A stretch of DNA of 64,000 nt from an uncultured Candidatus Saccharibacteria bacterium (GTDB taxonomy: Bacteria; Patescibacteriota; Minisyncoccia; Phycocordibacterales; UBA5272). How positions within the stretch are numbered: position 1 is the stretch's first letter; each line of letters begins with the position of its first letter. This document shows positions 1 to 64,000 of the stretch, one piece after another. A program made the translations under genes and the position numbers. Where the stretch lies: the NCBI GenBank assembly GCA_964510805.1, contig CAZEDG010000001.1, positions 48,227 through 112,226 on the forward strand. Direction: 5' to 3'. The notes under the pieces were generated by a model. That model ran no database searches and was not told where the DNA came from. It saw only the letters and a list, made by a program, of their open reading frames with translations.

Positions 1-1
1 A

Positions 2-607
2 AACGAAGAATATCTCCTTGCTGTTTTTTATAAAGAGCTTTCCAGAGGGAGACTTCCGCACTACGAAGAGCTTAAGTTGCGTGGCCGAGGAGAGAAGATT
101 GTAAAGAAGCTTCTTGAAGAAATTCCCCATCATTATACCGGAGAACTTAAGGTTGAAGTTGATATGAAGGATGAAGGGGTTATGGTAGGTGATGCGCATC
201 TTATCGGGAAGATCGATCTTCTTGAGCAAAGAGACGGAATGTATACAGTGGTTGATTTTAAGACAGGTAAAGCTTTTTCTTCATGGGATTCTGCAGTGAC
301 TGATCTTGATAAGATTAAGTTACATAAGTACCGACAGCAACTCATCGTGTACAAACTACTTCTTGAGAATTCGATTCATTACAAAGGTACTCCTGTTGGT
401 AAGCTTGCGCTTAACTTTGTAGAAGAGGATGTGTTTACTGAACTTGTCCTTGATAGTGATGAAGTGGAAATAGAGAGAACGAAGAAGCTTATCGAAGCGG
501 TATATCACAAAATTGTCACACTACAGATTACGCCTGATCTCAGTAAGTATGAACCAACCTATAAAGGTATGAGGCAGTTTGAGGATGATTTGATTGATGG
601 TATGTAG
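2..607 (+). CDS. PD-(D/E)xK (RecB-like) nuclease domain, 5'-truncated at window edge; probably the C-terminus of a larger helicase-nuclease
   Basis: Frame open to position 2. RecB nuclease motifs GKIDLL, VVDFKTGK (D-x-K) and QQLIVY (QxxxY). Confidence 0.55.
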   Translation, partial: NEEYLLAVFYKELSRGRLPHYEELKLRGRGEKIVKKLLEEIPHHYTGELKVEVDMKDEGVMVGDAHLIGKIDLLEQRDGMYTVVDFKTGKAFSSWDSAVTDLDKIKLHKYRQQLIVYKLLLENSIHYKGTPVGKLALNFVEEDVFTELVLDSDEVEIERTKKLIEAVYHKIVTLQITPDLSKYEPTYKGMRQFEDDLIDGM

Positions 608-735
608 AATGAAGACTAGATGTTGGACGTTAGACTTTAGATATTAGAAAATACAGAAAACACAAAGAACGAAGCCCTCAGCTTTGCTCTAACTAATAAC
701 CAATTACGAATTACGAGTGGTATACTATCTTTACT

Positions 736-1611
736 ATGCCTGATAAATATTCTGCAGTGTGGGTATCTCATTCTTCGATGGGGGATTTTCTTAAATGTCC
801 ACGACTTTATTATCTTCATAACGTGTACAAGGATCCTAAAACTTTTCGTAAGATGACCATAGTAACGCCATACATGTCACTAGGTATCGCAGTACATAAT
901 GTACTCGAAGGACTTGGACAGTTCCCGTCTAACGAGCGCATGGATCGTGATCTTATTGCTTGGTTCAATGAAGAGTGGAAAAAAGTTTCTGGTCGGAAAG
1001 GCGGATTTCTTACAGAAGCACAAGACGAAGAGTTCAGGCTTCGTGGTGAGACAATGATACAGACCGCGATTGATAATCCACGTTTTCTTACCAATAAGCG
1101 AATCAAGCTTCCTCAAGGGAATATGCCTTGCAACTTCTATCTTTCTGAAGAAGATAATATTATTTTGAATGGTCTTGTTGATTGGATAGAATATCTTCCT
1201 GATGACACACTCCATGTGATTGACTTTAAGACAGGAAAGAATGAAGAGAGCGAATCATCAATGCAACTCCCTATTTATCTTCTTCTTTGTAATGCGCTTC
1301 AGAAGAGAAAAGTTGCCAAGGCGAGTTATTGGTATCTAGATGGTGACAAGATGGTAGAAAAGACTCTTCCTGACGAAAAGATTGCATACGAAGAAGTGCT
1401 CCGCACGGCAAAGAAAGTAAAAGAAGCAAGAGATAAAAAAGAATTTATATGTCCACAAGGAGATGGTGGATGTATGCACTGTAAGCCTTATGAAGCAATT
1501 CTCCGCCATAAAGAAGGCGAACACAATGAGGTTGAATATATAGGAGTTGGAGGGTTCAATCAGGATGTGTATATTATTGATAAAGAAAAAGGGATAGACA
1601 TACCATTTTAA
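736..1611 (+). CDS. Cas4/AddB-like PD-(D/E)xK nuclease with putative 4Fe-4S cysteine cluster
   Basis: N-terminal Cys (CPRLYY), GLVDWIE, VIDFKTGK, QLPIY (QxxxY), C-terminal CPQGDGGCMHC. Confidence 0.6.
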   Translation: MPDKYSAVWVSHSSMGDFLKCPRLYYLHNVYKDPKTFRKMTIVTPYMSLGIAVHNVLEGLGQFPSNERMDRDLIAWFNEEWKKVSGRKGGFLTEAQDEEFRLRGETMIQTAIDNPRFLTNKRIKLPQGNMPCNFYLSEEDNIILNGLVDWIEYLPDDTLHVIDFKTGKNEESESSMQLPIYLLLCNALQKRKVAKASYWYLDGDKMVEKTLPDEKIAYEEVLRTAKKVKEARDKKEFICPQGDGGCMHCKPYEAILRHKEGEHNEVEYIGVGGFNQDVYIIDKEKGIDIPF

Positions 1612-2315
1612 TGTACGATATACTTAGTATATTTAATAAGAAAATCTGTATGACACTACTTGGAAAATTTGTAATCGGGTCCTTTGCAATTCTTGTTGCT
1701 TCGGGTATCTTCTACGGTGTGATGTCGTATGTAGAACAAGATAATATTGCTTCACTTACAAAAAAAGAACAAAAGAAAGAAGAGGTTGTTGCAACATCAT
1801 CAACACCTACCGATGCGTCATCATCGGAACTTCTTGGGTTCGAGGCTACAGGTAATGGAACTTCTACCTTTCCTGTAGATCTTTCGGTTGATGCTTCTTC
1901 TACAAAACAAGCAACGTCATCAAAAAAATCCCCATCTAACAAAATTTCTTTTGTTGATTTTGTAAAGAAAGGAGGAGATTATAAGTGTGCGGTGACTCAG
2001 ACAGTTGCTAATATGACAAGCAACGGCACAGTGTATGTTTCGAATGATCTTGTAAGAGCAGAGTTCTCTACTTCCCTTGCAGGACAGACAATCAATACAA
2101 CAATGATTGCTCGCGATGGGTATACGTATACATGGACTTCAATGTCACAAGGTAAGGGGTACAAAGCAAAGATCACACAAGGTGCTTCTACTAATACAAC
2201 AAAAGCAACCTATACATGGAACGGGAGTCAGGTCGGAGAGTATTCATGTGATCCGTGGAAATTTGATAAGACGAAGTTTGACCTTCCAAAGGGTGTGACG
2301 TTTACGGAGATGTAA
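1611..2315 (+). CDS. membrane-anchored protein with S/T-rich linker, unknown function
   Basis: N-terminal TM helix, low-complexity S/T stretch; start overlaps upstream stop (ATGTAA). Confidence 0.4.
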   Translation: MYDILSIFNKKICMTLLGKFVIGSFAILVASGIFYGVMSYVEQDNIASLTKKEQKKEEVVATSSTPTDASSSELLGFEATGNGTSTFPVDLSVDASSTKQATSSKKSPSNKISFVDFVKKGGDYKCAVTQTVANMTSNGTVYVSNDLVRAEFSTSLAGQTINTTMIARDGYTYTWTSMSQGKGYKAKITQGASTNTTKATYTWNGSQVGEYSCDPWKFDKTKFDLPKGVTFTEM

Positions 2316-2362
2316 GGAATCGTTATTCGTAATTAGTTATTCGTAATTCGTGTAAAACAAGG

Positions 2363-2405
2363 AATCGCTACAAGGCGAATTCCTTGTAGCGATTTATTTT
2401 TGTTT
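2363..2405 (+). terminator. rho-independent terminator between convergent genes
   Basis: 13-bp stem aatcgctacaagg/ccttgtagcgatt, loop cgaatt, then a T-run. Confidence 0.6.
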
Positions 2406-2690
2406 AATGGGTCCGTATGGGATTTTCCCATCAAGATAGTCTTTTGGGTTCACGGTGATATTACCGTCACTAACTATTTGAGTAGTTTTTCTACGGTAAA
2501 CCCCGTTAGTATTTTGGTTCTTACAGACAAGAAGAACACTTTGTGGAACTTTTTCTCTACTAAGAGTATTATTGTATTCAACGGCAATAATTGAATTACC
2601 GTAGCCACAATTTTCTGGGTCTCTATCTTCGAAGATGCAAGCGCTTAGTGCGGTAGAAGTAATCAAAAGAACAACAAATGCTGTGTGCAT
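2394..2690 (-). CDS. small lipoprotein, unknown function
   Basis: Signal peptide with lipobox LSAC. Confidence 0.4.
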   Translation of the reverse strand: MHTAFVVLLITSTALSACIFEDRDPENCGYGNSIIAVEYNNTLSREKVPQSVLLVCKNQNTNGVYRRKTTQIVSDGNITVNPKDYLDGKIPYGPIKQK

Positions 2691-2813
2691 ATTGGGTCTC
2701 CAAGTGGAAAAACAGCTTTTATGATACTACAATATCTAGCAAAGTAAGTCAATTTTTGGTTATGTATTTCTCTAACCTCTAACGTCTAATATCTAAAATC
2801 TAGATATGCTATA

Positions 2814-3563
2814 ATGTCCAGTATGTTATATTGTTACGGAAAAAATCCTCTTCATGAAGCACTTAAGAAGCATGTCAAGACTCCATGCATTGAGAAGCTT
2901 TTTATTACAAAGCAAGCACTTCTCGAAAAAGATATTGCAAGTGCAATTGATCGTTACAAGCTTCCTTATACTGTTGTTACCCGTGAAGAGATTGAACATC
3001 AGGTGGGTAAGTCATCAGTACATCAAGGGGTGATGTTTACAGTGCATGAGAAATCCCTTTTTGTTCCACTTGATACGCTTCTTGTTGCATTAGAAAAGAA
3101 AGAGCGACCCCTCCTTGTACTTCTTGATGCATTAGAAGACCCGCACAACATCGGTGCAATTATTCGTTCTGCTCTTGCTTTTGGTGCAGATGGTATTATT
3201 CTCTCCCATCGTCACACAGGATCGCTTACAGGAACTTCTGTAAAAGCTTCTGCTGGCGCGCTTTTCCATATTCCTCTTGCGGAAGTAGTGAATACTAATG
3301 CTACACTTATTGCTCTTAAGAAGCGTCGTTTTTGGATATATGCGCTTGTAGGAGGAGGTGATACTTCGCTTACAAAGGTAGCTTTTGACAGTCCTTCTGT
3401 TCTTGTGGTTGGTAATGAAGGAGAAGGAATAGGGAAGAAGACGCTTGAGCACTCTGATTTTAGACTTTCTATTCCTATTACAAAAGAATGCGAATCGCTT
3501 AATGCATCAAATGCAACAGCTGTTGCGCTCTATGAATGGAGGAGGCAAAATAATGCAATATAA
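2814..3563 (+). CDS. rlmB: SpoU/TrmH-family RNA 2'-O-methyltransferase (RlmB-like)
   Basis: Motifs NIGAIIRSA, VVGNEGEGI, SLNASNATAVALYE. Confidence 0.75.
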   Translation: MSSMLYCYGKNPLHEALKKHVKTPCIEKLFITKQALLEKDIASAIDRYKLPYTVVTREEIEHQVGKSSVHQGVMFTVHEKSLFVPLDTLLVALEKKERPLLVLLDALEDPHNIGAIIRSALAFGADGIILSHRHTGSLTGTSVKASAGALFHIPLAEVVNTNATLIALKKRRFWIYALVGGGDTSLTKVAFDSPSVLVVGNEGEGIGKKTLEHSDFRLSIPITKECESLNASNATAVALYEWRRQNNAI

Positions 3564-3607
3564 TTATATTGTGTAAATCATGCATATTGCTAAATAAATG
3601 CTAAAAT

Positions 3608-4663
3608 GTGCCTATGATTAAGCGACTTACGAAGCATCTCTCGAATGATATTGGAATTGATCTTGGAACTGCTAATACACTCGTGTATCTTCGTGGAAGA
3701 GGAATTGTGATTAATGAGCCTTCTGTGGTTGCGGTGAATGCTAAGACTAATCGTGTTGTTGCTGTTGGTATCGAAGCGAAGAACATGATGGGAAGAACTC
3801 CGTCGCATATTCGTATTGTACGACCTCTTGTTGATGGTGTGATTTCTGATTATGAAGTAACGGAAGAGATGCTTAGTTATCTTATCAATAAAGCCAATGA
3901 GATTGATCGTAAGCCATTTCGTCCTCGTGTTGTCATCGGTGTACCGGTCGGAATCACCAATGTAGAGATGCGTGCTGTCTATGACGCTGCTAAGTCAGCA
4001 GGAGCAAGTAGTATCTTTATTGTAGAAGAACCGATGTCTGCAGCGATCGGTGTACACATGCCAATTCATGAACCAGTTGGAAGTATGATTGTTGATATCG
4101 GAGGAGGGACTACTGATATTGCTGTGATTGCGCTCTCAGGTATTGTACGAGCGAAAAGTCTTAAGGTTGCAGGAGATAAGCTTACAGAAGACATCATCTC
4201 GTATATGCGTGACGAGTTCAAGATGCTTATCGGAGAAAAAACAGGTGAGCATATCAAAATGACAATAGGGTCTGCACTTCCTGACGAAAACACTCAAGAG
4301 TTAAGCGTAAAAGGCCGTGATCTTGTAACAGGACTTCCACGAGAAGCAATTATTACTGACGTCGATGTACGAGAAGCGATGTATTCTTCTGTTGCGTCAC
4401 TTGTGGATGCGATTCGTGAAGTACTTGAGACTACTCCACCTGAAGTACTCTCTGATATTATGCATAAAGGTATCACTCTTGCAGGAGGAGGTGCGCTTAT
4501 TAGGAATTTACCTAACCTGCTCGAGATGCAACTCAAAGTTCCAGTTACTGTCGCTGATGATCCTCTCACTGCAGTTGCTCGTGGTACAGGAATTATTCTC
4601 GAACATCTTGATCGCTACAAGGATGTACTTATAGAAAACACCGATGACATATCATTTAGGTAA
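3608..4663 (+). CDS. mreB: rod shape-determining protein MreB
   Basis: IGIDLGTANT, DIGGGTTD; actin-like ATPase. ATG at 3614 is an alternative start. Confidence 0.9.
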   Translation: MPMIKRLTKHLSNDIGIDLGTANTLVYLRGRGIVINEPSVVAVNAKTNRVVAVGIEAKNMMGRTPSHIRIVRPLVDGVISDYEVTEEMLSYLINKANEIDRKPFRPRVVIGVPVGITNVEMRAVYDAAKSAGASSIFIVEEPMSAAIGVHMPIHEPVGSMIVDIGGGTTDIAVIALSGIVRAKSLKVAGDKLTEDIISYMRDEFKMLIGEKTGEHIKMTIGSALPDENTQELSVKGRDLVTGLPREAIITDVDVREAMYSSVASLVDAIREVLETTPPEVLSDIMHKGITLAGGGALIRNLPNLLEMQLKVPVTVADDPLTAVARGTGIILEHLDRYKDVLIENTDDISFR

Positions 4664-5438
4664 AAAAAGAAGATCACCATTAATCAAGTATGGGATAGCG
4701 AGCATGCTTATCATACTCTATGCTTTTTTTTGGCCTACCATAAAAAAAACACTCTACCCTCTATTTGAGCCTCTTGTAGTAAGCTATGCTGACTCTAAGG
4801 GGGCGCTTGGATTTTTCCCTACATTTATACAGACCTATGTTATTTCTCATAAAACTTTAGAAAATGAGAACACAGCACTTAAAGCTGTAATCGAAACACT
4901 TGAGAATCAGGTTGCCAAGCAAGACGCAGAACTTCGCGAGTATGGTCTTATTCATGACGAGAATGCAAGCAGTTCTTTTCCTGTAGAGGACAAACCTATT
5001 GTTATGTATCCACTTTCTCAAGATATTACGAAGTTGTACTCAAGCATTGTACTCTCTAAAGGTTTCAAAGACGGTGTTGCTGTTAATATGCTTGTTTCTG
5101 TAAAAGGAAGAAATGTTGTCTGTCGTATCAAGGAAGTATATCGATCTACCTCGCTCTGTGAACTACTCTCTTCGTACGGAGTGACTACAGAAGGGGTTAC
5201 TTCATCATCTTCGGTAACACTTACTCTCTCTGGTCGTGGAGGACATTACTTGGGAGACGTTGCAAGAGATACACCTATTACAGAAGGAGAAAAAGTATAC
5301 CTCCGTAGCAATCCAAGCCTTGTTCTTGGAACAGTAAGGCAGGTGCTCACTAATAATCAGGCAACGTCGTGGTATGTTTTTGTGGAGACTGTCTATAACC
5401 CGGTTTCCTCTTCCGTTTTTTATGCAGAACAGGAGTGA
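4644..5438 (+). CDS. mreC: rod shape-determining protein MreC
   Basis: Position after mreB; TM, coiled coil, beta-rich C-terminus. Confidence 0.65.
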   Translation: MTYHLGKKRRSPLIKYGIASMLIILYAFFWPTIKKTLYPLFEPLVVSYADSKGALGFFPTFIQTYVISHKTLENENTALKAVIETLENQVAKQDAELREYGLIHDENASSSFPVEDKPIVMYPLSQDITKLYSSIVLSKGFKDGVAVNMLVSVKGRNVVCRIKEVYRSTSLCELLSSYGVTTEGVTSSSSVTLTLSGRGGHYLGDVARDTPITEGEKVYLRSNPSLVLGTVRQVLTNNQATSWYVFVETVYNPVSSSVFYAEQE

Positions 5439-5601
5439 TGTTTCTAAAAAAAAGTATAGCTTTATCTCTATAGGTCTTTTCCTTGCATTTCTTTTTGATC
5501 TTTTTTTGGGGACAGAGAGACTCCCTATAGCCTCACTTCTTGTCTGTGGTATAGTAGGGGTATATGCGTTTATTTCGCCGTATATTTACAGACCGCGCTA
5601 G
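5422..5601 (+). CDS. small 2-TM membrane protein, possible truncated MreD
   Basis: Synteny only (mreB-mreC-X-mrdA); two hydrophobic helices. Confidence 0.2.
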   Translation: MQNRSDVSKKKYSFISIGLFLAFLFDLFLGTERLPIASLLVCGIVGVYAFISPYIYRPR

Positions 5602-7303
5602 GCGTGCTGCTTCTCATGAGATTAGTCCTGAGGATGTGTTCATTGATTCACAGAACCTCTCCTCGCTTAATCTTGACCAGATGGAAGGGCAACTTGAGAG
5701 ACCTCTTGGAAAACATGTTTTTTATATTGCGCTTTTTTTGATCATCCTTCTTGTTGGAGGTTTTTCGTATCGACTATTTGCTATGCAGATACTTGGAAGA
5801 GAGGAATATCAAGAGCTTGCAGATAATAATCATCTGAAGAAGATACCACTCTTTCCTCTTCGTGGTACGATTTCTGATCGTAATGGAAAGTTGCTTGCAT
5901 GGAATTCAGAGTACGAAGTAGGAAGCTCAACAGAAAAACAAAAAATTACCGATGATATTCCTCGTCGTGAGTATACAAGCGAAGGAGGCTTTTCTCATCT
6001 TCTTGGTTATGTAAGTTATCCTAAACGTGATCAGTCAGGTGTCTTTTGGCAAGATGAATACTTCGGTAAAGACGGCGTTGAAAAAGAGTATCAAAATGAG
6101 CTCGCTGGAGTAAAAGGTGAACGTATCATTGAGGTGACTGCAACACAATCAGTTGAGGCGCAGAATGTGGTGGTATATCCTTCGCACGGGGAGAATCTCA
6201 TGCTTACTATTGATAAAGATGTTCAGGCAAAACTCTACGAGGAGATGATTGCACTTTCTCATAAGGCAGGATTTACAGGAGGTTCTGGGGTGATTATGGA
6301 TGTACGAAATGGAGAAATTCTTGCGCTTACAAGTTTTCCTGAGTATGATAACAATCTCATTACGAATGCTAAGACAAAAGAAGACAAAACACGTGTAGCT
6401 GATGATCTTCTTGATAAACGTGGCAAGTTCATCAATCGCCCTGTACAAGGGCTCTTTACTCCAGGATCAACGGTGAAGCCTTTTTTTGCGTACGCTGCTC
6501 TTGCTGAAAATATCATTACTCCAGAAAAAAATATTTACAGTTCTGGAAAGCTTGTGATTAAGAACAGATATGATGGACCTGATACTGTTTTTCGTGACTG
6601 GAAAGCACATGGGTATGTGGATATGCGTAACGCAATTGCTGAGTCATCCGATGAATACTTCTATCAAGTAGGAGGTGGGTATCAAGACCAGCCTGGACTT
6701 GGTATTGCAAGACTTCATGAATATGCGACTAAGTTTGGCTTTGCAACAACAACGGGAATAGATTTACCTGGAGAGAATTATGGGCTAGTTCCTTCCCCAG
6801 AATGGAAGAAAAAAGTGTTTAACGAAGATTGGCTTTTGGGGAATACCTACCATTCATCAATCGGACAGTATGGATTCCAAGTTACTCCGCTTGAGCTTGT
6901 GAGAGCGGTTGCTTCGATCGCTAATGGTGGATACCTCGTAACTCCTCATGTGCTTAGACGGCTGGATACTGCAAGTACTTCGCTCTCACTTAATCAGTCT
7001 AAGCTTAGTGTGATTCAGGAAGGGATGCGTCTTGCAGTTACAAGTGATGGAGGTACCGCTAAGGCGTTACGAATTGATGATGTGCATGTTGCTGGTAAAT
7101 CAGGTACCGCAGAACTTGGCGTGAGTAAGCAGTTAGTGAACTCTTGGATTAGTGGATATTTTCCATATGAAAACCCAAGGTATGCCTTTGTAGTAATCAT
7201 GGAAAAAGGCGATAGACATAATCCATTCGGTGCAGTCGGTGCAATGAGAGAGGTATTACTTTGGATGAGAGATAACACTTCGTATACGAAGGCGGGGGAG
7301 TAG
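5564..7303 (+). CDS. mrdA: penicillin-binding protein 2 (elongasome transpeptidase)
   Basis: STVK (SxxK), SSD, KSGTA (KTG) motifs. Alternative start ATG at 5681 (MEGQLERP...). Confidence 0.85.
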   Translation: MRLFRRIFTDRARRAASHEISPEDVFIDSQNLSSLNLDQMEGQLERPLGKHVFYIALFLIILLVGGFSYRLFAMQILGREEYQELADNNHLKKIPLFPLRGTISDRNGKLLAWNSEYEVGSSTEKQKITDDIPRREYTSEGGFSHLLGYVSYPKRDQSGVFWQDEYFGKDGVEKEYQNELAGVKGERIIEVTATQSVEAQNVVVYPSHGENLMLTIDKDVQAKLYEEMIALSHKAGFTGGSGVIMDVRNGEILALTSFPEYDNNLITNAKTKEDKTRVADDLLDKRGKFINRPVQGLFTPGSTVKPFFAYAALAENIITPEKNIYSSGKLVIKNRYDGPDTVFRDWKAHGYVDMRNAIAESSDEYFYQVGGGYQDQPGLGIARLHEYATKFGFATTTGIDLPGENYGLVPSPEWKKKVFNEDWLLGNTYHSSIGQYGFQVTPLELVRAVASIANGGYLVTPHVLRRLDTASTSLSLNQSKLSVIQEGMRLAVTSDGGTAKALRIDDVHVAGKSGTAELGVSKQLVNSWISGYFPYENPRYAFVVIMEKGDRHNPFGAVGAMREVLLWMRDNTSYTKAGE

Positions 7304-7348
7304 AAGACGGCGTACATACATTTTTTAATGAAAAGAAAAATGAAAAGT

Positions 7349-7372
7349 GCGCGAAGCCAAGAGGCTTCGCGC
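7349..7372 (-). terminator. rho-independent terminator for the minus-strand gene 7415..7783
   Basis: gcgcgaagcc-aaga-ggcttcgcgc followed by a T-run on the minus strand. Confidence 0.55.
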
Positions 7373-7414
7373 ATGGTGTTCTTACTTGCCCGTTAGATAA
7401 CTAGGGCAGCCTCC

Positions 7415-7783
7415 TTAAACACTTCTTTGCTTGGTTGAGATTTGGATGAATGGTCCGGTAAGAGGTTCCTCAAAAACGCTATCGCAATTATTTTTGTAAA
7501 GTCTCGGCACTTCTTTACTCACTTGCTGGCCATCGCTTAAGCGTGGGTAAGAATACAAGAAAGGAGTACCTGTTCTGCCTGTACAACTAATACGTGCAAG
7601 TCCATTTCTGGATTCGTATTCGGGTACTACGATATTGTCCAACCCAACACTCAGAATGGTCTTTTGTGTTGGAAACGGTTCCTCTTTTCCTTCTCTTGAA
7701 AGGAAGAAGATACTAACAGTACCTCCGCACCTGACTGATTGTTGCATTTTTGAGTCTCTTTCTTTATGATAAGATCCACTCAT
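7415..7783 (-). CDS. hypothetical protein, possibly leaderless
   Basis: TTGACA-N17-GATAAT promoter with the -10 box overlapping the ATG; no homolog recognised. Confidence 0.3.
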   Translation of the reverse strand: MSGSYHKERDSKMQQSVRCGGTVSIFFLSREGKEEPFPTQKTILSVGLDNIVVPEYESRNGLARISCTGRTGTPFLYSYPRLSDGQQVSKEVPRLYKNNCDSVFEEPLTGPFIQISTKQRSV

Positions 7784-7862
7784 TATCCTGCACTAATTAA
7801 GTATATTTGTCAATATTTAACAACAATGAAGAGTGTGGTACAATGGTGAGCACACTTTATTT

Positions 7863-8318
7863 ATGGAATATCTAACCTTAGAAAAGAAACAATTATTAGA
7901 AGATGAGCTTAAGAATCTCAAGACGGTTCGCCGTAAGGAGATAGCTGACGCTCTTGAATATGCTAAAAGTCTCGGCGATCTCTCAGAAAACGCTGAGTAT
8001 CATCAAGCACGTGAAGATCAAGCCAACTGTGAGGATCGTATTAGTCATATTGAGCAAATTCTCAAGAATGCAGTGATTATGGAGTCATCTCTTTCAGGGG
8101 TGATACATGTTGGTTCTACTGTTACTGTGCTTAAGAAAGGAGAGAAGCAAGAGCGAACCTATGCTCTTGTTGGAAGTGAGGAAGCAGATTCAATTTCTGG
8201 AAAGATTTCTAATGAATCACCACTTGGACAAGCGCTTCTTGGAAAGAAGAAAGGCGACAAGGTAACAGTACATGCTCCAAAAGGAGAGATGGAATATTCT
8301 ATTGTTGGAATAGAATAA
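7863..8318 (+). CDS. greA: transcription elongation factor GreA
   Basis: N-terminal coiled coil plus C-terminal FKBP-like domain, typical GreA length. Confidence 0.85.
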   Translation: MEYLTLEKKQLLEDELKNLKTVRRKEIADALEYAKSLGDLSENAEYHQAREDQANCEDRISHIEQILKNAVIMESSLSGVIHVGSTVTVLKKGEKQERTYALVGSEEADSISGKISNESPLGQALLGKKKGDKVTVHAPKGEMEYSIVGIE

Positions 8319-8379
8319 GAAAGACGACAGAATACTGACTAGATTTTAGAGATTAGACTTTAGGTATTAGTTGGGCACA

Positions 8380-8420
8380 GAATACAAAGAGCGACGCCGT
8401 AGGCGTCGCTCTTTGTATTC
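8380..8420 (+). terminator. rho-independent terminator, conserved hairpin family
   Basis: 19-bp perfect stem gaatacaaagagcgacgcc / ggcgtcgctctttgtattc, loop gta, T-rich tail. Confidence 0.7.
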
Positions 8421-8601
8421 TTAGTTATGTTTTTGCTTTTTGTTTTCATTCTTCATTCCTCCCTCTTTTCCTAATATCTAAAGTCTAATATCTACTATCT
8501 AGTCTTGTGTCGACTAACTCCCCACAATTTGTTATGATGGCTGTATGAATGTATTATAGTGGTGACTAATTACGAATAACTAATAACGAATAACTATCCC
8601 T

Positions 8602-10059
8602 ATGGCATCCCTCGAAGAACTTAAGCAATCTCGCATAAAAAAATTAGAAGCGCTTAAAGAGCGTGGGTATGTACCGTATCCAAGCAAGGCCAAGACAACT
8701 CACACCCTCAAAGAGCTTACTCATTCTTTTGCTTCACTTGAAAGTTCTCACGAAGTTGTTACTGTAGCAGGTCGTGTCATGTCATCACGTGGGCAAGGCG
8801 CTCTTGTTTTCTTTGATCTCTACGATGGTACCGCAAGACTTCAGTCAGTAATTAAGCTTCCAGAGTCAGGGGAAGTTGCTCACGCTTTTTATAATGAATT
8901 TGTTGATATCGGTGATTTTGTTTCTGTGACAGGGACAGCTTTTGTCACCCGTTCAGGTCAACCAAGTATTCTTGTGTCAGAGGTTTCTATGCTTTCTAAG
9001 TCACTTCTTCCTCTTCCTGATAAGTATCACGGGATTCAAGATGAAGAGCTTCGTATGCGTGAGAGATATCTTGATATCCTTACTAACGGAGAGCTTCGTG
9101 ATCTTTTTGAAAAGAAGGCTAAGTTTTGGAATGTGGTGAGAACTTTTCTTGGTGAACGAGGATTTCTTGAAGTTGAGACGCCAACTATCGAAATTACAAC
9201 AGGAGGCGCAGAAGCAAGACCTTTCAAAACATATCACAATGATTTTGATCTTAACGTGTTTATGCGTATTTCGATTGGTGAACTTTGGCAAAAACGCCTC
9301 ATGTCTGCAGGATTTCCAAGAACATTTGAGATAGGGCGAGCATACCGTAATGAAGGTTCTTCACCGGAACATGTACAAGAATTTACTAACTGTGAATTCT
9401 ATATGGCGTATGCTAATTATGAGGATGGTATGAAACTTGTTGAGGAGTTGTATCGAAGAATTGCACAAGAGGTGTTCGGTACTACCATCTTTACGACACG
9501 TGGGCATACTTTTGACCTGTCAGAGGAATGGAGACGTGTTGACTATAGGGAAGAGATTCTTAAGCAGACAGGTATCGATATCATGAAAGCAACAGATGAA
9601 GAGATTGTTACTAAACTTCAATCACTGCATGTAAAGTATGACGGCACGAATCGCGAGAGACTTACGGATACACTTTGGAAATATTGCCGTAAGCATATTG
9701 CTGGACCTGCTTTTCTTATTAACCATCCGCTTCTTGTTGCTCCGCTTGCAAAAGCAAATGAAGACGGTGTTACTGCACAAATATTCCAGCCAATCTTAGC
9801 AGGAAGCGAAATTGGAAAGGGGTATAGTGAGTTAAATGATCCAATTGATCAACGTGAGCGCTTCGATAAACAGCAAGAACTACTTGCCTCCGGTGATGAA
9901 GAAGCTATGATGGCGGATGATTCTTTTGTTGAAATGCTCGAGCATGGTATGCCTCCTACATGTGGATTTGGTTTTGGTGAACGATTATTTGCTTTTCTTG
10001 TAGATAAACCAATTCGTGAAGTGCATATGTTCCCACTTGTAAAACCGAAAGGAGAATGA
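8602..10059 (+). CDS. lysS: lysyl-tRNA synthetase, class II
   Basis: Class II aaRS motifs; N-terminal OB anticodon-binding domain. Confidence 0.9.
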   Translation: MASLEELKQSRIKKLEALKERGYVPYPSKAKTTHTLKELTHSFASLESSHEVVTVAGRVMSSRGQGALVFFDLYDGTARLQSVIKLPESGEVAHAFYNEFVDIGDFVSVTGTAFVTRSGQPSILVSEVSMLSKSLLPLPDKYHGIQDEELRMRERYLDILTNGELRDLFEKKAKFWNVVRTFLGERGFLEVETPTIEITTGGAEARPFKTYHNDFDLNVFMRISIGELWQKRLMSAGFPRTFEIGRAYRNEGSSPEHVQEFTNCEFYMAYANYEDGMKLVEELYRRIAQEVFGTTIFTTRGHTFDLSEEWRRVDYREEILKQTGIDIMKATDEEIVTKLQSLHVKYDGTNRERLTDTLWKYCRKHIAGPAFLINHPLLVAPLAKANEDGVTAQIFQPILAGSEIGKGYSELNDPIDQRERFDKQQELLASGDEEAMMADDSFVEMLEHGMPPTCGFGFGERLFAFLVDKPIREVHMFPLVKPKGE

Positions 10060-10126
10060 AGAGTGAAGAGTGAAGTTAATACATAAATCCTAAATTAAAG
10101 ATAACAGATTACAGATAGAAGTACAT

Positions 10127-10155
10127 AAAGAGCGACACCGTAGGTGTCGCTCTTT
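10127..10155 (+). terminator. rho-independent terminator, same hairpin family with a compensatory base-pair change
   Basis: aaagagcgacacc-gta-ggtgtcgctcttt. Confidence 0.6.
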
Positions 10156-10294
10156 GTATTTACAACCTCACTCCTCATGCTTCTTGCCTCATTCTCTCCA
10201 CTATCCACACTTTTCTTTCTCTTTTTACTACAAAGTGGGGTATAATGGGTTCAAGTGGGGGGAAGTGGGAGATTTTCCACCACTTACGACCGTT

Positions 10295-10729
10295 ATGCTT
10301 ATCGGAAAGTACACACACGACCTAGATCCAAAGAAACGCCTCACTCTACCTTCAAAGTGGCGAAATGATCTTGGTAAAAAAGTTGTAGTGACAAGCGGTC
10401 TTGACGCATCGCTGTTTATTTTTCCGATACAAGAATGGGAAGTTGTTGCACAAAAACTTGCTTCATCTTCCTTTGGTAATCAAGATACTCGTAGCTTCAA
10501 TCGTTTTATCCTTGGTAATGCCTTCGAAACTGACGTAGATGCTTCTGGACGTATCGTGATACCTGATTCACTTAAATCATTCGCTCACCTTAGCGAAAAA
10601 GTTGTTCTCGCAGGAATGTATTCCCGTGTAGAACTCTGGGATGAAAAAGCTTGGGAAGCAAATATTTCTAAGGTTAACGGTGAAGCCGATATCTTAGCTT
10701 CTCGTTTAAGTGAGTTAGGAATCTTATAA
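10295..10729 (+). CDS. mraZ: transcriptional regulator MraZ
   Basis: Duplicated MraZ fold; first gene of the dcw cluster. Confidence 0.8.
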   Translation: MLIGKYTHDLDPKKRLTLPSKWRNDLGKKVVVTSGLDASLFIFPIQEWEVVAQKLASSSFGNQDTRSFNRFILGNAFETDVDASGRIVIPDSLKSFAHLSEKVVLAGMYSRVELWDEKAWEANISKVNGEADILASRLSELGIL

Positions 10730-10740
10730 TCCACTCTTGT

Positions 10741-11631
10741 ATGCATATCCCTGTACTTTTACATGAATCAATAGAGGGTCTTTCTATTAAGGGGGATGGT
10801 ATCTATGTTGATTGCACCACTAATCGTGGAGGCCACAGCGTAGAGATCGCTCGACTCCTTAACGAGAATGGCACGCTTATCTGTATCGATCTTGATCAGA
10901 AAGCCCTAGAGGAAGCGCGAGAAAAGATAGAAGCATGTAAACCAAAAGCAAAGCTACACTTCATCAACTCGAACTTCAGATTCTTAGAATCAATTCTTAA
11001 AGATCTAAAGATTTCCCATGTAAATGGAATTCTTGCAGACCTCGGAATTTCTTCACAGGAGCTTGATGATTCAGGAAGAGGGTTCACTTTTCGTTTTGAT
11101 GAACCGCTTCTTATGACATTCAATGATAAGCCTGCCGAAGATGAGACGACCGCGTATGACATTGTTAACTGTTGGAGTGAATCAACAATAGCTGATGTAC
11201 TCTTCGGATTCGCAGATGAGCGTTATTCGAGACGTATTGCAGAAGCAATTGTTAAGCAAAGAGAAGTTACTCCAATTAAGACAACATTTCAGCTTGTAGA
11301 AATTATCAAAAACGCAGTCCCTGCACTCTATCGTCATCGAAAGACCCACTTCGCAACAAAAACATTCCAAGCGCTTCGTATGGCAACGAATGACGAGATA
11401 GGGAGTATCAATGATTTGATCGACCAATTCCCAAAAATTCTCGCATCCTCAGGCCGTGCCTGTGTCATTACTTTTCATAGCACTGAAGACAGGATTGTTA
11501 AACATAAACTCCGTTTTCATGGAGATACGCTTAGGATGATTAGCAAAAAAGCAATTATTCCAAGCGACGAAGAAATCAAAGAAAACGCAAGAGCGCGTAG
11601 TGCACAACTAAGAATCGTAGAAAGAATTTAA
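10741..11631 (+). CDS. rsmH: 16S rRNA m4C1402 methyltransferase RsmH (MraW)
   Basis: MHIPVLLHE N-terminus; SAM-dependent methyltransferase motifs. Confidence 0.9.
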   Translation: MHIPVLLHESIEGLSIKGDGIYVDCTTNRGGHSVEIARLLNENGTLICIDLDQKALEEAREKIEACKPKAKLHFINSNFRFLESILKDLKISHVNGILADLGISSQELDDSGRGFTFRFDEPLLMTFNDKPAEDETTAYDIVNCWSESTIADVLFGFADERYSRRIAEAIVKQREVTPIKTTFQLVEIIKNAVPALYRHRKTHFATKTFQALRMATNDEIGSINDLIDQFPKILASSGRACVITFHSTEDRIVKHKLRFHGDTLRMISKKAIIPSDEEIKENARARSAQLRIVERI

Positions 11632-11656
11632 CAACCATAGACCAAAAAAGCACATT

Positions 11657-11974
11657 ATGAACACAACATACAACGTAAAACACTTGCAGGAAAAAGGGGC
11701 ACATCTTATGCTTGCTTCTCTTGTTGTGTTGGCGCTTGTATATTGTGGAATTATTCTTTCGCTAGTGTTTTCTGTAATTGAACGTAAACAAAACACCATT
11801 GCATCTCGTGAACTTTCTTCAGAATTAAGTGCGCTTGAAGCAAAGTATGCAAATACTGTAGCGTCGATTTCTGATGCTGATCTTACTGCTCACGGATTTA
11901 AGCATGTAGATAACGCAACATTTGCTGTTCGCAAAGACGATATCGCAAGTTATACTGTGCTTTATGCACGCTAA
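11657..11974 (+). CDS. FtsL-like small bitopic division protein
   Basis: Single TM plus coiled coil; position between rsmH and ftsI. Confidence 0.4.
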   Translation: MNTTYNVKHLQEKGAHLMLASLVVLALVYCGIILSLVFSVIERKQNTIASRELSSELSALEAKYANTVASISDADLTAHGFKHVDNATFAVRKDDIASYTVLYAR

Positions 11975-13715
11975 CGTTTCTCCTTCTCCTCTTACAAAAG
12001 ATCAAGAATTAAGATCTAAGGATCGAATTGATCTTATTCTTTTCTTTTGGATACTTTTTGCTCTTGTTATTCTCGGTAGAGCTTTTTATATTCAAGTACT
12101 TAAACATGAGTACTATACTGATCTGGCAAGCAAGCAGTACGTATCTAAGATACCGATTAACTTCGATCGTGGGAATATTTATTTTGGCGAACGAAAAGGT
12201 GCGCCTGTTCCTGTGGCTCAACTTACTACACGATATCGTATTGCCATTGACCCAACTCAGATTAAAGATAAAGAGGCTTTGTATCGGGAATTAAGTAAGG
12301 TACTTACACTTAACCATGATGAGTTTATCCAAAAAGCAAGTAAGATAAATGATCCCTATGAAGAAATAGCAAAAGATGTCTCACAAGAAGACACTGTACT
12401 TCTTAAGGCAAAACGACTTAAGGGTGTGACGTATGCTAAAGATAACAAAAGAACATATCCTCAGGACAGTATTGGAGCAAAACTTGTTGGATTTGTTGGG
12501 AGTAATGGAGTCACGACACGAGGGCAGTATGGCCTTGAGCGATATTATGACGATGTTCTTTCTCGTAAGAGTAATGACATGACGGTTAATTTTTTTGCAG
12601 AGTTGTTTACCGACATTAATTCTGCAATTGTTTCTAATGCGGACAAGCAAGAAGGGGATATTATTCTTACGATAGATGCAGAAGCAGAGAGAGCGCTCCA
12701 TCAAACACTTCTTGAGACAAGAGAAACATGGAAATCAGATACAATCGGTGGAATTATTATGGATCCTAAGACAGGAAGAGTGGTTGCAATGGACGCACTC
12801 CCTACATATGATCCAAATATGTTCACTGAAGTAAAAGATGCCTCTCTATTCGTAAACCAAAATGTTTCCGGTGTGTACGAGATGGGAAGTATTATTAAGC
12901 CTATCACTGTAGCCTCCGCACTTGATTCACAGGCAGTTAATGAAGCGACAACATATAACGATACAGGGTTTAGAGATCTTGATGGCTACAAGGTACGTAA
13001 CTTTGATGGTAAACCTCGTGGACCAGGAACAACAATTCAAACCATTCTTGATAAGTCACTTAATGTCGGTATTGTGTTTTTGGTAGAAAGATTAGGCATA
13101 AAACAATTTCAAACATATTTTAAAAAATTTGGTATCGGTAGTGAGACTGGAATTGATCTTCCAAGCGAAGCAAGTGGACTTACAGATAACTTAGAGAGTA
13201 AGGTTTTTGTTGATAACGCAACTGCGGGATTTGGGCAAGGAATTGCTATTACTCCTATACAGACGATACGAGCTCTTGCCGTGCTTGGTAATGGAGGCAA
13301 GCTTGTCTCTCCTCATGTTGTTGATAGTATTGTCTATCAAAATGGCGATGTGAAGAAACCTGATTTTGGTGAGGATGAGCAAGTTATTGATCCAAAAACA
13401 AGTGAGACTATTTCTCGCATGCTTGTCCATGTGGTTGATCATGCACTTAAGAATGGTACTTACAAAATGGACCACTATACAATCGCAGCTAAGACAGGTA
13501 CTGCACAGATGGCAAAACCAGGAGGCGGATATTACGAAGACAGGTACCTCCACTCATTTTTCGGATATTTTCCAGCGTACGATCCTAAGTTTATCGTTTT
13601 CTTATTCCATACGTATCCAAAAGGTGCCGAGTATGCGTCCGCGACGCTCACTGATCCTTTCTTTTCTCTTGTAAAATTCCTGATTAGTTATTACGAGGTC
13701 CCACCGGATAGGTAG
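11964..13715 (+). CDS. ftsI: penicillin-binding protein 3 / FtsI-type transpeptidase
   Basis: SIIK (SxxK), KTGTA motifs; dcw synteny. Confidence 0.8.
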   Translation: MHANVSPSPLTKDQELRSKDRIDLILFFWILFALVILGRAFYIQVLKHEYYTDLASKQYVSKIPINFDRGNIYFGERKGAPVPVAQLTTRYRIAIDPTQIKDKEALYRELSKVLTLNHDEFIQKASKINDPYEEIAKDVSQEDTVLLKAKRLKGVTYAKDNKRTYPQDSIGAKLVGFVGSNGVTTRGQYGLERYYDDVLSRKSNDMTVNFFAELFTDINSAIVSNADKQEGDIILTIDAEAERALHQTLLETRETWKSDTIGGIIMDPKTGRVVAMDALPTYDPNMFTEVKDASLFVNQNVSGVYEMGSIIKPITVASALDSQAVNEATTYNDTGFRDLDGYKVRNFDGKPRGPGTTIQTILDKSLNVGIVFLVERLGIKQFQTYFKKFGIGSETGIDLPSEASGLTDNLESKVFVDNATAGFGQGIAITPIQTIRALAVLGNGGKLVSPHVVDSIVYQNGDVKKPDFGEDEQVIDPKTSETISRMLVHVVDHALKNGTYKMDHYTIAAKTGTAQMAKPGGGYYEDRYLHSFFGYFPAYDPKFIVFLFHTYPKGAEYASATLTDPFFSLVKFLISYYEVPPDR

Positions 13716-13746
13716 CATTTCATTTTTTCTGATATAGTAAGGCAAT

Positions 13747-15201
13747 ATGCCCATCAATCCTTCACGTGTTCGCACGCTTTCATCATCTTCTTATAAAGAA
13801 GGTGTTGTGGTGTATCAGATGGGGAGAGATTTGCGTGCACATGATAACGATGCGCTACTTTTTGCGCAAGAGCTTGCACATAAAGGCAAAGCACAACTGA
13901 TTGTTACCTATGTGATCTGGAATTATATGTGGGAAGGTGCAACACGAAGGTTCTATGATTGGGTCATTCTTTCACTTCAGGAAATAGAAAAAACGTTGCG
14001 CGCGCATAACATCCCGCTTATGATTGTCTTTGAAGAAAAGAAACTTTTTGAAGACTCGAAGAGGATTCCTGTACCGCCTTCTGTTGGTGCGGTCGTGATT
14101 GATCAGATGCCTCTTCGCTACATGAGACGATGGAAGTCGTTATTCTTAGAAAATAATCCCCATGTTCCTCTTTATGAGGTTGATGCGCATAACTGTGTGC
14201 CGACCTGGGAGGCCTCTTCTAAGGAGGAATTTTCTGCAAGAACAATACGACCCAAGCTTCACAAGAAGCTTCCTGATTTTTTGGAAGAGTTTGACACGCT
14301 TCTTGTACACGAGTATGGTTCACTTGATACTTTTCCTCCTATTGATTGGAAAGAAGTCAAAGAAAAGATTGTGTGTAATGAAAAGATACACGGCGTTGGA
14401 GGCTTTTCTCCTGGTGAACAAGAAGCAAAGAAAATGCTCGAGTATTTTCTAGAACATAAATGTAAAGGATATGAACATGATCGTAATGATTTTACAAAAG
14501 ACGGACAGAGTAATCTCTCACCATATATTTCTCATGGTAATCTTTCACGAAGAAGAATTCTTCTTGAGCTTTGTAAAAAAGAAAAATGCACACCGGAAGA
14601 ACTTTTTTCACCGCGTGCTAATGGTTCAAATGGAGCTATGGGGTCAGTTGCATCATTTGTTGAAGAGTGTTTTGTAAGAGCTGAGCTTGCTGAAAATTTT
14701 TGTTATTATAATGAGAACTATGATAGGGTAGAAGGTTTTAAACCGTGGGCACAAGAGACTCTGCGTGCAAGAAGACAAGATACGCGCGCGTATTGCTATG
14801 CAAGAGAAGTATTTGAAGAAGCTCGTACCCATGACTTGCTGTGGAACTCCGCACAAAGAGAGCTTATTCTTACAGGTAAAATGCATGGTTATCTGCGCAT
14901 GTATTGGGCGAAGAAAATTCTCGAGTGGTCAAAGGATGAGCATGAAGCGCTTAGGGTTGCGAATTATCTTAATGACACTTACGAATTAGACGGGAGAGAT
15001 CCTAACGGGTATGTTGGCTGTGCTTGGAGTATAGGCGGAGTCCATGATAGACCGTGGTTCCCTAGGCCAATATTTGGCACTATCCGCTACATGGCAGAGA
15101 GTGGCGTAAAGAAAAGAGGGGATATACAGCTCTATTGTGATACATATCGTGATAGCGACATTGATAAGCAACAAAGCTTATTGTATACCATTCCCAATTA
15201 A
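13747..15201 (+). CDS. phr: class II CPD deoxyribodipyrimidine photolyase
   Basis: C-terminal FAD-binding region with YLRMYWAKKILEW, similar to class II photolyases. Confidence 0.7.
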   Translation: MPINPSRVRTLSSSSYKEGVVVYQMGRDLRAHDNDALLFAQELAHKGKAQLIVTYVIWNYMWEGATRRFYDWVILSLQEIEKTLRAHNIPLMIVFEEKKLFEDSKRIPVPPSVGAVVIDQMPLRYMRRWKSLFLENNPHVPLYEVDAHNCVPTWEASSKEEFSARTIRPKLHKKLPDFLEEFDTLLVHEYGSLDTFPPIDWKEVKEKIVCNEKIHGVGGFSPGEQEAKKMLEYFLEHKCKGYEHDRNDFTKDGQSNLSPYISHGNLSRRRILLELCKKEKCTPEELFSPRANGSNGAMGSVASFVEECFVRAELAENFCYYNENYDRVEGFKPWAQETLRARRQDTRAYCYAREVFEEARTHDLLWNSAQRELILTGKMHGYLRMYWAKKILEWSKDEHEALRVANYLNDTYELDGRDPNGYVGCAWSIGGVHDRPWFPRPIFGTIRYMAESGVKKRGDIQLYCDTYRDSDIDKQQSLLYTIPN

Positions 15202-15295
15202 CGGTATTAAAAGTGGTCCAAAAATCTACAAAAGGCAATGCTGTACTTTTTTATAAAATATGGTATAATTATTATCTCAGTACTCTCCATTACTT

Positions 15296-16570
15296 ATGAA
15301 AAATACATCTCCAAAAAAAACATTCTCAGGTTCCGCTAAAGGTCATACTCGCAAGAGCGCTAGTTCAAAGTATGGCAAAAGTTACACTACTTCAGAAAGA
15401 AAAGAACGGCCTGCACAGCGTCCTTATGTTCGTGATACTAAGTATGGCGCTAACGCTAAGTCTTCTTCATACCGTGGAAAAGATTTTCGTGAAGAACTAG
15501 AAAGAAAGAGAGACGAAGGGCCTGTCTATGCAAAAAAGTTTACACCACGAATTTATTCGTCGTCAGCATCATCTTCATCAAAGTCTGCGTATAAAAGTGA
15601 TAATCGTACCGCGTATAAAGAAAAGAACGAGCGCCTTTCTACTGCAGATCAATTCAGGTCACGAACACCTTCTCGTTTGATGAAGAAACCAGACTATAAG
15701 GATAAAGGTGTAAGTACAAAAAGATCAAAATTTACCCATGACTCAAAGAGTGTGGACAGTAAAACTTTGCATACTACTAATAACTCTCTACCTTCCAAAC
15801 ATGATACTTCTTGGGGAGGTGTTGCGACATGGTATGACGACCATCTTGAGAAGAGTAAGGATACATACCATGAGAAGGTGATCTACCCAGGCCTTCTCCG
15901 TATTCTTGGTGATGTAGAGAAGGTAACGCTTCTTGATCTTGCGTGCGGGCAAGGGCAGTTCTCTCGCAGGGTGGCAGAGAAAGGGGCTACAGTGACAGGT
16001 GTTGATCTTGGTAAAGAGCTCATCACTCTTGCAGAAGAAGCAAATGTAAGTCTTTCCAAAAAGGCAACAAAGGTTACGTATTATAACGGTAGCGCAGATG
16101 ATTTGTACATGCTTAAAGATAATTCTTTTGATGCTGTTGTCTGCGTGCTTGCACTTCAGAATATCGAACAGCTACAGAAGACTGTAGGAGAAGTATCTCG
16201 AGTCCTTAGAGATGGAGGAACATTTACTTTTGTACTCAATCACCCTTCTTTTAGAAATCCAAGAAACACAAGATGGTCATATGATGAGGATGAACATGTG
16301 CAGTATCGACGAGTTGATGAGTATATGAGAGAGTCGTCAGTTAAGATTGATATGACACCAGGAAATGCTAAGAATAAAAAATACACTGTTTCTTTCCATA
16401 GACCACTCCAAGTATATGTGAAGGCTCTTAGTAAATGTGGGCTCATGATTACCTCGCTTGAAGAGTGGGTAAGTCATAAAGAAAGCGAAGAAGGACCACG
16501 ACAACTTGCTGAGAACAGGTCAAGAAAAGAAATACCTCTCTTTATGTGTATTTCCACGAGGAAGGTATAA
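15296..16570 (+). CDS. class I SAM-dependent methyltransferase fused to a ~170-aa K/R/S-rich disordered N-terminus
   Basis: LLDLACGQGQFS (motif I), DAVVCVLAL, GGTFTFVLNHP; highly basic low-complexity N-terminus. Confidence 0.6.
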   Translation: MKNTSPKKTFSGSAKGHTRKSASSKYGKSYTTSERKERPAQRPYVRDTKYGANAKSSSYRGKDFREELERKRDEGPVYAKKFTPRIYSSSASSSSKSAYKSDNRTAYKEKNERLSTADQFRSRTPSRLMKKPDYKDKGVSTKRSKFTHDSKSVDSKTLHTTNNSLPSKHDTSWGGVATWYDDHLEKSKDTYHEKVIYPGLLRILGDVEKVTLLDLACGQGQFSRRVAEKGATVTGVDLGKELITLAEEANVSLSKKATKVTYYNGSADDLYMLKDNSFDAVVCVLALQNIEQLQKTVGEVSRVLRDGGTFTFVLNHPSFRNPRNTRWSYDEDEHVQYRRVDEYMRESSVKIDMTPGNAKNKKYTVSFHRPLQVYVKALSKCGLMITSLEEWVSHKESEEGPRQLAENRSRKEIPLFMCISTRKV

Positions 16571-16695
16571 AAAATTCCTTTTTGTAAGAGGTGAAAGAAC
16601 TTAAGTATTACATCCCTATTTTCTTTATTGTCAAGGATTTGAAAAAAATAACATGATTCCCTCTATGTCTATCTCATGGTATAATTTCAAGTACT

Positions 16696-17367
16696 ATGAA
16701 AAAAATGTCACAATTCTTTAGAACCCCACAAGGGAAGTTCTTGGGTGGTATTGCTATAATTATTATTGCATTGTTTGGGTATTATTTTGCTTCTGATGGA
16801 TCAAAGAGTGCTCCTGTAGATGTGCCAGTTGTGAGTGTTGAAGATCATCTTCGTGGCGCTAAGGATGCGCCTCTTACACTTGTTGAATTCGGTGACTTCC
16901 AGTGTCCTGCATGTGGTGCGTATGAGTCTATTGTGCGTCAAGTTCTTGCTGATAATACAGGAAAGGTAAAGATTGTCTTCAAACATTTTCCTCTTACTTC
17001 GATTCACCGTAATGCACTTCTTAGCGCTAAGGCATCAGAAGCTGCATCGCTTCAGGGTAAGTTCTGGGAAATGCATGACATGCTCTATGATAAGCAAAGT
17101 GAATGGGGAGAGTCTCTCATGGCTCGTGATCTTATTCTTAATTATGCAACAACACTTCGTCTTGATCTTACTAAGTTCAAAGCTGATCTTGAGAATAAAG
17201 CAATAGAAGAAAAGATTCTTGCACAGCTACGAGAAGGAACACGTCTTGGTGTACAAGGAACTCCTACTTTTTATTTAAATGGAGTCAAGCTTGATCCTAG
17301 TGATACTGCGGGTGTAGAAACCTTCAATAAGACAATTAAGTCCGCACTCGCTAAACCAATCGAGTAA
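16696..17367 (+). CDS. DsbA-family thiol:disulfide oxidoreductase, membrane-anchored
   Basis: CPAC active site, N-terminal TM, thioredoxin fold. Confidence 0.7.
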   Translation: MKKMSQFFRTPQGKFLGGIAIIIIALFGYYFASDGSKSAPVDVPVVSVEDHLRGAKDAPLTLVEFGDFQCPACGAYESIVRQVLADNTGKVKIVFKHFPLTSIHRNALLSAKASEAASLQGKFWEMHDMLYDKQSEWGESLMARDLILNYATTLRLDLTKFKADLENKAIEEKILAQLREGTRLGVQGTPTFYLNGVKLDPSDTAGVETFNKTIKSALAKPIE

Positions 17368-17372
17368 TACGT

Positions 17373-17606
17373 ATGATAAAAGAATTTCTCCTCAAACAGG
17401 CGGTAAAGCATGGTGCCAAAAATCTCCCAAAGGATCAAGCGGAGATGCTCCAGTCTGCTGTAGAAAAGAACCCAGAACTTTTTGAAAAGATTGCAAAGGA
17501 TATTGAAGCACTCAAAAAATCAGGCAAACCAGAGATGTATGCAGCGATCGATGTAATGAAAAAATATCAAAAAGAGTTACAAGAACTTTTTGCAAAACCT
17601 TCTTAA
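17373..17606 (+). CDS. small helical hypothetical protein
   Basis: ORF only. Confidence 0.25.
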   Translation: MIKEFLLKQAVKHGAKNLPKDQAEMLQSAVEKNPELFEKIAKDIEALKKSGKPEMYAAIDVMKKYQKELQELFAKPS

Positions 17607-17627
17607 GATAGATTTCGTCTTAATACA

Positions 17628-17660
17628 AAAAATGCACATTAATGTGCATTTTTTGTTTGC
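17628..17660 (+). terminator. rho-independent terminator
   Basis: atgcacatt/aatgtgcat palindrome followed by TTTTT. Confidence 0.55.
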
Positions 17661-17693
17661 TTGGAGTTATCCACACTTCGTTCTATTGAATTA

Positions 17694-17705
17694 GAACAAT
17701 CGTTC
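17694..17705 (+). promoter_or_regulatory. Cheo-type LexA (SOS) box GAAC-N4-GTTC
   Basis: GAACAATCGTTC 16 nt upstream of lexA; overlapping second half-site GTTCTATTGAATTAGAAC. Confidence 0.5.
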
Positions 17706-17720
17706 TAGTATGCTCAAGAT

Positions 17721-18284
17721 ATGAGAGACGAAGAAAAACTTACACATTTTTATAACGAACACAGACGCATGCCGTCGTACGAAGAGATGAAAGAGCTCTT
17801 CGATGTCGCTTCCAAGAATACCGTATCCTACCGAGTAAACAAGCTTATCGAAGAAGGGTTTCTGGTTAAGGAAGACGGCAAGCTCTTCTTAGCGGAGATT
17901 GGCACAGTGCTTCGATTGGGGACTGTACAAGCTGGATTTCCTACTCAAGCAGACGAAGATGTTGCGACAGAACTTCTCTCGCTTGATGACTTCCTGGTTG
18001 ATCGAAAAGGTTCAACATACATGCTCGAAGTTGTCGGAGAGTCTATGATAGAAGCAGGTATCTTAGAAGGGGATCTCGTTCTTGTAGAAAAAGGCAGAAC
18101 TGCAAGAAAGGGAGATATCGTGCTTGCCCTTGTCGATCATGAGTATACGCTTAAGTATCTCGATCAAGAAAAAGGTAAACCAGTACTTATTCCCGCCAAT
18201 AAAAAGTTCAAAAAAATCTACCCCAATCCAAACACACTCAAGATAGAAGCAGTACTCAAAGCAGTTATTAGAAAGTATCGTTAA
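17721..18284 (+). CDS. lexA: LexA repressor (S24 peptidase)
   Basis: AG cleavage site in VQAGFP; GESM catalytic Ser; Lys dyad region. Confidence 0.8.
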   Translation: MRDEEKLTHFYNEHRRMPSYEEMKELFDVASKNTVSYRVNKLIEEGFLVKEDGKLFLAEIGTVLRLGTVQAGFPTQADEDVATELLSLDDFLVDRKGSTYMLEVVGESMIEAGILEGDLVLVEKGRTARKGDIVLALVDHEYTLKYLDQEKGKPVLIPANKKFKKIYPNPNTLKIEAVLKAVIRKYR

Positions 18285-18495
18285 CAAGAGCTATCTCTCT
18301 AAAAACACTATGAAATTTTTTAACTACACTATTGAAGTCAAGCAAGCAGATCAAGTGATTAAACAAAGCGAACTCATCCATATCAGTAGAATTGGAGACT
18401 TCGCAAAAAGAATCGCCTAAAAAAGTATTAACCATCAACCGCTTCCTTGTATTTACCAATTACTAATAACGAATTACTAATAACCATTAACTAAC

Positions 18496-18939
18496 ATGTC
18501 CTCCCGCGCAATCATTCGCCTCACTCTTCTTAATAGAGAAACCTTCACCCTTAACTATAGTCGTCGTATGTACGCAATCATAAGGAGGTACACTCCTTCT
18601 GCTCAAGAAGGTGGTAAGAATGAGTGCTTTGCAGAGCTTACCGGTCTTAGAACATTTTTCAAGATGACGTACCAAGAAATTGCTAAGAAGATAGCAGGTG
18701 ATATTAAGCGAGAGATCGGCCATGAATGCACGCTAACGGTTACTTCTCCTACACGATACGATTCGCTACAAAGGAAAGACACCAAGAAAAGGAGTATTAG
18801 CACCTACTCAGAAATTAATACTCTTTTTGCTGGCAAAAAAGTATCTAGTATACAAAAGCGAGCACTTGCAGAAGTAACGACAGCACTTAAGAAGCGTCGG
18901 GTAAGGCTTACTGTTCCTTTTATCGGTAAGGTTAAGTAA
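18496..18939 (+). CDS. hypothetical basic protein; start uncertain
   Basis: ORF only; internal Met at 18568 and 18666 are alternative starts. Confidence 0.25.
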   Translation: MSSRAIIRLTLLNRETFTLNYSRRMYAIIRRYTPSAQEGGKNECFAELTGLRTFFKMTYQEIAKKIAGDIKREIGHECTLTVTSPTRYDSLQRKDTKKRSISTYSEINTLFAGKKVSSIQKRALAEVTTALKKRRVRLTVPFIGKVK

Positions 18940-19075
18940 TTCTACACGTTATGTCGCGTACACTTGTCATGAAATGTCTTCTCGTATGGTTAGCTACTCT
19001 TGTATAATGTTGATGATTGTTTGGAAACCTAAAGTTTATAAACATTAATTACTATGATAGTGTCCTAACAAAAAA

Positions 19076-19108
19076 GCGCTAAGAAGAGAAGTTCTTTCTT
19101 AACGCTTG
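19076..19108 (-). terminator. rho-independent terminator for gene 19126..19554
   Basis: agcgctaagaa/ttcttaacgct hairpin with a T-run on the minus strand. Confidence 0.45.
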
Positions 19109-19125
19109 TGTCCGCTTTCTTTTTT

Positions 19126-19554
19126 TTACGCAACCGATTCGAAACAAGAAAGCTTGTGAAGCCTCTCCTTTACATTGAGAGCTATTCTTTCAGGGGTTTC
19201 CTCTTCCTTTGTATTAAGGAAGATAATTTGTTTTTCGGTTAATCCTAGGAAACTAAGTGGTTGTTTCATCAAGTCTTGTCTAACTTGTGGTGCTGTCGAT
19301 TTTTTTGAAGCTCTCGGTATCGATCCTCCAAATAGCCAAGACAATCTGCCGATCACAACAATGACATTGTTTGATTCCTGATGAGATATGACCAACTCCA
19401 GTGTTCCAAGGTTAGTGGAAGTATAGAGTATTTCTTCGACACCAAGATCACCTTTTTGTCTCTCAAGAGCAGAATATTTCGCTGTTCTCTGTGAGCGTGA
19501 TATGTCATCTGCACAGATGACAAGAGTAGGACGGTTCGTGTTGGGGTGACGCAT
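19126..19554 (-). CDS. hypothetical protein
   Basis: ORF only; Rossmann-like pattern LVICADD...VIVVIG. Confidence 0.3.
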   Translation of the reverse strand: MRHPNTNRPTLVICADDISRSQRTAKYSALERQKGDLGVEEILYTSTNLGTLELVISHQESNNVIVVIGRLSWLFGGSIPRASKKSTAPQVRQDLMKQPLSFLGLTEKQIIFLNTKEEETPERIALNVKERLHKLSCFESVA

Positions 19555-19744
19555 GGATAACCTCCTTATGGTTGGTAATTACATTGAAGAACAAAAGCAG
19601 TCTCCACTATATACGATAGAAGAAATTATTGCAAACAGAAGGTTGATGATTAGTGGTTTTATCTATGCTAGAATACTCGCACTAAGATACAATGACCGTC
19701 ATTGCGGACCCATTGCAATGACGGTCATTGTGTCTCATCTATCT

Positions 19745-20785
19745 ATGCTCAAGCAGTATCAGTACACAATACAAGAGAAGTCCATTCGGAAAGAACCGCT
19801 TAATGAGCGGGATACTTCGAGGATTTTTGTCTATGATACTGCGACTGATACGATCACTTTTGATTATTTTTACAACCTTGCGAAATATACTCCTGAGCAC
19901 ACCCTTCTTGTGCTTAATGACACAGGCGTGATTCCTGCACGTGTTACATTCAAAAAACAAACAGGGGGCAAAGTGAAAGGCCTCATTCTCCTAAACGAAG
20001 GACTTACAGAAGAAGGCGAGGTTGGAGCTATTGTTGATCGTAAGATTACTCCTGGTCAAGATCTGTATATTGATTCTCATCATTTCAAGGTGACAAGACA
20101 AGAAGAATCTAAGTTTTTTCTTAAGCCAATGTTTGCTGAGACTATAAGCGAAGTCCTCTTACATCACGGTACTACACCAACACCCCCATATCTTGGTAAG
20201 CAATCACTTGACGAAGAATCGCTTCGCACTAGGTATCAGACGATTTTTTCAAAAGAAAAGAAATCAGTCGCAGCGCCTACTGCGTCACTTCATTTTACTG
20301 AAAGAGTTTTTGCAAGATTAAAAGAAAAAGATGTTACAAGTGCATATATAACGCTTGATGTTGGTCTTGGGACTTTTGCAGAAGTAAAAGAAGAGCAAGT
20401 GCAGTCAAGAACGCTTCATAAAGAGCATGTCTTCATCTCAAGTGAAACTTGTAAGCAAATACAAGAACAAAAAAAGAATCGGAGGCCTGTGCTTGCAGTT
20501 GGAACAACTGCAGTAAGAACGCTTGAGTCACAAAAAGATCATATTCTTCAAGGTGTTGGATCGTATCAAGGTGATACATCGTTGTTCATTCTTCCTCCTT
20601 ATGATTTTAAAATTGTCGATCATATGATTACTAATTTTCATGTACCAGGATCAAGTCTTATGGCGCTTGTTGATGCTTTTCTTTTGCACAAAAAAGCAAA
20701 AAGAAGAATTCTCGAGCTTTACGAAGTCGCACAACAAGAAGGATTCACTTTCTACTCCTTTGGTGATTCGATGGTGATTATCTAA
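19745..20785 (+). CDS. queA: S-adenosylmethionine:tRNA ribosyltransferase-isomerase QueA
   Basis: Full-length similarity to QueA. The longer ORF from 19553 overlaps a divergent gene start, so Met at 19745 is preferred. Confidence 0.8.
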   Translation: MLKQYQYTIQEKSIRKEPLNERDTSRIFVYDTATDTITFDYFYNLAKYTPEHTLLVLNDTGVIPARVTFKKQTGGKVKGLILLNEGLTEEGEVGAIVDRKITPGQDLYIDSHHFKVTRQEESKFFLKPMFAETISEVLLHHGTTPTPPYLGKQSLDEESLRTRYQTIFSKEKKSVAAPTASLHFTERVFARLKEKDVTSAYITLDVGLGTFAEVKEEQVQSRTLHKEHVFISSETCKQIQEQKKNRRPVLAVGTTAVRTLESQKDHILQGVGSYQGDTSLFILPPYDFKIVDHMITNFHVPGSSLMALVDAFLLHKKAKRRILELYEVAQQEGFTFYSFGDSMVII

Positions 20786-20880
20786 ATATTTTACCCGAAC
20801 CGTAAGTATGGACATAAACATAATTATATGTTATATTATACCCCCTACACATGGTGTGTAGTTTTTTGCGGAGTAAAACC

Positions 20881-21123
20881 ATGAGCGCAAGTTCTAACGA
20901 TCAAGGCAAGACGGTAGATGTAACGCTTCGTCTTTCTGTGGAATTACATCAAAGGTTGCTTGCTTTGCAAGCAACGGTGCAATCAAAAGATCTCGGAGAA
21001 GTTTCTCAAAATGCTTATCGCCTTTACGAGGCAATGGTTAACGAAGCAGAAGCAGGGGCTGAATTTTTTATCAAACGAAAAGGAGATGATGCTCCTGTTC
21101 CGCATGAAGTTTTTCAGAAATAA
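20881..21123 (+). CDS. small ribbon-helix-helix-like protein (orphan antitoxin/regulator-like)
   Basis: TVDVTLRLSVELHQRLLALQA beta-strand/helix pattern; GGAG 7 nt upstream. Confidence 0.3.
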   Translation: MSASSNDQGKTVDVTLRLSVELHQRLLALQATVQSKDLGEVSQNAYRLYEAMVNEAEAGAEFFIKRKGDDAPVPHEVFQK

Positions 21124-21261
21124 TCGAGGTATGAGCACGGGAAAGGCATTAACATCTCTCCCGTGTTTTATTTTTTTATACTCAAATTACTTTTTATGGT
21201 ATGATGTCTCGTACCTGTATCTCTATCTATTAACCATTAACTATAAACTATTAACCACAGT

Positions 21262-22383
21262 ATGTCTCTCTCCATCGGAATTGTCGGTCTACCAAACGTT
21301 GGTAAATCAACACTTTTTAACGCCATCACTAAGAAGTCTGTCCCTGCGGATAACTATCCTTTTTGTACTATTGACCCATCAGTTGGTCTTGTTGCTGTGC
21401 CTGATGAACGACTTGAAGTGCTTTCTCGAATGAGCGGATCGAAGAAACTTATCCCTGCAGTTGTTGAGTTCGTAGATATCGCAGGTCTTGTAAAAGGTGC
21501 AAGTGAAGGGCAAGGGCTTGGTAATCAGTTCCTCTCTCATATTCGCGAGACAGATGCTATCGCACAAGTGGTGCGTATCTACGAGAATGGTGACCTTATC
21601 CATGTGGAAGGTACTGTTGATCCTGTACGCGATATCGAAATCATTAACATGGAACTTATTCTTGCGGATCTCCAGACTACAGAAAAAAGACTACAGACAA
21701 TAGAAAAAGATGTTAAACGTGGAGATAAAGATGCTCTTAAGTTTAAAGAACTTTTACTTACAATAAAAACAACACTTGAAGGTGAGAAGCTTGCTCATAG
21801 TATTTCTTTTGATGAAGAAGAGAAGAAGATTGTGCGCGAGCTTCACCTCATCACCATGAAGCCTTTTCTTTATGTGCTTAATAAGCAGTCAGGCGGTAAG
21901 AATCTTGATGAGATGAACTCTAATCCTACGGGCGGGGAACCTGATGATCGTTTCAAGAAGTTGCTTACTTATTTTAGAGATAATCATGCCAAGTATGTGA
22001 TTGTTGACGCGAAGATAGAAGATGAGCTTAAGGAATTTGAAGGAGAAGAAAAAGAGATGATGCGTCATGAGCTCGGTGCGCATGATAATGGTGTGGATGG
22101 TCTTATTAGTGCTGGCTATCAACTTCTTGGTCTTGAAACATACTTAACAACAGGGGAGATGGAGACAAGAGCATGGACTATCAAGAAGGGGTCTTCTGCG
22201 CCAAAGGCGGCATCTGCGATACATAGTGATTTTGAGCAGAAGTTCATTCGAGCAGAAGTTGTTGCGTATACAGATCTTGTGAGTGCGGGGAGTTTTGCAG
22301 AAGCAAAGTCACGAGGACTTCTTCGTACCGAGGGTAAGGAGTATATTGTGAAGGATGGTGATGTGATTGAGTTTAAAATTTGA
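21262..22383 (+). CDS. ychF: ribosome-binding ATPase YchF (Obg-family GTPase)
   Basis: GIVGLPNVGKST; TGS domain at the C-terminus. Confidence 0.9.
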   Translation: MSLSIGIVGLPNVGKSTLFNAITKKSVPADNYPFCTIDPSVGLVAVPDERLEVLSRMSGSKKLIPAVVEFVDIAGLVKGASEGQGLGNQFLSHIRETDAIAQVVRIYENGDLIHVEGTVDPVRDIEIINMELILADLQTTEKRLQTIEKDVKRGDKDALKFKELLLTIKTTLEGEKLAHSISFDEEEKKIVRELHLITMKPFLYVLNKQSGGKNLDEMNSNPTGGEPDDRFKKLLTYFRDNHAKYVIVDAKIEDELKEFEGEEKEMMRHELGAHDNGVDGLISAGYQLLGLETYLTTGEMETRAWTIKKGSSAPKAASAIHSDFEQKFIRAEVVAYTDLVSAGSFAEAKSRGLLRTEGKEYIVKDGDVIEFKI

Positions 22384-22480
22384 TTTGAAGGTCTTGATGT
22401 AAGTGTGCTACACTCTATGGTGGCTGGTCCTCGTATATGAAAAGAAGAGGATTAGCGTAAGGAAGCGCAGTGAAAGCCTC

Positions 22481-22530
22481 AAGCAGGTACCAGACCTCTC
22501 GGTCGGTGCCTGCTTTTTTCTTTTGTTTTG
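22481..22530 (+). terminator. rho-independent terminator after ychF
   Basis: 11-bp stem aagcaggtacc/ggtgcctgctt (one G-U pair) followed by TTTTTTCTTTTG. Confidence 0.5.
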
Positions 22531-22683
22531 TGTGAGTGTTTTATAAGTAACTGTGGATAACTCTTGAGGAAAATTTGCGTAAAGATGTATAGACATGCTA
22601 GTATTTCTGTTAGACGTTCTTTTGCAAGCGATTGCAGTTTTTCGTAAGCGATTGACGTCTGCGGTAGACAACAGGAGTAAAGC

Positions 22684-22797
22684 ATGAACAACTTCGGCCA
22701 CTCCATGATCGGCAACGCCGGCTACATCGACACCGGCCAAAGTGGCTTCGCCACCACGACCGACATCAACGCGACGATCAACGGCGCCAACAACTGA
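22684..22797 (+). CDS. GC-rich 37-aa ORF with strong C3 codon bias (MNNFGHSMIGNAGYIDTGQSGFATTTDINATINGANN)
   Basis: AGGAG SD 8 nt upstream, its own terminator at 22865-22900, about 60% GC against about 38% surroundings. Confidence 0.3.
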   Translation: MNNFGHSMIGNAGYIDTGQSGFATTTDINATINGANN

Positions 22798-22864
22798 AGG
22801 GCGAACATGCCCATCAAGATCTTGTTCCTTAGAACCATAAGCTGTGTATCAGCCTAAGGAACTC

Positions 22865-22900
22865 AACCCACCCCTCAAAAGGTGGGTTCGACTTTTTATA
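22865..22900 (+). terminator. rho-independent terminator
   Basis: acccaccc-ctcaaaa-gggtgggt followed by a T-run. Confidence 0.55.
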
Positions 22901-22973
22901 TAGACCTTACATAAGGAGTGTGAAATAAAATCCGTGCTAGGATGGTAGTAAGGAATAAGCCTCATATTGTCAT

Positions 22974-23537
22974 ATGCAATCACTCTCTATAGCACATACT
23001 GACGAAGCCTTGGTAGAAGAAATATACCAAGGTGACAAGGAGCTCTTCGGGGAGCTTATTGATAGGTATGAGGCAAAACTTACAAGATACGTAAGAAGGT
23101 TCACACAAGAAAAAGATGATATCGACGATATTGTACAAACCATTTTTGTAAAAGCGTATACCCATCTTAACAGTTTCGATACTTCTCGTTCATTTAATAG
23201 TTGGATTTATCGTATTGCTCATAATGAGAGTGTGACGTATCTTAAGAGAAAAGGGGAAGAGAAGGTTTCTTTTATTGACTTTGATACCTTCTTCCCTCAT
23301 CCTTTTGCAAAAGAAGAATCAGATGCCCTTGCACTCTCCAATGAGCAGAAGAAACTTCTCGAAAGTTCACTAAGTAAACTTCCTCCTAAGTATCGCGAAG
23401 TGCTTGTACTTTATTTCTTCGAAGAGATGTCGTACGAAGAGATACGTGAAGTGCTCCATATACCTACCTCAACGGTAGGAGTTCGTTTAAGAAGAGCGAA
23501 GCAAGCGCTCGAGGCATTATTACAACAATACGTATGA
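22974..23537 (+). CDS. ECF-family RNA polymerase sigma factor (sigma-24 type)
   Basis: Sigma-70 region 2 and region 4 (SYEEIREVLHIPTSTVGVRLRRA) patterns. Confidence 0.8.
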   Translation: MQSLSIAHTDEALVEEIYQGDKELFGELIDRYEAKLTRYVRRFTQEKDDIDDIVQTIFVKAYTHLNSFDTSRSFNSWIYRIAHNESVTYLKRKGEEKVSFIDFDTFFPHPFAKEESDALALSNEQKKLLESSLSKLPPKYREVLVLYFFEEMSYEEIREVLHIPTSTVGVRLRRAKQALEALLQQYV

Positions 23538-24292
23538 AAAAACAAATTTCTCATCTCAAAGAAACTATTTTACATAAGGTAACTCATGATTCTATCTCTA
23601 TGATACCGAGATGGAAGTTCGTGATGTACTCACTTTTGTTTATTTTTGCTGGCCTCTTTGTAGCTGGGGTTGTTATTTTTTGTCTTAGTCTCTTTTTGTT
23701 CGTGCTTTCTTCTCATGGAATGCTCCATCTTTCTTTCTTTGATTTTGTTGCGATGCTTATGACGATCAAAGTACTTCCAGCTCTTCTTCTTATATTCACA
23801 TTGATTCTTGTTGGTGTGCTCCACATGATTGCAAGAAGATACACCGTAGCTTTCAGATGGCCTCTCCTTAGTGTATTTCTCCTCATTTCTATGGTGGCTG
23901 TTGCGCTTAGTTATTTTGTGAGTGAGACACCTCTTCATACTCATGTTAGAAATTTTGCACGAGGTCATCATGTGGGGATGATGGAGCATATGTATGACAG
24001 ACCTCATGATATTCTGCCAGGAAGACCTGATGTAATTCGCGGAGAAGTGCTGAGTGTGGCAAGTTCTTCTTTTCGAATAAGGGCTTTTGATGGAAAAGAA
24101 TTTCTTGTAAATGCTTCTCGTACGGAAGAGTATTCACCTTCTTTGCTTTCCCAACTGCAAGCAGGTGATGATGTAACAGTATTTGGCTCGTTTACACAAG
24201 ATGGAGATACTTTTGATATGCTTCTACTACGTGCTCATACTGTACAGTCATCAATGATGATGCGACAAGAATTTGCTCCTCCTGTGAAATAA
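23534..24292 (+). CDS. putative membrane anti-sigma factor
   Basis: Translationally coupled to the sigma factor (ATGA overlap); four TM helices. Confidence 0.4.
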   Translation: MKKQISHLKETILHKVTHDSISMIPRWKFVMYSLLFIFAGLFVAGVVIFCLSLFLFVLSSHGMLHLSFFDFVAMLMTIKVLPALLLIFTLILVGVLHMIARRYTVAFRWPLLSVFLLISMVAVALSYFVSETPLHTHVRNFARGHHVGMMEHMYDRPHDILPGRPDVIRGEVLSVASSSFRIRAFDGKEFLVNASRTEEYSPSLLSQLQAGDDVTVFGSFTQDGDTFDMLLLRAHTVQSSMMMRQEFAPPVK

Positions 24293-24480
24293 AAGAAGTG
24301 TCAAAAGGTATTAGTAAGTGTAGGAAGGAATTGCTCCTATGCGCAGAGTTGCATACTCTTCCTGCTTAGTTTTTGTAAAAGTTGTAGTATCTCTATATCG
24401 GTACAACAGACACAGAGTTTTTTCCTTGGAGATTTACGACACAAAGACTTATTTATTCTTAACACTGAACTTATATATTT

Positions 24481-24942
24481 ATGAAAAAATCATTACAAAA
24501 AATTGGCATGGTAAGTGCACTATCACTCGCATCTTTTTCTGTACTTTCTGCTTCTGCTATGGGAATGCCTTACATGATGAACAATGCTACACCTGATGAA
24601 ATCGCAACAAGGCAGACACAGATGTTCACGAGTCAGGCTTCACTTATTGGTGCGACTGTGGATGAAGTAAAGAATGCTTGGGCAAGTGGGAAGGATTTTA
24701 AAACGCTTGCACAAGAAAAAGGAATCACAGAAGAACAGCTTCGTACAAAAATGGAAACCAAGAGAACCGACGAGATGAAAACCACACTCGCAACTCTTGT
24801 AAGTAAAGGAGTTATTACTCAGGCGCAAGCAGATAAGAGGCTTGCAACCATGAGTGCAAAGGCAAGTAACGAAAAAGGCGCAGGCAAGCGCGGAAGGGGA
24901 CATATGTCCGGCTTCACAGGAATGATGGGAGGAGGGTTCTAG
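24481..24942 (+). CDS. secreted helical hypothetical protein
   Basis: Signal peptide; K/E-rich helical repeats. Confidence 0.35.
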   Translation: MKKSLQKIGMVSALSLASFSVLSASAMGMPYMMNNATPDEIATRQTQMFTSQASLIGATVDEVKNAWASGKDFKTLAQEKGITEEQLRTKMETKRTDEMKTTLATLVSKGVITQAQADKRLATMSAKASNEKGAGKRGRGHMSGFTGMMGGGF

Positions 24943-24988
24943 TTATTGCTTGTGTAAAAAATTCTACACATATTGATCTATCTTTTAC

Positions 24989-25030
24989 AAAACCATCACA
25001 CACAGAAGTGTGATGGTTTTGTTTTTTTTG
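24989..25030 (+). terminator. rho-independent terminator
   Basis: aaaaccatcacac...gtgtgatggtttt followed by a T-run. Confidence 0.6.
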
Positions 25031-25132
25031 CAAAAAAAGAGGAGATGGTGTACTATCGATGAGTATCTTTGTCGAAGTATGGCTAAACCAGAACTATTTG
25101 TTTTGGTCGCTCTATAGTAAGGAGAAAGAATC

Positions 25133-25522
25133 GTGATTGATCAAGGCATTCGTATTTATCTTCAAGATGTTTCGCTTTCAGTCAAAGAAGAAGTCGTTAG
25201 TTCTGCAAAAAGAGCAATTCAAGGCGTAGAAAACGCGGTGAGAGCTTCTCAGGAGTCTGATGAACTATATTTTTCTTTCGAAGAGATTCGTATTAACTCT
25301 TACCCTCTTGATAAAAGGGAAGTTAATACTGTTGAAGTTAGTGTCTCTTTTCATTCTTCGCTTTCTTCTGACAGGAAGAGTTCAAAAACTGTTGCCTATG
25401 TTTACAGAAGAAACAGGGCTTGTACGGAAACTTCTATGGCGAAGCAAGTTTTTGACGCAACAGCACAACTTGCTCTTGCTCTTGCAGATGAAGTTCTTTT
25501 GAAGGATCTGAAGGCTATATAG
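25133..25522 (+). CDS. hypothetical protein
   Basis: ORF only. Confidence 0.3.
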   Translation: MIDQGIRIYLQDVSLSVKEEVVSSAKRAIQGVENAVRASQESDELYFSFEEIRINSYPLDKREVNTVEVSVSFHSSLSSDRKSSKTVAYVYRRNRACTETSMAKQVFDATAQLALALADEVLLKDLKAI

Positions 25523-25624
25523 AACAAAATACAAAGAAGCGCCACCGGGTAATCCGTGAGCGCTTTTGTTTTATTTCTCCAAAATCTGTATAATGAGAGG
25601 TATACTATCTTAATCTTTTTTTGT

Positions 25625-27544
25625 ATGACTGTTAATGAAATTAGACATAAGTTTCTTCGCTATATGGAGAGCAAGGGGCATGTAGTTGTTCCTTCTGCTT
25701 CCCTTGTTCCGGAGAATGATCCAACGACACTCTTCACAGGAAGTGGCATGCAACCGATGCTTCCGTATCTACTAGGGCAACCTCATCCACTTGGCACTCG
25801 TATTGCTGATTCTCAGAAGTCTTTTCGTTCACAAGATATTGAGGAGGTGGGTGATAATCGTCATACAACATTCTTCGAGATGCTCGGTAATTGGTCTTTT
25901 GGTGATTATTTTAAAGAAGAAGAGATTAGATGGATGTTTCATTTTCTTACGGAAGAATTGAAGCTTAACCCTGAGAATCTTTATATTACTTGTTTTTCGG
26001 GGAATGATGCGCTTAATGTGCCAAGAGATACTTTTTCGGCTGAGTTGTGGCAGAGGCTTTTTTCTGCAAAAGATATTGACGCGCTCATAAGTGATACACC
26101 AGAACTTGGAATGAAGTCAGGTGAGAGAATCTTTTATTATGGAGAGAAGAAAAATTGGTGGAGTAGATCAGGTGTGCCACAGAATATGCCAGAAGGAGAG
26201 CCTGGTGGTCCTGATTCTGAGATGTTCTATGATTTTGATCCTGATGCAAAGAAAGGAATGCATGCGAGCTCTCAGTGGGCACATGAGCCATGTCATGTGA
26301 ACTGTGACTGCGGAAGATTCCTTGAGGTTGGTAACAATGTCTTTATGCAGTACAAGAAAGCTGAAGGAGGTTTTAAAGAGCTTCCTCAAATGAATGTTGA
26401 TCATGGTTCTGGTCTTGAGCGCTACGTGTCTGCGGTTCGTAATGATCCGGATATTTTTAATATTGATGTTTTTGATATTCCAAAAGAAGTGATTAAACGT
26501 CTCTCAAATCATCCATACGAAGAGAGTGCACAGGTTATGTACGCGTATCGCGTAATTCTTGATCATATTAGGTCAGCCACATTTCTTATTGGGGATGGTG
26601 TTATGCCTGGCAATAAAGATCAGATGTACTTCGTACGTCGTCTGGTAAGACGCGCAGTTCGGTTTGCGCGCAATCTTGGAATTGAAGTTAATTTTACTCG
26701 AGAAATTGCTAAGGCTTTTATTTCTGTGTACAAGGATGCGTATAGCAATCTTGGAGAAGGAGAAGAACAGATTCTTTCTGCTCTTGATAAGGAGGAATCC
26801 AAGTTCCGTGTGACCCTAGAAAAGGGTATGAGAGAGTTCGAGAAGATTGCAAAGGATCATATCTCCGGTAAGGACGCCTTTGACCTCCTTCAGTCATATG
26901 GTTTTCCTATTGAGCTTACAGAAGAACTTGCATACGAACGAGGGCTTCAGGTAGATAGGGTTGGTTTTGAAGAAGAAAAGAAAAAGCACGCAGAGGAGTC
27001 TCGTACTGCGTCTTCTGGTAAGTTCAAAGGTGGCCTTGGAGGGGACGGTGATATGGAAGTGAAGTATCATACTGCGACACATCTCCTTCACGAAGCGCTT
27101 CGTCAGGTGCTCGGTGAATCAGTTGCTCAGAAGGGGTCGAATATTACACCCGAGCGACTTCGTTTTGATTTTTCTTTTGATCGTAAGATGACAGATGAAG
27201 AGAAGAAGCAGGTAGAGGATATTGTTAATAGTCGTATTCGTGATGCGCTTCCTGTTACTCGCGAAGAGGTGAGTATTGATGAGGCAAGAGCTCTTGGAGC
27301 AATCGGATTATTTGGAGATAAGTATGGTGATACAGTAAGTGTGTATCGCGTAGGGTCAGGTAAGAGACGAGGAGAGGGAAGTCTTTTCTCGATTGAGTTC
27401 TGTGGTGGGCCTCATGTAGAGAACACGCGAGAGCTTGCCGTGTCACTCCTTCCTAACGGAACGATGCTTGAAGATGTCTTTAAGATCGCAAAAGAAGAAG
27501 CAGTATCTCAAGGTGTAAGAAGAATCAAGGCGGTGCTTCAATAG
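25625..27544 (+). CDS. alaS: alanyl-tRNA synthetase, short form lacking the C-Ala domain
   Basis: N-terminal catalytic similarity (FFEMLGNWSFGDYFK); editing HxxxH (HTATHLLHEAL) and CGGPH. Confidence 0.85.
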   Translation: MTVNEIRHKFLRYMESKGHVVVPSASLVPENDPTTLFTGSGMQPMLPYLLGQPHPLGTRIADSQKSFRSQDIEEVGDNRHTTFFEMLGNWSFGDYFKEEEIRWMFHFLTEELKLNPENLYITCFSGNDALNVPRDTFSAELWQRLFSAKDIDALISDTPELGMKSGERIFYYGEKKNWWSRSGVPQNMPEGEPGGPDSEMFYDFDPDAKKGMHASSQWAHEPCHVNCDCGRFLEVGNNVFMQYKKAEGGFKELPQMNVDHGSGLERYVSAVRNDPDIFNIDVFDIPKEVIKRLSNHPYEESAQVMYAYRVILDHIRSATFLIGDGVMPGNKDQMYFVRRLVRRAVRFARNLGIEVNFTREIAKAFISVYKDAYSNLGEGEEQILSALDKEESKFRVTLEKGMREFEKIAKDHISGKDAFDLLQSYGFPIELTEELAYERGLQVDRVGFEEEKKKHAEESRTASSGKFKGGLGGDGDMEVKYHTATHLLHEALRQVLGESVAQKGSNITPERLRFDFSFDRKMTDEEKKQVEDIVNSRIRDALPVTREEVSIDEARALGAIGLFGDKYGDTVSVYRVGSGKRRGEGSLFSIEFCGGPHVENTRELAVSLLPNGTMLEDVFKIAKEEAVSQGVRRIKAVLQ

Positions 27545-27590
27545 ATAGATGAGATAGATGGTAGATTTTAGACGTTAGATATTAGAAAAG
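27541..27590 (+). repeat. seven tandem TAGNNNN heptads (TTAG-type stop repeat)
   Basis: atagata gatgaga tagatgg tagattt tagacgt tagatat tagaaaa, immediately after the alaS stop. Confidence 0.7.
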
Positions 27591-27594
27591 AAAA

Positions 27595-27623
27595 AAGGCG
27601 CGACCGCAGGTCGCGCCTTTTTT
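27595..27623 (+). terminator. bidirectional rho-independent terminator
   Basis: aggcgcgacc-gca-ggtcgcgcct, A-run upstream and T-run downstream. Confidence 0.7.
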
Positions 27624-27628
27624 GAAAC

Positions 27629-28186
27629 TCAGTCACCCCATGTAAGGTAAAACTTCGGCTTGTTGTGTTCAGGACATGCGTTGTTTGTACAACCGAAGAC
27701 ACCGAATTGGGTATAGTGAACGGCTGTAGTTCTCATATTTTGCATGTAGTAATCTTCTCGAGCTTTGTTTTCTTTTTCCCACGCTTTTCTCATTAGCGTT
27801 GGACAGTCTTCTCGTTCCTTACCTGGGAAATGCCAGAGAGTGAGAGGGTTATTACACCAAAGACAAAGTGCTGGAGTTTTTTCAACAGTTTCTTCTCTGA
27901 AGCACTTTTTACAGATTCTGCTGATATCAAAGACGCCGGTGGCGTATTTCCTATTACCGTCGCGGTCTCGGTAGAAGAGTTGTGTCCATGCGTGGTCACA
28001 ATCTGCTCTCATAGCTTCAACGGTTTCTTCTAGTCCCTGTATCTGTTCAAGGTGCTCCTGTATCTTTTTGAATGTATTTCGTATGTTTCGATCTGTTGGT
28101 CTCTTTGATGGCTTAGAAAGAGCGTAGCCACGGAAACTTACATACCTTGAATAGCGTTGTCTTCGGTTAGACATTCGGTTAGACAT
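27629..28186 (-). CDS. Cys-rich zinc-ribbon protein with basic N-terminus, unknown function
   Basis: CKKC-x11-CLWC ribbon plus CDH and C-x4-C-x2-H; N-terminus MSNRMSNRRQRYSRY. Confidence 0.4.
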   Translation of the reverse strand: MSNRMSNRRQRYSRYVSFRGYALSKPSKRPTDRNIRNTFKKIQEHLEQIQGLEETVEAMRADCDHAWTQLFYRDRDGNRKYATGVFDISRICKKCFREETVEKTPALCLWCNNPLTLWHFPGKEREDCPTLMRKAWEKENKAREDYYMQNMRTTAVHYTQFGVFGCTNNACPEHNKPKFYLTWGD

Positions 28187-28297
28187 GGTGTATCCTTTCC
28201 GTATTTACACATCGGCTATTGATCCACTGCAATACTATCACAATTAGGTTTATTTTCCACTACCAACTATCACTACTTAGTTATATACTCAAAGTAT

Positions 28298-28693
28298 ATG
28301 GACCGACCATCTGCTTCTTTTCTTTCTATCGCTGTAAGTGATACATCAACGCTTGTTAATTATGTCGTTGATGGGCATGTGCTTGTTTCTCATGTGCATC
28401 CTGTTGGGTATAAGCATATAGAAGCAGAGGGGATGGGGGTGATCGCTTCTTCTAAACTCGTCGACGGAGTGCTTTATGTGCTTGAGTTTATTTCTCTATA
28501 CGATCGTATTCCTACAGATTTTAGATTAGTGGCATCTCGATATGCTCCGTGGGTCGGTGAAGTAATAGAAAAAGCATCTTATTCACAGTTCTTCACAAAC
28601 GGTGCTCCAATAAGTGTTACACTAGAAGGTGTAAAAGACGTTCCTCTCTCATATGCAAGACATTCGCAAACCATACACTCGTTCAAGGTCTAA
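28298..28693 (+). CDS. hypothetical protein
   Basis: ORF only. Confidence 0.3.
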   Translation: MDRPSASFLSIAVSDTSTLVNYVVDGHVLVSHVHPVGYKHIEAEGMGVIASSKLVDGVLYVLEFISLYDRIPTDFRLVASRYAPWVGEVIEKASYSQFFTNGAPISVTLEGVKDVPLSYARHSQTIHSFKV

Positions 28694-30062
28694 CGATGAT
28701 CTTCATTCTCGTATAGAACGCTTCGACTTATCACACAAAAATCGTGATGAGTATGATGATTCGTACGAAGATGATCCTGTACGTATCCCTGTTAAGCGAC
28801 AGCGTCGTGATATTCATGGTATGGATATGTATCCAAGCAGACGTATGGATAAAGATGAAGAGCTTTACGAGGACGAAGGGCTATATGACGACAGAAGATC
28901 TTCACATGGACGCGTTCCTTCTCGAAGAAGAAGGATTTCTCTTGGAACGGCAGGTTCTCTTCTTGGGGTTATTTTGTTTGTTGCTGGTATTGTGCTATAT
29001 ACCTATGTTTTTGATAGTGCGACTATCACACTTACACCTAAGTATAAAGATATTCAAGATGTTGGAAAAACATTTGTTTTCTCAAAAGAAGGCGTCGACG
29101 CGTCAGGGATTCCTTTTGTTGTAGAAACAACCTCTCTTTCAAAAACAAAAACCTTACCACTCTCCGAATCTCGAAAAGTCGAGTCCAAGGCTACAGGAAA
29201 GGCAATCATTTATAATAATTATGATGGAAATACTCAGAAGTTAATTAAAAATACCCGTTTCGAGTCGTCTAAAGGTAAGATTTATCGTATTAATCAGTCT
29301 ATCGAAGTTCCAGGCAAGAAAGGGGATACTCCCGGCAGTGTTGAGGTTACGTTATATGCAGATAGTGCTGGCGCTGAGTACAATATTGACTCGACGACAT
29401 TTAGTATCCCTGGATTCAAAGGAACTTCACGCGAGAGTGCTTTTTATGCTAAGACTAAGTCGGCTATTTCTGGAGGTTCTTCAGGCACCATGTCACTTCC
29501 TTCTATTTCTGATCTTAATTCTGCAAAAGATTCTCTTGCGCTTGAACTTAAGCAAAGCATCCAAGATGATCTTCATAAGATCAAAAAAGACGGCTACATT
29601 CCTCTCTATTCTTCTGCTGAGATCGCTTATTCAGATAATGAAGAAGATATACGTAAAGGGGTTACTGATAGCTATAAAGTAACAGCTACTGCATACGTCA
29701 TGTTGGCAGATGCTTCAAAGCTCGCAGAGGCGCTTGCAAAAACATTTGGTGATTATGATGGAGGTGCTGTGCGACTTCTTTCTTCAGATGGCCTCTCTTT
29801 TACAAGAAAACAAACTGATGCAATTAATGGAGCAAACACCATTTCTCTTTTAGTTGACGGTAAAGCGAGAGTTGTCTGGGTAACTGATAGCGACGCAGTA
29901 AAAAGTCTTGTGCAGGGCAAAGAAAGGGATATGTTTAAAGGACTTATGAAGACAGTAAGCTCTGTCGATAGTGCCGAAATAAGCTTCTCACCAATGTGGC
30001 TTACACACTTCCCAGATACACGTTCTAAGCTAACCGTGACAGAATCTCTTCCAAAGCGTTGA
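28653..30062 (+). CDS. bitopic membrane protein: highly charged disordered N-terminus, one TM, large extracytoplasmic domain
   Basis: Overlaps the upstream ORF by 40 nt, so the start may be an internal Met. Confidence 0.4.
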   Translation: MQDIRKPYTRSRSNDDLHSRIERFDLSHKNRDEYDDSYEDDPVRIPVKRQRRDIHGMDMYPSRRMDKDEELYEDEGLYDDRRSSHGRVPSRRRRISLGTAGSLLGVILFVAGIVLYTYVFDSATITLTPKYKDIQDVGKTFVFSKEGVDASGIPFVVETTSLSKTKTLPLSESRKVESKATGKAIIYNNYDGNTQKLIKNTRFESSKGKIYRINQSIEVPGKKGDTPGSVEVTLYADSAGAEYNIDSTTFSIPGFKGTSRESAFYAKTKSAISGGSSGTMSLPSISDLNSAKDSLALELKQSIQDDLHKIKKDGYIPLYSSAEIAYSDNEEDIRKGVTDSYKVTATAYVMLADASKLAEALAKTFGDYDGGAVRLLSSDGLSFTRKQTDAINGANTISLLVDGKARVVWVTDSDAVKSLVQGKERDMFKGLMKTVSSVDSAEISFSPMWLTHFPDTRSKLTVTESLPKR

Positions 30063-30115
30063 TAATCCTTTTATTTTCTGGTACACTTAAGACCTCTTAT
30101 CTAAAACAGTAGAGT

Positions 30116-30334
30116 ATGGATGATCATAACGACGATATAGAAACTATAGAAGGACGTGTCATTGAAGCGCTCCCAAGCACTCTCTTTCGTATTGAGCTTG
30201 CAGGAGGTAAGACACTTATCTCTTATCTTGGTGGTCGTATGAGAGTACACAAGATCAAGGTGCTTGTTGGAGATAAAGTTATGGTCCAAATAGATCCATA
30301 CGGAGGCAAAGGAAGAATAGTAAAGCGTCTCTAG
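30116..30334 (+). CDS. infA: translation initiation factor IF-1
   Basis: 72 aa with an S1-like OB fold; 72/72-aa match in pattern to IF-1. Confidence 0.9.
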   Translation: MDDHNDDIETIEGRVIEALPSTLFRIELAGGKTLISYLGGRMRVHKIKVLVGDKVMVQIDPYGGKGRIVKRL

Positions 30335-30452
30335 ATAAAAATAGACCCTAGAAATTATGGTATTTTTTAATACCTAAGATCTAACATCTATTGTCTAGTC
30401 CCGCAGATTTGCATTATTTATTAAGGTGTAGTATAATTTAACCCACATTTCT

Positions 30453-30566
30453 CATGAAAGTACGATCATCAGTAAAGACAATTTGTTCAAAGTGTCAGAT
30501 GCTTAAGCGAGGCGGAGTTCTTCGTGTTATTTGTGAGAACCCTAAACACAAGCAGGCACAAGGATA
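30453..30566 (+). CDS. rpmJ: 50S ribosomal protein L36
   Basis: [37 protein letters not shown]; below the ORF-track length cutoff. Confidence 0.8.
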
Positions 30567-30610
30567 ACCTTATAACCACCTACAAGTATTTAGTAAAAAA
30601 TTATTAGCAT

Positions 30611-30991
30611 ATGCGTATATCAGGTATTACACTCCCAGAAAATAAAAGACTCGAAATCGCTCTTACTGCGGTTTACGGTGTTGGACGCCCACGAGCCAAG
30701 ATGATCATTGAGAAACTTGGTCTTGATATGGGTATGAAGACAACCGAGCTTACTCCTGAACAGGAGAACCTCATCCGTCGCGAGATCGAGCAGTTCAAGA
30801 CAGAGGGTGATCTTAAGCGTGAAGTTCAACAGAACATTAAGCGTCTTAAGGACATCAAGGCATACAGAGGTGTCAGACACGTACGTCACCTCCCTGCACG
30901 CGGTCAAAGAACTAAGACTAATAGCCGTACAGTTCGTGGTAACGTTCGTCGTACGATGGGAAGCGGACGTCGTAAGACTGAGAAGACCTAA
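30611..30991 (+). CDS. rpsM: 30S ribosomal protein S13
   Basis: Full-length similarity. Confidence 0.95.
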   Translation: MRISGITLPENKRLEIALTAVYGVGRPRAKMIIEKLGLDMGMKTTELTPEQENLIRREIEQFKTEGDLKREVQQNIKRLKDIKAYRGVRHVRHLPARGQRTKTNSRTVRGNVRRTMGSGRRKTEKT

Positions 30992-31020
30992 AAACTAATC
31001 GCACTAACACAACTACTATT

Positions 31021-31455
31021 ATGGGAAAGAAACGTATCGTAAAAAAGAATAGTTCAGGAGTAGATAGCGCGCTTAAAGCACGTTCACTTGCTAAAGCTGT
31101 TAAGAAGAAAGTTGTTGAAGGAACTCTTTTTGTTGAGTCAACCTACAACAACACTCGCCTTTCACTTGCTGATAGAAGTGGTAATGTACTTGCTTGGTCT
31201 TCATCAGGAGCTCTTGGTTTCAAGGGTGCGAAGAAGGGCACACCTTTCGCTGCGTCAAAGATCGGAGAACTTATTGGAGAAAAAGCACAACAGATCGGCA
31301 TTAAGGAAGTTGATGTTGTCGTCAAAGGTGTAGGATCTGGTCGTGAATCTGCAATTAGAGGTTTCTCATCTTTTGGTGTAGAAATTGTTTCTATTACTGA
31401 CAAAACCCCAGTTCCTCACAACGGACCTAAGCCTCCTAAGCCACGTCACGTCTAA
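31021..31455 (+). CDS. rpsK: 30S ribosomal protein S11
   Basis: Full-length similarity. Confidence 0.95.
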   Translation: MGKKRIVKKNSSGVDSALKARSLAKAVKKKVVEGTLFVESTYNNTRLSLADRSGNVLAWSSSGALGFKGAKKGTPFAASKIGELIGEKAQQIGIKEVDVVVKGVGSGRESAIRGFSSFGVEIVSITDKTPVPHNGPKPPKPRHV

Positions 31456-31474
31456 ATTATTTTTATAAAAGTAT

Positions 31475-32095
31475 ATGAGTAGAATCACATGTAAAACTTG
31501 TCGCCGTCTCGGAGAGTCACTTTGTGGCCGTGAGAAGTGTGCTTACAAGAAGCGTTCATACGCTCCAGGAAAGCTTGATAGTGAAAGAAAGCATCGTTCA
31601 GGTGTTTCTGAATACGGTGAACAACTTCGCGCTAAGCAAAAAATGCGTATCACTTACGGTCTTATGGAGAAGCAGTTCTCTATGTACGTTAAGCGTGCAA
31701 CTCTTAAGCATGAGGTAGGTGAGGGTGCAGTAGCTCCTTCTCTTAAGCTTATGCGTCAGCTCGAGTCACGTCTTGATAACATGGTCTTCCGTGCAGGTTT
31801 TGCTTCTAATCGAGCACTTGCAAGACAGCTTGTTTCTCATGGTCATATTACTATCAATGGTCGTCGTAACACAATTGCTTCTCATCAGGTAAAAGTTGGT
31901 GACGTGCTCGCTATCCGTGAGGGTAGTAAGTCATCTAAACTCTTTACCGGTTTAGAGGAGAAGTTGGTTGCGTTTGCGCCTAGCTACGTGCTTACTGTTG
32001 ACCCTAAGACTTTTAAGGCTACAGTTAAGGCAGAAGTTCGTGAGGTTGAACAAATGTTCGACATCCAAAAAGTGTTCGAGTTCTACTCTAGATAG
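31475..32095 (+). CDS. rpsD: 30S ribosomal protein S4
   Basis: Full-length similarity; S4 domain. Confidence 0.95.
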   Translation: MSRITCKTCRRLGESLCGREKCAYKKRSYAPGKLDSERKHRSGVSEYGEQLRAKQKMRITYGLMEKQFSMYVKRATLKHEVGEGAVAPSLKLMRQLESRLDNMVFRAGFASNRALARQLVSHGHITINGRRNTIASHQVKVGDVLAIREGSKSSKLFTGLEEKLVAFAPSYVLTVDPKTFKATVKAEVREVEQMFDIQKVFEFYSR

Positions 32096-32242
32096 TGGTT
32101 TTTGTAGGGGTATTTCTTACAAATACTTGATATTCAATTAACACAGACTTGCATTTTTTGCAATTTTGGGTTAGAATAAAGCAACTTTACTTATAAAGTG
32201 CATAATTGGTGCGTCACTATTAGTACTAAGGTTTCTTAATCA

Positions 32243-33220
32243 TTGCAAACATATATGTCTTCACATTCTATTATTTTGCCATCAAAACCAAAAATTGTTA
32301 AGGAAGATTCAGTATCAGGTGTGTATGAAATCGACGGACTTTACCCAGGGTATGGACATACTCTTGGTAACTCGCTTCGTCGTATCATTCTTTCATCTAT
32401 TCCTGGAGCTTCGATTACAGCTTTGTCAATTGACGGGGTTAAACATGAGTTCTCGACAATCGATGGAATTAAAGAAGATGTGATTTCTATTATTCTTAAT
32501 CTCAAGAAGACACGTTTTAAGCTTCATGGTGATGATGCTCAGAAGGCTACTCTTCATATCAAGGGAGCTAAGACTGTTACTGCTACAATGATTACAACCC
32601 CAAGTCAGCTTGAGGTTATGAACCCTGATCAGTACATTTGTGAATCAACTGCAAAGGATATCGATATTGCTATCGAGATTACTGTAGAGAAAGGACTTGG
32701 ATATGTTCCTAAGGAGGTACTTCAGAAAGAGAAGGCTGATATCGGAACTATTTTCCTTGACGCATCATTTACTCCTATTCGTCGAGCTAGTTACGAAGTA
32801 GAAAACATGCGTGTTGGTGATCGTACTGACCACAACCGTCTTCGTGTTGCTATTGAGACTGACGGAACTATCTCTCCTCGTGAGGCTCTCGAAGGCTCTA
32901 TTCATACCATGATTACTCAACTTCAGTCTATTGTTGGTTTCCGTGAGCAACATATCGAGATCGTTAAGGATCAGGTTGTATCTCCAGAAGACTTTGCAGG
33001 TGATGATGTTGAAGTGACTGACGCAGGAAAGGTGAAGATAGAAGACCTTGGTCTTTCTACTCGCACAGAGAACGCTCTTGTTACTGCTTCTATAAGAACA
33101 GCAGGAGGTCTTGCTCGTAAGTCTGAAGAAGATCTACTCTCAGTAGATGGTCTTGGAGAAAAGGGTATTGGAGAGATTAAGAAGGCACTTGCAGGGCTTG
33201 GGCTTACACTTAAGGCATAA
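32243..33220 (+). CDS. rpoA: DNA-directed RNA polymerase subunit alpha
   Basis: Full-length similarity. Confidence 0.95.
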   Translation: MQTYMSSHSIILPSKPKIVKEDSVSGVYEIDGLYPGYGHTLGNSLRRIILSSIPGASITALSIDGVKHEFSTIDGIKEDVISIILNLKKTRFKLHGDDAQKATLHIKGAKTVTATMITTPSQLEVMNPDQYICESTAKDIDIAIEITVEKGLGYVPKEVLQKEKADIGTIFLDASFTPIRRASYEVENMRVGDRTDHNRLRVAIETDGTISPREALEGSIHTMITQLQSIVGFREQHIEIVKDQVVSPEDFAGDDVEVTDAGKVKIEDLGLSTRTENALVTASIRTAGGLARKSEEDLLSVDGLGEKGIGEIKKALAGLGLTLKA

Positions 33221-33262
33221 ACGTTTTTACAGAAAGAATTCCTTAATTATCGATATACGAGT

Positions 33263-33616
33263 ATGAAACATCATAAAGCATTCAGAAAATTCGGAAGAGA
33301 GAAGAATGAACGTAAAGCGTTCGTTCGAAGTCTCATTATTAACCTTGTTCGTCATGGTAAGATCGAGACAACACTTGCTCGCGCAAAAGAGATTCGTCCT
33401 ATGGTAGAGCGTCTTGTTACCCTTGCTAAGGATGACACTGTGGCACGTCGTCGCCTCATTATGGCTCGTCTTCTTAATCAAGAGATCGAGGTAACTAAGC
33501 TTTTCAAAGAATACGCTCCTAAGTTCAAAGAGGTTCCTGGTGGCTATACTCGTATTATCAAGCTTCCTACACGTCTTTCTGATGGAGCAGAAAAGGCTGT
33601 AATCGAATTTGTATAA
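33263..33616 (+). CDS. rplQ: 50S ribosomal protein L17
   Basis: Full-length similarity. Confidence 0.9.
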   Translation: MKHHKAFRKFGREKNERKAFVRSLIINLVRHGKIETTLARAKEIRPMVERLVTLAKDDTVARRRLIMARLLNQEIEVTKLFKEYAPKFKEVPGGYTRIIKLPTRLSDGAEKAVIEFV

Positions 33617-33632
33617 TTTTTATTTAACTACT

Positions 33633-33977
33633 ATGAATCACACAATTGACGCATCAGGAAAAGCTCTCGGAAGACTCGCATCAGAAGTTGCGGCACTTCT
33701 TAATGCAAAGGACAGTGTTAACTTCGTGAAAAATCGTGTGGCAGATATTACTGTTACCGTTACTAACGCAAGTAAACTAAAAGTTACCGGTAATAAGATG
33801 AACGAAAGCGTTCATAAGTCATACTCAGGATACCCAGGAGGTTTGAAAGAGATGCCTCTTAAGTATGTTGTAGAAAAGAAAGGCTATAAAGAGCTTATTA
33901 CTCATGCGGTTATGGGTATGCTCCCAAAGAACCGTCTTCAGAGTATCCGCATTAAGAATCTTATTATCAAAGACTAG
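33633..33977 (+). CDS. rplM: 50S ribosomal protein L13
   Basis: Full-length similarity. Confidence 0.9.
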   Translation: MNHTIDASGKALGRLASEVAALLNAKDSVNFVKNRVADITVTVTNASKLKVTGNKMNESVHKSYSGYPGGLKEMPLKYVVEKKGYKELITHAVMGMLPKNRLQSIRIKNLIIKD

Positions 33978-34000
33978 CTTATTTTTTATAACTTACCCCT

Positions 34001-34408
34001 ATGTCAGTAGAAACAAAAAATCGTTATATTGAAGCAGTTGGTCGTCGTAAGACTGCGGTTGCTCGTGTACGTATCACACCTTCAACAAAAGCTTCTTTTC
34101 TTATCAATGAAAAAGATGTAAAGGATTATTTCCCTACACATGAGCTTCAGACTATCTCACAAGAAGCTATCTCTAAGTCAGAGATTGGTGAGAAGTTCAC
34201 TGTTACTGTTCATGTAAATGGTGGAGGTATCCATGCGCAAGCAGAAGCGATTCGTCACGGTCTTGCAAGAACTCTTGTTCTTCGTGATGAACAAGTGAAG
34301 AACGCTCTTAAGAAGCTTGGCTTCCTTAAGCGTGACCCTCGTCAGGTTGAACGTAAGAAGTTCGGTCTCAAGAAGGCTCGTAAGTCTCCAACCTGGTCAA
34401 AACGATAG
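34001..34408 (+). CDS. rpsI: 30S ribosomal protein S9
   Basis: Ends with the conserved ...KKARKSPTWSKR. Confidence 0.9.
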   Translation: MSVETKNRYIEAVGRRKTAVARVRITPSTKASFLINEKDVKDYFPTHELQTISQEAISKSEIGEKFTVTVHVNGGGIHAQAEAIRHGLARTLVLRDEQVKNALKKLGFLKRDPRQVERKKFGLKKARKSPTWSKR

Positions 34409-34530
34409 CAAAACTATCCCATCTACTTTGTCGAAACCCCGATTTTGTCGGTCGTCGTACTACCAAGTACGACTTCCTCCAAAATCGGGGTTTCTTCGCG
34501 TATACGGGCAGTTTTGTATCGTTTTGTGTA
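34397..34530 (+). mobile_element. ~130-nt MITE-like element overlapping the last rpsI codons
   Basis: Terminal inverted repeats caaaacgatagcaaaac / gttttgtatcgttttg around a long nested hairpin (gaaaccccgattttg...caaaatcggggtttc). Absent from the downstream duplicate copy. Confidence 0.35.
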
Positions 34531-34613
34531 AGCGTTAAGAGTTTCGCTTTACTTATATTTTCAAAAACACTTATCATTTTACGGTTAAGTGGTTTTGTTA
34601 TATATTTAAATAT

Positions 34614-36074
34614 ATGAAAAAATCTTTTTCTGTTTCATTAATCTTGTTTGTAATGTTATTTGCTTTAGTGACTATTGTTTATATTGTAAATAAAAATAAC
34701 ATTAGAGAACTCTGGGCTGATACCACGAAAGGATTGGTAGGGGCTAAAAAAATACAAGCATCAAGTTCTGCTGAAAGTAGTTCTATTTCTACTGCTGTAG
34801 AAATAGAAAACCCTGAATTGAGGACTGATTTAGTGCTAATGAACCAAATAACAGTTAATGCTAAAATAGAAAACCTTGAAGAAGCAAGTGATGCCGCAAA
34901 AGCATATTTAGGTACAATTTTATTGCTGTCTTCTGGGGATATTGCTTATATAGTTAAAGCTAATCATAAAAGCTCATTATTTTTAAATAATGAAAAGCTG
35001 AAAGAAGAAGGCGTTTCTTTTGTGAAAGAAATAGCAAAAAATTTAGTATATCTCGTTACTGATTTTAAAAATGATCAGGAGTTTTTATTTTTTGGAAGAA
35101 ATTGGGTAGTAGTGGCACCAACAGGACTTTTCACTATCTCTGACGTGCAAGAAATAGATGGTGATATTTCCTATGTTTTTAATAGTAAAAATTTTCAACA
35201 AAAAATCCTTTTTTATAAAGGAAAGAAAATTATAGAAGCCCCATATATAAAAAATGTTAAAAAAACAAGTGGCGGTTTCTCATATATAACTTCTGAAAGC
35301 AGAAAAATCGGAGATACCTTGTTTTATAATGATCAAAAGGTTCTCTCTGCTCATGAAATTCTAAGTTATTTAGAAGTTGGAGATAAACTTGCTTATGTTA
35401 CTTTTGGTTATCTCGACAAGGAACATACTCCAAGTGAAGGGTTTTTTGCTAGTGATTACACAACGAAAGAAACTCTTTTTTATGATGGTAAAAAAATTAT
35501 TACAGATGATTCTATAGAGATATATAACATCTCTAACAAGTTGGCTTATGTGGTAAGTACTAAATATGGTAAAAAAAATCTTTTTTATAATAATAAAAAA
35601 ATAGTAACTGCAGATAATATTACTGATATTAAACCAGTCGGAAATAAGATATCTTATGTTATAAGTGATTATAACGCTGACAAGAAGAAGCTTTTTGTTG
35701 GAGATGATCTTATTGTTACAAAAAATAATATAAATTATATAGATTATATTAATGTTAAAGAAATTAATGGTAAAATCCTTTATAGTGTTCGAGATAATTT
35801 GACAGAAGATATTGTAACTTTTTATGACTCAGAAATGATTGGATCAAATATTGATTTCATGAAAATAATTTCAAGTAATATTGATAACGGACTTTGTTAT
35901 ATTATTTTTGATAAAACCACTCTGAAAAATAGCCTTATGTGTAATAAAAAAATAATAACAGAAAATGTAAGTGATTTTAGGGTGAGTGATATCTCTTCTT
36001 CTACATTTTTTATTTTAAAAACAGAAGAAACAGCAAGCTCTACAATTTTATCAGTTTATAGATTAACTTTATAA
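34614..36074 (+). CDS. membrane-anchored tandem-repeat (beta-propeller-like) protein, very AT-rich
   Basis: N-terminal TM; about 8 repeats of roughly 40-45 aa with core K.LFY.GKKI.T...I....KL.YV; GC much lower than flanks. Confidence 0.5.
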   Translation: MKKSFSVSLILFVMLFALVTIVYIVNKNNIRELWADTTKGLVGAKKIQASSSAESSSISTAVEIENPELRTDLVLMNQITVNAKIENLEEASDAAKAYLGTILLLSSGDIAYIVKANHKSSLFLNNEKLKEEGVSFVKEIAKNLVYLVTDFKNDQEFLFFGRNWVVVAPTGLFTISDVQEIDGDISYVFNSKNFQQKILFYKGKKIIEAPYIKNVKKTSGGFSYITSESRKIGDTLFYNDQKVLSAHEILSYLEVGDKLAYVTFGYLDKEHTPSEGFFASDYTTKETLFYDGKKIITDDSIEIYNISNKLAYVVSTKYGKKNLFYNNKKIVTADNITDIKPVGNKISYVISDYNADKKKLFVGDDLIVTKNNINYIDYINVKEINGKILYSVRDNLTEDIVTFYDSEMIGSNIDFMKIISSNIDNGLCYIIFDKTTLKNSLMCNKKIITENVSDFRVSDISSSTFFILKTEETASSTILSVYRLTL

Positions 36075-36078
36075 AAAT

Positions 36079-36176
36079 CAGGCTCGTAAGTCTCCTACAT
36101 GGAGCAAGCGTTAAGATATCGCTTTACTTATATTTTCAAAAACACCTTGTACATGTAAGGTGTTTTTGGTTTTAAA
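36079..36176 (+). repeat. direct-repeat copy of the rpsI 3' end (ARKSPTWSKR-stop) plus the intact rpsI-type terminator
   Basis: Matches 34374-34396 plus 34531-34600, including coding remnant ggctcgtaagtctcctacatggagcaagcgttaa and terminator aaacacctt-gtacatgt-aaggtgttt. Confidence 0.6.
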
Positions 36177-36265
36177 TTTGACGAACTTACTTAAAAAGTG
36201 TAGTGTATTTACTACATCCTAGTACCTGGATGGGTTAATTGAGCGGATGCTCATAAGGAGTGGAA

Positions 36266-36790
36266 ATGTTTGCTTTCTTCAAGAAACCTTTTGAACCACA
36301 GAAGAGTCAGAATCAAGGAGATTATGTAGGAGATTTTGATAAATGGATTCAACGTAAGAATGCTGTTATAAAACGACTGCTAGAAGATTTTCCTTGGCTT
36401 TGGGCGGTTAATAACCATTATAACAGAGATGATGGTGACCGTATCAAGGTGAATCAGGACATGTCGGACCTTAAGTTGGTTCTTTCCCAAAATTCAGACA
36501 AGACAGGTTTTTTGCTTTGGTCTGTAGCAAGTCATTTTTGTGACAGTTTTAACGTCCTTGTCAAATGTCATGAACGTCAAGAAGGAAAGATCTGGTCTGA
36601 AGCGATCACTCAACAAAGTTACGGCCATAGAAATATTCTTTATTTGGTTTCTGTTGATTGGGGATCTTCTGGTCATGGAATAACTATTTTTCGGCATCCT
36701 GAAAAACAATGTTTGGATGAAGTTATCCAACAGGTTTGTGATCTTCATGGTGTCAACGCTAGACGATTGATATCTTCTGACTTTGTTTGA
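36266..36790 (+). CDS. hypothetical protein
   Basis: Strong AAGGAG SD 5 nt upstream, which is unusual in this window; terminator follows at 36803-36838. Confidence 0.35.
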   Translation: MFAFFKKPFEPQKSQNQGDYVGDFDKWIQRKNAVIKRLLEDFPWLWAVNNHYNRDDGDRIKVNQDMSDLKLVLSQNSDKTGFLLWSVASHFCDSFNVLVKCHERQEGKIWSEAITQQSYGHRNILYLVSVDWGSSGHGITIFRHPEKQCLDEVIQQVCDLHGVNARRLISSDFV

Positions 36791-36802
36791 TTTTTAAGAA
36801 TC

Positions 36803-36838
36803 AACCGCACGGAACCTTCCGTGCGGTTTGCTTTTTTA
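36803..36838 (+). terminator. rho-independent terminator
   Basis: aaccgcacgg-aaccttc-cgtgcggtt followed by TGCTTTTTT. Confidence 0.6.
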
Positions 36839-36975
36839 GAGGTTCTTGACATTTTTTTCTAAATACATTATACACATAGAGTACCCGAATAACTGACAGA
36901 AAGACACGATTGACAGACTGATTGCCGTAAAGTATTTTGATTATTAATTTTTACAATTGAAAATTTAGAATTGAT

Positions 36976-37572
36976 ATGAATGATGACCACAATGAAAAAA
37001 TTCTAGATGTTTCAGAAGAGGGGAATCCTACAGAGGACGATGTTTCTTTTGAAGAAGTGAATGAAGATGGTGAGCAAGATGTTCGAGCTAAACTTAAGAA
37101 GTTACAGGACAAGATCAAGCTACTTGAGCAAGAAAAGCAAGACTACCTAGATCAGAGTGTTCGCGCTCGTGCAGATTATGCTAATTATAAAAAAGAAGTA
37201 GAAGCACTTCGTATAAGTGATCGCAAGTTTGCAACGAAGCGATTTATAGAAGAATTACTTCCTGTTCTTGATGCCTATGATATGGCTCAAGCTAATAAAG
37301 AAGCTTGGGAAAAAGTTGATCAAGGGTGGCGTATTGGTATTGAGTATATTTTCTCACAATTTCGTTCCATTCTAGAAAAAGAAGGAGTGCAACAATTTGG
37401 AAAAATTGGCGACATGTTTGACCCAATGCTTCATGAGACGATGCAGTCTGTTTCTGTTGAGAATGAGAGTGATAACGATAAAGTAGTTAAAATTCTCCAG
37501 AATGGCTACAAGATGCATGATACTATTTTGCGTCCAGCTCGTGTCCATATTGGTCACTACACTAAGCAGTAG
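36976..37572 (+). CDS. grpE: nucleotide exchange factor GrpE
   Basis: Coiled coil followed by a C-terminal beta domain (ILRPARVHIG). Confidence 0.85.
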   Translation: MNDDHNEKILDVSEEGNPTEDDVSFEEVNEDGEQDVRAKLKKLQDKIKLLEQEKQDYLDQSVRARADYANYKKEVEALRISDRKFATKRFIEELLPVLDAYDMAQANKEAWEKVDQGWRIGIEYIFSQFRSILEKEGVQQFGKIGDMFDPMLHETMQSVSVENESDNDKVVKILQNGYKMHDTILRPARVHIGHYTKQ

Positions 37573-37620
37573 ATTTTTTCTATTAACTATCAACCATTAA
37601 CTATTAACTGAATTTATATT

Positions 37621-39501
37621 ATGTCAAAAATTATCGGAATCGATCTTGGAACAACTAACTCAGCAGTTGCGATTATCGAAGGCGGACAGCCAAAAATTAT
37701 TGAGAACCTAGAAGGTAACCGTACAACCCCTTCTGTTGTTTCTGTTAACAAGAACAATGAACGTTCTGTAGGGCAGATTGCGAAGCGTCAGGCTGTGACT
37801 AACCCTAAGGATACCGTATACGGTGTTAAGCGCTTTATGGGGCATTCATATTCTGACAAAGAGGTACAGTCTGATATTCCTCGTGTGCCGTATGCAATCA
37901 AAAAAGGTGACAACGATGGAGTGCTTATTACTCTTGGTGGTAAAGATCTTCGTCCTGAGGAAGTTTCTGCGATGATTCTTCAGAAGATTAAGGCTGATGT
38001 TGAGGCTAAGCTTGGGGAGAAGGTGACAGAAGCGGTAATCACGGTTCCTGCGTACTTCAATGATACCCAGCGTCAAGCTACTATTGATGCAGGTAAGATA
38101 GCTGGTCTTGATGTTAAGCGTATTATTCCTGAACCAACAGCTGCAGCGCTTGCGTACGGCTTCAACTCACAGAAGAATGAGAAGCTTGCAGTGTATGACT
38201 TCGGAGGAGGAACTTTTGATATTTCTATTTTGGAAGTAGGTGATGGTGTTGTTGAGGTTAAGTCTGTCGACGGAGATTCTCATCTTGGTGGTCGTGACAT
38301 TGATCAGAAGTTTGTGCAGTATATTGCAAGTGAGTTCAAGAAGGATCAGGGTATTGATATTACCGGAGACCCTCTTGCGCTACAGCGTCTTGATGAAGCT
38401 GCGGAGAAGGCAAAGCATGAACTTTCTACACAGATGGAAGTGGAGATTAATATTCCATTTATTACCTCAGGAGCAGATGGACCTAAGCACCTTCTTATGA
38501 AGATGACACGTGCAAAGCTTGAGGAACTTGCGAAGGAATTCGTAGATCGTTCTATTGAGATTACACGACGAGCACTCGAAGCTTCTCCATTTAAGAAAGA
38601 AGAGATCAATCAGATCGTGATGGTTGGAGGCCAGACAAGAATGCCGATGATCGTAGAAGCGGTTAAGGCGCTCTTCGGCAAGGAACCTAATCGTTCTATT
38701 AATCCAGATGAAGTAGTTGCTCTTGGCGCAGCAGTACAAGCAGGAGTACTTCAAGGGGATGTAAAGGATGTACTCCTTCTTGACGTGATTCCACTTTCTC
38801 TTGGTATTGAGACTATGGGTGGTGTTGCAACTAAGCTTGTAGAAAAGAACACAACTATTCCAACTGCTAAGTCACAAGTGTTCTCAACTGCATCAGATAA
38901 CCAGACTTCTGTTGAGATTCATATTACACAAGGTGAACGTCCACTCGCTTCTGATAATAAGTCACTCGGACGGTTTATTCTCGATGGTATTCCACCTGCA
39001 CCACGCGGTATCCCTCAAGTAGAAGTAACCTTTGATATTGATGCAAACGGTATCCTAAATGTTAAAGCAAAGGACAAGACTTCAGGTAAGGAACAGTCTA
39101 TACGTATCGAGGCTTCATCTGGTCTTTCTGATGATGACATTAAGCGTATGCAACAAGATGCTGACGCTCACGCCGAAGAAGATAAGAAGAAGATGGAACT
39201 TATTGAGACTAAGAACATGGCTGATGCTATGGTCCATACCGCTGAGAAAGCGCTTCGTGACGCAGAAGGTAAGATTCCTGATACGCTTAAGACCGAAGTA
39301 GAGAAGTCTATTGCTGATCTTAAGAGCTCAAAAGATTCTACTGATATCGAAGTAATCAAGAAAGCAACCCAATCTCTTTCAGATACCATGATGAAGATCG
39401 GTGAAGCAATGAAGACTTCGAATGATAATGCTACACAGACTGAATCACAGGCAGAGGGTTCTACCGAAGAACCAAAAACTGACGGAGAAAAGCAAAGCTA
39501 A
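37621..39501 (+). CDS. dnaK: molecular chaperone DnaK (Hsp70)
   Basis: [18 protein letters not shown]; full length. Confidence 0.95.
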
Positions 39502-39517
39502 TTCTATTTTTTGAAAC

Positions 39518-39550
39518 AAAAAACCAATCTCAATGTAGGTTGGTTTTTTG
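39518..39550 (+). terminator. bidirectional terminator shared by dnaK and the reverse-strand cassette
   Basis: aaaaaaccaatct-caatgt-aggttggtttttt. Confidence 0.65.
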
Positions 39551-39593
39551 TTATGTACATAAAAAGAAAAAGCAGTGTAGAGGGTGTTAATCT

Positions 39594-39821
39594 CTACACT
39601 GCTTCACATTCAATGCCAAGTGCGTGAAGATCTTCTATGGTGAAAAATGAATCTTCGCGTGCTAGGCTTGTTACAATGTTAATTATGTTGATAAGTGACC
39701 TGCCGTTCCTAAGAGGGGCCGTGAACTCCGCTTGACACCTCCTCACACCATAGAAGGTTTGCTCGTCATCATCTTTTCTTGAAATGACGGGTATCCTATG
39801 TCTCATAGCATACCCAGACAT
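39594..39821 (-). CDS. hypothetical 75-aa protein (cassette gene C)
   Basis: ORF only; no SD. Confidence 0.25.
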   Translation of the reverse strand: MSGYAMRHRIPVISRKDDDEQTFYGVRRCQAEFTAPLRNGRSLINIINIVTSLAREDSFFTIEDLHALGIECEAV

Positions 39822-39849
39822 TACATAGTTAAAGAGTTGAGTTGTCGCG

Positions 39850-40326
39850 TCAGCAATAGCAGATCCAGAAGAAGTATTCCAAGAAGCTTTTTTCCTTGCT
39901 CGGTATCTCCCCCCGCAGAGCCTCGTTTTCTTCCAAGACAGTTTCGATGAATACCTTCATAGGGTTAAAGAAATCAAGCTCTTGAAACTCTTCATGACAA
40001 AACTGTCCACGAAGAATTACTTCCGATAGGAAAATTCTCCCTCGTGTTCTGCTGTTCCCATTTTTGAAAAGAGAGACACAGAGCGCGAGTTTTAGTTCTT
40101 TATCAGAGAAACCGTAACTTGAGCGTATTCTTGTTGGGATAAAACTCGAAGCTTTCTCACCTTCTACATTAGATAAGAATGCTTCCCGTGGAACACGAAG
40201 TTTCTCAGGAGGCAAGACACAAGCGATGACAAGATGTGCCTTCGTATTTTGTGCTTGGAAAAGAAAAGCATCTTCTCGTACAGTGGTCCCTTTAGGATCC
40301 ACCGCATCACACATAAGTGTTTGCAT
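39850..40326 (-). CDS. hypothetical 159-aa protein with a C-terminal R-x4-H motif (cassette gene B)
   Basis: TTGACT-N17-TAGTAT promoter and AGGAA RBS upstream of ATG at 40326. The ORF-track extension to 40620 would run through a terminator and overlap gene A, so it is rejected. Confidence 0.35.
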   Translation of the reverse strand: MQTLMCDAVDPKGTTVREDAFLFQAQNTKAHLVIACVLPPEKLRVPREAFLSNVEGEKASSFIPTRIRSSYGFSDKELKLALCVSLFKNGNSRTRGRIFLSEVILRGQFCHEEFQELDFFNPMKVFIETVLEENEALRGEIPSKEKSFLEYFFWICYC

Positions 40327-40400
40327 GGCAGTATTCCTAAAATGAGCTATTATTTGCATACTAACTATTTTTTTGTAGTTAGTCAAGTTTTTAGAGGGGT

Positions 40401-40432
40401 AAAAAAACATGCACGGAGTTGTTCCGTGCATG
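40401..40432 (-). terminator. rho-independent terminator after gene A
   Basis: catgcacgg-agttgtt-ccgtgcatg with a T-run on the minus strand. Confidence 0.5.
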
Positions 40433-40444
40433 TGGTGATTGGCT

Positions 40445-41242
40445 TCAGATAACCCCAAGATTCCTGAGGAACCTTTCATCAAAAGCAAGGCCTTCACCAA
40501 GAAGAATGGAATAAAGGTTTGCATTGTTGATAAATGAAGCAGGGAATCTGAGTCCGGTGAATTGAGGTGATCTTGCCCCACTTTTGTCGAAAGCAATAAA
40601 GAGCTTGCTTTCCTCCCCAAATATCGTGTCCCTATGAATTTTTATGGTAGGTATACCTATTCTTATAGCATGCTCTTTGCATGATAGATCGAATAGCCTT
40701 CGAAATAATCGCACAAGATATTCAAACCTTCTTCTTGTTCTTTCCGTAGGGTTAGAAGATGGTTTTGTTGTGGGTTGTATTACTACCCCTTCTCTTGTGA
40801 GACGAGATATAAACGTGTTTTCCCACATCATAACAAGTTCTGTGAGTTGTTCCTGCAGTTCCTCTTCTTCAAGTTTTTCAAAATGAGTAAGAAGAAGTGA
40901 GTCAGTGTTGATTTCATGTCTTGTTGCAAAAATCTCTACTGTAGAACTTGCTCCTTCTTTGTAAGGAAACTCTTTCAACACAACAAGGCAGTCATTTACC
41001 GCATCTTTTTCAAAAAAGCAATCCTGGAAAAACCTTCCAGTAAAACGAGGAGTGCCTGCTTTTGTTTTTAACTTACCTCGTTGTATTGCCGAAAGAAATT
41101 CCTCACCACGAATTACCGGACGATAAGGAGCTTTATTAACGAGAAAGAGTCGCACACTTTCTTCTGTGTATTCAACCGCAAAAGCAAAATCAGTGTTTAT
41201 TCCATTGCTAAAGCCAAGCAAAGAGGGGAGAATTGTGTTCAT
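40445..41242 (-). CDS. hypothetical 265-aa protein (cassette gene A)
   Basis: ORF only; host-like composition; contains IHRD and FD motifs about 16 residues apart. Confidence 0.4.
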   Translation of the reverse strand: MNTILPSLLGFSNGINTDFAFAVEYTEESVRLFLVNKAPYRPVIRGEEFLSAIQRGKLKTKAGTPRFTGRFFQDCFFEKDAVNDCLVVLKEFPYKEGASSTVEIFATRHEINTDSLLLTHFEKLEEEELQEQLTELVMMWENTFISRLTREGVVIQPTTKPSSNPTERTRRRFEYLVRLFRRLFDLSCKEHAIRIGIPTIKIHRDTIFGEESKLFIAFDKSGARSPQFTGLRFPASFINNANLYSILLGEGLAFDERFLRNLGVI

Positions 41243-41390
41243 GTTGCCATCTCTATTTGAAGTTTCAAGGGGGTTTTCTTTCTATTCTGTAGAAAATAGA
41301 AAGAATCTGAGATAACACTACAACAAAATACGTTACAGGTCAATTATTTTCTTGCCTCTTTTTGTAAACATGCTAGTATAGATACTATCT

Positions 41391-42482
41391 ATGTCAAAGA
41401 ATTATTATGATGTTTTGGGAGTTGGTAAAAGCGCTTCAAAAGAAGAAATTAAGAAGGCGTTTTATAAATTAGCAGCGAAATATCATCCAGACAAAAAAGG
41501 TGGAGATGAAGCTAAGTTCAAAGAGGTTAATGAAGCATATCAGACACTCTCTGATGATAAGAAGCGTAAGGAATACGATACCTACGGACAGACCTTTAAC
41601 GGAGCAGGAGGAAACGGAAACGGCTTCGGAGGGTTTGGGGGCTTCGGTGGATTTAATCAAGGAGACTTCAGCGATATGCAGTTCGATTTCGGTGATCTTG
41701 GCGATATCTTTGGTGATATGTTCGGAGGTGGTTTTAGCGGTGGATCTCGTCAGAAGAGAGGGAGAGATATCTCTCTTGAGATTGATGTGCCTTTTACTGA
41801 AGCAGTGTTTGGTACTGAGCGTACGGTAATGATTACAAAAGTTTCTACATGTGAAGTATGTGATGGTACAGGAGCAAAACATGGAAGCAAGAAAAAAACT
41901 TGTGCTACTTGTAACGGTCAAGGAAAGATGCACGATGTAAAGAAAACATTCATGGGTAATTTCCAGACAGTAAGGACTTGTACTACTTGTAACGGTGTCG
42001 GGCAAGTTCCTGAAGAGCGTTGTTCTACTTGTAAAGGTAACGGTGTCTACAACAAGCGTGAAGATGTGGTTATCTCAGTTCCTGCAGGTATTTCAAATGG
42101 TGAAATGATTAGAATGACAGGAATGGGAGAGGCTATTGCTCAAGGTGTCTCAGGAGATCTGTATGTAAAGGTAAACGTGATTTCTCATAAGCTTTGGAAA
42201 AGAGAAGGACATGATCTTGTTATCAATCACGAGATCAAGCTCACTGATGCGCTTCTTGGTGTAAGTCATACTATTGATGGACTTGATGGTCCTATTACTA
42301 TCGACGTGGCACCAGGTGCTCAGCCAGGTGAGACATTACGTGTAAAAGGTCGAGGTGTCCCTCATGTTCATGAAAAAGGAAGAAGAGGGGATGCGCTTGT
42401 GAAGCTTCATATTGCGATGCCTAAGAAACTTTCCAGAAAAGCAGAGAGCTACATCCAAGGTCTTCGTGAAGAAGGACTATAG
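41391..42482 (+). CDS. dnaJ: molecular chaperone DnaJ
   Basis: J-domain with HPD, G/F-rich region, four CxxCxGxG repeats. Confidence 0.9.
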
Positions 42483-42572
42483 TATCTGTGGGTAATTCTA
42501 CAAGAAAACACAAAGTGCATTGCTTTGTGTTTTCTTTTTGTTAGACTATTTTATATATCAACAAATAATTAA

Positions 42573-43985
42573 TTGCTTATGATTCTTGCAATATCAGTGC
42601 TTGTGTATGCGCTTGTAATGATTTTGATCGGTGTCTACGCTGCGCGAAAGGTGAAGAACTCAGAGGATTATGTGCTTGCTGGGAGATCGCTTCCTTTTTA
42701 TATGGCACTTTCAACAGTGTTTGCAACGTGGTTTGGAAGTGAGAGTATCTTGGGTGCTGGAAGTAAGTTCGCAGAAGGAGGGTTCTCTAATGTGCTTGAA
42801 GATCCTTTTGGGGCAGGGCTTTGTCTTATTATTTCTGGTATCTTTTTTAATAGGAAGTTGTATCGCCTTAATTTTCTTACTATCGGTGACTATTTCAAGG
42901 ATCGTTACAATACAATCATTGCACTCTTCCTATCATCTGTGATTATTGTGAGCTACTTCGGATGGGTTGCTGCGCAGTTCCTTGCACTTGGAGTTGTACT
43001 CCATACGATTATTCCTATACTCTCTATCACTTCATGGGTGATAGTTTCTGCTGTTGTTGTCTCATGTTACACCGTACTTGGAGGCATGGTCTCAGTTGCG
43101 CTTCATGATACGGTACAGTCTGCGATTATTCTTATTGGTCTTCTTGCTATTCTTGTGTCAGTTCTTCCTCTTGTAGGCGGTGTCTCAGGATTCTTCGAGA
43201 TTGTTCCTCCAGGACACCTTGATATTTTTCCTAAGACTGATTCCATGCTCGCGTGGGTTGTGTTCTTTACTGCGCTTATGACGCAAGGCTTCGGAAGCAT
43301 TCCACAACAAGATATTTATCAACGTGCTATGAGTGCTAAGAATGAAAAGGAAAGTATGCTTGCTTCTGTCTTCGGGGGGTTGCTTTATTTTACAGTAGTA
43401 ATGATTCCTATCATGATTGCAACGATTGCAGGGCATCTTTATCCAGAGATACTTAAGAATGATTCGCAACTTCTTATCCCGACACTGATTCGTGAGCATA
43501 CAAGTGCGCTTCTCCAGATACTTTTCTTTGGCGCACTCATCTCAGCGATTTTGTCTACCGCATCCGGTGCACTTCTTGCACCAGCAACACTTCTCTCCGA
43601 AAATATTATCAAACCTTTCTTCAAGGAGATGAGTGACAAGCTTCGTATGTATATTATTCAGATCGGTGTGATTGTGGTTGCTATCGGTGGAGTTTTTCTT
43701 GCATATAACCCTGACGCACATATTTATGAACTTGTTGGAAGCGCATATTCTATTACTCTTGTTGCTGGATTTGCACCACTTGCTTTTGGCCTCTATTCTT
43801 CTCGAGTTAATAGTTTTGGAGCTTTTGTTTCTATCGTGTTCGGAGTATCTACATGGCTTCTTGCTGACAAAGCCGGAACCGCAGTACCTAGTACTTTTAT
43901 AGGTTTTATGTTTTCTATTATAGGTATTATTGTTGGATCCTACGCGGGAAGATTTATTGAAAAGGAAGAGAAGCTAATTAAATAA
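42573..43985 (+). CDS. sodium:solute symporter family transporter
   Basis: About 13 TM helices; similar to the SSF family (PutP/PanF-like N-terminus). Confidence 0.7.
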   Translation: MLMILAISVLVYALVMILIGVYAARKVKNSEDYVLAGRSLPFYMALSTVFATWFGSESILGAGSKFAEGGFSNVLEDPFGAGLCLIISGIFFNRKLYRLNFLTIGDYFKDRYNTIIALFLSSVIIVSYFGWVAAQFLALGVVLHTIIPILSITSWVIVSAVVVSCYTVLGGMVSVALHDTVQSAIILIGLLAILVSVLPLVGGVSGFFEIVPPGHLDIFPKTDSMLAWVVFFTALMTQGFGSIPQQDIYQRAMSAKNEKESMLASVFGGLLYFTVVMIPIMIATIAGHLYPEILKNDSQLLIPTLIREHTSALLQILFFGALISAILSTASGALLAPATLLSENIIKPFFKEMSDKLRMYIIQIGVIVVAIGGVFLAYNPDAHIYELVGSAYSITLVAGFAPLAFGLYSSRVNSFGAFVSIVFGVSTWLLADKAGTAVPSTFIGFMFSIIGIIVGSYAGRFIEKEEKLIK

Positions 43986-44006
43986 TCTAAAAAACGTGAC
44001 CAAATA

Positions 44007-45008
44007 TTGTGTGGTATACTTTTGACTATGGAAAAGAAAAAAACTCTTGTATCAGGCATTCAATCAAGTGGTACCCTCCATCTTGGAAATTATTTTGGTG
44101 CAATGCGTCAGAATATTACTCTTTCAAATAGTGGAGAATTCGATGCCTATATTTTTATTGCAGACTATCATTCGATGACGAGTCTGACTGATAGAGAAGC
44201 TCGCCGTACGAGCACATTTCAACTTGCGTGTGCCTACCTTGCATGCGGTCTTGATGTTTCAAAAGTAACACTCTTTAGACAGTCTGATGTGCCACTTCAT
44301 ACTGAACTTGCTTGGATGCTCTCGACAGTGACGCCAATGGCGATGCTTGAGTTGGCTCATTCATATAAAGATAAGCAAGCAAAAGGTCTCGAGACAAATG
44401 TAGGACTCTTCACGTATCCTGTGCTTATGGCGTCAGATATTCTTATGTATAACGCAGATGTAGTGCCTGTTGGTAAAGACCAGATTCAACATATCGAGAT
44501 GACTCGTGAGATTGCGGGTAAGTTTAATCGTGCGTATAATATTGAACTTTTCAAAGCACCAAAAGAATACGTAATTGGAGATGTTGCGGTTGTGCCAGGA
44601 ACAGATGGGCAGAAGATGAGTAAGAGCTATGGTAATGTGATTCCACTCTTTGGAACTGATGAAGAAATTAAGAAGGCTGTGATGGGTATTGTAACTGATA
44701 GTGCCCGCCCAGAAGACAAGAAGAATCCAGATGAGAATAGTGTTTATAAGATTCATACACTTTTCTTAAATGAAGAAGAGGGTAGAGTATTACGTGCACG
44801 CTACGAAGAAGGTGGGCTATCGTACAAGGAAGCAAAAGAATCTTTGCTTGCAGATCTTCTTCGCTATATTGGTCCAATGAGAGAAAAGTATGACTACTAT
44901 CAAACGCACCAAGAAGAGGTCTATGCAATTTTAGAAGAAGGCAAGAGAAAGGCAAATGAGAAGGCAGAGAGGATGATGAGGGAGGTGAGGGGCGTGGTGG
45001 GGTTATAG
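44007..45008 (+). CDS. trpS: tryptophanyl-tRNA synthetase
   Basis: TLHLGNY (HIGH-like) and KMSKS. Confidence 0.9.
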   Translation: MCGILLTMEKKKTLVSGIQSSGTLHLGNYFGAMRQNITLSNSGEFDAYIFIADYHSMTSLTDREARRTSTFQLACAYLACGLDVSKVTLFRQSDVPLHTELAWMLSTVTPMAMLELAHSYKDKQAKGLETNVGLFTYPVLMASDILMYNADVVPVGKDQIQHIEMTREIAGKFNRAYNIELFKAPKEYVIGDVAVVPGTDGQKMSKSYGNVIPLFGTDEEIKKAVMGIVTDSARPEDKKNPDENSVYKIHTLFLNEEEGRVLRARYEEGGLSYKEAKESLLADLLRYIGPMREKYDYYQTHQEEVYAILEEGKRKANEKAERMMREVRGVVGL

Positions 45009-45065
45009 TAGTATCATCATATTTTTTTAAAAGAAAGAATAAAAAAATACAGTAAGTTTTTAAAT

Positions 45066-45287
45066 ATGAAAAAATATCAAAAGGTTAAAATTATTACGCT
45101 GTTCATAATCTGTTTTAGTGCTTTACTGCTTGTCTCCGCACTTTATTTTTCTGGAGAAAATTGGGCGACTGCTAACTTGAGTTGGGATTTTCCTGTGACA
45201 CAGTCTAAACTAACTTTTGCTGATAAAATTTTTTTCCCGATTTTAACGTTGCTGTACAAGATTGCTATTTTCTTACACATCCCATAA
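45066..45287 (+). CDS. small membrane protein
   Basis: ORF only; one or two TM helices. Confidence 0.25.
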   Translation: MKKYQKVKIITLFIICFSALLLVSALYFSGENWATANLSWDFPVTQSKLTFADKIFFPILTLLYKIAIFLHIP

Positions 45288-45299
45288 ATTCATTTTCTC

Positions 45300-45512
45300 T
45301 TTTTTGAGATTGAGTTAACTTGTTTACTTTATGCAAAGTGTGTTAGTATGATCTAAGCGTTGATGGAACTGACAAATCCGGAGCCTTATTTAATAAAAAC
45401 AAGAGTGGTCACACTAAGTGGCAAGGTACGGTGGCACCGCGGTTCCCGTAATCGTCCGTACATAGAATACTTCGTAGTTTTGTGAAGTGCTCTATGTACG
45501 GACTTTTACTTT
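45300..45512 (+). promoter_or_regulatory. T-box riboswitch leader for aspS
   Basis: Conserved T-box sequence AGGTACGGTGGCACCGCGG (45424-45442); terminator ccgtacatag/ctatgtacgg (45456-45501); candidate GAC specifier in aactGACaaat. Confidence 0.6.
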
Positions 45513-46925
45513 ATGACTAGAATATATTGCAAGGACCTTTCTTCACATGTTGAACAAGAGGTGACTGTACAGGGTTGGATCGATGTGCGTCGTGATCAGG
45601 GGAAGATGATCTTCCTTGATCTTCGTGATGTAACAGGGAAGGTGCAAGCAGTTGCTCTACCTTTTCACACAGAAGCAAAAGAAGTTGCTGAGAAGGTTCG
45701 CCCTGAGTGGGTTGTTGAGGTTAAGGCTAAGGTTAATAAGCGTCCAGAGAAGAATGTCAAAGCAGATACCCTTAATGGTGACATTGAGCTTGAAATTCTT
45801 ACTATCACAATTCTTAATGAGGCAACCACCCCAGCATTTGATATCTCAACTAGTGGTTATGAGGTAAACGAAGAAGTAAGACTTGAGAAAAAGTATCTTG
45901 ATCTTCGTCGAAAGAGACTTCAAGATAATGTGATTATGCGACATAAGGTAATTAAGATGATTCGCGATGAGCTTGATAAGCAGAACTTTTTTGAAATAGA
46001 GACACCACTTCTTACTAACCCGACACCCGAAGGATCACGGTCATATCTTGTGCCTTCGCGTATTTGGCAGGGGAATTTTTATGCACTTCCACAATCACCA
46101 CAACAGTATAAGCAACTTCTCATGTCTTCTGGATTTGAACGATACTTCCAGATTGCAAAATGTATGCGTGATGAGGATACTCGTGGTGATCGTCAACCAG
46201 AGTTCACTCAGATGGACCTTGAGATGAGTTTTGTGAAGCGCGAAGATGTAATGAGGGTGAATGAAGAATTGCTTATTACAATCGTACAAAAACTTTTCCC
46301 TAAGAAGCGTATTCAACAAGTGCCGTTCCCTGTGTTTACCTATAAAGAGGTGATGGAGAAGTATGGATCTGATAAGCCTGATATTCGTAATGATAAGAAT
46401 GATCCTGATCTTCTTGCATTCTGTTGGGTTGTTGATTTTCCGGCATTCGAAAAGACAGGAGAAGATAACGTGGACGGGACAGGAGAGTGGACCTTTACTC
46501 ATAACCCATTCACTGGTGTCAAAGATGAATGGAAGCAGTCGCTTCTTGAAAAAAAGAATATTGCTGATATCGTATCAACACAGTATGATGTTGCACTCAA
46601 TGGGTATGAGATTGGTGGCGGTGGAATACGTCTTCATGATCCTGCAATGCTTCGCAAAGTGTTCGAGATTATGGGGTATGATGATGAACGCATCGAAAGA
46701 AACTTCGGGCACATGCTAACCGCGCTTGGCTCAGGCACTCCTCCACACGGAGGTATTGCGTGGGGGCTTGATCGCTTCCTTATGATACTTCTTAATGAGC
46801 CTAATATTCGCGAAGTAATGGCATTTCCGAAGACAGGTGAGGGTAAGGACCTCCTCATGCAGGCTCCGGCCCCTGCAAGCCAAAAAACCATGCGTGAGCT
46901 TGGTATAGAAGTGAAGGGGAAGTAG
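45513..46925 (+). CDS. aspS: aspartyl-tRNA synthetase
   Basis: Class II motifs (FFEIETP, RDED, GGGIRLHD); short bacterial/archaeal-like form. Confidence 0.9.
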   Translation: MTRIYCKDLSSHVEQEVTVQGWIDVRRDQGKMIFLDLRDVTGKVQAVALPFHTEAKEVAEKVRPEWVVEVKAKVNKRPEKNVKADTLNGDIELEILTITILNEATTPAFDISTSGYEVNEEVRLEKKYLDLRRKRLQDNVIMRHKVIKMIRDELDKQNFFEIETPLLTNPTPEGSRSYLVPSRIWQGNFYALPQSPQQYKQLLMSSGFERYFQIAKCMRDEDTRGDRQPEFTQMDLEMSFVKREDVMRVNEELLITIVQKLFPKKRIQQVPFPVFTYKEVMEKYGSDKPDIRNDKNDPDLLAFCWVVDFPAFEKTGEDNVDGTGEWTFTHNPFTGVKDEWKQSLLEKKNIADIVSTQYDVALNGYEIGGGGIRLHDPAMLRKVFEIMGYDDERIERNFGHMLTALGSGTPPHGGIAWGLDRFLMILLNEPNIREVMAFPKTGEGKDLLMQAPAPASQKTMRELGIEVKGK

Positions 46926-46929
46926 GTTT

Positions 46930-46959
46930 AGGGAGTGAGGAATGAAGAATGAGGAATGA
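46930..46959 (+). repeat. (GAATGAG)n heptad repeat (TGA-type stop repeat)
   Basis: gagtgag gaatgaa gaatgag gaatgag directly after the aspS stop. Confidence 0.7.
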
Positions 46960-46968
46960 GGTTGCAAG

Positions 46969-46997
46969 AGAAGAGCGACGCCGTAGGCGTCGCTCTT
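46969..46997 (+). terminator. rho-independent terminator, conserved hairpin family
   Basis: gaagagcgacgcc-gta-ggcgtcgctcttc. Confidence 0.65.
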
Positions 46998-47077
46998 CTT
47001 AACTTTGATTGACAAAAAGTATTATATTATGTAGTATAATTATTAGTTTTGGGAATCAAAAAATGGAAGGAACCAAA

Positions 47078-47392
47078 ATGTTCAAGATTTTTGCTATGCT
47101 TTTTGCAACCCTGCTTTCTTTTTCTTCTTCTGCACAGATTTTTCCAGAAGACAAGAAAAAGGAAGGGTCACTTGTGATTCTTGAGTACATTGTTTCTCAA
47201 GAGAACATAACATGTAAACGAGTAATCAAAAAAATCAAAAAAGCCCCAGAGCTTACGGAAGAGCAGTGCAACTCATTGATTGCTTCTTTCCGAAAGAAAG
47301 CAAAAAAGTTTTTGCGAGGAGATAGGTTGGCTTATGTCTTCTCTGGAGAGACTAACGGTTGGGTTTTTGAATCCGCCGAGACACAAGGATGA
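47078..47392 (+). CDS. small secreted protein
   Basis: Signal peptide MFKIFAMLFATLLSFSSSAQ. Confidence 0.35.
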   Translation: MFKIFAMLFATLLSFSSSAQIFPEDKKKEGSLVILEYIVSQENITCKRVIKKIKKAPELTEEQCNSLIASFRKKAKKFLRGDRLAYVFSGETNGWVFESAETQG

Positions 47393-47409
47393 TATCACCA
47401 TCGAAGAAG

Positions 47410-47444
47410 TAGGCCCGCTACGCAAAGCGGGCCTTTGTTTTTTG
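47410..47444 (+). terminator. rho-independent terminator
   Basis: aggcccgct-acgcaa-agcgggcct followed by TTGTTTTTTG. Confidence 0.65.
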
Positions 47445-47459
47445 TGGTAGTATAGAAAT

Positions 47460-48602
47460 ATGTCCATACGTAAGCATAGTAGTATTTTTGTGCTCATTTT
47501 TCTTTCACTAAGCACTTTTTCTTATGGTGCCTCTTTTGAAAAAGGTGCGTGGATTCCTTATTGGAAAAAGACTGAAGGTGCGAGTACAACGCTTCCTAAT
47601 CTTGATGTGCTTACACAAATAAGCCCCTTTGCATATGAATTACAAAACGATGGCACAATTAAGAACGCTCTTAAGATAGAAGAAGAGCCTTGGACTTCTC
47701 TCATCGCTGAAGCAAAGAAAAAGAAAGTAAAAGTCTATCCAAGCATTCTTTCATACCCAAACTCTTCTTCCGAGAAAAAAGCGGTATATACACTTCTCTC
47801 TAATAAAAAGAAACGACAAGCCCACGTAAAAGCAATTGTTGCACTTGTGAAGAAAAATAAATTTGATGGCATTGATATTGATTACGAAGCTAAGATTGCT
47901 GAAAGTAAGCCTTATTTTTCGGCGTTTCTTACAGAGCTTTCGACAGCGCTTCATAAAGAAAAGAAGCAACTTATTTGTACTATTGAGCCACGCACCCCGC
48001 CAGATAGTAGGTATGCCACCACTTCCAAAGAAGTGCTTTCAAAGGTTGAATATGCAAATGATTACAAAGTAATTGGTAAGGCATGTGACCAGGTGAGACT
48101 TATGGCGTATGATCAGATGACTGATGATGCGAAGCTTACTAATCAGTATAAAGATACAGGTACTCTCTATGCGCCGGTTGCTGATATCGAATGGGTAAAA
48201 AAAATTATTACGGTAGCGCTTTGGGATATCCCTGCAAAAAAAATTATCATTGGTGTACCAACCTACGGATACAAGTATGAGATCAAGACTTCCACGTCAA
48301 CAGGAGGGTATCTCTATAAAAAGATTGGTTCCATGAATTATAATTACTCAGTTGAGCTTGCTAAGAGTACAGGACAATCTCCTACACGTAATCAAGCAGG
48401 CGAACTTCATTTTGTCTATTCAACATCAACCGGAGTAAATGGTGAAGCGCTTGGTTCATATAAGCAATATCTTGTCTGGTATTCTGATGCGCAAGCAATT
48501 CTTGATAAGATAAAACTCGCAAAACTGTATAAGTTAGGCGGTGTTGTTGTTTTTAAGATAGATGGAGGAAATGACCCAAGAGTGTTCGAAGTTTTGAGAT
48601 AG
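47460..48602 (+). CDS. secreted glycoside hydrolase family 18 (chitinase-like) protein
   Basis: Signal peptide; DGIDIDYE catalytic motif (DxxDxDxE). Confidence 0.7.
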   Translation: MSIRKHSSIFVLIFLSLSTFSYGASFEKGAWIPYWKKTEGASTTLPNLDVLTQISPFAYELQNDGTIKNALKIEEEPWTSLIAEAKKKKVKVYPSILSYPNSSSEKKAVYTLLSNKKKRQAHVKAIVALVKKNKFDGIDIDYEAKIAESKPYFSAFLTELSTALHKEKKQLICTIEPRTPPDSRYATTSKEVLSKVEYANDYKVIGKACDQVRLMAYDQMTDDAKLTNQYKDTGTLYAPVADIEWVKKIITVALWDIPAKKIIIGVPTYGYKYEIKTSTSTGGYLYKKIGSMNYNYSVELAKSTGQSPTRNQAGELHFVYSTSTGVNGEALGSYKQYLVWYSDAQAILDKIKLAKLYKLGGVVVFKIDGGNDPRVFEVLR

Positions 48603-48665
48603 TATTAGTTTTGGTTTTGCCCTATCAACAAAGTAAGTGTATCTACATGAGGTATACTAGAGGTA

Positions 48666-49607
48666 ATGGAATTTACTATAAAATTAGACCGTTTTGAGGG
48701 GCCTTATACTAAACTTCTTGAACTTATTGAGGGGAAGAAGCTTTCTATCACCGAATTTTCTCTTGCACAGGTTGCTGATGAGTACATTCTGTATATTAAG
48801 AGTCTTCCAAAAAAAGATACGGTAGATATTTCTCAGTTTATTGTTGTTGCTTCCACGCTTATGCTGATGAAGGCAAAGTCTCTTTTGCCTGGTGTTGAGT
48901 ATACAGAAGAAGAAGAGAAGCAGATACACGATCTTGAATTTAAACTTGAGCTCTACAAATTACTTTCACAAGGTGTCGCTTTAATCAATAAAGAATATAA
49001 TAAAATGCCTTTGTATACGAGGTCATATGTGTTTCCTAAAGATGTGCATGTTTTTGTTCCAGATGAGAGAGTTACTCCTGTGTTTCTTCAGTCGATTATG
49101 TCGCTTACACTTCAGTCGTTTGTTGTCCCTAAAAGTCTAGTAAAAGTAGATGTTGAACAAGCGCTCCGTATTGAAAATGTGATCGAAAACCTTCTTGAAC
49201 GTATCCAGAAGGTTGATGTTGTAAAACTTTCCACGCTCGCAGGTGACGGCAAGACAAAAGAAGAACAGAAAAAAATTCTCATTGTCTCTTTTATTGCACT
49301 TCTCGAACTTGTGAAGTCAGGAAGGGTTGATGCTCATCAAGATGCATCCGGTGATGTTACGATTACCTCTTCTTCTCAAGAAAATGTTTCTCCTAATAAA
49401 GAAGAAGACGCACAACACGAAGAAGAGAATATAAAAGAAAGCGCTCCTTCTTTGGTGGTTTCTACACCAGAAGCAAGTCCTTTACCTGCCCCTCCAAGCT
49501 CTACACAAGGAGAAGAAAAAGAGAAGGTGACAAAAGAAGAATCACAAGAATTGCAAGGAGTAGAGACTGCCCCTCTTTCTACCCAAGGTCTATCAACTAC
49601 CTCATGA
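48666..49607 (+). CDS. scpA: segregation and condensation protein A
   Basis: N-terminal ScpA similarity; low-complexity acidic/S/T C-terminal tail. Confidence 0.7.
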   Translation: MEFTIKLDRFEGPYTKLLELIEGKKLSITEFSLAQVADEYILYIKSLPKKDTVDISQFIVVASTLMLMKAKSLLPGVEYTEEEEKQIHDLEFKLELYKLLSQGVALINKEYNKMPLYTRSYVFPKDVHVFVPDERVTPVFLQSIMSLTLQSFVVPKSLVKVDVEQALRIENVIENLLERIQKVDVVKLSTLAGDGKTKEEQKKILIVSFIALLELVKSGRVDAHQDASGDVTITSSSQENVSPNKEEDAQHEEENIKESAPSLVVSTPEASPLPAPPSSTQGEEKEKVTKEESQELQGVETAPLSTQGLSTTS

Positions 49608-49629
49608 TACACTAAGAACATATATATAT

Positions 49630-50136
49630 ATGCTCGAAAAAGTTATTACACTACTATTTCTTTCAGGAGATCCTGTTCCTCTCAAGAAGTTGGCGGATTT
49701 TCTTGGTATTCAAAAAGAAGAAATTGTTCAGAACCTTCCCTTTGTTACTTCTGAGTTAGAAAAGATAGGGCTTACCCTCATGGTGAGCAATGACGGTGTT
49801 GCAATCACAACTAAACAAGAACAGGCAAGTTTAGTTTCTTCATGGACTAAGCTTGATTTAGAGGGGGAGCTTACACCTGCTTCTCTTCAAGTGCTTGCAC
49901 TTGTTGCATATCTTGGCTACCCTACAAGAGAACAAATTTCGTATATACGTGGCGTACAGTCTTCTCAGTCAATACGCACCCTTGCTGTCAGAGGGCTTAT
50001 CACGCGAGTAGGAGAAGTGTGTTCGCTTACAAGTGAAGCACTCAAGCATCTTGGTGTTACAAAAATTGAAGAATTACCAGAATATCAGAAGATGCACACA
50101 GAACTTCTTGCTAAGTTACAAGAGAGGACGCTCTAG
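49630..50136 (+). CDS. scpB: segregation and condensation protein B
   Basis: Tandem winged-helix domains; follows scpA. Confidence 0.8.
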   Translation: MLEKVITLLFLSGDPVPLKKLADFLGIQKEEIVQNLPFVTSELEKIGLTLMVSNDGVAITTKQEQASLVSSWTKLDLEGELTPASLQVLALVAYLGYPTREQISYIRGVQSSQSIRTLAVRGLITRVGEVCSLTSEALKHLGVTKIEELPEYQKMHTELLAKLQERTL

Positions 50137-51086
50137 TGTCTATTATTTTTTTGTGTATGAACCACTATCATCCAAAACATGAGCGCGTGACCTATATTGC
50201 CTTATTCGGTTCACTTATTTTTTCTTCGGTGGTGATTGTTCTGTGCTCGGTCCTTCTTACAATCCTTTACGGTTATCCTGTTATCTCTCAAAAACCTTCA
50301 CAACATCAAAAAGATTCTTCTCTTACGTTTACCACAACTGCTTTTGAACAAGTGCCTGTCTCTGCAAAGGCTTATGTGGTATATGATCTTCTTACCGGAA
50401 CAGTAATTGCTTCTTCTCATGCAACAGACACTCTCCCTCTTGCAAGTATTACTAAGGTGATGACAGCAGTGACCGCAGTAAGACATAAAGATGCCTTTCC
50501 ATCTGTAGTTATTACTCCAGATGCAATTGAAGGCGGGTATGATCTTGGTTTAAAAAAAGGACAAGTATGGAACCTTGATGAACTTCTTAAATATACACTT
50601 GTTTTTTCTTCCAATGATGGAGCTCATGCTGTTGCAAAAAATTATAAAGGGAGTTCTTTTGTTGACGTTATGAACACCGAAGCAAAGAATCTTAAGCTTG
50701 GGCTTACTTTTACAGACCCTGCAGGTCTTGATGAACATGGAAAGATTGGAGGACTTGGTTCGGCACTTGATGTTGCTAAGCTTTTTGGGGTTGCGCTTCA
50801 AGAAATTCCTGACATATTAGATGCCACAACAAAGAAACGCCAAAACTTTACTGTTAATAAGACAAGGATTGTGGGTATTCCAAATACTAATCAAGAGATA
50901 GAATTATATCCAGGTGCTGAAGGCTCGAAGACAGGGTTTACTGATCTTGCAGGAGGAAATCTCGGTGTTGTGGTAGATGTAACACTTGGAAGACCTGTGG
51001 TAATAGTGGTCCTTGGTTCTACAAGGGAAGGGAGGTTTAGGGATGTACAGGCACTTTACACAGCCCTTATTAAAAGTGTCCAGTAA
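50136..51086 (+). CDS. dacA: D-alanyl-D-alanine carboxypeptidase (S11, PBP5/6-like)
   Basis: SITK (SxxK), SSND (SxN), KTGFT (KTG). Confidence 0.75.
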   Translation: MSIIFLCMNHYHPKHERVTYIALFGSLIFSSVVIVLCSVLLTILYGYPVISQKPSQHQKDSSLTFTTTAFEQVPVSAKAYVVYDLLTGTVIASSHATDTLPLASITKVMTAVTAVRHKDAFPSVVITPDAIEGGYDLGLKKGQVWNLDELLKYTLVFSSNDGAHAVAKNYKGSSFVDVMNTEAKNLKLGLTFTDPAGLDEHGKIGGLGSALDVAKLFGVALQEIPDILDATTKKRQNFTVNKTRIVGIPNTNQEIELYPGAEGSKTGFTDLAGGNLGVVVDVTLGRPVVIVVLGSTREGRFRDVQALYTALIKSVQ

Positions 51087-51116
51087 GCCATTCTTTTATG
51101 CTATAATAGCGATTGT

Positions 51117-52190
51117 ATGTCTATGCTTTCTCTTGACCCAATTAAAGTACTTTTTCCTGCAATTATTTCGTTTCTTTTTGGTATTCTTGTGGCACCAACA
51201 GTGATACGTGTGCTTGAGCATTTTAAGGTTTGGAAAAAGAAAAGTGTCAGTAAGACAATCGATGGTAAGGAAGCGTCTATTACTGCAACGCTTCATAATG
51301 ATGAGGAGCGACATCTTCTCCGTATGGGGGGTATTGTTGTATGGCTTTCTGTTTTTGTAACAGCAATTGTCGTGTGGCTTCTCTCTAAGTTACATCCGAC
51401 GCTTCTTACTGAGAAACTTGATTTTATTTCTCGTAAGCAGACATGGCTACCACTTATGGGTATGCTAGTAGGAGCATGTGTTGGTGGTCTTGATGATCTT
51501 CTTGTGTCTCGTGTATTCAAACAAGTAGGGAGTTACGTAGGAGGAGGTCTTTCCTTTCCTGTGCGACTCTTCGCGGTTTCTTCTATGGGGCTTTTTGCAG
51601 GGCTTTGGTTTTATACTAAGCTAGGAGTATCCTCGGTGTATGTTCCTTTTTATGGAGACTTACATTTAAGCGGGCTTATTTTTATCCTCTTTTTTGTTAT
51701 TGTTACTGTTGCGCTTTTTTCAACAAGTGTTATTGACGGTATTGACGGTCTTTCTGGTGGTATTTTTTCTGCTATCTTTTCTGCATATGGTGCGATCGCG
51801 TTTACACAACATCAGATTGATATTTCAGCGCTGTGTTTTGTCATCGCGGGAGCAATTATGGCATTCTTGTGGTTTAATATTCCACCAGCTTCTTTTATGA
51901 TGGGTGAGACAGGGATTATGGCAATACTGCTTGCACTTTCTGTCATTGTGTTTCTCACTAATGCGGTACTGTACTTACTTGTTATCGCTTTTCCTCTCAT
52001 TGTTACAACGTCCTCAGTAATACTTCAACTCTTTTGGAAGAAATTTTTTAAGAAGAAACTATTTTTGGTTGCACCACTTCATCACCACTTTGAGGCTAAG
52101 GGTTGGCCTAGATATCGCATTGTAATGAGATATTGGGTTGTGTCATATATGTGTGCTATTCTTGGTGTCGTCTTAACGCTTATAAGCTAA
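51117..52190 (+). CDS. mraY: phospho-N-acetylmuramoyl-pentapeptide transferase MraY
   Basis: GGLDDLL, IDGIDGLSGG, PLHHHFE motifs. Confidence 0.8.
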   Translation: MSMLSLDPIKVLFPAIISFLFGILVAPTVIRVLEHFKVWKKKSVSKTIDGKEASITATLHNDEERHLLRMGGIVVWLSVFVTAIVVWLLSKLHPTLLTEKLDFISRKQTWLPLMGMLVGACVGGLDDLLVSRVFKQVGSYVGGGLSFPVRLFAVSSMGLFAGLWFYTKLGVSSVYVPFYGDLHLSGLIFILFFVIVTVALFSTSVIDGIDGLSGGIFSAIFSAYGAIAFTQHQIDISALCFVIAGAIMAFLWFNIPPASFMMGETGIMAILLALSVIVFLTNAVLYLLVIAFPLIVTTSSVILQLFWKKFFKKKLFLVAPLHHHFEAKGWPRYRIVMRYWVVSYMCAILGVVLTLIS

Positions 52191-52195
52191 CGAAT

Positions 52196-53299
52196 ATGCT
52201 AGGCAAGGTCGACAAACCTCTTCTTTTTACGATACTTATTTTGTTATTAAGCGGTCTTGTACTCTTCGGGTCTGCTGCACTTGGAGTGCTTGCAAGTAAT
52301 GAAATCAAGTTCTTTTCAGTGATTAAGAACCAGCTCGTATTTGCTCTTTTTGGAGGAAGCATTGCTCTTTATGTGGGAATGAGTATCCCTTATCGTCTCT
52401 ATGAGAGGTTTGCATACGTGCTTTTTTTCTTTGGATTACTTGTTACCGCGCTTGTGTTTGTACCTGGTCTTTCTCGATACCATGGAGGTGCACACAGGTG
52501 GATTGATATAGGGCCACTCTCTGCACAACCAAGTGAACTTCTTAAATTTGCTCTCATTGCAATCGTTGCATACTGGTGTACAAAGTATCGAAGCGCTTTT
52601 AAAGATTGGAGGTACGGATTTCTTCCATACCTTATTGGTATTGCGTTGGTAAGTGCACTTCTTCTTGCTCAGCCAGATTTTGGAACATACCTTGTCATGA
52701 TTGCTTCTTCTTTTATTACGTATTTTGTCGGTGGTGCAAGAAAAAAACATATACAGTGGCTTTTTTTCTGTGGACTTTTTGGATTTATGTTATTGCTCGT
52801 TGTGAGACCGTACATGCTCGAGCGAGTTAAAACATTTTTTAATAATAGTCACGACCCGAGAGGTTCTTCTTGGCAACTTAATCAGTCCCTTATTGCTCTT
52901 GGAGGAGGAGGGTTAACTGGAAGAGGTCTTGGGCAGAGTGTGCAGAAGTTCAACTATCTTCCTGAACCGATCGGGGACTCTATTTTTGCAGTTCTTGGAG
53001 AGGAGATTGGGTTCATGGGAAGTGTGTATCTTATTATGCTTTATGCTATAGTAAGTATGCGGGGGTATGGGATTGCTAAGCGTTCTTCTACTCAATTTGG
53101 GCGTCTGCTTGCCACTGGATTAACTTCTATTATTCTTGTGCAAGCAACACTTAATATCGGTTCAATGCTTGGACTTTTGCCACTTACCGGGGTACCGCTT
53201 CCTCTTGTTTCTCATGGTGGAACGGCGCTTATGGTAGCACTCTTTGAGCTTGGGGTACTTCTTAATATTTCAAAATCAAATCACGAACAGTATCTATGA
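52196..53299 (+). CDS. ftsW: SEDS-family peptidoglycan glycosyltransferase FtsW/RodA
   Basis: Ten-TM SEDS topology; synteny mraY-ftsW-murG. Confidence 0.8.
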   Translation: MLGKVDKPLLFTILILLLSGLVLFGSAALGVLASNEIKFFSVIKNQLVFALFGGSIALYVGMSIPYRLYERFAYVLFFFGLLVTALVFVPGLSRYHGGAHRWIDIGPLSAQPSELLKFALIAIVAYWCTKYRSAFKDWRYGFLPYLIGIALVSALLLAQPDFGTYLVMIASSFITYFVGGARKKHIQWLFFCGLFGFMLLLVVRPYMLERVKTFFNNSHDPRGSSWQLNQSLIALGGGGLTGRGLGQSVQKFNYLPEPIGDSIFAVLGEEIGFMGSVYLIMLYAIVSMRGYGIAKRSSTQFGRLLATGLTSIILVQATLNIGSMLGLLPLTGVPLPLVSHGGTALMVALFELGVLLNISKSNHEQYL

Positions 53300-54402
53300 A
53301 AATTGCACTTACAGGAGCAGGGGGAGGACATTTTTATCCGCTTATTGCGGTGGCTGAACGTGTTCAAAAAGAAGCATTTGCTCAGAACCTAGAACAGCCG
53401 GAAATTTTCTTTTTTTCTGACAAGCCATACGATGAGCAAGCGCTCTATTCAATATCTTGTAAGTTTATCGAAATACCAGCAGGAAAGCTCCGTGTTTATT
53501 TTTCTCTTCAGAATATAGCAGATCTTTTTAAGACAGCGTATGGGTGTCTTGTGGCACTTGTTAAGATGTATTCTATTTATCCTGATGTTCTTTTTGCAAA
53601 AGGTGGTTATGCGAGTTTCCCTGTGCTTGTCTCTGCGCGCATTCTCTCGATTCCTGTTGTAGTCCACGAAAGTGACACTGTTCCGGGAAGGACAACTAAG
53701 TGGGCAGGAGGATTCGCTACCCGTGTCGCTGTTTCGTATCAAGAAGCTTCTCGTTTTTATCCAAAAGAAATTGTTGCTTTAACAGGGCAACCTATTCGTG
53801 ATGTTGTGCTACCTCCTCATGATTTTACTAAGACGTATACAAAAAAAGACCGCCCTACTATCTTAGTCCTCGGGGGTTCACAAGGGAGTCAGACAATTAA
53901 CAATGCCTTTCTCAAAATTCTCCCGGCACTTCTTTCTACTTATGATATTGTGCATCAAGCAGGTAAAGATAATCTTGATGAGGTAAAAAAAGTAACAGAA
54001 GAGCTTCTCAAGGATCATCCATATAAAGATCATTACTATGTAGAAGGATTTATTGATGTCGCACTTCTCTATCCAAAAATCGATATTGTGATTACACGCG
54101 CAGGGTCTTCCATGTTCGAGATGATTCTTTGGAGAATTCCTATAATTGCTATCCCTATTCCCGAAACAATCAGTAGAGATCAGCGAACAAATGCATATAC
54201 AATAGCATCTCGTGGTCTTGCAACGGTGATTGAAGAAAATAATTTAACCCCAAACATCTTAACTCAGGCGATTACACGTATCTTGGAAAATCCTGATATT
54301 TATAATAGTATGATAAAAAAGGCTGAAGAATTCGAATATGTAAGAAACTCCGCTACTGTAATAGCTCGCGAACTCATCAAGATTTCCTTAAGTCATAAGT
54401 AA
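53296..54402 (+). CDS. murG: undecaprenyldiphospho-muramoylpentapeptide beta-N-acetylglucosaminyltransferase MurG
   Basis: TGAGGGHFYP and GGSQGS motifs. Confidence 0.85.
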   Translation: MKIALTGAGGGHFYPLIAVAERVQKEAFAQNLEQPEIFFFSDKPYDEQALYSISCKFIEIPAGKLRVYFSLQNIADLFKTAYGCLVALVKMYSIYPDVLFAKGGYASFPVLVSARILSIPVVVHESDTVPGRTTKWAGGFATRVAVSYQEASRFYPKEIVALTGQPIRDVVLPPHDFTKTYTKKDRPTILVLGGSQGSQTINNAFLKILPALLSTYDIVHQAGKDNLDEVKKVTEELLKDHPYKDHYYVEGFIDVALLYPKIDIVITRAGSSMFEMILWRIPIIAIPIPETISRDQRTNAYTIASRGLATVIEENNLTPNILTQAITRILENPDIYNSMIKKAEEFEYVRNSATVIARELIKISLSHK

Positions 54403-54412
54403 TACACATATC

Positions 54413-55855
54413 ATGTCATCAGATTTTTCAAAAAAAGTAGTTACACGTTTTGCCCCTTCACCAACAGGGTTTATGCATGTAGGTGGTGCACGAACTGCTA
54501 TTTACGCTTGGGCGTATGCTAAGAAGCATGGAGGTACGTTTATTCTCCGCATTGAAGATACCGATAAAGAAAGACAAGTAGACGGCTCAATTGAGCATAT
54601 TGTCGAGACACTGAAGTGGCTTGGTATTACTTGGGATGAAGGTGTAGAGAAAGGTGGTCCTCATGCTCCTTATCTTCAATCAGAGCGTTTAGATACTTAC
54701 AGAGAGTATGCACTTAAACTTATAGAAAAAGGATACGCGTACCCTGATCCATATTCTCTCCAAGAAATTGATGCTCTTAGAAAAAAAGCAGAAGAAGAGA
54801 AAAGAGTTTTTTTGTATCGTGATCATCGACCAGAAAAAGTAGGGGAGTGGGACGACAAGACAACACTTCGTTTTAAGGTTCCAACAGTAAAAAGTTTTAC
54901 TTGGGAAGACGCAGTGCGAGGAACACTTTCTGCAGGAGAAGAAGCGCTTGATGATTTTATCCTTATCAAAAGTGACGGATATCCTACCTATAACTTTGCA
55001 CACATCATTGACGACCTTCTTATGGGGGTTACTCATATTATGAGAGCTGACGAGTTTATTGCGTCTACTCCTAAGTTTTTGTCTTTATATGAAGCTCTTG
55101 AAATTACTCCACCGGTATTTGTAACACTTCCTCCTATTCTTGGTCCTGATGGTCACAAAAAATTAAGTAAGCGTGATGGTGCAAAAGATATCCTTGAATA
55201 CAAAAAAGAAGGATATCTTCCTGATGCTATTGTTAACTTCCTTGCGTTTCTTGGATGGAACCCAGGAGGGGAGAAGGAGGTCATGACAAAAGAAGAACTT
55301 ATTAACGCCTTTAGTATCGAACGTATTCACACAGGTGGCGCAAAGTTAAATGATGAGAAGCTTACCTGGTTTAACAAAGAACATATTAAGCTTCTTTCGC
55401 AAGAAACGCAATTAGCGTATGTTAAGGAATACCTTCCTCTCTATGAAGAGTCTTTTCTTAAGAAGCTTCTTCCTACTATTGTCGACCGAATTGCTTATTT
55501 TGGAGAGCTTGTAGAGATAGAAAAAACAGAACTCCACTTCTTCCTACAAGCGCCGATATTTAATGTAGAATCTACACAAAAAGTGATATGGAAAAATGGC
55601 ACAAAAGAAGAAACAGTAAAGCACCTCACATACCTCAAAGAAATTGTCTTGTCTAAGGAATTTTCTACGGTAGAAGAAGTAAAAGAATTACTTATGCCAT
55701 ATGCAGAATTACATGGTAAAGGTAATGTCTTGTGGCCACTTCGTATGACACTTTCAGGGCAAGAAAAATCTATTGATCCTTTTACTATTCTTTTTGTGTT
55801 AGGTGGTAATGAAACAGCAAAGAGAATTGATCACGTGCTTCAATTTTTGGTATAA
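54413..55855 (+). CDS. gltX: glutamyl-tRNA synthetase
   Basis: PSPTGFMHVGG (HIGH) and KLSKR (KMSKS). Confidence 0.9.
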   Translation: MSSDFSKKVVTRFAPSPTGFMHVGGARTAIYAWAYAKKHGGTFILRIEDTDKERQVDGSIEHIVETLKWLGITWDEGVEKGGPHAPYLQSERLDTYREYALKLIEKGYAYPDPYSLQEIDALRKKAEEEKRVFLYRDHRPEKVGEWDDKTTLRFKVPTVKSFTWEDAVRGTLSAGEEALDDFILIKSDGYPTYNFAHIIDDLLMGVTHIMRADEFIASTPKFLSLYEALEITPPVFVTLPPILGPDGHKKLSKRDGAKDILEYKKEGYLPDAIVNFLAFLGWNPGGEKEVMTKEELINAFSIERIHTGGAKLNDEKLTWFNKEHIKLLSQETQLAYVKEYLPLYEESFLKKLLPTIVDRIAYFGELVEIEKTELHFFLQAPIFNVESTQKVIWKNGTKEETVKHLTYLKEIVLSKEFSTVEEVKELLMPYAELHGKGNVLWPLRMTLSGQEKSIDPFTILFVLGGNETAKRIDHVLQFLV

Positions 55856-55875
55856 CCACATACGTACTATATTCC

Positions 55876-57183
55876 ATGAACCGCTCTTTGTATATTCTTA
55901 TCATATGTCTTGTCTACACCATCTACCATGGTCCATTAGAGCGTGTTGTTGCACAAGAGGCAACACAGAACATGGAGCAGACCGCTGATCAATTAAAAGG
56001 TAATCTTGATCAGCTTTCTAAACAGATCAAAGATCTTGATGCTGAGATTAAGGCCTATACTACAAAGATCAGTAAGACTCAAGGAGAAGCTAAGACTCTC
56101 AAGCAAGCACTTGCAAAGCTAGAAGAAAGGAGAAAAGGTCTTGCAAAAGATATTGCGTATACAAAACTTCGAATTACAAAAGCAGAAGAAAATATTTCTT
56201 TCACAAAAACAAAAATTAAGAATACAGAAGATATTCTTGAGAGAACAAGAGCATCTCTTTCTGAATCCCTTCGTGTTCTTGTTCGTAACGAAAGCACACT
56301 TCCGCGCTTCATTGATGCGCTTGGAAATGGAGCTCACATCTCTGATTCTTTAGATACCGCAAAGAGAACTACTGATATTACTCAAGCAATTAACGAACGA
56401 GCGAGAGCTCTTGTTGATGTAAAGACATCACTCGCTATCCAAAAAGCATCGTATGAGCAGAATAAAAATACACTCCTTGATCTTAACGAAACACTTACCG
56501 AGCAAAAACATTTGGTAGAAGAAACTTCTAAGGATAAGAGCAGTCTCTTACAACAAACTCAAAGCAAAGAATCTGCATATCAGAAATTAGTTGCCGAACG
56601 TAAGAAGAAGAAAGGTGATCTTGAAGCTGAAATGTCTGACATCGAAGCAAAACTAAAAACAATTGTTGATGTGAGCAAGCTTCCTAAATATGGATCAGGG
56701 GTTCTTAAGTATCCGCTTACGAATCCAATCATTACGCAGTATTTTGGTAATACTCCTTTTGCTAGTCAAAATCCACAAGTGTATAACGGTTCTGGACATA
56801 ACGGTATTGATTTTGGTACTCGTGTAGGAACGCCGATTCTCTCAGCGCTAGAAGGAACGGTTCTTGGAACAGGTAATACCGATGCTTCATGTTCTGGAGT
56901 TTCTTATGGTAAATGGGTGCTTATAAAACACCCAAATGGTCTCACATCTCTTTATGCGCACCTTTCTTCTATTCTTGTCAAAGAAGGAGATAGAGTTGCC
57001 ACATCACAAAAGATTGGTCTCTCAGGTAATACAGGGTACAGTACCGGCCCTCATCTTCATTTTACAGTGTATGCATCGGACGTTGTTCAGATTACAAGTT
57101 ATCGAAGTAAGGTATGCGGTACTAATATGACTATGCCAGTTGCTCCTCGTGCAGGATATCTTAACCCGCTTACCTACTTGTAG
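55876..57183 (+). CDS. M23 (LytM) peptidase with N-terminal coiled coil, EnvC-like
   Basis: Signal/TM, long coiled coil, GHNGIDFG...HLHFTV M23 motifs. Confidence 0.8.
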   Translation: MNRSLYILIICLVYTIYHGPLERVVAQEATQNMEQTADQLKGNLDQLSKQIKDLDAEIKAYTTKISKTQGEAKTLKQALAKLEERRKGLAKDIAYTKLRITKAEENISFTKTKIKNTEDILERTRASLSESLRVLVRNESTLPRFIDALGNGAHISDSLDTAKRTTDITQAINERARALVDVKTSLAIQKASYEQNKNTLLDLNETLTEQKHLVEETSKDKSSLLQQTQSKESAYQKLVAERKKKKGDLEAEMSDIEAKLKTIVDVSKLPKYGSGVLKYPLTNPIITQYFGNTPFASQNPQVYNGSGHNGIDFGTRVGTPILSALEGTVLGTGNTDASCSGVSYGKWVLIKHPNGLTSLYAHLSSILVKEGDRVATSQKIGLSGNTGYSTGPHLHFTVYASDVVQITSYRSKVCGTNMTMPVAPRAGYLNPLTYL

Positions 57184-57213
57184 AACTCTCTAGAACTTTT
57201 TATACTAAGTAGT

Positions 57214-57321
57214 ATGATTACCTTAACAACACCAGCAACAATTCTCTGCTTTCTTATCGCGTTTATAATAGGGGGCTTAGTAGGGGGTATAGGGGCTTGG
57301 AAGCTTGTTGAAGCTAAATAA
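57214..57321 (+). CDS. 35-aa single-TM hydrophobic peptide
   Basis: MITLTTPATILCFLIAFIIGGLVGGIGAWKLVEAK; TATACT -10 upstream; paralogous to the next ORF. Confidence 0.3.
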   Translation: MITLTTPATILCFLIAFIIGGLVGGIGAWKLVEAK

Positions 57322-57327
57322 ATCGCC

Positions 57328-57429
57328 ATGCTTACTTTTACCATACCCGCATTCATACTTTTCTTAGTAACTTTTTTTTGTGGAGGTATTATTTTTGGTG
57401 TATGGATACTTCTCTATAAAATTAAATAA
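57328..57429 (+). CDS. 33-aa single-TM hydrophobic peptide, tandem paralog
   Basis: MLTFTIPAFILFLVTFFCGGIIFGVWILLYKIK; begins 6 nt after the previous stop. Confidence 0.3.
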   Translation: MLTFTIPAFILFLVTFFCGGIIFGVWILLYKIK

Positions 57430-58229
57430 AGTAGTTAGGATTTTTTGAATTAAAAAGAATCAGAAGAGATAGAATAATACTCAGTACTTAAGTTGTTGTG
57501 GGCATAGAGCGGAAAAGCTAGGTAAAGGCTTCTTTTGTGGATATAATGTCGTAAAAGATATATTGTGCGACATTAGCTATATATAAAACCCCTGCCAAAA
57601 ATATAAGAAAAACCATACAAAATAAAGGAGTTATGTTTTGTCTCTTACCTTAACATTTTGTTATTTTTTCACACCAGCACACTACCCTGCTGTTCATTAC
57701 TTTTTTAGCATACTTCTTTTTAGTATTGTTTAAATGAATTTGGATTACCTACTACCAGATCCTTCAAGCTGTTCATCGTGGCCCGCCCTTGATTCTGTGA
57801 CCCTAAGGATGCTACATATTCAAGAATAGAGTCATAGGATACTATACCCTTAGTGGCGTATGAGGCTTTTTAGGTTAGATTAAGTATATATAGGCTTCTC
57901 TACTTGATACATTCTATGAACACCAAAGATCCTTATAAGGCTTCATTGTATATAGTTTACCCTCCGTTAACTTCCTCATTCTTTATTAGAAAATTTTATT
58001 CGTGTATGTTTTTTTGTTTAAAGGTTTATAGAATATTATTTTCATTGTATGAACCTTCAGCTCACTTTCTGGGTGTTGGACAATTAAGACCTTTTACCTC
58101 TAAGTTATGTATAAGACAAAACCTACTACAAACTATTAGATAAAACACAATAGTTTATTTTATATTATAAAATAAAGAAAATAGTTGAGATTGCTCTAGA
58201 TCTTGATTTTTATTGCTTAAGGTTCTTGC

Positions 58230-58832
58230 TTGTGCTATAGTTCCGAGATAAAGTTCTTTTTAGCAACCTACATGAATGGAGGTTTTGCGATGGATCACAA
58301 GTTTCTAGAACTACGGGGTAGAATTCTTACACCTTACAACAAGACTCCTGAAGAGATGTTGGAGTTCCCCTTCCTTGTCTCTATTGTTGGCTCGTACCGA
58401 AGAGGAGTTTTTTTTCAGACATCACTGCTAGCTTCTCTCCTTTTTGAACTTTCAGATGTTGGCTACCGAGGATATTTTTTCTTCACAAGAGACCCATTTG
58501 TTGAAGGTGATCAAACACTTCCGCAAGGATGGTCTACTGACGCCGTGCGAACGGTACTGGAAAAATCTATTCCTTTGATCTGGAATGAATATAGTCTTGA
58601 TATCAGTGATTTCGGGTATCAGACATTTCTTTGGATGCTAAATCATAACTCTTTCTCCGCCGGAGATCCTCAAAACCCTGTCACTGACACAAGAGAAGTA
58701 TCTGAGATGGGTGAGAAGATGAGGAGTCTCCTCGAACAAGAAGGAGTCATCAGAACAGAGGACGTGCAGACCAGTCATGCAGATCTTCTGATTAAAAGAA
58801 TTCAACGTGACACCTATCGGGTACGTCACTAA
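58230..58832 (+). CDS. hypothetical protein; start uncertain
   Basis: ORF only; internal Met candidates are MNGGFAMDHK and MDHKFLEL. Confidence 0.3.
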   Translation: MCYSSEIKFFLATYMNGGFAMDHKFLELRGRILTPYNKTPEEMLEFPFLVSIVGSYRRGVFFQTSLLASLLFELSDVGYRGYFFFTRDPFVEGDQTLPQGWSTDAVRTVLEKSIPLIWNEYSLDISDFGYQTFLWMLNHNSFSAGDPQNPVTDTREVSEMGEKMRSLLEQEGVIRTEDVQTSHADLLIKRIQRDTYRVRH

Positions 58833-58834
58833 AA

Positions 58835-58870
58835 AACAACCAAACGGGGGCGCTTGGTTGTTTTTCTTTT
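58835..58870 (+). terminator. bidirectional rho-independent terminator
   Basis: aacaaccaa-acgggggcgc-ttggttgtt flanked by A- and T-runs. Confidence 0.6.
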
Positions 58871-58876
58871 ATAAAT

Positions 58877-60142
58877 TTATTCACAATTCCCTTTGAATGT
58901 CGCAAGAAGTTCTTCTGTTGTGATGATAGAGCTTTCTCCTCCTTTTCTTTCTTTGAGCTCAACTCCCCCTTGTGCAAGTGATTTTTCTGATACAACTACA
59001 CGCATAGGGATACCAATGAGATCACTATCAGCAAATTTTTCACCAGCACTTAAGTCTCGATCATCAAAGAGGACTTCAACACCCCTCTTGGTCAAAGTAC
59101 TGTAGAGTTCCTCTGCTTGCTTGTATGCATCAGTATCTTTATTTTTTGCAAGTGTAAGAAGATGAAGCGAGAATGGAGCAACTGCTTCTGGCCAAACAAG
59201 ACCTTTATCGTCAGCCAGAACTTCAGCAATGACTCCCATGACACGTGCAGGACCGATTCCGTAAGAACCCATCCAGACAGATTGTTTCTGACCTTGCTCA
59301 TCTTGGTAGTAGAGATCAAGCGCACCAGAAAATCTTGTTCCGAGGTTAAAGATATTTCCTACTTCAGAAGCTTTTGCAACTCTAAGGTCAGACATCGCTA
59401 CACCGAGATCAGCAAGAACTTCATCCACTAGAACTTCTTTGTTGATTGCAATTTTTTTACCATCATGAATATAAATTTCATCTTCGCCTGCGTCACAGAT
59501 GGTTTGGAATTCATGAGAATATTTAGAAAAGATACCACCAGAAGCAAAGGTAACATAGGTCATATTTCCGATGCCTAGTCGATTAAATATCTGCACATAA
59601 GCATTCTTTACTTTTTCGTAGTAAGTTTCTTGCGCTTCTTGTGAGGTACAAAAAGAGTACAGATCTTTCATGATGAATTCCCTTGTTCTCATGATTCCAG
59701 ACTTTGCACGTGTCTCATTTCTAAATTTTGTTTGGAATTGATATACGTATCGAGGAAGCTCCTTGTAGCTACGAACAAAGTTCTTCATCATTGCCGTAAT
59801 TGGTTCTTCGTGGGTAACGCCAAGACCAAGAACTGTTTCATTTTTGAGTTTTGTTTTGAACCATACATCAACGACATCGTCACTCCATCTTTCGGTTTGT
59901 TCCCATACTGCCTTATCTTGCAGTGCAGTCATACTTATCTCTTGACCGCCTATAGCATTCATCTCTTCTCTTATGATTGAAATTATATTGTTAAGTGTTC
60001 TAAGACCAAGAGGAAGAAAGGCATACACCCCTGCCATTTCTTTATGAATAAAACCGGCACGGATAAGAAGCTCGGCGTTCTTGGATGTTTCGTCAGAAGG
60101 AGCTTCTTTTCTTGTTTTTGTAAATAAATGTGATTGTCTCAT
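58877..60142 (-). CDS. proS: prolyl-tRNA synthetase, short form without editing insertion
   Basis: Class II aaRS core with C-terminal anticodon-binding domain; full-length ProRS similarity. Confidence 0.9.
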   Translation of the reverse strand: MRQSHLFTKTRKEAPSDETSKNAELLIRAGFIHKEMAGVYAFLPLGLRTLNNIISIIREEMNAIGGQEISMTALQDKAVWEQTERWSDDVVDVWFKTKLKNETVLGLGVTHEEPITAMMKNFVRSYKELPRYVYQFQTKFRNETRAKSGIMRTREFIMKDLYSFCTSQEAQETYYEKVKNAYVQIFNRLGIGNMTYVTFASGGIFSKYSHEFQTICDAGEDEIYIHDGKKIAINKEVLVDEVLADLGVAMSDLRVAKASEVGNIFNLGTRFSGALDLYYQDEQGQKQSVWMGSYGIGPARVMGVIAEVLADDKGLVWPEAVAPFSLHLLTLAKNKDTDAYKQAEELYSTLTKRGVEVLFDDRDLSAGEKFADSDLIGIPMRVVVSEKSLAQGGVELKERKGGESSIITTEELLATFKGNCE

Positions 60143-60175
60143 ATGTGTAGTAGATTAAGTGTAGCAAAAAGATTG

Positions 60176-61285
60176 CTAACCTTTAAGGTCATGTATTGTT
60201 ACGATGATAAGGAGAAGGAGAAGAAGTGAAAAACCGACCACATTGACCCAGGAGTAATACTTGAAAGGAACTTTCTTACGAATGATACTTTCGATAAGTA
60301 CTACCACAATTCTTCCTCCATCAAGTGCAGGAAGCGGTAACGCGTTGAAGATAGCAAGGTTAATAGAAAGAACTGCAACAAGCGTAAGTACCGCAACATA
60401 TCCATATTCACTTGTCTCACCAACAATCTTTGCGATACCGACAGGACCAGAGAGTGAGTCAATAACGTTCTTACCAGAAAAAGCAGAAGTGAGCACATCC
60501 TTAAGTCCTGTAAACGTCATAGAAGTCATTGTGACTGTCTTCGTGTACCCAAGCTCTACCGCTTCAAGGAAAGTTGTCTTTACTTCTCCAACTTGTTCTA
60601 CGGCAATGCCAAGCGCTTTCTTGTTTTCTAGGATTCCATATACCGCTGCGACCGTTGTCTTCTTGTCTTCTCCGTTTGGAGTTCTGTAGGTAATAGCAAA
60701 TGCATTATTTTGGTTTTTACTAATGAAAGTAATGAGTGATGTTGCTGTCGTAAGTTTTGCATCCTCACCATTACTTTTCATTGAAAGAATAATTGACCCA
60801 GGAACAATACCCGCCTTAAAAGCAGGACTTTCTTTGGAGACCTCCGTTACCATGATGTATGACTTGGTAACTCTTGCTCCAAACACAGGATCATCAACAC
60901 TTACTTGTACAGTGCCATAAGAAATACCAATGAAGAGACATAACGCCAAAAGCATGTTCATGGTGACACCTGCAATAAGCACAATGAACTGAGCCCAAGA
61001 AGGACGATTACCAAAAGCTCGAGGGTTATTGTGTGCACCATGAGCTTTCTTGTCATCTTCGGTTCCGTTTTCTCCAAAGATGGAAACATAGCCACCAAGA
61101 GGGATAGCATTAATCGCATACAGTGTCTCACCTTTTTTTATTCCAAAAAGCCGTGGAGGAAAACCAAAAGCAAATTCATCAACTCTCATACCAACAAGCT
61201 TAGCGGCGATGAAGTGACCGAATTCGTGCACAATAACAAGTACAAGTAAAATACCAATAAAAAGGAGCATTGCAGTGAGTGACAT
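60176..61285 (-). CDS. rseP: RseP-like site-2 protease (M50 zinc metalloprotease with PDZ)
   Basis: HEFGHFIAAK (HExxH) in TM1; PDZ domain; LDGG motif. Confidence 0.85.
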   Translation of the reverse strand: MSLTAMLLFIGILLVLVIVHEFGHFIAAKLVGMRVDEFAFGFPPRLFGIKKGETLYAINAIPLGGYVSIFGENGTEDDKKAHGAHNNPRAFGNRPSWAQFIVLIAGVTMNMLLALCLFIGISYGTVQVSVDDPVFGARVTKSYIMVTEVSKESPAFKAGIVPGSIILSMKSNGEDAKLTTATSLITFISKNQNNAFAITYRTPNGEDKKTTVAAVYGILENKKALGIAVEQVGEVKTTFLEAVELGYTKTVTMTSMTFTGLKDVLTSAFSGKNVIDSLSGPVGIAKIVGETSEYGYVAVLTLVAVLSINLAIFNALPLPALDGGRIVVVLIESIIRKKVPFKYYSWVNVVGFSLLLLLLIIVTIHDLKG

Positions 61286-61397
61286 AATGGTTACTATTCT
61301 ATCATATTTTAAAAAATATTTCTAACAAAAACTTGACATAAATAAAAAATAGTTTAGTATTGACGATCGGATTGTTCAACTTTTTAGGAGTGTCCCC

Positions 61398-61949
61398 ATG
61401 AAAGTTTTTGTTTGCCGGTATTTCCTGAAACTTCTATGCCTTTTCCCTTTGCTCTTTATTTTTGAAGTCCAAGGAAAAGAAGGTAATAGACTCCCTGCTC
61501 CTGTGATGCCTCAGCAGATGCAAGGTGTTCCACAGATACAGGTTTCTGGTTACGCTGTTGAAGTTTCTGTTAAACATCTTGTTTGTCAGATCAATAAGGA
61601 AGAAGGTTACCCTCCGTATAACATTGTTAGGTCCAATCGACCTGATAGGATTCTTGAGGATCTTGCTTTAGTTCGTGACTGTGTTCGTAAAGTACAACAG
61701 AAATTTAGTGTGTATAAAGGTGGTAATATACCAAGAGTTCTTACTCCTATCGCACTAGCTTTTCAAGGGCAGTTTAATTTACTGATTTGTCGAAAATGGC
61801 AGACAGGAGAAACAGACACACTGCTTGAGTTTTCTTTACCTTGGATTGCTCAAGATGAAATATTTGGATATTTTAATCTGTATAGTATTACAAAATGTCT
61901 TGACAGTGTAAAACTATTGGATGAAACATTCGAGAACAAGAAATTTTAA
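61398..61949 (+). CDS. secreted hypothetical protein
   Basis: Signal peptide; no recognised domain. Confidence 0.35.
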   Translation: MKVFVCRYFLKLLCLFPLLFIFEVQGKEGNRLPAPVMPQQMQGVPQIQVSGYAVEVSVKHLVCQINKEEGYPPYNIVRSNRPDRILEDLALVRDCVRKVQQKFSVYKGGNIPRVLTPIALAFQGQFNLLICRKWQTGETDTLLEFSLPWIAQDEIFGYFNLYSITKCLDSVKLLDETFENKKF

Positions 61950-61998
61950 AACAAAACAAATTTAAAAAAGAGCTTCCTGTGAAGACTCTTTTTTTCTT

Positions 61999-62553
61999 TT
62001 ACTCCCCCATGATCTCAGTTTCTTTTTTTGAAAAGAGATTTTCGAGTTCTTGATTTGTTGCGTCAACAATTTTTTGCATCTCGTCTCTGTGAGCTCGCTT
62101 ATCATCCTCACCGTAGAGACCTTCCTTTGCTTCTTGATCAATTTTTTTGTTTGTTTCTTCTCGTACTGATCGTATACGTACACGAGCTTCTTCTAATCTT
62201 TCTTTGAGAAGTTTTACAAGCTTAGCTCTTGTTTCTCCAGTGAGTGCCGGAAAATGTACACGAAGTCCTTCTGCGTCAGATGAGACAGAGAGACCAAGAT
62301 CAGCTTCATTAATGGCTCGCTCCATTGAGCTAACAAGTGTTTTGTCCCAAGGAGAGACACGTATAGTACGAGGATCTTCTATTGTGATACTTCCTGCGTG
62401 AGCAAGTGGTGTGCGTGCGCCATACATATCAATGTGTACCATGTCGAGCACTTGAGGCGTTGCTCGCCCTGTCTGTATCGTTTTGTACTCATTTTTGAGC
62501 CAGTCGATAATCTTTGCTTTTTCTTCTTCTACCTGAGTAAAGTTGTATGTCAT
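61999..62553 (-). CDS. frr: ribosome recycling factor
   Basis: Full-length Frr similarity from Met at 62553; the longer ORF to 62706 is not supported. Confidence 0.9.
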   Translation of the reverse strand: MTYNFTQVEEEKAKIIDWLKNEYKTIQTGRATPQVLDMVHIDMYGARTPLAHAGSITIEDPRTIRVSPWDKTLVSSMERAINEADLGLSVSSDAEGLRVHFPALTGETRAKLVKLLKERLEEARVRIRSVREETNKKIDQEAKEGLYGEDDKRAHRDEMQKIVDATNQELENLFSKKETEIMGE

Positions 62554-62587
62554 AAGTATAGGGTTATTTTGTAGGTTTGATTGTACC

Positions 62588-63289
62588 TTAGCTTGTGTAT
62601 TTAGGCAATACAAGCGAGGTGTATTCAAGGAGAGTCTTAAGTGAGGAAGAAGGGTCTTTTGCATAAGAAGCAAAAGAAAGGACCAGAAGTTGATGATGTG
62701 TGTCAAACGTATTTCTTACCATGTACTCAAAGAGCATCAAGAAAAATTTCTTCCCTTCTTCTCTATCTTTACGCCCCTCCTCATCTTCTTTTGTAAGAAG
62801 TTTTTTTATATATGGTAAGTCCATACGATCAAGTGGTTCTGTTGCTAGAAATGTTGCTATGTTTTTTTCTTCTAAAAAATTTTCGTCAATTACATGTTCT
62901 TCGAGACGAGAAAGAAGTGTTGGAAGTAGTGATTCTTTATTGGAGGTGATGAGTATAAAAGAGACGTTTTGTGGAGGTTCTTCTAATGTCTTTAGGAGTG
63001 CGTTCTGTGCTTGTTCTGTGATTGTGTGAAAAGAAATAATTGCACGCTTGTGTCCGCTATGAGGAGTTATTGCCCAAGCGCTTAAGCTTCGTGCGCTCTC
63101 TATATCGAGAACTGTTTTTTCGAGAAAAAGATTTGAGAGTGATTCTTTGGTATCATTTTTAAAAAGAGAAGAAGCATATTCCTTACGACAAGGATGAAGA
63201 ATAAGTGTCGCGTGATGAGTAATCTCTAACATTATGGTATCTAGTATATCAAGATGCTTTTGTGTTGGCGAAGAATAGAAAGCGTGCAC
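62588..63289 (-). CDS. holB: DNA polymerase III delta'-like clamp-loader subunit, short with degenerate P-loop
   Basis: ALLKTLEEPP and LLPTLLSR (sensor) motifs. Confidence 0.55.
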   Translation of the reverse strand: MHAFYSSPTQKHLDILDTIMLEITHHATLILHPCRKEYASSLFKNDTKESLSNLFLEKTVLDIESARSLSAWAITPHSGHKRAIISFHTITEQAQNALLKTLEEPPQNVSFILITSNKESLLPTLLSRLEEHVIDENFLEEKNIATFLATEPLDRMDLPYIKKLLTKEDEEGRKDREEGKKFFLMLFEYMVRNTFDTHHQLLVLSFASYAKDPSSSLKTLLEYTSLVLPKYTS

Positions 63290-63306
63290 ACACTTCCTAT
63301 CTCTTT

Positions 63307-64000
63307 TTATCTCTTAGCGAAAATCCTACGCTTATAGGTGTCGAGGTGCTCGAGGGCAATACCTGTTCCTTTTGCAACACAATAGAAGGCGTCGTCTGCA
63401 AGTACTGCTTTTACTCCGGTACGTCTTTCAACAAGATCAGGAAAATGTCTAAGCATCGAAGATCCTCCTGACATAATAATACCGTTGTCGATAATATCTG
63501 ACGCAAGTTCAGGTGGAGTCTCTTGAAGCACATCGCGAATTGCTTTGATCATCATCTTAAGCTCTTTGTCGATCGCTTTCACAATCTCGTTAGTTCTAAT
63601 CTCAACAGTACGAGGAAGTCCAGCGATGAAGTCACGACCTTTTACTTTGAGGACAAGTTCATCTTCGATTGGAAGAGCAGAGCCAATCTTAATCTTAATA
63701 TCTTCCGCTGTCTGGTCGCCGATTGCGAGGTTGTATGTCTTCTTTACATAGTCGATAATTGCTTGGTCTACTTTTGTACCTGCACACTTAACAGAAGTAC
63801 TACATACGATACCTCCAAGAGAAATTACAGCAACGTCGGTTGTTCCTCCTCCAATATCTACAATCATTCTTCCTTTTGCTTCATGAATAGGGATACCGGC
63901 ACCGATCGCTGCTAAGATTGGTTCTTTTACTACGTAGGCATTTCTTGCGCCAGCCTTAAGCGCAGCTTCGATTACAGCACGTCTCTCTGTAGAAGTAACT
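63307..64000 (-). CDS. mreB: second MreB-family actin homolog; N-terminus beyond the window edge
   Basis: MIVDIGGGTTD and C-terminal MreB similarity. The minus-strand frame stays open to position 64000 with MreB N-terminal motifs. Confidence 0.8.
   Translation of the reverse strand, partial: VTSTERRAVIEAALKAGARNAYVVKEPILAAIGAGIPIHEAKGRMIVDIGGGTTDVAVISLGGIVCSTSVKCAGTKVDQAIIDYVKKTYNLAIGDQTAEDIKIKIGSALPIEDELVLKVKGRDFIAGLPRTVEIRTNEIVKAIDKELKMMIKAIRDVLQETPPELASDIIDNGIIMSGGSSMLRHFPDLVERRTGVKAVLADDAFYCVAKGTGIALEHLDTYKRRIFAKR

Follow-up and report, generated by a model that had tools for sequence, protein, structure and literature searches.

A probable stand-alone iron-staple nuclease encoded downstream of a predicted PcrA/UvrD-like helicase-nuclease

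Results

Organization of the locus

The DNA analyzed in this study (the window) is 64 kb long, has a G+C content of about 40% and carries nearly all of its genes on the + strand. Two nuclease genes are located next to each other at its beginning (Table 1). Gene 1 is truncated by the window edge, and gene 2 is complete. They are separated by a short spacer with repeat elements and are followed by gene 3.

The largest open reading frame of gene 3 starts with an ATG that overlaps the gene 2 stop codon. The true start is probably M14, and the overlap an artefact of start-codon choice. The gene 3 product is anchored in the membrane and contains a Ser/Thr-rich linker and a LolA/LolB-like β domain with two invariant cysteines. 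We considered it as a third component alongside the two nucleases and rejected it, since it is a LolA-like envelope protein whose overlap with gene 2 is probably artefactual. Further downstream are a SpoU-type methylase gene and open reading frames corresponding to the MreB, MreC, PBP2 and GreA genes annotated in a syntenic locus (L002). Genes 1 and 2 are part of a conserved block whose other members have unrelated housekeeping roles (HD domain, SpoU methylase, MreB/C and PBP2). Neighbors at gene 2 loci include cell-wall, translation and rRNA-modification genes.

Table 1. Features at the beginning of the window. Residue numbers refer to the 201-residue fragment for gene 1 and to the complete protein for gene 2.
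Feature	Position	Strand	Remarks
Gene 1, 3' end	2..607	+	Frame open from base 2; stop TAG at 605-607; 201 aa
Gene 1 putative catalytic residues	D72, 215-217; D85-x-K87, 254-262; Q113xxxY117, 338-352
Gene 1-gene 2 spacer	608..735	.	128 bp
Dispersed 34-nt TTAGA-heptad element, one copy	614-647		In the gene 1-gene 2 spacer
AT-rich heptads ATTACGA/ACTAATA	690-716		In the gene 1-gene 2 spacer
TGg-TATACT, extended -10-like box	717-725		10 nt before the gene 2 ATG
Gene 2	736..1611	+	291 aa; probable stand-alone Cas4-family / RecB-type nuclease
Gene 2 predicted 4Fe-4S ligands	C21, 796-798; C239, 1450-1452; C246, 1471-1473; C249, 1480-1482
Gene 2 putative catalytic residues	H54; D149, 1180-1182; D163-x-K165, 1222-1230; Q177xxxY181, 1264-1278
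Gene 3, open reading frame	1611-2315	+	234 codons; ATG at 1611 overlaps the gene 2 stop
Gene 3 with likely start M14	1650..2315	+	Neighbor, outside the nuclease pair
TCGTAAT heptads	2320-2353		After gene 3; 25-nt, 88% inverted match to 692-716
Bidirectional intrinsic terminator hairpin	2362-2395		Closes the gene 2-gene 3 unit (unit end 2320..2395)

A preliminary description of this DNA placed TTAG-heptad and AT-repeat elements after both nuclease genes. Such elements do follow gene 1, at 614-647 and 690-716, but gene 2 directly precedes gene 3. No terminator-like hairpin was found in the 608-735 spacer. The predicted RNA fold of the spacer is not significant (z-score -0.15), and an Rfam search returned nothing meaningful in positions 1-9000. 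A structured RNA in the spacer was considered and rejected.

Gene 1 is the end of a predicted helicase-nuclease

The gene 1 fragment matches the Pfam PDDEXK_1 model (PF12705) with an E-value of 7.5e-13 and 49.4 bits. The gathering cut-off of this model is 22 bits, which gene 2 exceeds as well. Over its whole length, the fragment aligns with the C-terminal ends of proteins of 1071-1099 aa in loci L002-L005, which in full length contain UvrD-helicase, AAA_19, UvrD_C and PDDEXK_1 domains. Overall, full-length orthologs as called measure 1063-1135 aa. In a reciprocal search of metagenome contigs with the fragment, the helicase part is encoded wherever the locus extends more than about 1 kb upstream. 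The suspected fusion to a UvrD-like helicase was thus borne out through the orthologs. Since only the final 201 residues of gene 1 are encoded in the window, the helicase is assigned to gene 1 itself by inference from these relatives.

The full-length orthologs score best against the PcrA/UvrD/Rep models (209-286 bits, with 278-286 bits for PcrA/UvrD), and all of these scores are below the family cut-offs. Scores against the RecB, AddA and RecB-like models are 79-138 bits, also below the cut-offs. Those against the AddA equivalogs TIGR02785/TIGR02784 are 96-129 bits, compared to cut-offs of 708 and 861. By sequence, the best relative of solved structure is PcrA. Gene 1 falls below the thresholds of both Cas4 models (PF01930 and TIGR00372).

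Among 38 gene 1 orthologs, conservation of the core nuclease residues D72, D85-x-K87 and Q113xxxY117 is 90% or higher. The fragment contains no cysteine in its 201 residues, and no conserved cysteine column is present in the last 330 residues of the 38 orthologs. The preliminary description reported RecB motifs I to III without cysteines in gene 1. The core motifs and the lack of cysteines hold, but motif I is not pinned down, E52 being the sole candidate.

The ortholog domains, the conserved motifs, the lack of conserved cysteines and the best scores to PcrA/UvrD/Rep identify gene 1, at the level of sequence, as the C-terminus of an SF1A PcrA/UvrD-like helicase of about 1080 aa fused to a cluster-free RecB-type PD-(D/E)xK nuclease. 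The nuclease is apparently active, as judged from its conserved motifs.

Gene 2 probably encodes a stand-alone iron-staple nuclease

Gene 2 matches PDDEXK_1 over residues 10-250 with an E-value of 2e-22 and 80.7 bits. Its match to Cas_Cas4 (PF01930; E-value 1.9e-5) is marginally above the cut-off, with 25.2 bits compared to 22.7. It falls below the cut-offs of TIGR00372 cas4 (34.2 bits compared to 65) and addB_alphas (15 bits compared to 486). The family is large, with 3500 matches at E-values of 0.001 or less among 4024 candidates in a collection clustered at 90%, and 534 matches among representatives at 50% identity. The MAG labels of the relatives are Paceibacterota, Parcubacteria, Nomurabacteria, Yonathbacteria, Kaiserbacteria and Taylorbacteria, which assigns the window to a CPR bacterium of the Paceibacteria type. 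Many homologs are named ‘RecB family exonuclease’ or ‘helicase/DNase subunit B’ in JGI annotations. Across many species the family is 55-80% identical, in a syntenic and apparently vertically inherited setting.

An alignment of 43 homologs, down to 22% identity, indicated no variation at C21, G50, D149, D163, K165, Q177, Y181 and C249, and conservation of 90% or higher at H54, C239 and C246. The pattern of one N-terminal plus three C-terminal cysteines is present in 41 of the 43 sequences. In 38 of the 43, the three C-terminal cysteines follow the spacing C-x(3-7)-C-x2-C, which is C-x6-C-x2-C in gene 2 itself. The canonical spacing in AddB and Cas4 is C-x2-C-x5-C. The preliminary description took C-x6-C-x2-C for the Cas4/AddB signature, and this did not hold, as the canonical spacing is restricted to three of the most distant relatives, with a proline at position 239. 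By alignment, the fourth cluster ligand of the gene 2 family appears to have shifted from a position after the CxxC pair to one before it.

An AF2 model of gene 2 is a single domain with a pLDDT of 95.1 and a pTM of 0.90. In a Foldseek search with this model, ACE1 is the top match (E-value 2e-10). The nearest structures are, in order, ACE1, AdnA's and Dna2's nuclease domains, and Cas4 and AddB. RecE is the only close structural relative that is not an iron-staple nuclease. A profile search gave the same first relatives over positions 10-250, ACE1 with 2e-11 and AdnA with 5e-8.

The rest of what had been proposed for gene 2, a Cas4/AddB-like protein of 291 aa with one plus three cysteines around a D-x-K/QxxxY core, agrees with its PDDEXK_1 and Cas_Cas4 matches and with the conservation of these residues. 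Its relatives are PDDEXK_1 proteins and iron-staple nucleases (ACE1, AdnA, Dna2, Cas4 and AddB) and not an unrelated family. In iron-staple nucleases, a metal cluster is held between one N-terminal and three C-terminal cysteines, and the substrate is single-stranded DNA, usually the 5' strand coming from a helicase (PMC3466216; PMC7430649; PMC12094033). Gene 2 is probably a stand-alone nuclease of this Cas4/AddB/AdnA/Dna2 type, with predicted binding of a 4Fe-4S cluster.

Gene 2 follows the helicase-nuclease gene in one lineage

We scanned 80 loci from species-representative genomes for the helicase-nuclease gene. Of the 66 loci with at least 5 kb of upstream DNA, 36 have this gene upstream of gene 2 in the same orientation. 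Sorted by the identity of gene 2 to the query, the arrangement is found in 34 of the 46 loci at 62% or higher, and in two of the 20 below 62%. The gap between the genes ranges from 1-8 nt (L020, L022 and L030) up to 4.3 kb, and is 128 bp in the window. One to four variable small open reading frames are often located between them, and a transposase gene in L002. The helicase-nuclease gene is the most conserved neighbor of gene 2 even where the downstream neighbors differ. The downstream gene clusters vary among c6, c11 (TspO), c24, c47 and c128.

A reciprocal search from the gene 1 side gave a similar picture. Of the seven loci in which the gene 1 relative is at least 63% identical, six have gene 2 0.5-2.4 kb downstream, and in the seventh the downstream DNA is too short. 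Near gene 1 relatives that are 34-59% identical, gene 2 was found in no locus up to 8 kb downstream. The contexts of gene 2 homologs also vary, as in P0167. In gene 2 loci that lack the helicase gene, the large neighbors are housekeeping genes, called by eye as RpoB/RpoC, DnaE, CTP synthase and PBP1A.

A pairing of gene 1 with gene 2 is plausible, based on synteny within a single lineage. The linkage could also be explained by inherited gene order alone, since both genes are embedded in a longer conserved stretch made up of unrelated housekeeping genes.

Gene 2 carries a promoter-like box of its own in many relatives. In 57 of 82 distinct orthologous upstream regions, a TA(T/C)A(A/C)T box, usually TATACT, has its end 4-25 nt ahead of the gene 2 start, compared to 3% of random positions in the control. 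In L003 and L012 an intrinsic terminator directly follows the helicase gene. The box and these terminators argue against an obligatory operon of the two genes.

Gene 2 relatives are also found next to PIF1-like helicase genes

In nine other loci, gene 2 is located within about 770 bp of a gene for a PIF1-like helicase, a 550-aa SF1B protein with PIF1, Pif1 2B and HTH_40 domains. Both gene orders are observed. The gap is 18-19 bp where the PIF1-like gene precedes gene 2 and 37-635 bp where it follows; in five of the nine loci the distance is 18-86 bp. The PIF1 genes form two groups, about 46% identical to each other. No PIF1-like gene was found in the 64-kb window.

Among the 150 best representatives, no domain of the gene 2 type is fused to a helicase. 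We also looked for a Rosetta-stone fusion among the long matches, but these consist of nuclease domains in tandem. SF1 helicases are common companions of iron-staple nucleases (PMC7430649). Two different helicase neighborhoods for one solo nuclease are in line with this rule and modestly favor a helicase-assisted role for gene 2.

CRISPR, Argonaute and viral associations

The absence of CRISPR arrays and cas genes nearby, noted in the preliminary description, was confirmed within the 64 kb. TRF found no array-like repeats in the window, and a scan of the whole window found no direct repeats of at least 22 nt within 200 nt of each other. Among the 66 window open reading frames, PADLOC found no Cas1, Cas2 or effector, and its only Cas4-like matches are to the two nucleases. 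No pAgo/Argonaute model matched any of the 66. The models that match gene 2 are Cas4 and ‘Aga_Cas4-like_Nuc’. No restriction-modification gene is present among the PADLOC matches or the annotated flanking genes. Likewise, no CRISPR or cas gene is called in four annotated related loci. A viral or mobile origin of gene 2 was considered and rejected, as viral contigs contain only relatives with 24-41% identity, mostly in partial alignments.

Discussion

A tentative model for gene 2

Our analysis indicated that genes 1 and 2 look like chromosomal DNA repair or recombination genes of a Paceibacteria (Parcubacteria, CPR) bacterium. The explanation we tentatively prefer, with some reserve, is that gene 2 processes DNA ends coupled to an SF1 helicase, a partnership that we infer from gene neighborhoods. 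Gene 2 is predicted to thread single-stranded DNA and to cut it at a D-DxK metal site. The predicted 4Fe-4S cluster would be held between C21 and C239/C246/C249. The nuclease would trim the strand with the 5' end as an SF1 helicase displaces it from a DNA end. ACE1, AdnA and AddB cut single-stranded DNA from unwound ends (PMC12094033). The partner of gene 2 in this lineage would be the neighboring helicase-nuclease, whose own nuclease may cut the 3'-5' strand along which it tracks. The arrangement would resemble AddA together with the nuclease domain of AddB, minus the Chi-scanning scaffold of AddB. In sister lineages the partner may be the PIF1-like helicase encoded alongside gene 2.

A broader form of this model is more speculative, and we regard it as somewhat doubtful. 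Paceibacteria may possess a free iron-staple nuclease with a re-positioned fourth cysteine that serves SF1 helicases as an exchangeable 5'-strand nuclease. It would form a ‘mini-AddAB’ of two polypeptides and no Chi-scanning scaffold with the PcrA-like helicase-nuclease, and, in sister lineages, a split version of Dna2/Bad with the PIF1-like helicase.

Alternative explanations

Gene 2 could instead be an independent housekeeping exo- or endonuclease for single-stranded DNA, of the COG2887 ‘RecB family exonuclease’ type, with no dedicated partner. Its roles could be flap trimming, processing of recombination intermediates or DNA recycling, and its position would reflect inherited order in one Paceibacteria lineage. 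We consider this a serious possibility, a little less probable than helicase coupling. Several observations are consistent with it. Of 82 upstream regions of gene 2, 57 contain the promoter-like box, some relatives have a terminator between the two genes, and the surrounding block is made of unrelated housekeeping genes. Linkage is lost in distant relatives whether viewed from gene 1 or from gene 2, and homologs such as P0167 have variable contexts. In addition, many homologs bear the JGI name ‘RecB family exonuclease’, and both ACE1 and solo Cas4 proteins cut single-stranded DNA unaided (PMC12094033; PMC3466216). However, an independent nuclease does not readily account for the helicase-nuclease being the most conserved neighbor while the downstream genes change, or for the gaps of 1-8 nt in three loci. 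The separate association with PIF1-like genes, in two orientations, suggests repeated selection for helicase proximity.

The similarity to Argonaute-associated ACE1, the best match in both sequence and structure, raises a different possibility. Gene 2 may be a solo Cas4/ACE-like defense nuclease that degrades invader DNA or makes guides or prespacers, either alone or in a defense module with the helicase-nuclease. The PADLOC Cas4 and ‘Aga_Cas4-like_Nuc’ matches agree with this, and passages of a 2017 survey place UvrD-Cas4-like fusions in restriction-modification contexts and suggest defense or repair for solo Cas4 in small genomes (PMC5704561). We find it unlikely. The 66 window open reading frames contain no pAgo, cas1, cas2 or effector gene by PADLOC, no restriction-modification gene is among the matches or flanks, and there is no CRISPR array in the window. 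The neighbors are cell-wall, translation and rRNA-modification genes. The family, 55-80% identical in many species, is found in syntenic surroundings and is apparently inherited vertically, and the relatives on viral contigs are distant (24-41% identity, mostly partial alignments). A role as a Cas4 of CRISPR adaptation, with its cas partners elsewhere in the genome, is very improbable and effectively refuted for the window. The Cas_Cas4 score of 25.2 bits, just above the cut-off of 22.7, favors such a role, but the TIGR00372 score of 34 bits is below its cut-off of 65, and the PDDEXK_1 score of 80.7 bits is much higher. The 64 kb contain no CRISPR or cas gene, and none is called in the four annotated related loci. 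Moreover, gene 2 has 291 aa compared to 202-218 residues in the matched Cas4 chains of solved structure, and its predicted structure is closer to ACE1, AdnA and Dna2 than to Cas4.

Implications

CPR/Patescibacteria have tiny genomes, and their DNA break resection is little studied. If gene 2 teams up with the helicase-nuclease or the PIF1-like helicase, the two would form a minimal, modular end-processing system. If the pairing is true, it would also provide a simple test bed for the role of the Fe-S ‘staple’. Should the nuclease be exchangeable as well, no smaller bacterial machinery for double-strand-break resection would have been described, and it would show how AddB-type subunits could arise from a solo nuclease. 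For now, the value of these results is mainly correct annotation and a modest mechanistic lead, both families being already catalogued.

Comparison with known systems

In AddAB of Bacillus subtilis (PDB 3U44, 4CEH), as in the predicted full-length gene 1, an SF1A helicase and a cluster-free RecB nuclease are combined in one subunit. Also similar are the location of the iron-staple nuclease on a second polypeptide and the adjacency of the genes. Unlike AddB, the 291-aa gene 2 lacks the large scaffold that resembles an inactivated helicase, recognizes Chi and contacts AddA. The preliminary description proposed a minimal AddA/AddB-like pair. Its domain logic stands, but the AddA and AddB models give 12-129 bits compared to cut-offs of 486-861. 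By these sequence scores, neither protein belongs to the AddA or AddB family, and gene 1 shares only the architecture of AddA.

Other relatives differ mainly in how the nuclease is connected. In mycobacterial AdnAB, a motor-nuclease (PDB 6PPR, 9NP6), both nucleases are fused to motors, whereas here one is free. Dna2 and bacterial Bad (PDB 5EAN; PMC7430649) consist of an iron-staple nuclease fused to an SF1B helicase, whereas gene 2 is unfused. The cyanobacterial ACE1 gene shares an operon with that of a long-A pAgo, and ACE1 is 18% identical to gene 2. At the position of C239 it has a proline, and at C246/C249 it has C-x2-C. AdnA, like ACE1, has no cysteine aligned with C239.

Both genes fit categories described in passages of a survey of Cas4-related nucleases (Hudaiberdiev et al., 2017; PMC5704561). 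These passages report solo Cas4 genes of unknown function in many CPR genomes (Parcubacteria, Nomurabacteria), the category of gene 2. They also describe a large branch of UvrD-nuclease fusions among ‘Cas4-like proteins of pfam12705’, the category of gene 1, and operons of unfused UvrD and Cas4-like proteins in Clostridiales. The searched passages contain neither a helicase-nuclease fusion beside a solo iron-staple nuclease, nor the PIF1 association, nor the displaced cysteine ligand. Taken together with the JGI annotations, what these passages describe suggests that both genes are new members of kinds that have already been catalogued.

Sequence elements flanking gene 2

Gene 2, which encodes the stand-alone Cas4/AddB-type nuclease, is preceded by a TATACT-type -10 box located only ~10-20 nt 5' of its start codon (717-725 in the window; the same placement is found in the upstream regions of loci L002-L059, which carry gene 2 orthologs). 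The box is present in 57 of the 82 orthologous upstream regions, compared to 3% of controls. A Shine-Dalgarno sequence is not obvious in the upstream regions that contain it (window, L002-L059). Because the box is so close to the start codon and a Shine-Dalgarno sequence is not obvious, these sequences suggest that gene 2 mRNAs in Paceibacteria are very short-leadered or leaderless.

Several other short elements are found in the window. The AT-rich heptads ACTAATA, ATTACGA and ACCAATT are arrayed immediately 5' of four plus-strand start codons. These arrays are possibly promoter or 5'-leader elements. An additional array 3' of gene 3, the neighbor downstream of gene 2, is in reverse complement and matches 692-716 in inverted orientation (25 nt, 88%). 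In total, 11 matches to the heptad pattern were observed, with ~2 expected. GAATGA(A/G) heptads are located on stop codons or right behind them. A 34-nt element, GACTAGAT-N8-TTAGACTTTAGATATTAG, is dispersed in three copies, with none expected by chance. The two copies near 8.4 kb are inverted relative to each other and bracket a bidirectional terminator hairpin at 8378-8420. The core of this hairpin, GAGCGACGCCGTAGGCGTCGCTC, recurs in a second intergenic hairpin far away, at ~46966-46995. Apart from L001, the locus from the same organism, the 34-nt element was not found in the 86 other loci searched.

Positions of short elements in the window
Element	Position	Strand or orientation	Location
34-nt element	614-647	+	
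34-nt element	8337-8370	+	
34-nt element	8471-8504	-	
GAATGA(A/G) heptads	605-613		
GAATGA(A/G) heptads	10047-10075		
GAATGA(A/G) heptads	46932-46961		
AT-rich heptad array	690-716		5' of start codon 736 (+)
AT-rich heptad array	8563-8596		5' of start codon 8602 (+)
AT-rich heptad array	18453-18494		5' of start codon 18496 (+)
AT-rich heptad array	37580-37609		5' of start codon 37621 (+)
AT-rich heptad array	2320-2353	reverse complement	3' of gene 3

Other genes in the window

Gene 3 (1650-2315) encodes a conserved Paceibacteria protein that is not assigned to any family. Its TM anchor is connected by a disordered Ser/Thr linker to a LolA/LolB-like domain, in which C126 and C213 are invariant. 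The LolA/LolB-like fold is unexpected in this lineage, which is generally regarded as having no outer membrane. Of the 66 window ORFs, two match the PADLOC model 'mad2' (MADS system; best E-value 7.6e-18); the matches may simply reflect a generic domain shared with the model.

Unusual relatives of gene 2 and its helicase neighborhood

The ortholog P0069 (378 aa, from a 90-kb NCBI contig) contains an in-frame GIY-YIG (PF01541) insert of ~95 aa. It is located between D156 and D157, in the nuclease loop joining the strands of motifs II and III. In the homologs P0222, P0269, P0273 (1047-1297 aa), P0245 and P0263, two to five PDDEXK_1/Cas4-like nuclease domains are arranged in tandem in one polypeptide, and a helicase domain was not found in these five proteins.

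In nine loci (L059, L060, L062-L064, L066, L073, L077 and L079), a PIF1-like SF1B helicase with a C-terminal HTH_40 domain is encoded at most ~770 bp from the gene 2 ortholog, and either gene may come first. This neighborhood looks like a split Dna2/Bad-type arrangement.

Follow-up and report, generated by a model that had tools for sequence, protein, structure and literature searches.

TAG-phased heptad arrays with a polar arrangement at gene boundaries in a CPR genome and its relatives

Heptanucleotide repeats are the commonest of the longer simple repeats of bacteria and have for years been without an accepted function. In cyanobacteria they are named STRR. Most known bacterial heptanucleotide SSRs are perfect or nearly perfect repetitions of one unit, sometimes very long, and have been studied for G-quadruplexes and fingerprinting. 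The REP, BIME, and REPIN elements are dispersed, near-identical GC-rich palindromes located after genes, which occur as inverted doublets and contain a GTAG motif; to our knowledge, REPs are not built of heptads. According to the earlier work cited by MacGregor (PMC4679880), heptanucleotides are the most abundant class of longer repeats. Direct repeats of the heptamer TAACTGA have been described in Beggiatoaceae, Cyanobacteria, and Bacteroidetes (MacGregor 2015, PMC4679880). These repeats are intergenic, comprise two to six copies, mostly face RBS-less starts, and were noted to contain stops in the three forward frames. S1, cold-shock or CsrA-type proteins were proposed to bind them, and work cited in the same paper assigns one CspB protein to each heptamer (PMC4679880). 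GGGAATC and GGGGAYT heptamers including inverted arrangements were reported by Rehm et al. (2015, PMC4692102), who stated that a detailed literature on heptameric repeats was then absent; in Xanthomonas, the inverted arrangements of GGGAATC can form stem-loops. In the hut terminator of Bacillus subtilis, the HutP protein recognises three XAG triplets, mostly UAG, on each of its faces; the triplets are separated by 4-nt spacers of free sequence and located by the GC-rich terminator stem (PMC2425495). Two such sites are present on the same strand, 12-17 nt apart, in a single operon leader (PMC2425495).

The DNA analysed here (the window, the whole stretch of 64,000 nucleotides) contains six arrays of TAG at 7-nt spacing, which are found where a first-pass annotation had put them (c1 to c6 in Table 1). 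Runs of at least three TAG at this spacing were observed six times while 0.17 are expected, and runs of at least four were observed five times while 0.005 are expected. These expectations come from 200 second-order Markov simulations of the window, in which the maximum was two runs of at least three TAG, and the arrays thus clearly exceed a random frequency. When TAG spacings of 4 to 12 were compared, enrichment was seen at 7 only, with zero or one run at the others. When brought into the same orientation, the six copies can be aligned with 19 invariant columns and have their unit order in common (consensus GAC TAGATnT TAGAnnT TAGACkT TAGATAT TAGAaaa); they are therefore related copies of a ~35-nt element and not six independent microsatellites. 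All six are intergenic, as had been proposed, being located between long ORFs. They are best explained as copies of a genome-specific ~35-nt member (TTAGAYR x 4-5) of a widespread intergenic heptad class, the core of which is XAG, mostly TAG, repeated every 7 nt in blocks of three to five units. The initial description that the copies usually abut gene stops and terminators applies to c1, c3, and c5, which begin 9-21 nt past the stop codon (9 nt past the TAG stop of the PD-(D/E)XK/Cas4-like ORF 77-607 in the case of c1). Strong terminators follow c3 and c5, and a decayed copy of the c3 terminator follows c1. It does not apply to the minus-strand copies c2, c4, and c6, which are found immediately ahead of plus-strand promoters, namely those of rlmB, lysS, and rpmJ, respectively, spanning roughly -20 to -75 relative to these promoters. 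c4 adjoins the -35 element (TCGACT, 8510) of the lysS promoter. c2 is flanked by two divergent promoters, the minus-strand TTGACT-17-TAGTAT (2752-2724) and that of rlmB with TATAAT at 2810-2815, and lies outside both predicted sense transcripts.

Table 1. Heptad arrays, terminators, and leader arrays in the window.
Feature	Position	Strand	Description
c1	614-651	+	GAC TAGATGT TGGACGT TAGACTT TAGATAT TAGAaaa
Decayed palindromic terminator copy (68%)	657-697	+	-12.7 kcal/mol, z = -1.2
c2	2768-2805	-	divergent spacer
c3	8337-8374	+	greA 3' region (greA stop 8316-8318); terminator 8 nt further on
Palindromic bidirectional terminator	8379-8421	.	AGAATACAAAGAGCGACGCC-GTA-GGCGTCGCTCTTTGTATTCT, 20 pairs, 3-nt loop
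Inverted purine-rich GARTGAR-type heptad array	8441-8466	-	between terminator and c4
c4	8467-8504	-	inverted partner of c3
lysS 5'-UTR G-poor heptad array	8563-8598	+	CTAATTA CGAATAA CTAATAA CGAATAA CTATCCCT-ATG
c5	27552-27589	+	begins 10 nt past alaS stop (27542-27544)
Intrinsic terminator after c5	27591-27623	+	AAAAAAGGCGCGACC-GCA-GGTCGCGCCTTTTTT; -26 kcal/mol, z = -5.6
Degenerate two-unit partner of c6	30341-30360	+	TAGACCC TAGAAAT; just past infA stop
c6	30370-30400	-	between infA (30116-30334) and rpmJ (30454-30570), upstream of rpmJ promoter
Leader arrays before RBS-less starts	8563-8598, 18455-18494, 21229-21257, 37580-37609		

The genes around the arrays are ordinary housekeeping genes (rlmB, mreB/C, greA, lysS, mraZ, a short alaS, infA, rpmJ, and rpsM). 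Neither Rfam families nor tRNAs were found in the window, and the plasmid database gave no match. Proteins identical to the LysS of the window are found in JGI and Logan metagenome assemblies, and the named relatives belong to Candidatus Parcubacteria/Paceibacterota, a lineage without Shine-Dalgarno usage. Repeated terminators and multi-frame stops might be taken for traces of a synthetic or refactored genome, but three independent metagenome assemblies contain identical DNA, and its relatives belong to Parcubacteria; the window is part of a natural, metagenome-assembled CPR genome. The loci L001-L003 are 100% identical to the window and hence uninformative on strain-level slippage.

With their 7-nt head-to-tail units, above-chance frequency, and position outside coding sequence, the six copies belong to the general class of intergenic heptanucleotide tandem repeats. 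The first-pass annotation had not recognised them as a described class of element. This is right only in part: repeats of the general intergenic kind are already on record, yet a TAG/XAG-phased and polar variant of limited size, associated with terminators, was not found in the literature searched, and neither was its occurrence in CPR. Like the TAACTGA repeats, the copies are intergenic tandem heptamers oriented with respect to genes, and Cyanobacteria and Bacteroidetes are also prominent among the TAGA-heptad matches listed. The leaders at lysS, 18455, 21229, and 37580 in the window are even of the TAACTGA type and are located upstream of RBS-less starts. The six copies themselves, however, are composed of imperfect TTAGAYR units with a TAG core of which only TAG is conserved, and they follow stops or precede promoters, in many cases ahead of or surrounding terminators, in a CPR genome. 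They share neither the TAACTGA unit sequence nor the forward placement directly before RBS-less starts, and a polarity rule at both gene ends and inverted pairing have not been described for TAACTGA. In contrast to known heptanucleotide SSRs, three of seven positions are conserved, the number of units is three to five at most, and the arrays are polar. Judged by analogy, HutP is the closest mechanistic precedent for the UAG-N4 phasing: the arrays have at least three XAG with 4-nt spacers, the same 7-nt period, and terminators next to them. Unlike at the HutP sites, a second arm, when present, is inverted (CUA in RNA) instead of being a second site on the same strand, TGG variants are common, and about 0.7 arrays are found per kb of tandem spacer. 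The dispersed terminator palindromes are somewhat reminiscent of REPs, as are the doublet-like outer stem formed by c3 and c4 and the NTAG-like motif beside the palindrome, but unlike REP copies the heptad arms vary between arrays.

Composites of array and terminator are dispersed within the genome. The array and hairpin at 606-697 are paralogous to 8329-8419 with a common offset of 50-51 nt, and the decayed terminator lies 50 nt from the start of the c1 composite. The terminator behind c3 is the reference of a dispersed palindromic family with four copies in the window (68-100% identity). In the greA-lysS spacer, two inverted copies had been reported to flank the hairpin symmetrically. c3 and c4 are indeed such a pair and together form an outer stem of ~35 bp around the terminator (-75.3 kcal/mol, z = -11), but the spacing is not symmetric (8 nt versus 49 nt). 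c6 is the 5' arm of a minus-strand hairpin (-19.6 kcal/mol, z = -4.5), which is followed by UAUUUUUAU and whose other arm is the degenerate two-unit partner. The arrays are not intrinsic terminators by themselves, as they do not comprise a GC-rich hairpin and a U tract. The hairpins at 8379-8421 and 27591-27623 are separate neighbours, and for c5, and for c4 alone, no structure is predicted. Further period-7 arrays were detected in the window with Tandem Repeats Finder, namely C-free GARTGAR arrays after stops and G-poor, AAC/CTA-phased arrays directly before starts.

The wider class was studied in a set of 80 related Parcubacteria loci (1.07 Mb), for which crude longest-ORF calls served as gene models. 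Period 7 is at the top of the short tandem periods in these loci (12 arrays, against at most two at other periods and none in shuffles; the scanned length was fixed for every period). Runs of phased triplets number 310 at spacing 7 and 14-94 elsewhere, which is a 3- to 20-fold excess over the spacings 5, 6, 8, 9, and 10. The leading phased triplet is TAG/CTA with 38 arrays, followed by AAC/GTT with 20. In the 66 TAG arrays of this set the units differ between genomes and even inside one array (e.g. TAGCCAC, TAGGTTT, TAGTTAC, TAGCTTG, and TAGACAG). Only three of the 66 are located inside ORFs, although this near-absence is partly forced because the TAG strand carries stops. The architecture of the greA-lysS spacer recurs in about ten relatives, with the shared order of stop, (TAG-N4)n, palindromic terminator, sometimes an inverted array, promoter, (CTA-N4)n, and CCCT-ATG. 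Across the orthologous spacers the TAG/CTA phase is kept and the four spacer bases (N4) change. Because the four non-TAG positions turn over, the TTAGAYR unit of the window is only a local flavour. The recurring TTAGNNN heptads described by the first-pass annotation are real, but in the relatives TAG alone is conserved. A pattern scan of one genome per species for TAGA-heptad arrays extends the class to other phyla; the matches listed are a sample and not a census. Among the matches listed, arrays are found in genomes of 25-71% GC and are especially frequent in Cyanobacteria (mostly Microcoleus) and Bacteroidota; other groups are Acidobacteriota, Chloroflexota, several CPR groups, Clostridia, a few Proteobacteria, and one Nanoarchaeote. 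Inverted pairs that surround or make up a hairpin are present in many of the matches listed, and the units of several are imperfect TTAGAYR heptads resembling those of the window. Chryseobacterium or Flavobacterium isolates (L104, L111, L043) are among those with TTAGAYR arrays, and Nostoc and Aliivibrio fischeri ES114 (chromosome II, about 792-800 kb) are further carriers.

The orientation of the arrays was determined for non-palindromic arrays at most 40 nt from an ORF end. In the Parcubacteria set, TAG is on the sense strand in 17 and on the antisense strand in five arrays after stops, while before starts it is on the antisense strand in 17 arrays and on the sense strand in one (p = 4.6e-6). 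Independent cross-phylum loci show the same polarity, with sense/antisense numbers of 49/10 after stops versus 6/27 before starts (p = 1.1e-9). At either gene end, the TAG strand thus reads 5'->3' away from the adjoining ORF. Artefacts of the longest-ORF calls would push towards the opposite of this polarity. Within a spacer, TAG is carried by the plus strand if the array is in the left half and by the minus strand if it is in the right half, whether the spacer is tandem, convergent, or divergent. Adjacent arrays are arranged as inward versus outward pairs at ratios of 8:1 and 20:4, and the arms of adjacent pairs are 62% identical at N4. A complementary partner was found ahead of 9/62 and 50/169 arrays and behind 1/62 and 8/169, meaning that 15-30% of the arrays have such a partner ahead, that partners behind are rare, and that an inverted partner is lacking for most arrays. 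Of the sense 3' arrays, 58% are followed by a strong hairpin, compared with 27% of the control gene ends (p = 0.036, n = 19), which is a moderate association.

A possible reading of these data, which we prefer only tentatively, is that the arrays are a polar gene-boundary signal on the nucleic acid leaving the gene, in which (UAG/XAG-N4)3-5 is recognised by a factor with a 7-nt register and/or provides the outer arm of a terminator palindrome. A signal on the strand or transcript that leaves the gene is the only reading that fits the 3' UTR, 5' UTR, and promoter-upstream contexts. If sense-oriented arrays were what is read at the 5' end, the reader would target the mRNA of the gene itself, and since exactly this orientation is rare, a boundary function is favoured. 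The signal would be read in single-stranded form, either in the nascent RNA as (UAG-N4)n or on the non-template DNA strand. The arrays would help to end or insulate transcription units against both sense read-through and antisense transcription running out of the 5' end. The putative factor would bind one unit per 7 nt, like HutP or cold-shock-domain proteins; alternatively or additionally, the arrays would supply the outer stem of long terminator palindromes. Stop coverage of three frames then follows from T being the preferred X, and three-frame stops may be a by-product with an added benefit and not the defining property. Several observations do not fit well. TGG as the commonest broken unit is not XAG, the complementarity of the arms could have come from template-switch copying instead of function, and the association with hairpins is only moderate at n = 19. 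c2 is located between divergent promoters and outside any predicted sense transcript, and arrays also occur in divergent spacers, where no sense terminator is needed. The polarity might also be a passive filter, e.g. if G-poor leaders are required in an SD-less lineage. With HutP as query (identical to PDB 1VEA), phmmer gave no match in the 15,092 ORF segments of the gene neighbourhoods of the window and all loci. CspA, TRAP, and Hfq were not matched in ~2 Mb of gene neighbourhoods either, which is weak evidence against the preferred reading.

It is rather unlikely, although conceivable, that the polar (XAG-N4)3-5 arrays constitute a hitherto unrecognised gene-boundary code across phyla. In that case a conserved candidate single-strand-binding factor, the RNA polymerase, or the ribosome would read UAG every 7 nt on transcripts that leave a gene in either direction and would enforce termination or insulation, especially in low-SD lineages such as CPR, Bacteroidota, and Cyanobacteria. 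In the 5' leaders of the TAACTGA type, this code would be viewed on the opposite strand.

One large subclass of heptads is now characterised by a conserved core of 3 nt, a constant 7-nt register, a limited number of units, and an orientation strictly tied to gene ends, and these features are seen across phyla from 25% to 71% GC among the matches listed. Heptad arrays thereby become a testable cis-element. Should there be a reader, a new and general factor would take part in the definition of transcription units in poorly studied lineages such as CPR, Bacteroidota, and Cyanobacteria. In metagenome-assembled genomes, the arrays would aid the annotation of terminators, SD-less leaders, and the limits of genes.

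The arrays might instead be functionless or selfish heptanucleotide repeats that arise from 7-nt slippage and the copying of palindromic modules. Their polarity would then be a tolerance filter by which G-containing TAG strands are barred from G-poor SD-less leaders and C-containing strands from 3' trailers. Taken together, slippage and filter are a doubtful explanation. Heptanucleotides are the most abundant class of longer SSRs in many bacteria and polymerase slippage has been proposed as their origin (PMC4679880, PMC4692102). Many other heptad types coexist with the TAG arrays, 52 of 94 arrays being without a phased stop, and each genome has its own array family with conserved unit order. 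The duplicated composites of array and hairpin would also be expected from module copying. Slippage should, however, produce a continuum of lengths, whereas two-unit runs are at chance (281 versus 250 expected) and 26, 19, and 17 runs have three, four, and five units, where 1.7, 0, and 0 are expected. Only two six-unit arrays and no longer ones were found, so that the arrays stop at about five units. Nor does slippage account for the retention of TAG at orthologous sites where N4 is randomised, or for the first rank of TAG/CTA among the phased triplets, which it holds in spite of an unfavourable composition. A filter on composition has little to act on because N4 is close to the genomic composition outside the TAG core.

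The first-pass annotation had interpreted the arrays as terminators of translation in all six frames. Such stop pads would release any ribosome in three or six frames before the terminator or the next gene and would thereby uncouple translation from transcription. The stop content is largely as described: five of the six window copies have a stop in every frame (TAG forward, TAA or TAG in reverse), the exception being c6 with two of three plus-strand frames closed, and the three TAG-strand frames are closed by all copies. Sense 3' arrays all close three frames by construction, arrays begin 1-20 nt past stops and ahead of terminators, and the enrichment sets in at three units, the smallest number able to cover three frames. 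In a lineage that does not use Shine-Dalgarno sequences, spurious initiation may be more frequent, and three-frame stops were also noted in the TAACTGA repeats by MacGregor (PMC4679880). Several results, though, speak against stop pads. The real stop codons are TAA in 62%, TAG in 29%, and TGA in 9% of the cases, but the phased triplet downstream of stops is TAG in 19 arrays, TAA in eight, and TGA in fewer than three. Units that are broken but in phase are mostly TGG (16/38 and 14/58), and TAA and TGA together account for only 3/38 and 8/58 although a G->A change would preserve the stop. On the reverse strand, the stop hinges on the base 5' of TAG (CTAA/CTAG), and a pyrimidine is present at this position in 68% of the units after stops and 65% of those before starts (p = 0.86), with no extra preference for CTAA/CTAG before starts. 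All three sense frames are closed in 10/18 arrays upstream of starts, leaving a sense frame open in the other eight. AG-phased arrays with TAG in fewer than three frames are equally polar (8/2 versus 1/6, p = 0.015), and CAG/AAG/GAG arrays without three-frame stops occupy the same positions as TAG arrays; examples of the AG-phased arrays are (CAGACAA)4 at L126 8939, (AAGATnn)5 at L134 8477, and (CAGnTTA)4 at L125 17824. To cover the frames, it would suffice that the spacing is indivisible by three, and spacings of 4, 5, 8, and 10 would serve equally well yet are absent. The exclusive use of 7 therefore counts against stop coverage as the selected function. The interchangeable stop identity and free spacing of a multi-frame-stop element are not found in the arrays. 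In addition, selection for fail-safe 3' stop codons is reportedly not evident in eubacteria (PMC6764699). On balance, the evidence suggests that what selection maintains is a phased UAG/XAG signal and not stops in six frames; thus the earlier claim stands for the stop content but not for the stops as the selected function, and we consider stop pads rather improbable. The arrays are also not seeded by copying the gene's own stop, as those in the window are out of register with it (12, 24, and 13 nt) and TAA is under-represented.

Another explanation would place the primary function in the 5' UTR. (CUA-N4)n and TAACTGA-type G-poor leaders would be SD-independent sites for ribosome loading or for a regulator, and the TAG-sense 3' copies would be inverted by-products that arose when palindromes formed around terminators. 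No Shine-Dalgarno sequence is visible at the starts behind the AAC/CTA-phased leader arrays of the window, in keeping with the lineage as a whole. The units of these arrays are ATAACTA/ATAACGA/TTAACCA, plus one TTAACTGA at ~37605. The leader array of lysS is a degenerate member of the same heptad class in reverse orientation, and the relatives have (CTAN4)4-5 at the orthologous site; phased CTA/TAA/AAC arrays are located 5-25 nt before the ATG at the orthologous lysS leaders. About 130 TAACTGA sets face RBS-less starts versus 12 that face stops (PMC4679880), and the reverse complement of TAACTGA, given as CAGTTAT, is one base off the TAGTTAT units of the present arrays. If the 3' copies were by-products, however, they would not be expected to equal the 5' arrays in the lineage (17 versus 17) and to outnumber them across phyla (49 versus 27). 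Most arrays having no inverted partner, and c2, c4, and c6 being upstream of promoters and not in leaders, we regard a primary role in the 5' UTR as quite unlikely.

It is very unlikely that the arrays are double-stranded DNA sites of a polar DNA-binding protein, serving as a roadblock or promoter-upstream element. The location of c2, c4, and c6 at about -20 to -75 of plus-strand promoters, with c2 in no predicted sense transcript, would suit such sites. TA is the dinucleotide with the strongest phasing, and three units correspond to 21 bp or two helical turns, which could match the three-unit minimum. But the polarity tracks gene ends in every context, positions within the UTRs on the 5' and 3' sides included; units of 7 bp do not keep helical phase for side-by-side binding, and no candidate protein is known. 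A MITE is not supported, as no target duplication is visible at 8330/8510 and the window has no second full-length c3/c4 copy, and a transposon with heptad terminal repeats was rejected because the L192 ORF between inward arrays, to judge by its translation, encodes ribosome recycling factor. Primase has a trinucleotide specificity for d(CTA)/d(CTG). Neither primase initiation sites of this kind nor a strand-wide compositional bias can account for the arrays, which follow gene ends instead of replication direction and are oriented both ways along a single strand within one spacer.

Motifs resembling the Shine-Dalgarno sequence (GGAG, GAGG or AGGA at positions -20 to -4) were found upstream of 7 of the 64 window ORFs versus 6/64 in the coding control, and upstream of 123 of the 1033 ORFs of the window and the 80 related Parcubacteria loci (L124-L203) taken together versus 136/1033. 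Their frequency equals that of the coding control: Shine-Dalgarno motifs are unused in the window and these relatives. Heptad arrays poor in G (2-12% G; units ATAACTA/ATAACGA and TTAACCA/TTAACTA) extend right to start codons, and belong to the same type as the TAACTGA repeats (MacGregor 2015, PMC4679880). The -10 box is located only about 10-30 nt from the ATG in several genes. In the case of rlmB, the start called by JGI (2823) is so near to the TATAAT at 2810-2815 that the gene is therefore nearly leaderless. Concerning lysS, the window promoter (8505-8540) was compared with the orthologous spacers of nine relatives (L124, L126, L127, L130-L133, L136, and L139). A TCGAC(T) box is conserved about 17 nt upstream of the TATGAT/TATTAT -10 box and looks like the -35 element of this lineage for the lysS promoter. 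A pyrimidine run (CCCT/CCTAT) immediately 5' of the lysS ATG is also conserved across these spacers.

The GARTGAR arrays are built only from purines (0% C), place TGA in three frames, and contain GGAG/GAGG and AUGA motifs, the former similar to Shine-Dalgarno sequences. The further array 3' of lysS has a GARTGAR array on one side and a terminator on the other. The palindromic terminator, AGAATACAAAGAGCGACGCC-GTA-GGCGTCGCTCTTTGTATT, is present in four window copies and resembles a dispersed element of the REP type, and a similar hairpin is found within the greA-lysS spacer of the relative L130. Another relative, L192, has its own dispersed heptad element of about 35 nt (TTAGGTTAATTAGAAATTAGRCCTTAAACCTT) with at least four copies in both orientations (1060-1160 and 1740-1885), which surround an ORF whose translation reads as frr, the ribosome recycling factor. 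Each genome is thereby shown to have a private sequence family of heptad elements. In several distant genomes, the heptad array adjoins its own reverse complement and the stem of the hairpin is made up of these two arms themselves, a distinct GC-rich terminator being absent from the space between the arms.

Heptad arrays and palindromic terminator copies.
Feature	Locus	Position	Remark
G-poor array before start codon	window	690-716	
G-poor array before start codon	window	8563-8598	
G-poor array before start codon	window	18455-18494	
G-poor array before start codon	window	21229-21257	
G-poor array before start codon	window	37580-37609	
G-poor array, reverse-oriented	window	2320-2351	after stop of ORF 1611-2315
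GARTGAR array	window	10053-10075	after lysS stop, upstream of a dispersed-terminator copy
GARTGAR array	window	46932-46961	after stop of ORF 45513-46925, upstream of a dispersed-terminator copy
GARTGAR array, inverted	window	8441-8466	
Array AGATAAC AGATTAC AGATAGA AG	window	10099-10121	phased CAG/AAG units
Palindromic terminator	window	8379-8419	100% identity
Palindromic terminator	window	10120-10160	88% identity
Palindromic terminator	window	46963-47003	76% identity
Palindromic terminator	window	657-697	68% identity
Array and reverse complement as hairpin stem	L080	2456-2515	Nanoarchaeota, DPANN archaeon
Array and reverse complement as hairpin stem	L046, L030, L044, L077, L086		

Six window ORFs had no Pfam match, four of which (1611-2315, 2394-2690 (-), 27629-28186 (-), and 28653-30062) had no match in an NCBIfam scan either, the other two being 7415-7783 (-) and 28298-28693. 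One of the six encodes 469 residues and is located directly upstream of infA.

Follow-up and report, generated by a model that had tools for sequence, protein, structure and literature searches.

In the 64,000-nt stretch of DNA analyzed here (the window), tandem arrays of 7-nt units had a mirrored strand polarity with respect to genes: G-poor copies ended 3-17 nt before ATGs or lay just upstream of promoters, and reverse-complement, C-poor copies began 0-10 nt after stop codons, ahead of terminator hairpins. This strict mirror polarity is not described in the literature examined, and suggests that the direction in which genes are expressed has shaped the heptad repeats between them. The best explanation, although still tentative, may well be that the arrays are heptad microsatellites born by slippage and kept in the orientation that would provide SD-independent initiation with a 5' leader free of both structure and start codons.

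All six AWTWACN arrays of the initial annotation (tandem AT-rich heptads at five genes and one inverted copy) were found where it had placed them, beyond the expectation from shuffling: at a strict threshold the window contained five AWTWACN arrays of three or more units and one two-unit run, against means of 1.5 (two-unit arrays) and 0.0 (three or more units) in 50 dinucleotide-preserving shuffles. The hexamers ATTAAC, AATAAC, and AATTAC were not over-represented singly, the enrichment being confined to the 7-nt tandem arrangement. When periods 5-10 were compared in the window, period 7 alone was enriched, with 15 arrays (0-5 at 5, 6, 8, 9, and 10, and 0.75 in shuffles); the window thus held at least 15 period-7 arrays, compared with less than 1 expected. 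In 974 kb (window and relatives), 46 period-7 arrays were found, versus 0-8 at each other period from 4 to 12. All 15 arrays in the window were intergenic, the intergenic share of the window being 11% (P about 7e-15). They belonged to several unit families, including AWTWACN, TCTAANN, and TTCAYTC, with a copy number of 3-6 contiguous 7-nt units. The initial annotation had seen only part of this set (Table 1), and missed 617-666, 2767-2806, 8339-8370, 8429-8511, 10041-10121, 27552-27597, 30368-30399, and 46925-46968, together with the post-stop mirror arrays and the leaderless default described below. The array at 8339..8370 was under the automatic threshold and was found by eye in the alignment. 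Scans of the window with Rfam (gathering thresholds) and for tRNA gave no matches.

Table 1. Heptad arrays of the window, with their units and flanking features.
Array	Position	Strand	Units	Flanking features
Reverse-complement TCTAANN	617..666	-	G-rich on sense strand	10 nt after ORF 77-607 stop; 84-94% complementary to 2771-2800
AWTWACN, before ORF 736	687..720	+	AATAACC AATTACG AATTACG at 695-715	Directly upstream of extended -10 box TGGTATACT (718-726), which is 9 nt before ATG; ORF 736-1611, PD-(D/E)XK nuclease
Inverted AWTWACN	2317..2353 (core 2321-2348)	-	G/T-rich on sense strand	Begins 2 nt after ORF 1611-2315 stop; terminator hairpin 2356-2401 next
TCTAANN	2767..2806	+		Abuts extended -10 box TGCTATAAT (2807-2815); ATG 2823 (SpoU methylase), 3' of the array, a likely leaderless start
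Reverse-complement TCTAANN type	8339..8370	-	TAGATTT TAGAGAT TAGACTT TAGGTAT	After greA (stop 8318), before terminator hairpin 8379-8421
Two G-poor arrays	8429..8511	+	TTCATTC type 8429-8461; TCTAANN type 8470-8511	Between greA terminator and lysS promoter
AWTWACN, lysS leader	8560..8599	+	AATTACG AATAACT AATAACG AATAACT at 8568-8595; 14-nt super-period	Nearly all of putative 5' leader; lysS ATG 8602; upstream, -10-like TATAGT (8555-8560) and TGTTATGAT (8530-8538)
Two purine-rich, C-poor arrays	10041..10121	-	GAGTGAA type 10041-10081; AGATAAC type 10094-10121	Span and follow lysS stop (10059); terminator hairpin 10130-10152 downstream
AWTWACN, six units	18450..18493	+	Units at 18451-18492	Ends 3 nt before ATG of ORF 18496-18939 (147 aa, resembles N-terminus of Y-family polymerase)
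ATTAACN, before ychF	21222..21259	+	ATTAACC ATTAACT ATAAACT ATTAACC at 21229-21256; zero G	Ends 3 nt before ychF ATG (21262); downstream of extended -10 box TGGTATGAT (21197-21205)
Reverse-complement TCTAANN	27552..27597	-		8 nt after alaS stop (27544)
Weak G-poor heptads	30368..30399	+	CCTAAGA TCTAACA TCTATTG	infA-rpsM spacer
ATTAACT/ATCAACC, before dnaK	37574..37612	+	ATTAACT ATCAACC ATTAACT ATTAACT at 37582-37609	Occupies 48-nt grpE-dnaK spacer; ends 9 nt before dnaK ATG (37621)
GGAATGA/GAATGAG	46925..46968	-	19 G, 1 C	Begins at stop of ORF 45513-46925 (class II aaRS); terminator hairpin 46973-46995 follows

The polarity was also seen outside the window, since 16 related loci obeyed the same rules of position and orientation. 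In the window and relatives together, the ATG of a real ORF lay within 30 nt on the G-poor strand for 30 of 70 arrays and on the opposite strand for 6 of 70 (Fisher P = 9e-5), and each unit family was found in both orientations, G-poor at 5' ends and as its complement at 3' ends. The G content was 5.6% in leader-class arrays, which contained no GGAG, GAGG, or AGGA, and 11.5% in those that preceded a leaderless -10 box; the trailer (post-stop) arrays contained 5.9% C. Generic UTR composition was rejected as the source of this polarity because the background skew (14% G upstream and 16% C downstream) was far too weak. Six arrays in the window ended 3-17 nt before ATGs, and not within the 7-12 nt initially claimed. 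At least 19 of 73 arrays, among them those before ORF 736, ORF 2823, and ORF 28298, were followed by a -10 box at leaderless distance, and may be outside the main transcript. One of these, 687..720, had been listed among the start-abutting arrays; its coordinates were correct, but a position upstream of TGGTATACT corresponds to a promoter spacer or -35 site and not obviously to a 5' UTR. Since most arrays contained stop codons in all three frames, a leader-peptide function was rejected.

The closest named DnaK homologues were those of Parcubacteria, and genes of this lineage were mostly leaderless, with the -10 box placed 6-10 nt upstream of the ATG, or carried G-poor leaders. Correctly spaced SD-like motifs were found in only about 6-9% of genes, and 86% of starts had a pyrimidine at position -1; genes that lacked both an SD and a -10 signal, which made up half of the total, had 12% G in -20..-1. 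The leader sequences bore out the claim that the array genes have no SD. Clear SDs were indeed present at 22684 and 36266, but these were not the only few: AAGGAGG at 19126 (minus strand), AAGGAG at 25133, and TAGGAG at 61398 were also found. The extended -10 boxes were located by a custom scan, which replaced a scan for canonical -35/-10 promoters, and five start codons in the window needed revision. The 3' end of 16S rRNA was absent from the window and loci L001-L202, none of which contained rRNA, and the short contigs overlapping the source contig contained no rRNA either. The rpsA gene was not identified in the window or in the loci of relatives, and a motif search confined to the window and loci L121-L206 gave no cold-shock-domain proteins, which would be candidate binders.

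Folding predictions for the array leaders gave MFE values of -1.8 to -4.8 kcal/mol per 81-91 nt, with z-scores of +0.3 to +2.2. For the lysS RNA (8560-8640) the predicted MFE was -2.0 kcal/mol, a value equalled or bettered by 198 of 200 shuffles; the same number was obtained for the dnaK leader, and the RNA of 18450..18493 was also predicted to be unstructured. Since low G brings about the absence of both structure and start codons automatically, these two properties are not independent evidence. In the mechanism that we propose, heptanucleotide microsatellites would arise by slippage and populate the intergenic DNA of the lineage, and only the orientation with a G-lacking transcript would survive beside a start codon. 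In a genome in which leaderless genes are the default and SDs are rare, the array would supply a leadered or internal cistron with a 30-45-nt 5' leader that is nearly devoid of G and hence unable to fold, is free of ATG, GTG, and TTG, and often holds TAA in all three frames. Because such a leader would be both unfolded and start-codon-free, the ribosome could load on open RNA and use the first AUG, whether directly, via a short bS1, through a standby site, or by the sliding of 70S ribosomes, either once termination has occurred or starting at the 5' end. Composition and structure would set this effect, with no specific sequence. Published work describes SD-less mRNAs as dependent on a local lack of structure (PMC3121790), unstructured 5' tails as ribosome standby sites (PMC5934652), initiation without an SD in Bacteroidetes (PMC6847099), and bS1 of CPR bacteria with 3-4 domains (PMC9297842).

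The arrays are probably transcribed, judging from -10-like motifs and operon context: those of lysS and ychF were downstream of good -10 boxes, and that of dnaK was operon-internal. They may also promote initiation. The AU-rich translation enhancers proposed in the initial annotation are consistent, as a putative role, with the placement of the lysS and ychF arrays, the dnaK spacer, predicted unstructuredness, and the rarity of SDs; however, a sequence-specific signal is less likely in view of the diversity of the units in this genome and its relatives (AWTWACN, TCTAANN, CCTAACN, ACCTAAA, ACAACAC, and AAGCTAA), which points to an effect of composition or structure and not to one specific AU-rich motif. 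The open-leader model gives no reason for period 7, and does not account for the C-poor mirror arrays directly after stops.

Orthologues in relatives exchanged one architecture for another. Most relatives had leaderless lysS, ychF, and alaS genes, and in others these genes followed arrays with different units; among ychF orthologues, L133 and L126 had ATTAACN-type arrays and L131 and L139 other heptad-like leaders. The 18496 orthologues in L124, L126, and L138 also carried AATTAC-type arrays, while dnaK was preceded by a similar array in L132 and a CTAACGN array in L328. This switching between leaderless promoter and array leader indicates that arrays turn over quickly, gain and loss being seen between orthologues at 75-80% protein identity, and that array leaders and leaderless promoters are alternatives to each other. 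In relatives, at least six arrays filled short same-strand intercistronic spacers with no space for a promoter, and those before rpsM, rpsK, and rpsI in L328 preceded cistrons inside a ribosomal-protein cluster. A 40-nt block of array and -10 box before a 129-aa gene was identical in L123, L125, and L126 and recognizable in seven relatives, although the DNA upstream of it was unalignable among them.

The nearest known parallel to the window arrays is the set of TAACTGA repeats in Beggiatoaceae (MacGregor 2015, PMC4679880), which they resemble in layout; by sequence, the window arrays are not members of that family. The Beggiatoaceae repeats comprise 2-6 tandem 7-nt units and are almost always intergenic, and 147 of 170 sets are directed at a start codon, from which they are at most a few nt away, with stops in all frames of the forward orientation; a few sets are aimed at stop codons, about 90% of the repeat-bearing regions have no SD, the genes share no function (ribosomal proteins are included), and no RNA structure is predicted (PMC4679880). 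The arrays in the window were likewise start-directed, intergenic tandem heptads, predicted to be unstructured, without an SD or a common gene function. A TAAC core was common to both, and the last dnaK unit (within 37603-37611) read TAACTGA, the sole such unit among the arrays. They differed in that Beggiatoaceae use one dominant heptamer, with related ones rarely repeated, whereas the several families here shared G depletion only, in that the gammaproteobacterial host has 25% SD use in contrast to the mostly leaderless Parcubacteria (CPR), and in that post-stop mirror arrays were regular here.

S1-dependent A/U-rich enhancers and standby leaders similarly consist of a G-poor single-stranded leader by the start that replaces or supplements the SD (PMC5934652; PMC3858243), and their UUAAC and AAUUAC motifs recurred in the window, where unstructuredness was also predicted; however, they are not 7-nt tandem arrays, and were defined experimentally in E. 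coli, usually alongside an SD. In Bacteroidetes and in SD-less mRNAs generally, SD scarcity is likewise lineage-wide with a few canonical SDs persisting, and initiation is tuned by low structure and an A-rich, G-poor upstream sequence (PMC6847099; PMC3155529; PMC3121790), but in Bacteroidetes position-specific A residues (Kozak-like) take the place of repeats and leaderless mRNA is not the default. The question of how start codons are selected without SD pairing on leadered and internal cistrons concerns Parcubacteria, about half of which reportedly have no detectable anti-SD motif (detected in only 48%; PMC9297842). The present locus and its relatives form a compact natural system in which lysS, ychF, alaS, and dnaK occur in leaderless and heptad-leader versions with several units, and these ortholog pairs are ready constructs for testing G-free repeats in SD-independent initiation. 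A/U-rich enhancers include epsilon of T7 gene 10 (UUAACUUUA) and the TMV omega ACAAUUAC repeats.

Neutral microsatellites, which are slippage products tolerated in intergenic DNA with no positive function beyond that of a spacer, are the foremost alternative to the open-leader model, but we regard them as rather unlikely. Selection would then only purge the harmful orientation, namely G-rich copies bearing start codons or SD-like runs ahead of an ATG, with some cost for C-rich copies after stops. As summarized in PMC4679880, heptanucleotide repeats are the most abundant class of long simple sequence repeats in most prokaryotic genomes (Mrazek 2007). In the present scans, AWTWACN arrays were found in at least 120 loci from many phyla and at least 120 viral contigs, most of them, among the matches listed, not beside starts. 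The many unit families and the rapid gain and loss between orthologues also agree with neutrality, as does the frequency of non-repetitive G-poor leaders in this lineage: since many leaders are G-poor without repeats, the repeat itself may add nothing. On the other hand, the units within an array were imperfect and alternating (80-94% matches, 14-nt super-periods) with the consensus kept, and the arrays are hence not slippage products of recent origin. The conservation of the block before the 129-aa gene and the extreme mirrored skew, compared with the mild UTR background, also argue against neutrality, as does the unchanged copy number among the small sampling of 4-6 near-identical assemblies (99.9-100% identity) from other samples. 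Even if the arrays were mere tolerated microsatellites, the annotation of starts in this lineage should be based on -10 boxes and G-poor leaders and not on SD motifs.

A more far-reaching possibility, which we consider distinctly unlikely, is a two-sided, composition-coded gene-boundary system in Parcubacteria with weakened or lost SD/anti-SD pairing. The G-free arrays would be tracks for ribosome entry or scanning that define starts on leadered and internal cistrons, and the C-free post-stop mirrors would be a 3' signal acting in anti-reinitiation or insulation, as a pairing partner, or as an antisense silencer. If true, start selection would be specified by the strand composition of a repeat, with no sequence motif.

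The arrays could also act on DNA, as UP-like elements or spacer/-35 substitutes at -10-only promoters, or as operator arrays; this is improbable. By position, the promoter role raised in the initial annotation held for 687-720, 2767-2806, 8470-8511, and the conserved array in the promoter block before ORF 28298, and 19 arrays (including the first two and the last of these) abutted a -10 box at leaderless distance. Canonical -35 hexamers were not enriched (38 found versus 47 expected), and something else may therefore support these promoters. The promoter role did not fit the lysS, 18496, ychF, and dnaK arrays, which were downstream of a -10 box or operon-internal and not upstream of or over a promoter. 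In Nostoc, the output of recO and recF promoter reporters is modulated by heptamer repeats (10.1101/2022.06.06.494920), and known heptad operator or promoter repeats are similarly direct heptamers near promoters, including those of stress genes: the TTTTGAT heptads of the ctxAB promoter bind protein (10.1101/2021.05.14.444153), and SARP heptads have also been described (PMC5930380). However, such operators are located on DNA upstream of or over the promoter, with a single cognate sequence per regulator, and SARP and CtsR heptads are set at helical phase (10-11 bp). The present arrays were contiguous at 7 bp, out of helical phase, had no dyads, were varied, and were often putatively transcribed. 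Their many unrelated unit families would demand many regulators in a genome of ~1 Mb, and the array genes (for aminoacyl-tRNA synthetases, chaperones, ribosomal proteins, a nuclease, and hypotheticals) shared no function; neither sense-strand G depletion nor post-stop mirror arrays are predicted by a DNA-level role. The arrays of lysS, 18496, and dnaK were also rejected as promoters of leaderless starts, there being no TAnnnT hexamer 5-11 nt from the ATG. The CtsR operator consists of heptad repeats near promoters with helical-phase spacing, and a CtsR-type, LexA/SOS, or HrcA-CIRCE regulon, which was raised by the umuC-like, dnaK, and clpB-like array genes, was rejected because aaRS and ribosomal-protein genes were included, no CIRCE was seen by eye upstream of grpE, and the spacing was 7 and not 10 bp.

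Very improbable, in our estimate, is RNA-RNA pairing, in which C-poor 3'-UTR arrays would pair with G-poor leaders of the same family, in cis or trans, and control translation or stability. Folding predictions left the 3' arrays single-stranded, with strong hairpins downstream of them, and an array followed by a terminator hairpin is the layout of a 3'-UTR-derived sRNA. Both orientations of each family were in the appropriate places, and 692-716 and 2320-2344, which flank one two-gene unit, were 88% complementary. The RNA of 2317-2353 was predicted to pair with the lysS leader at 31 of 37 positions (-33.5 kcal/mol), and its pairing energy for the 18496 leader was -21.4 kcal/mol, compared with about -9 for shuffled controls; in L328 (GH18-scpA) and L126 a post-stop G-rich array was complementary to the C-rich array before the next gene. 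However, complementarity within a family is automatic and requires no function; it was found on the same transcript in only one of five cases in the window, several forward partners were upstream of promoters (8470-8511 and 2767-2806), and no complementary trailer for the ychF or dnaK leader was present in the window. The complementary arrays around ORFs 736-2315 were also considered as terminal inverted repeats of a mobile element; this was not supported, since the other arrays do not form such pairs.

C-over-G skew and unstructured RNA are hallmarks of rut sites, and the G-poor, C-containing strand of the arrays pointed into the adjacent gene from both ends, as expected if it were a rut-like site that loads Rho on whatever untranslated RNA runs into the gene, silences antisense transcription, and couples sense transcription to translation. 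This Rho/antisense control is nevertheless extremely unlikely, since the arrays were short (30-45 nt), AWTWACN units carry AC while Rho prefers YC dimers, and many of the array-rich genomes among the matches listed were those of cyanobacteria, which, to our knowledge, generally lack Rho. Phase variation, in which a change in copy number would toggle the downstream gene, is hardly credible: contingency loci have perfect units and variable copy number, whereas the units here were imperfect and alternating, the targets were housekeeping genes (lysS, dnaK, ychF, and ribosomal proteins), and the arrays were identical in the few near-identical assemblies sampled.

Outside this lineage, the arrays resembled the STRR/LSSR of cyanobacteria and the Nostoc recF/recO repeats, which are intergenic tandem heptamers near promoters and starts (10.1101/2022.06.06.494920). 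As in LSSR, those in the window were intergenic heptamers longer than chance, with units in scattered phyla (at least 120 loci): AATTACG, AATAACC, ATTAACA, and ATTTACG arrays were found in many filamentous cyanobacteria, Bacteroidota, Acidobacteriota, and Chloroflexota. Heptad repeats have long been known in cyanobacteria, Bacteroidota, and Beggiatoaceae, and start-adjacent use has been seen in only a few other bacterial groups. Among the matches listed, AWTWACN arrays were weakly enriched before starts in other phyla (23/123 versus 10/124) and in viral contigs (31/122 versus 18/123). The arrays of other phyla differed from those in the window in that they were often much longer (up to >15 copies) and frequently paired as local inverted repeats.

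The initial annotation had proposed six AWTWACN arrays in the window, five ahead of start codons and one inverted, and all of them were recovered, with A-W-T/A-W-A-C-N as the unit in a single register. The single hexamers (ATTAAC, AATAAC, and AATTAC) were not over-represented in the window; only their tandem arrangement was, and 50 dinucleotide-preserving shuffles gave 1.5 two-unit runs and zero runs of three or more units. In a unit-free autocorrelation scan, the strict threshold returned arrays at period 7 only, and a looser threshold 15 period-7 arrays (vs 0.75 in shuffles) and 0-5 arrays at other periods (5, 6, 8, 9, and 10). All 15 fell in intergenic DNA, which makes up only 11.3% of the window (P ~7e-15), and TRF was concordant. 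The heptad arrays were confirmed as real and beyond chance.

Heptad arrays and leaderless-type genes of the window ("new", missed by the initial annotation).
Feature	Position	Strand or orientation	Remarks
AWTWACN array before ORF 736	695-715	+	three units
lysS AWTWACN array	8568-8595	+	four units, 14-nt super-period
ORF 18496 AWTWACN array	18451-18492	+	six units
ychF AWTWACN array	21229-21256	+	four units
dnaK AWTWACN array	37582-37609	+	four units, one ATCAACC
Inverted AWTWACN array	2321-2348 (element 2317-2353)	-	four units, reverse complement of AWTWACN
TCTAANN arrays	2767-2806; 8470-8511	G-poor	new
TCTAANN array, weak	30368-30399	G-poor	new
TTCATTC array	8429-8461	G-poor	new
Reverse-complement TCTAANN arrays	617-666; 27552-27597		new
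Reverse-complement TCTAANN array	8339-8370		new, recognised by eye
Reverse-complement TTCAYTC arrays (GAGTGAA, GGAATGA; new)	10041-10081; 46925-46968		
Leaderless-type genes, extended -10 box	2823; 3614; 16696; 41391; 47460; 51117; 60176(-)		
Leaderless -10/ATG examples	2807-2825; 3599-3616; 16677-16698; 41371-41393; 47445-47462; 51099-51119; 61304-61283(-)		

In the window, G-poor arrays ended 3-17 nt before an ATG or lay just upstream of a promoter, and C-poor arrays began 0-10 nt past a stop codon and were followed by a terminator hairpin. Polarity was counted in 70 non-redundant arrays from the window and related loci, the ATG being required to belong to an ORF of at least 80 aa: such an ATG was within 30 nt of 30 arrays on the G-poor strand vs 6 on the G-rich strand, and an ORF stop was within 30 nt upstream of 19 on the G-rich strand vs 10 on the G-poor strand (Fisher P = 9e-5). 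Among 73 arrays in 344 kb (the window and 16 related loci), leader arrays (n = 19) contained 5.6% G and 23% C, arrays preceding a -10 box that lies at leaderless distance (n = 19) 11.5% G, and post-stop arrays (n = 17) 5.9% C and 21.6% G; the skew of background UTRs was far milder. Every unit brought one stop triplet, which was TAA in the leaders and either TAG or TGA in the trailers; stops in all three frames were present in 10 of the 16 leaders and in 12 of the 14 trailers, a feature that MacGregor noted in TAACTGA repeats (PMC4679880).

The terminator hairpin core GAGCGACGCCGTAGGCGTCGCTC occurred three times in the window (8389-8411, 10130-10152, and 46973-46995; 0 expected), the 10130 copy with two changes that kept the pairing. 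G-rich heptads were 5' of each copy, C/T-rich heptads also 3' of the 8389 and 10130 copies, and similar hairpins were present in three relatives' loci (L123, L162, and L328); the element could represent a terminator module of the REP or MITE type.

Since TGTTATGAT (8530-8538) and TATAGT (8555-8560) were found upstream, the lysS array would start at about +1 of a leader of ~35 nt. TGGTATGAT (21197-21205) was located 56 nt before the ychF ATG, and the dnaK array, an operon-internal case, occupied the 48-nt grpE-dnaK spacer. No obvious -10 box was detected upstream of the array of ORF 18496, which was 212 nt past a lexA/umuD-like gene. The arrays of ORFs 736 and 2823 adjoined an extended -10 box at leaderless distance, and therefore occupy the spacer/-35 region. 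The four leader RNAs (lysS, ORF 18496, ychF, and dnaK), in which an SD was absent, were predicted to be nearly unfolded: RNAs of 81-91 nt had MFEs between -1.8 and -4.8 kcal/mol, and 198 of 200 shuffles of the lysS and dnaK leaders folded at least as well. The 3' arrays were predicted to be single-stranded, with strong hairpins downstream of them (z-scores -4.1 to -5.6). ORF 18496 itself (147 aa, after the LexA/UmuD-like gene in 17721-18939) carried a Y-family polymerase (IMS) domain reduced to its N-terminal part; this short form was kept at 144-148 aa in relatives (44-51% identity), and looks like a real small protein, not a pseudogene fragment.

The window sequence also occurred, at 99.9-100% identity, in assemblies from JGI and SRA, many of its ORFs had no Pfam match, and the closest named DnaK homologues (85% identity) were from Candidatus Parcubacteria, Nomurabacteria, Pacebacteria, and Paceibacterota. 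Many genes looked leaderless, with an extended -10 box (TGnTAnnnT) ending 6-10 nt before the ATG; canonical -35 hexamers were not enriched in the window. Among 276 genes of close relatives, -10-like hexamers peaked 6-10 nt from the ATG and SD-like 4-mers, in only ~6% of genes, at 5-8 nt. In the close set (284 upstream regions), 65% of starts had T at position -1, and 86% a pyrimidine. TAnnnT at leaderless distance was found in 40% of 340 genes, an SD-like motif in 9%, and neither in 51%, the last group with 12% G in -20..-1. The clear SDs previously ascribed to ORFs 22684 and 36266 were indeed present (AGGAG and AAGGAG, respectively), and further strong ones preceded 19126(-) (AAGGAGG), 25133 (AAGGAG), and 61398 (TAGGAG). 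These few strong SDs and their correct spacing suggest a still functional anti-SD in the lineage; no 16S gene was found in the window or in the related loci searched. According to published work, the anti-SD motif was detected in only 48% of Parcubacteria, bS21 is often lost, and CPR bS1 has 3-4 domains (PMC9297842). The longest-ORF starts were probably wrong for five genes (2814/2823, 3608/3614, 36260/36266, 10154/10295, and 25556/25625), and the likelier ATGs, from promoter position, SD position, or orthologue alignment, were 2823 (SpoU), 3614 (MreB), 36266, 10295 (MraZ), and 25625 (AlaS).

Leaderless and array-led versions of the same gene interchanged among relatives. In 80 loci encoding YchF relatives, ychF was mostly leaderless (TGcTAGAAT 6-10 nt before the ATG), with TAAC-type arrays in L133 and L126 and other heptads in L131 and L139. 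lysS was leaderless in L127, L135, and L162 and array-led, with a different unit (NNAAACT), in L132; eight relatives had a leaderless alaS, and L133 one led by an array. Before dnaK, L132 had an array and L328 an array of CTAACGN units, and the umuC-like ORF was array-led in three lineages. G-free heptads preceded the ATG of rpsM, rpsK, and rpsI in L328 (ACCTAAA, ACAACAC, and CCTAAC-type), G-rich heptads trailed infA and GH18 in the same locus and, in L330, YceG and asnS, and [A/T]AC heptad leaders were found in 23 of 276 genes of close relatives. Before a gene of 129-131 aa (ORF 28298 in the window), a 35-40-nt block, TCCACTAnnAACTATnAAC...TATA(A/T)ACT, was kept in seven relatives, upstream of which the DNA was unalignable. 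Arrays turn over fast, originate independently with differing units, and can stand in for leaderless architecture. In the mraZ leader (10225-10294), GTGGGG / GTGGGA direct repeats flanked a GGTATAAT -10 box; this block was kept in L127, L135, and L162, and replaced by an ACGAATA/ACGACCA heptad array in L132. In L328 (19535-19640) and L126 (19031-19140), a post-stop G-rich array was complementary to a C-rich array before the next gene, and the two could fold as a long imperfect intergenic hairpin.

The closest precedent was found in the Orange Guaymas 'Maribeggiatoa' genome, with its direct repeats of TAACTGA: 170 sets, 147 aimed at a start codon, with an SD in only ~10% of repeat-bearing regions, and S1, Csp, or CsrA-like binders proposed by the authors (PMC4679880). 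The layout and the TAAC core were common to both. The window arrays failed the test for a single dominant TAACTGA unit, and were novel in having several unit families, mirror trailers, and a background of leaderless genes. A Nostoc preprint described heptamer repeats near starts and promoters with reporter effects (10.1101/2022.06.06.494920). The case is of interest mainly because a given gene occurs naturally in close relatives both in a leaderless and in an array-led form, which allows direct tests.

The explanation that we tentatively prefer, holding it slightly less than evenly probable, is that heptad repeats would arise by slippage and, next to start codons, would be retained in the G-free orientation; the resulting leader, lacking structure and start codons, would permit SD-independent initiation on mRNAs or internal cistrons barred from the leaderless route. 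We infer that the arrays are transcribed and may affect translation. Published work supports this reading: mRNAs without an SD need a locally open structure (PMC3121790), 5' tails that are unstructured serve as ribosome standby sites (PMC5934652), and Bacteroidetes initiate without an SD (PMC6847099). Such an open leader accounts neither for the 7-nt period nor for the C-free mirror arrays that follow stops.

The exact four-unit AWTWACN pattern, with ~1 chance match expected in 596 Gb (our own estimate), was found there at at least 120 loci. Among the matches listed, the hosts included filamentous cyanobacteria, Pyrinomonadaceae and other Acidobacteriota, Bacteroidota, Chloroflexota, Verrucomicrobiota, and one Saccharibacteria match; these arrays were frequently long, and in many cases a complementary copy nearby made them part of a local inverted repeat; a start was within 45 nt downstream in only 23/123 forward vs 10/124 reverse (12% at random positions). 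Viral contigs gave at least 120 further matches (start nearby in 31/122 forward vs 18/123 reverse), some exactly between an extended -10 box and the ATG. Since the same units recur in many phyla and viral contigs, they are widespread heptanucleotide microsatellites; the present lineage shows a strong, tight coupling of the arrays to gene ends. In the phage-like viral contigs L230, L254, L270, L274, and L288, an AATAACA or ATTAACA array was between an extended -10 box (e.g. TGGTATAAT) and the ATG, and in some cases an SD followed the array; this kind of leader thus seems to be used by phages too.

That the arrays are neutral microsatellites filtered by orientation is possible, if rather unlikely. 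A role as DNA-level promoter or operator elements is quite unlikely, and pairing between leader and trailer arrays at the 5' and 3' ends of RNA more doubtful still; for such pairing, a duplex of the lysS leader with the 2317-2353 trailer was predicted at -33.5 kcal/mol. Rho or antisense control is improbable, and phase variation very much so.

The GC-rich 37-aa ORF 22684-22797 (MNNFGHSMIGNAGYIDTGQSGFATTTDINATINGANN), with its canonical SD and a leader of ~80 nt from TGCTAGTAT (22596), was also called by the gene caller in L121, and may encode a small secreted or modified peptide; the antisense ORF overlapping it (22408-22740) is probably spurious. The other SD-led ORF (36266-36790) and a 486-aa ORF (34614-36074), both without a Pfam match, were located in a low-GC island (34400-36800; GC 0.32 vs 0.40), which was absent from the syntenic L327 and L328 and is probably acquired DNA. 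The segment 77-2353 contained a 234-aa orphan together with two adjacent ORFs, 77-607 and 736-1611, for PD-(D/E)XK (Cas4-like) nucleases, and the ORF pair 736-2315 was bracketed by complementary heptad arrays (692-716 and 2320-2344, 88%) and by an outer complementary pair (617-641 and 2771-2795, 84%).
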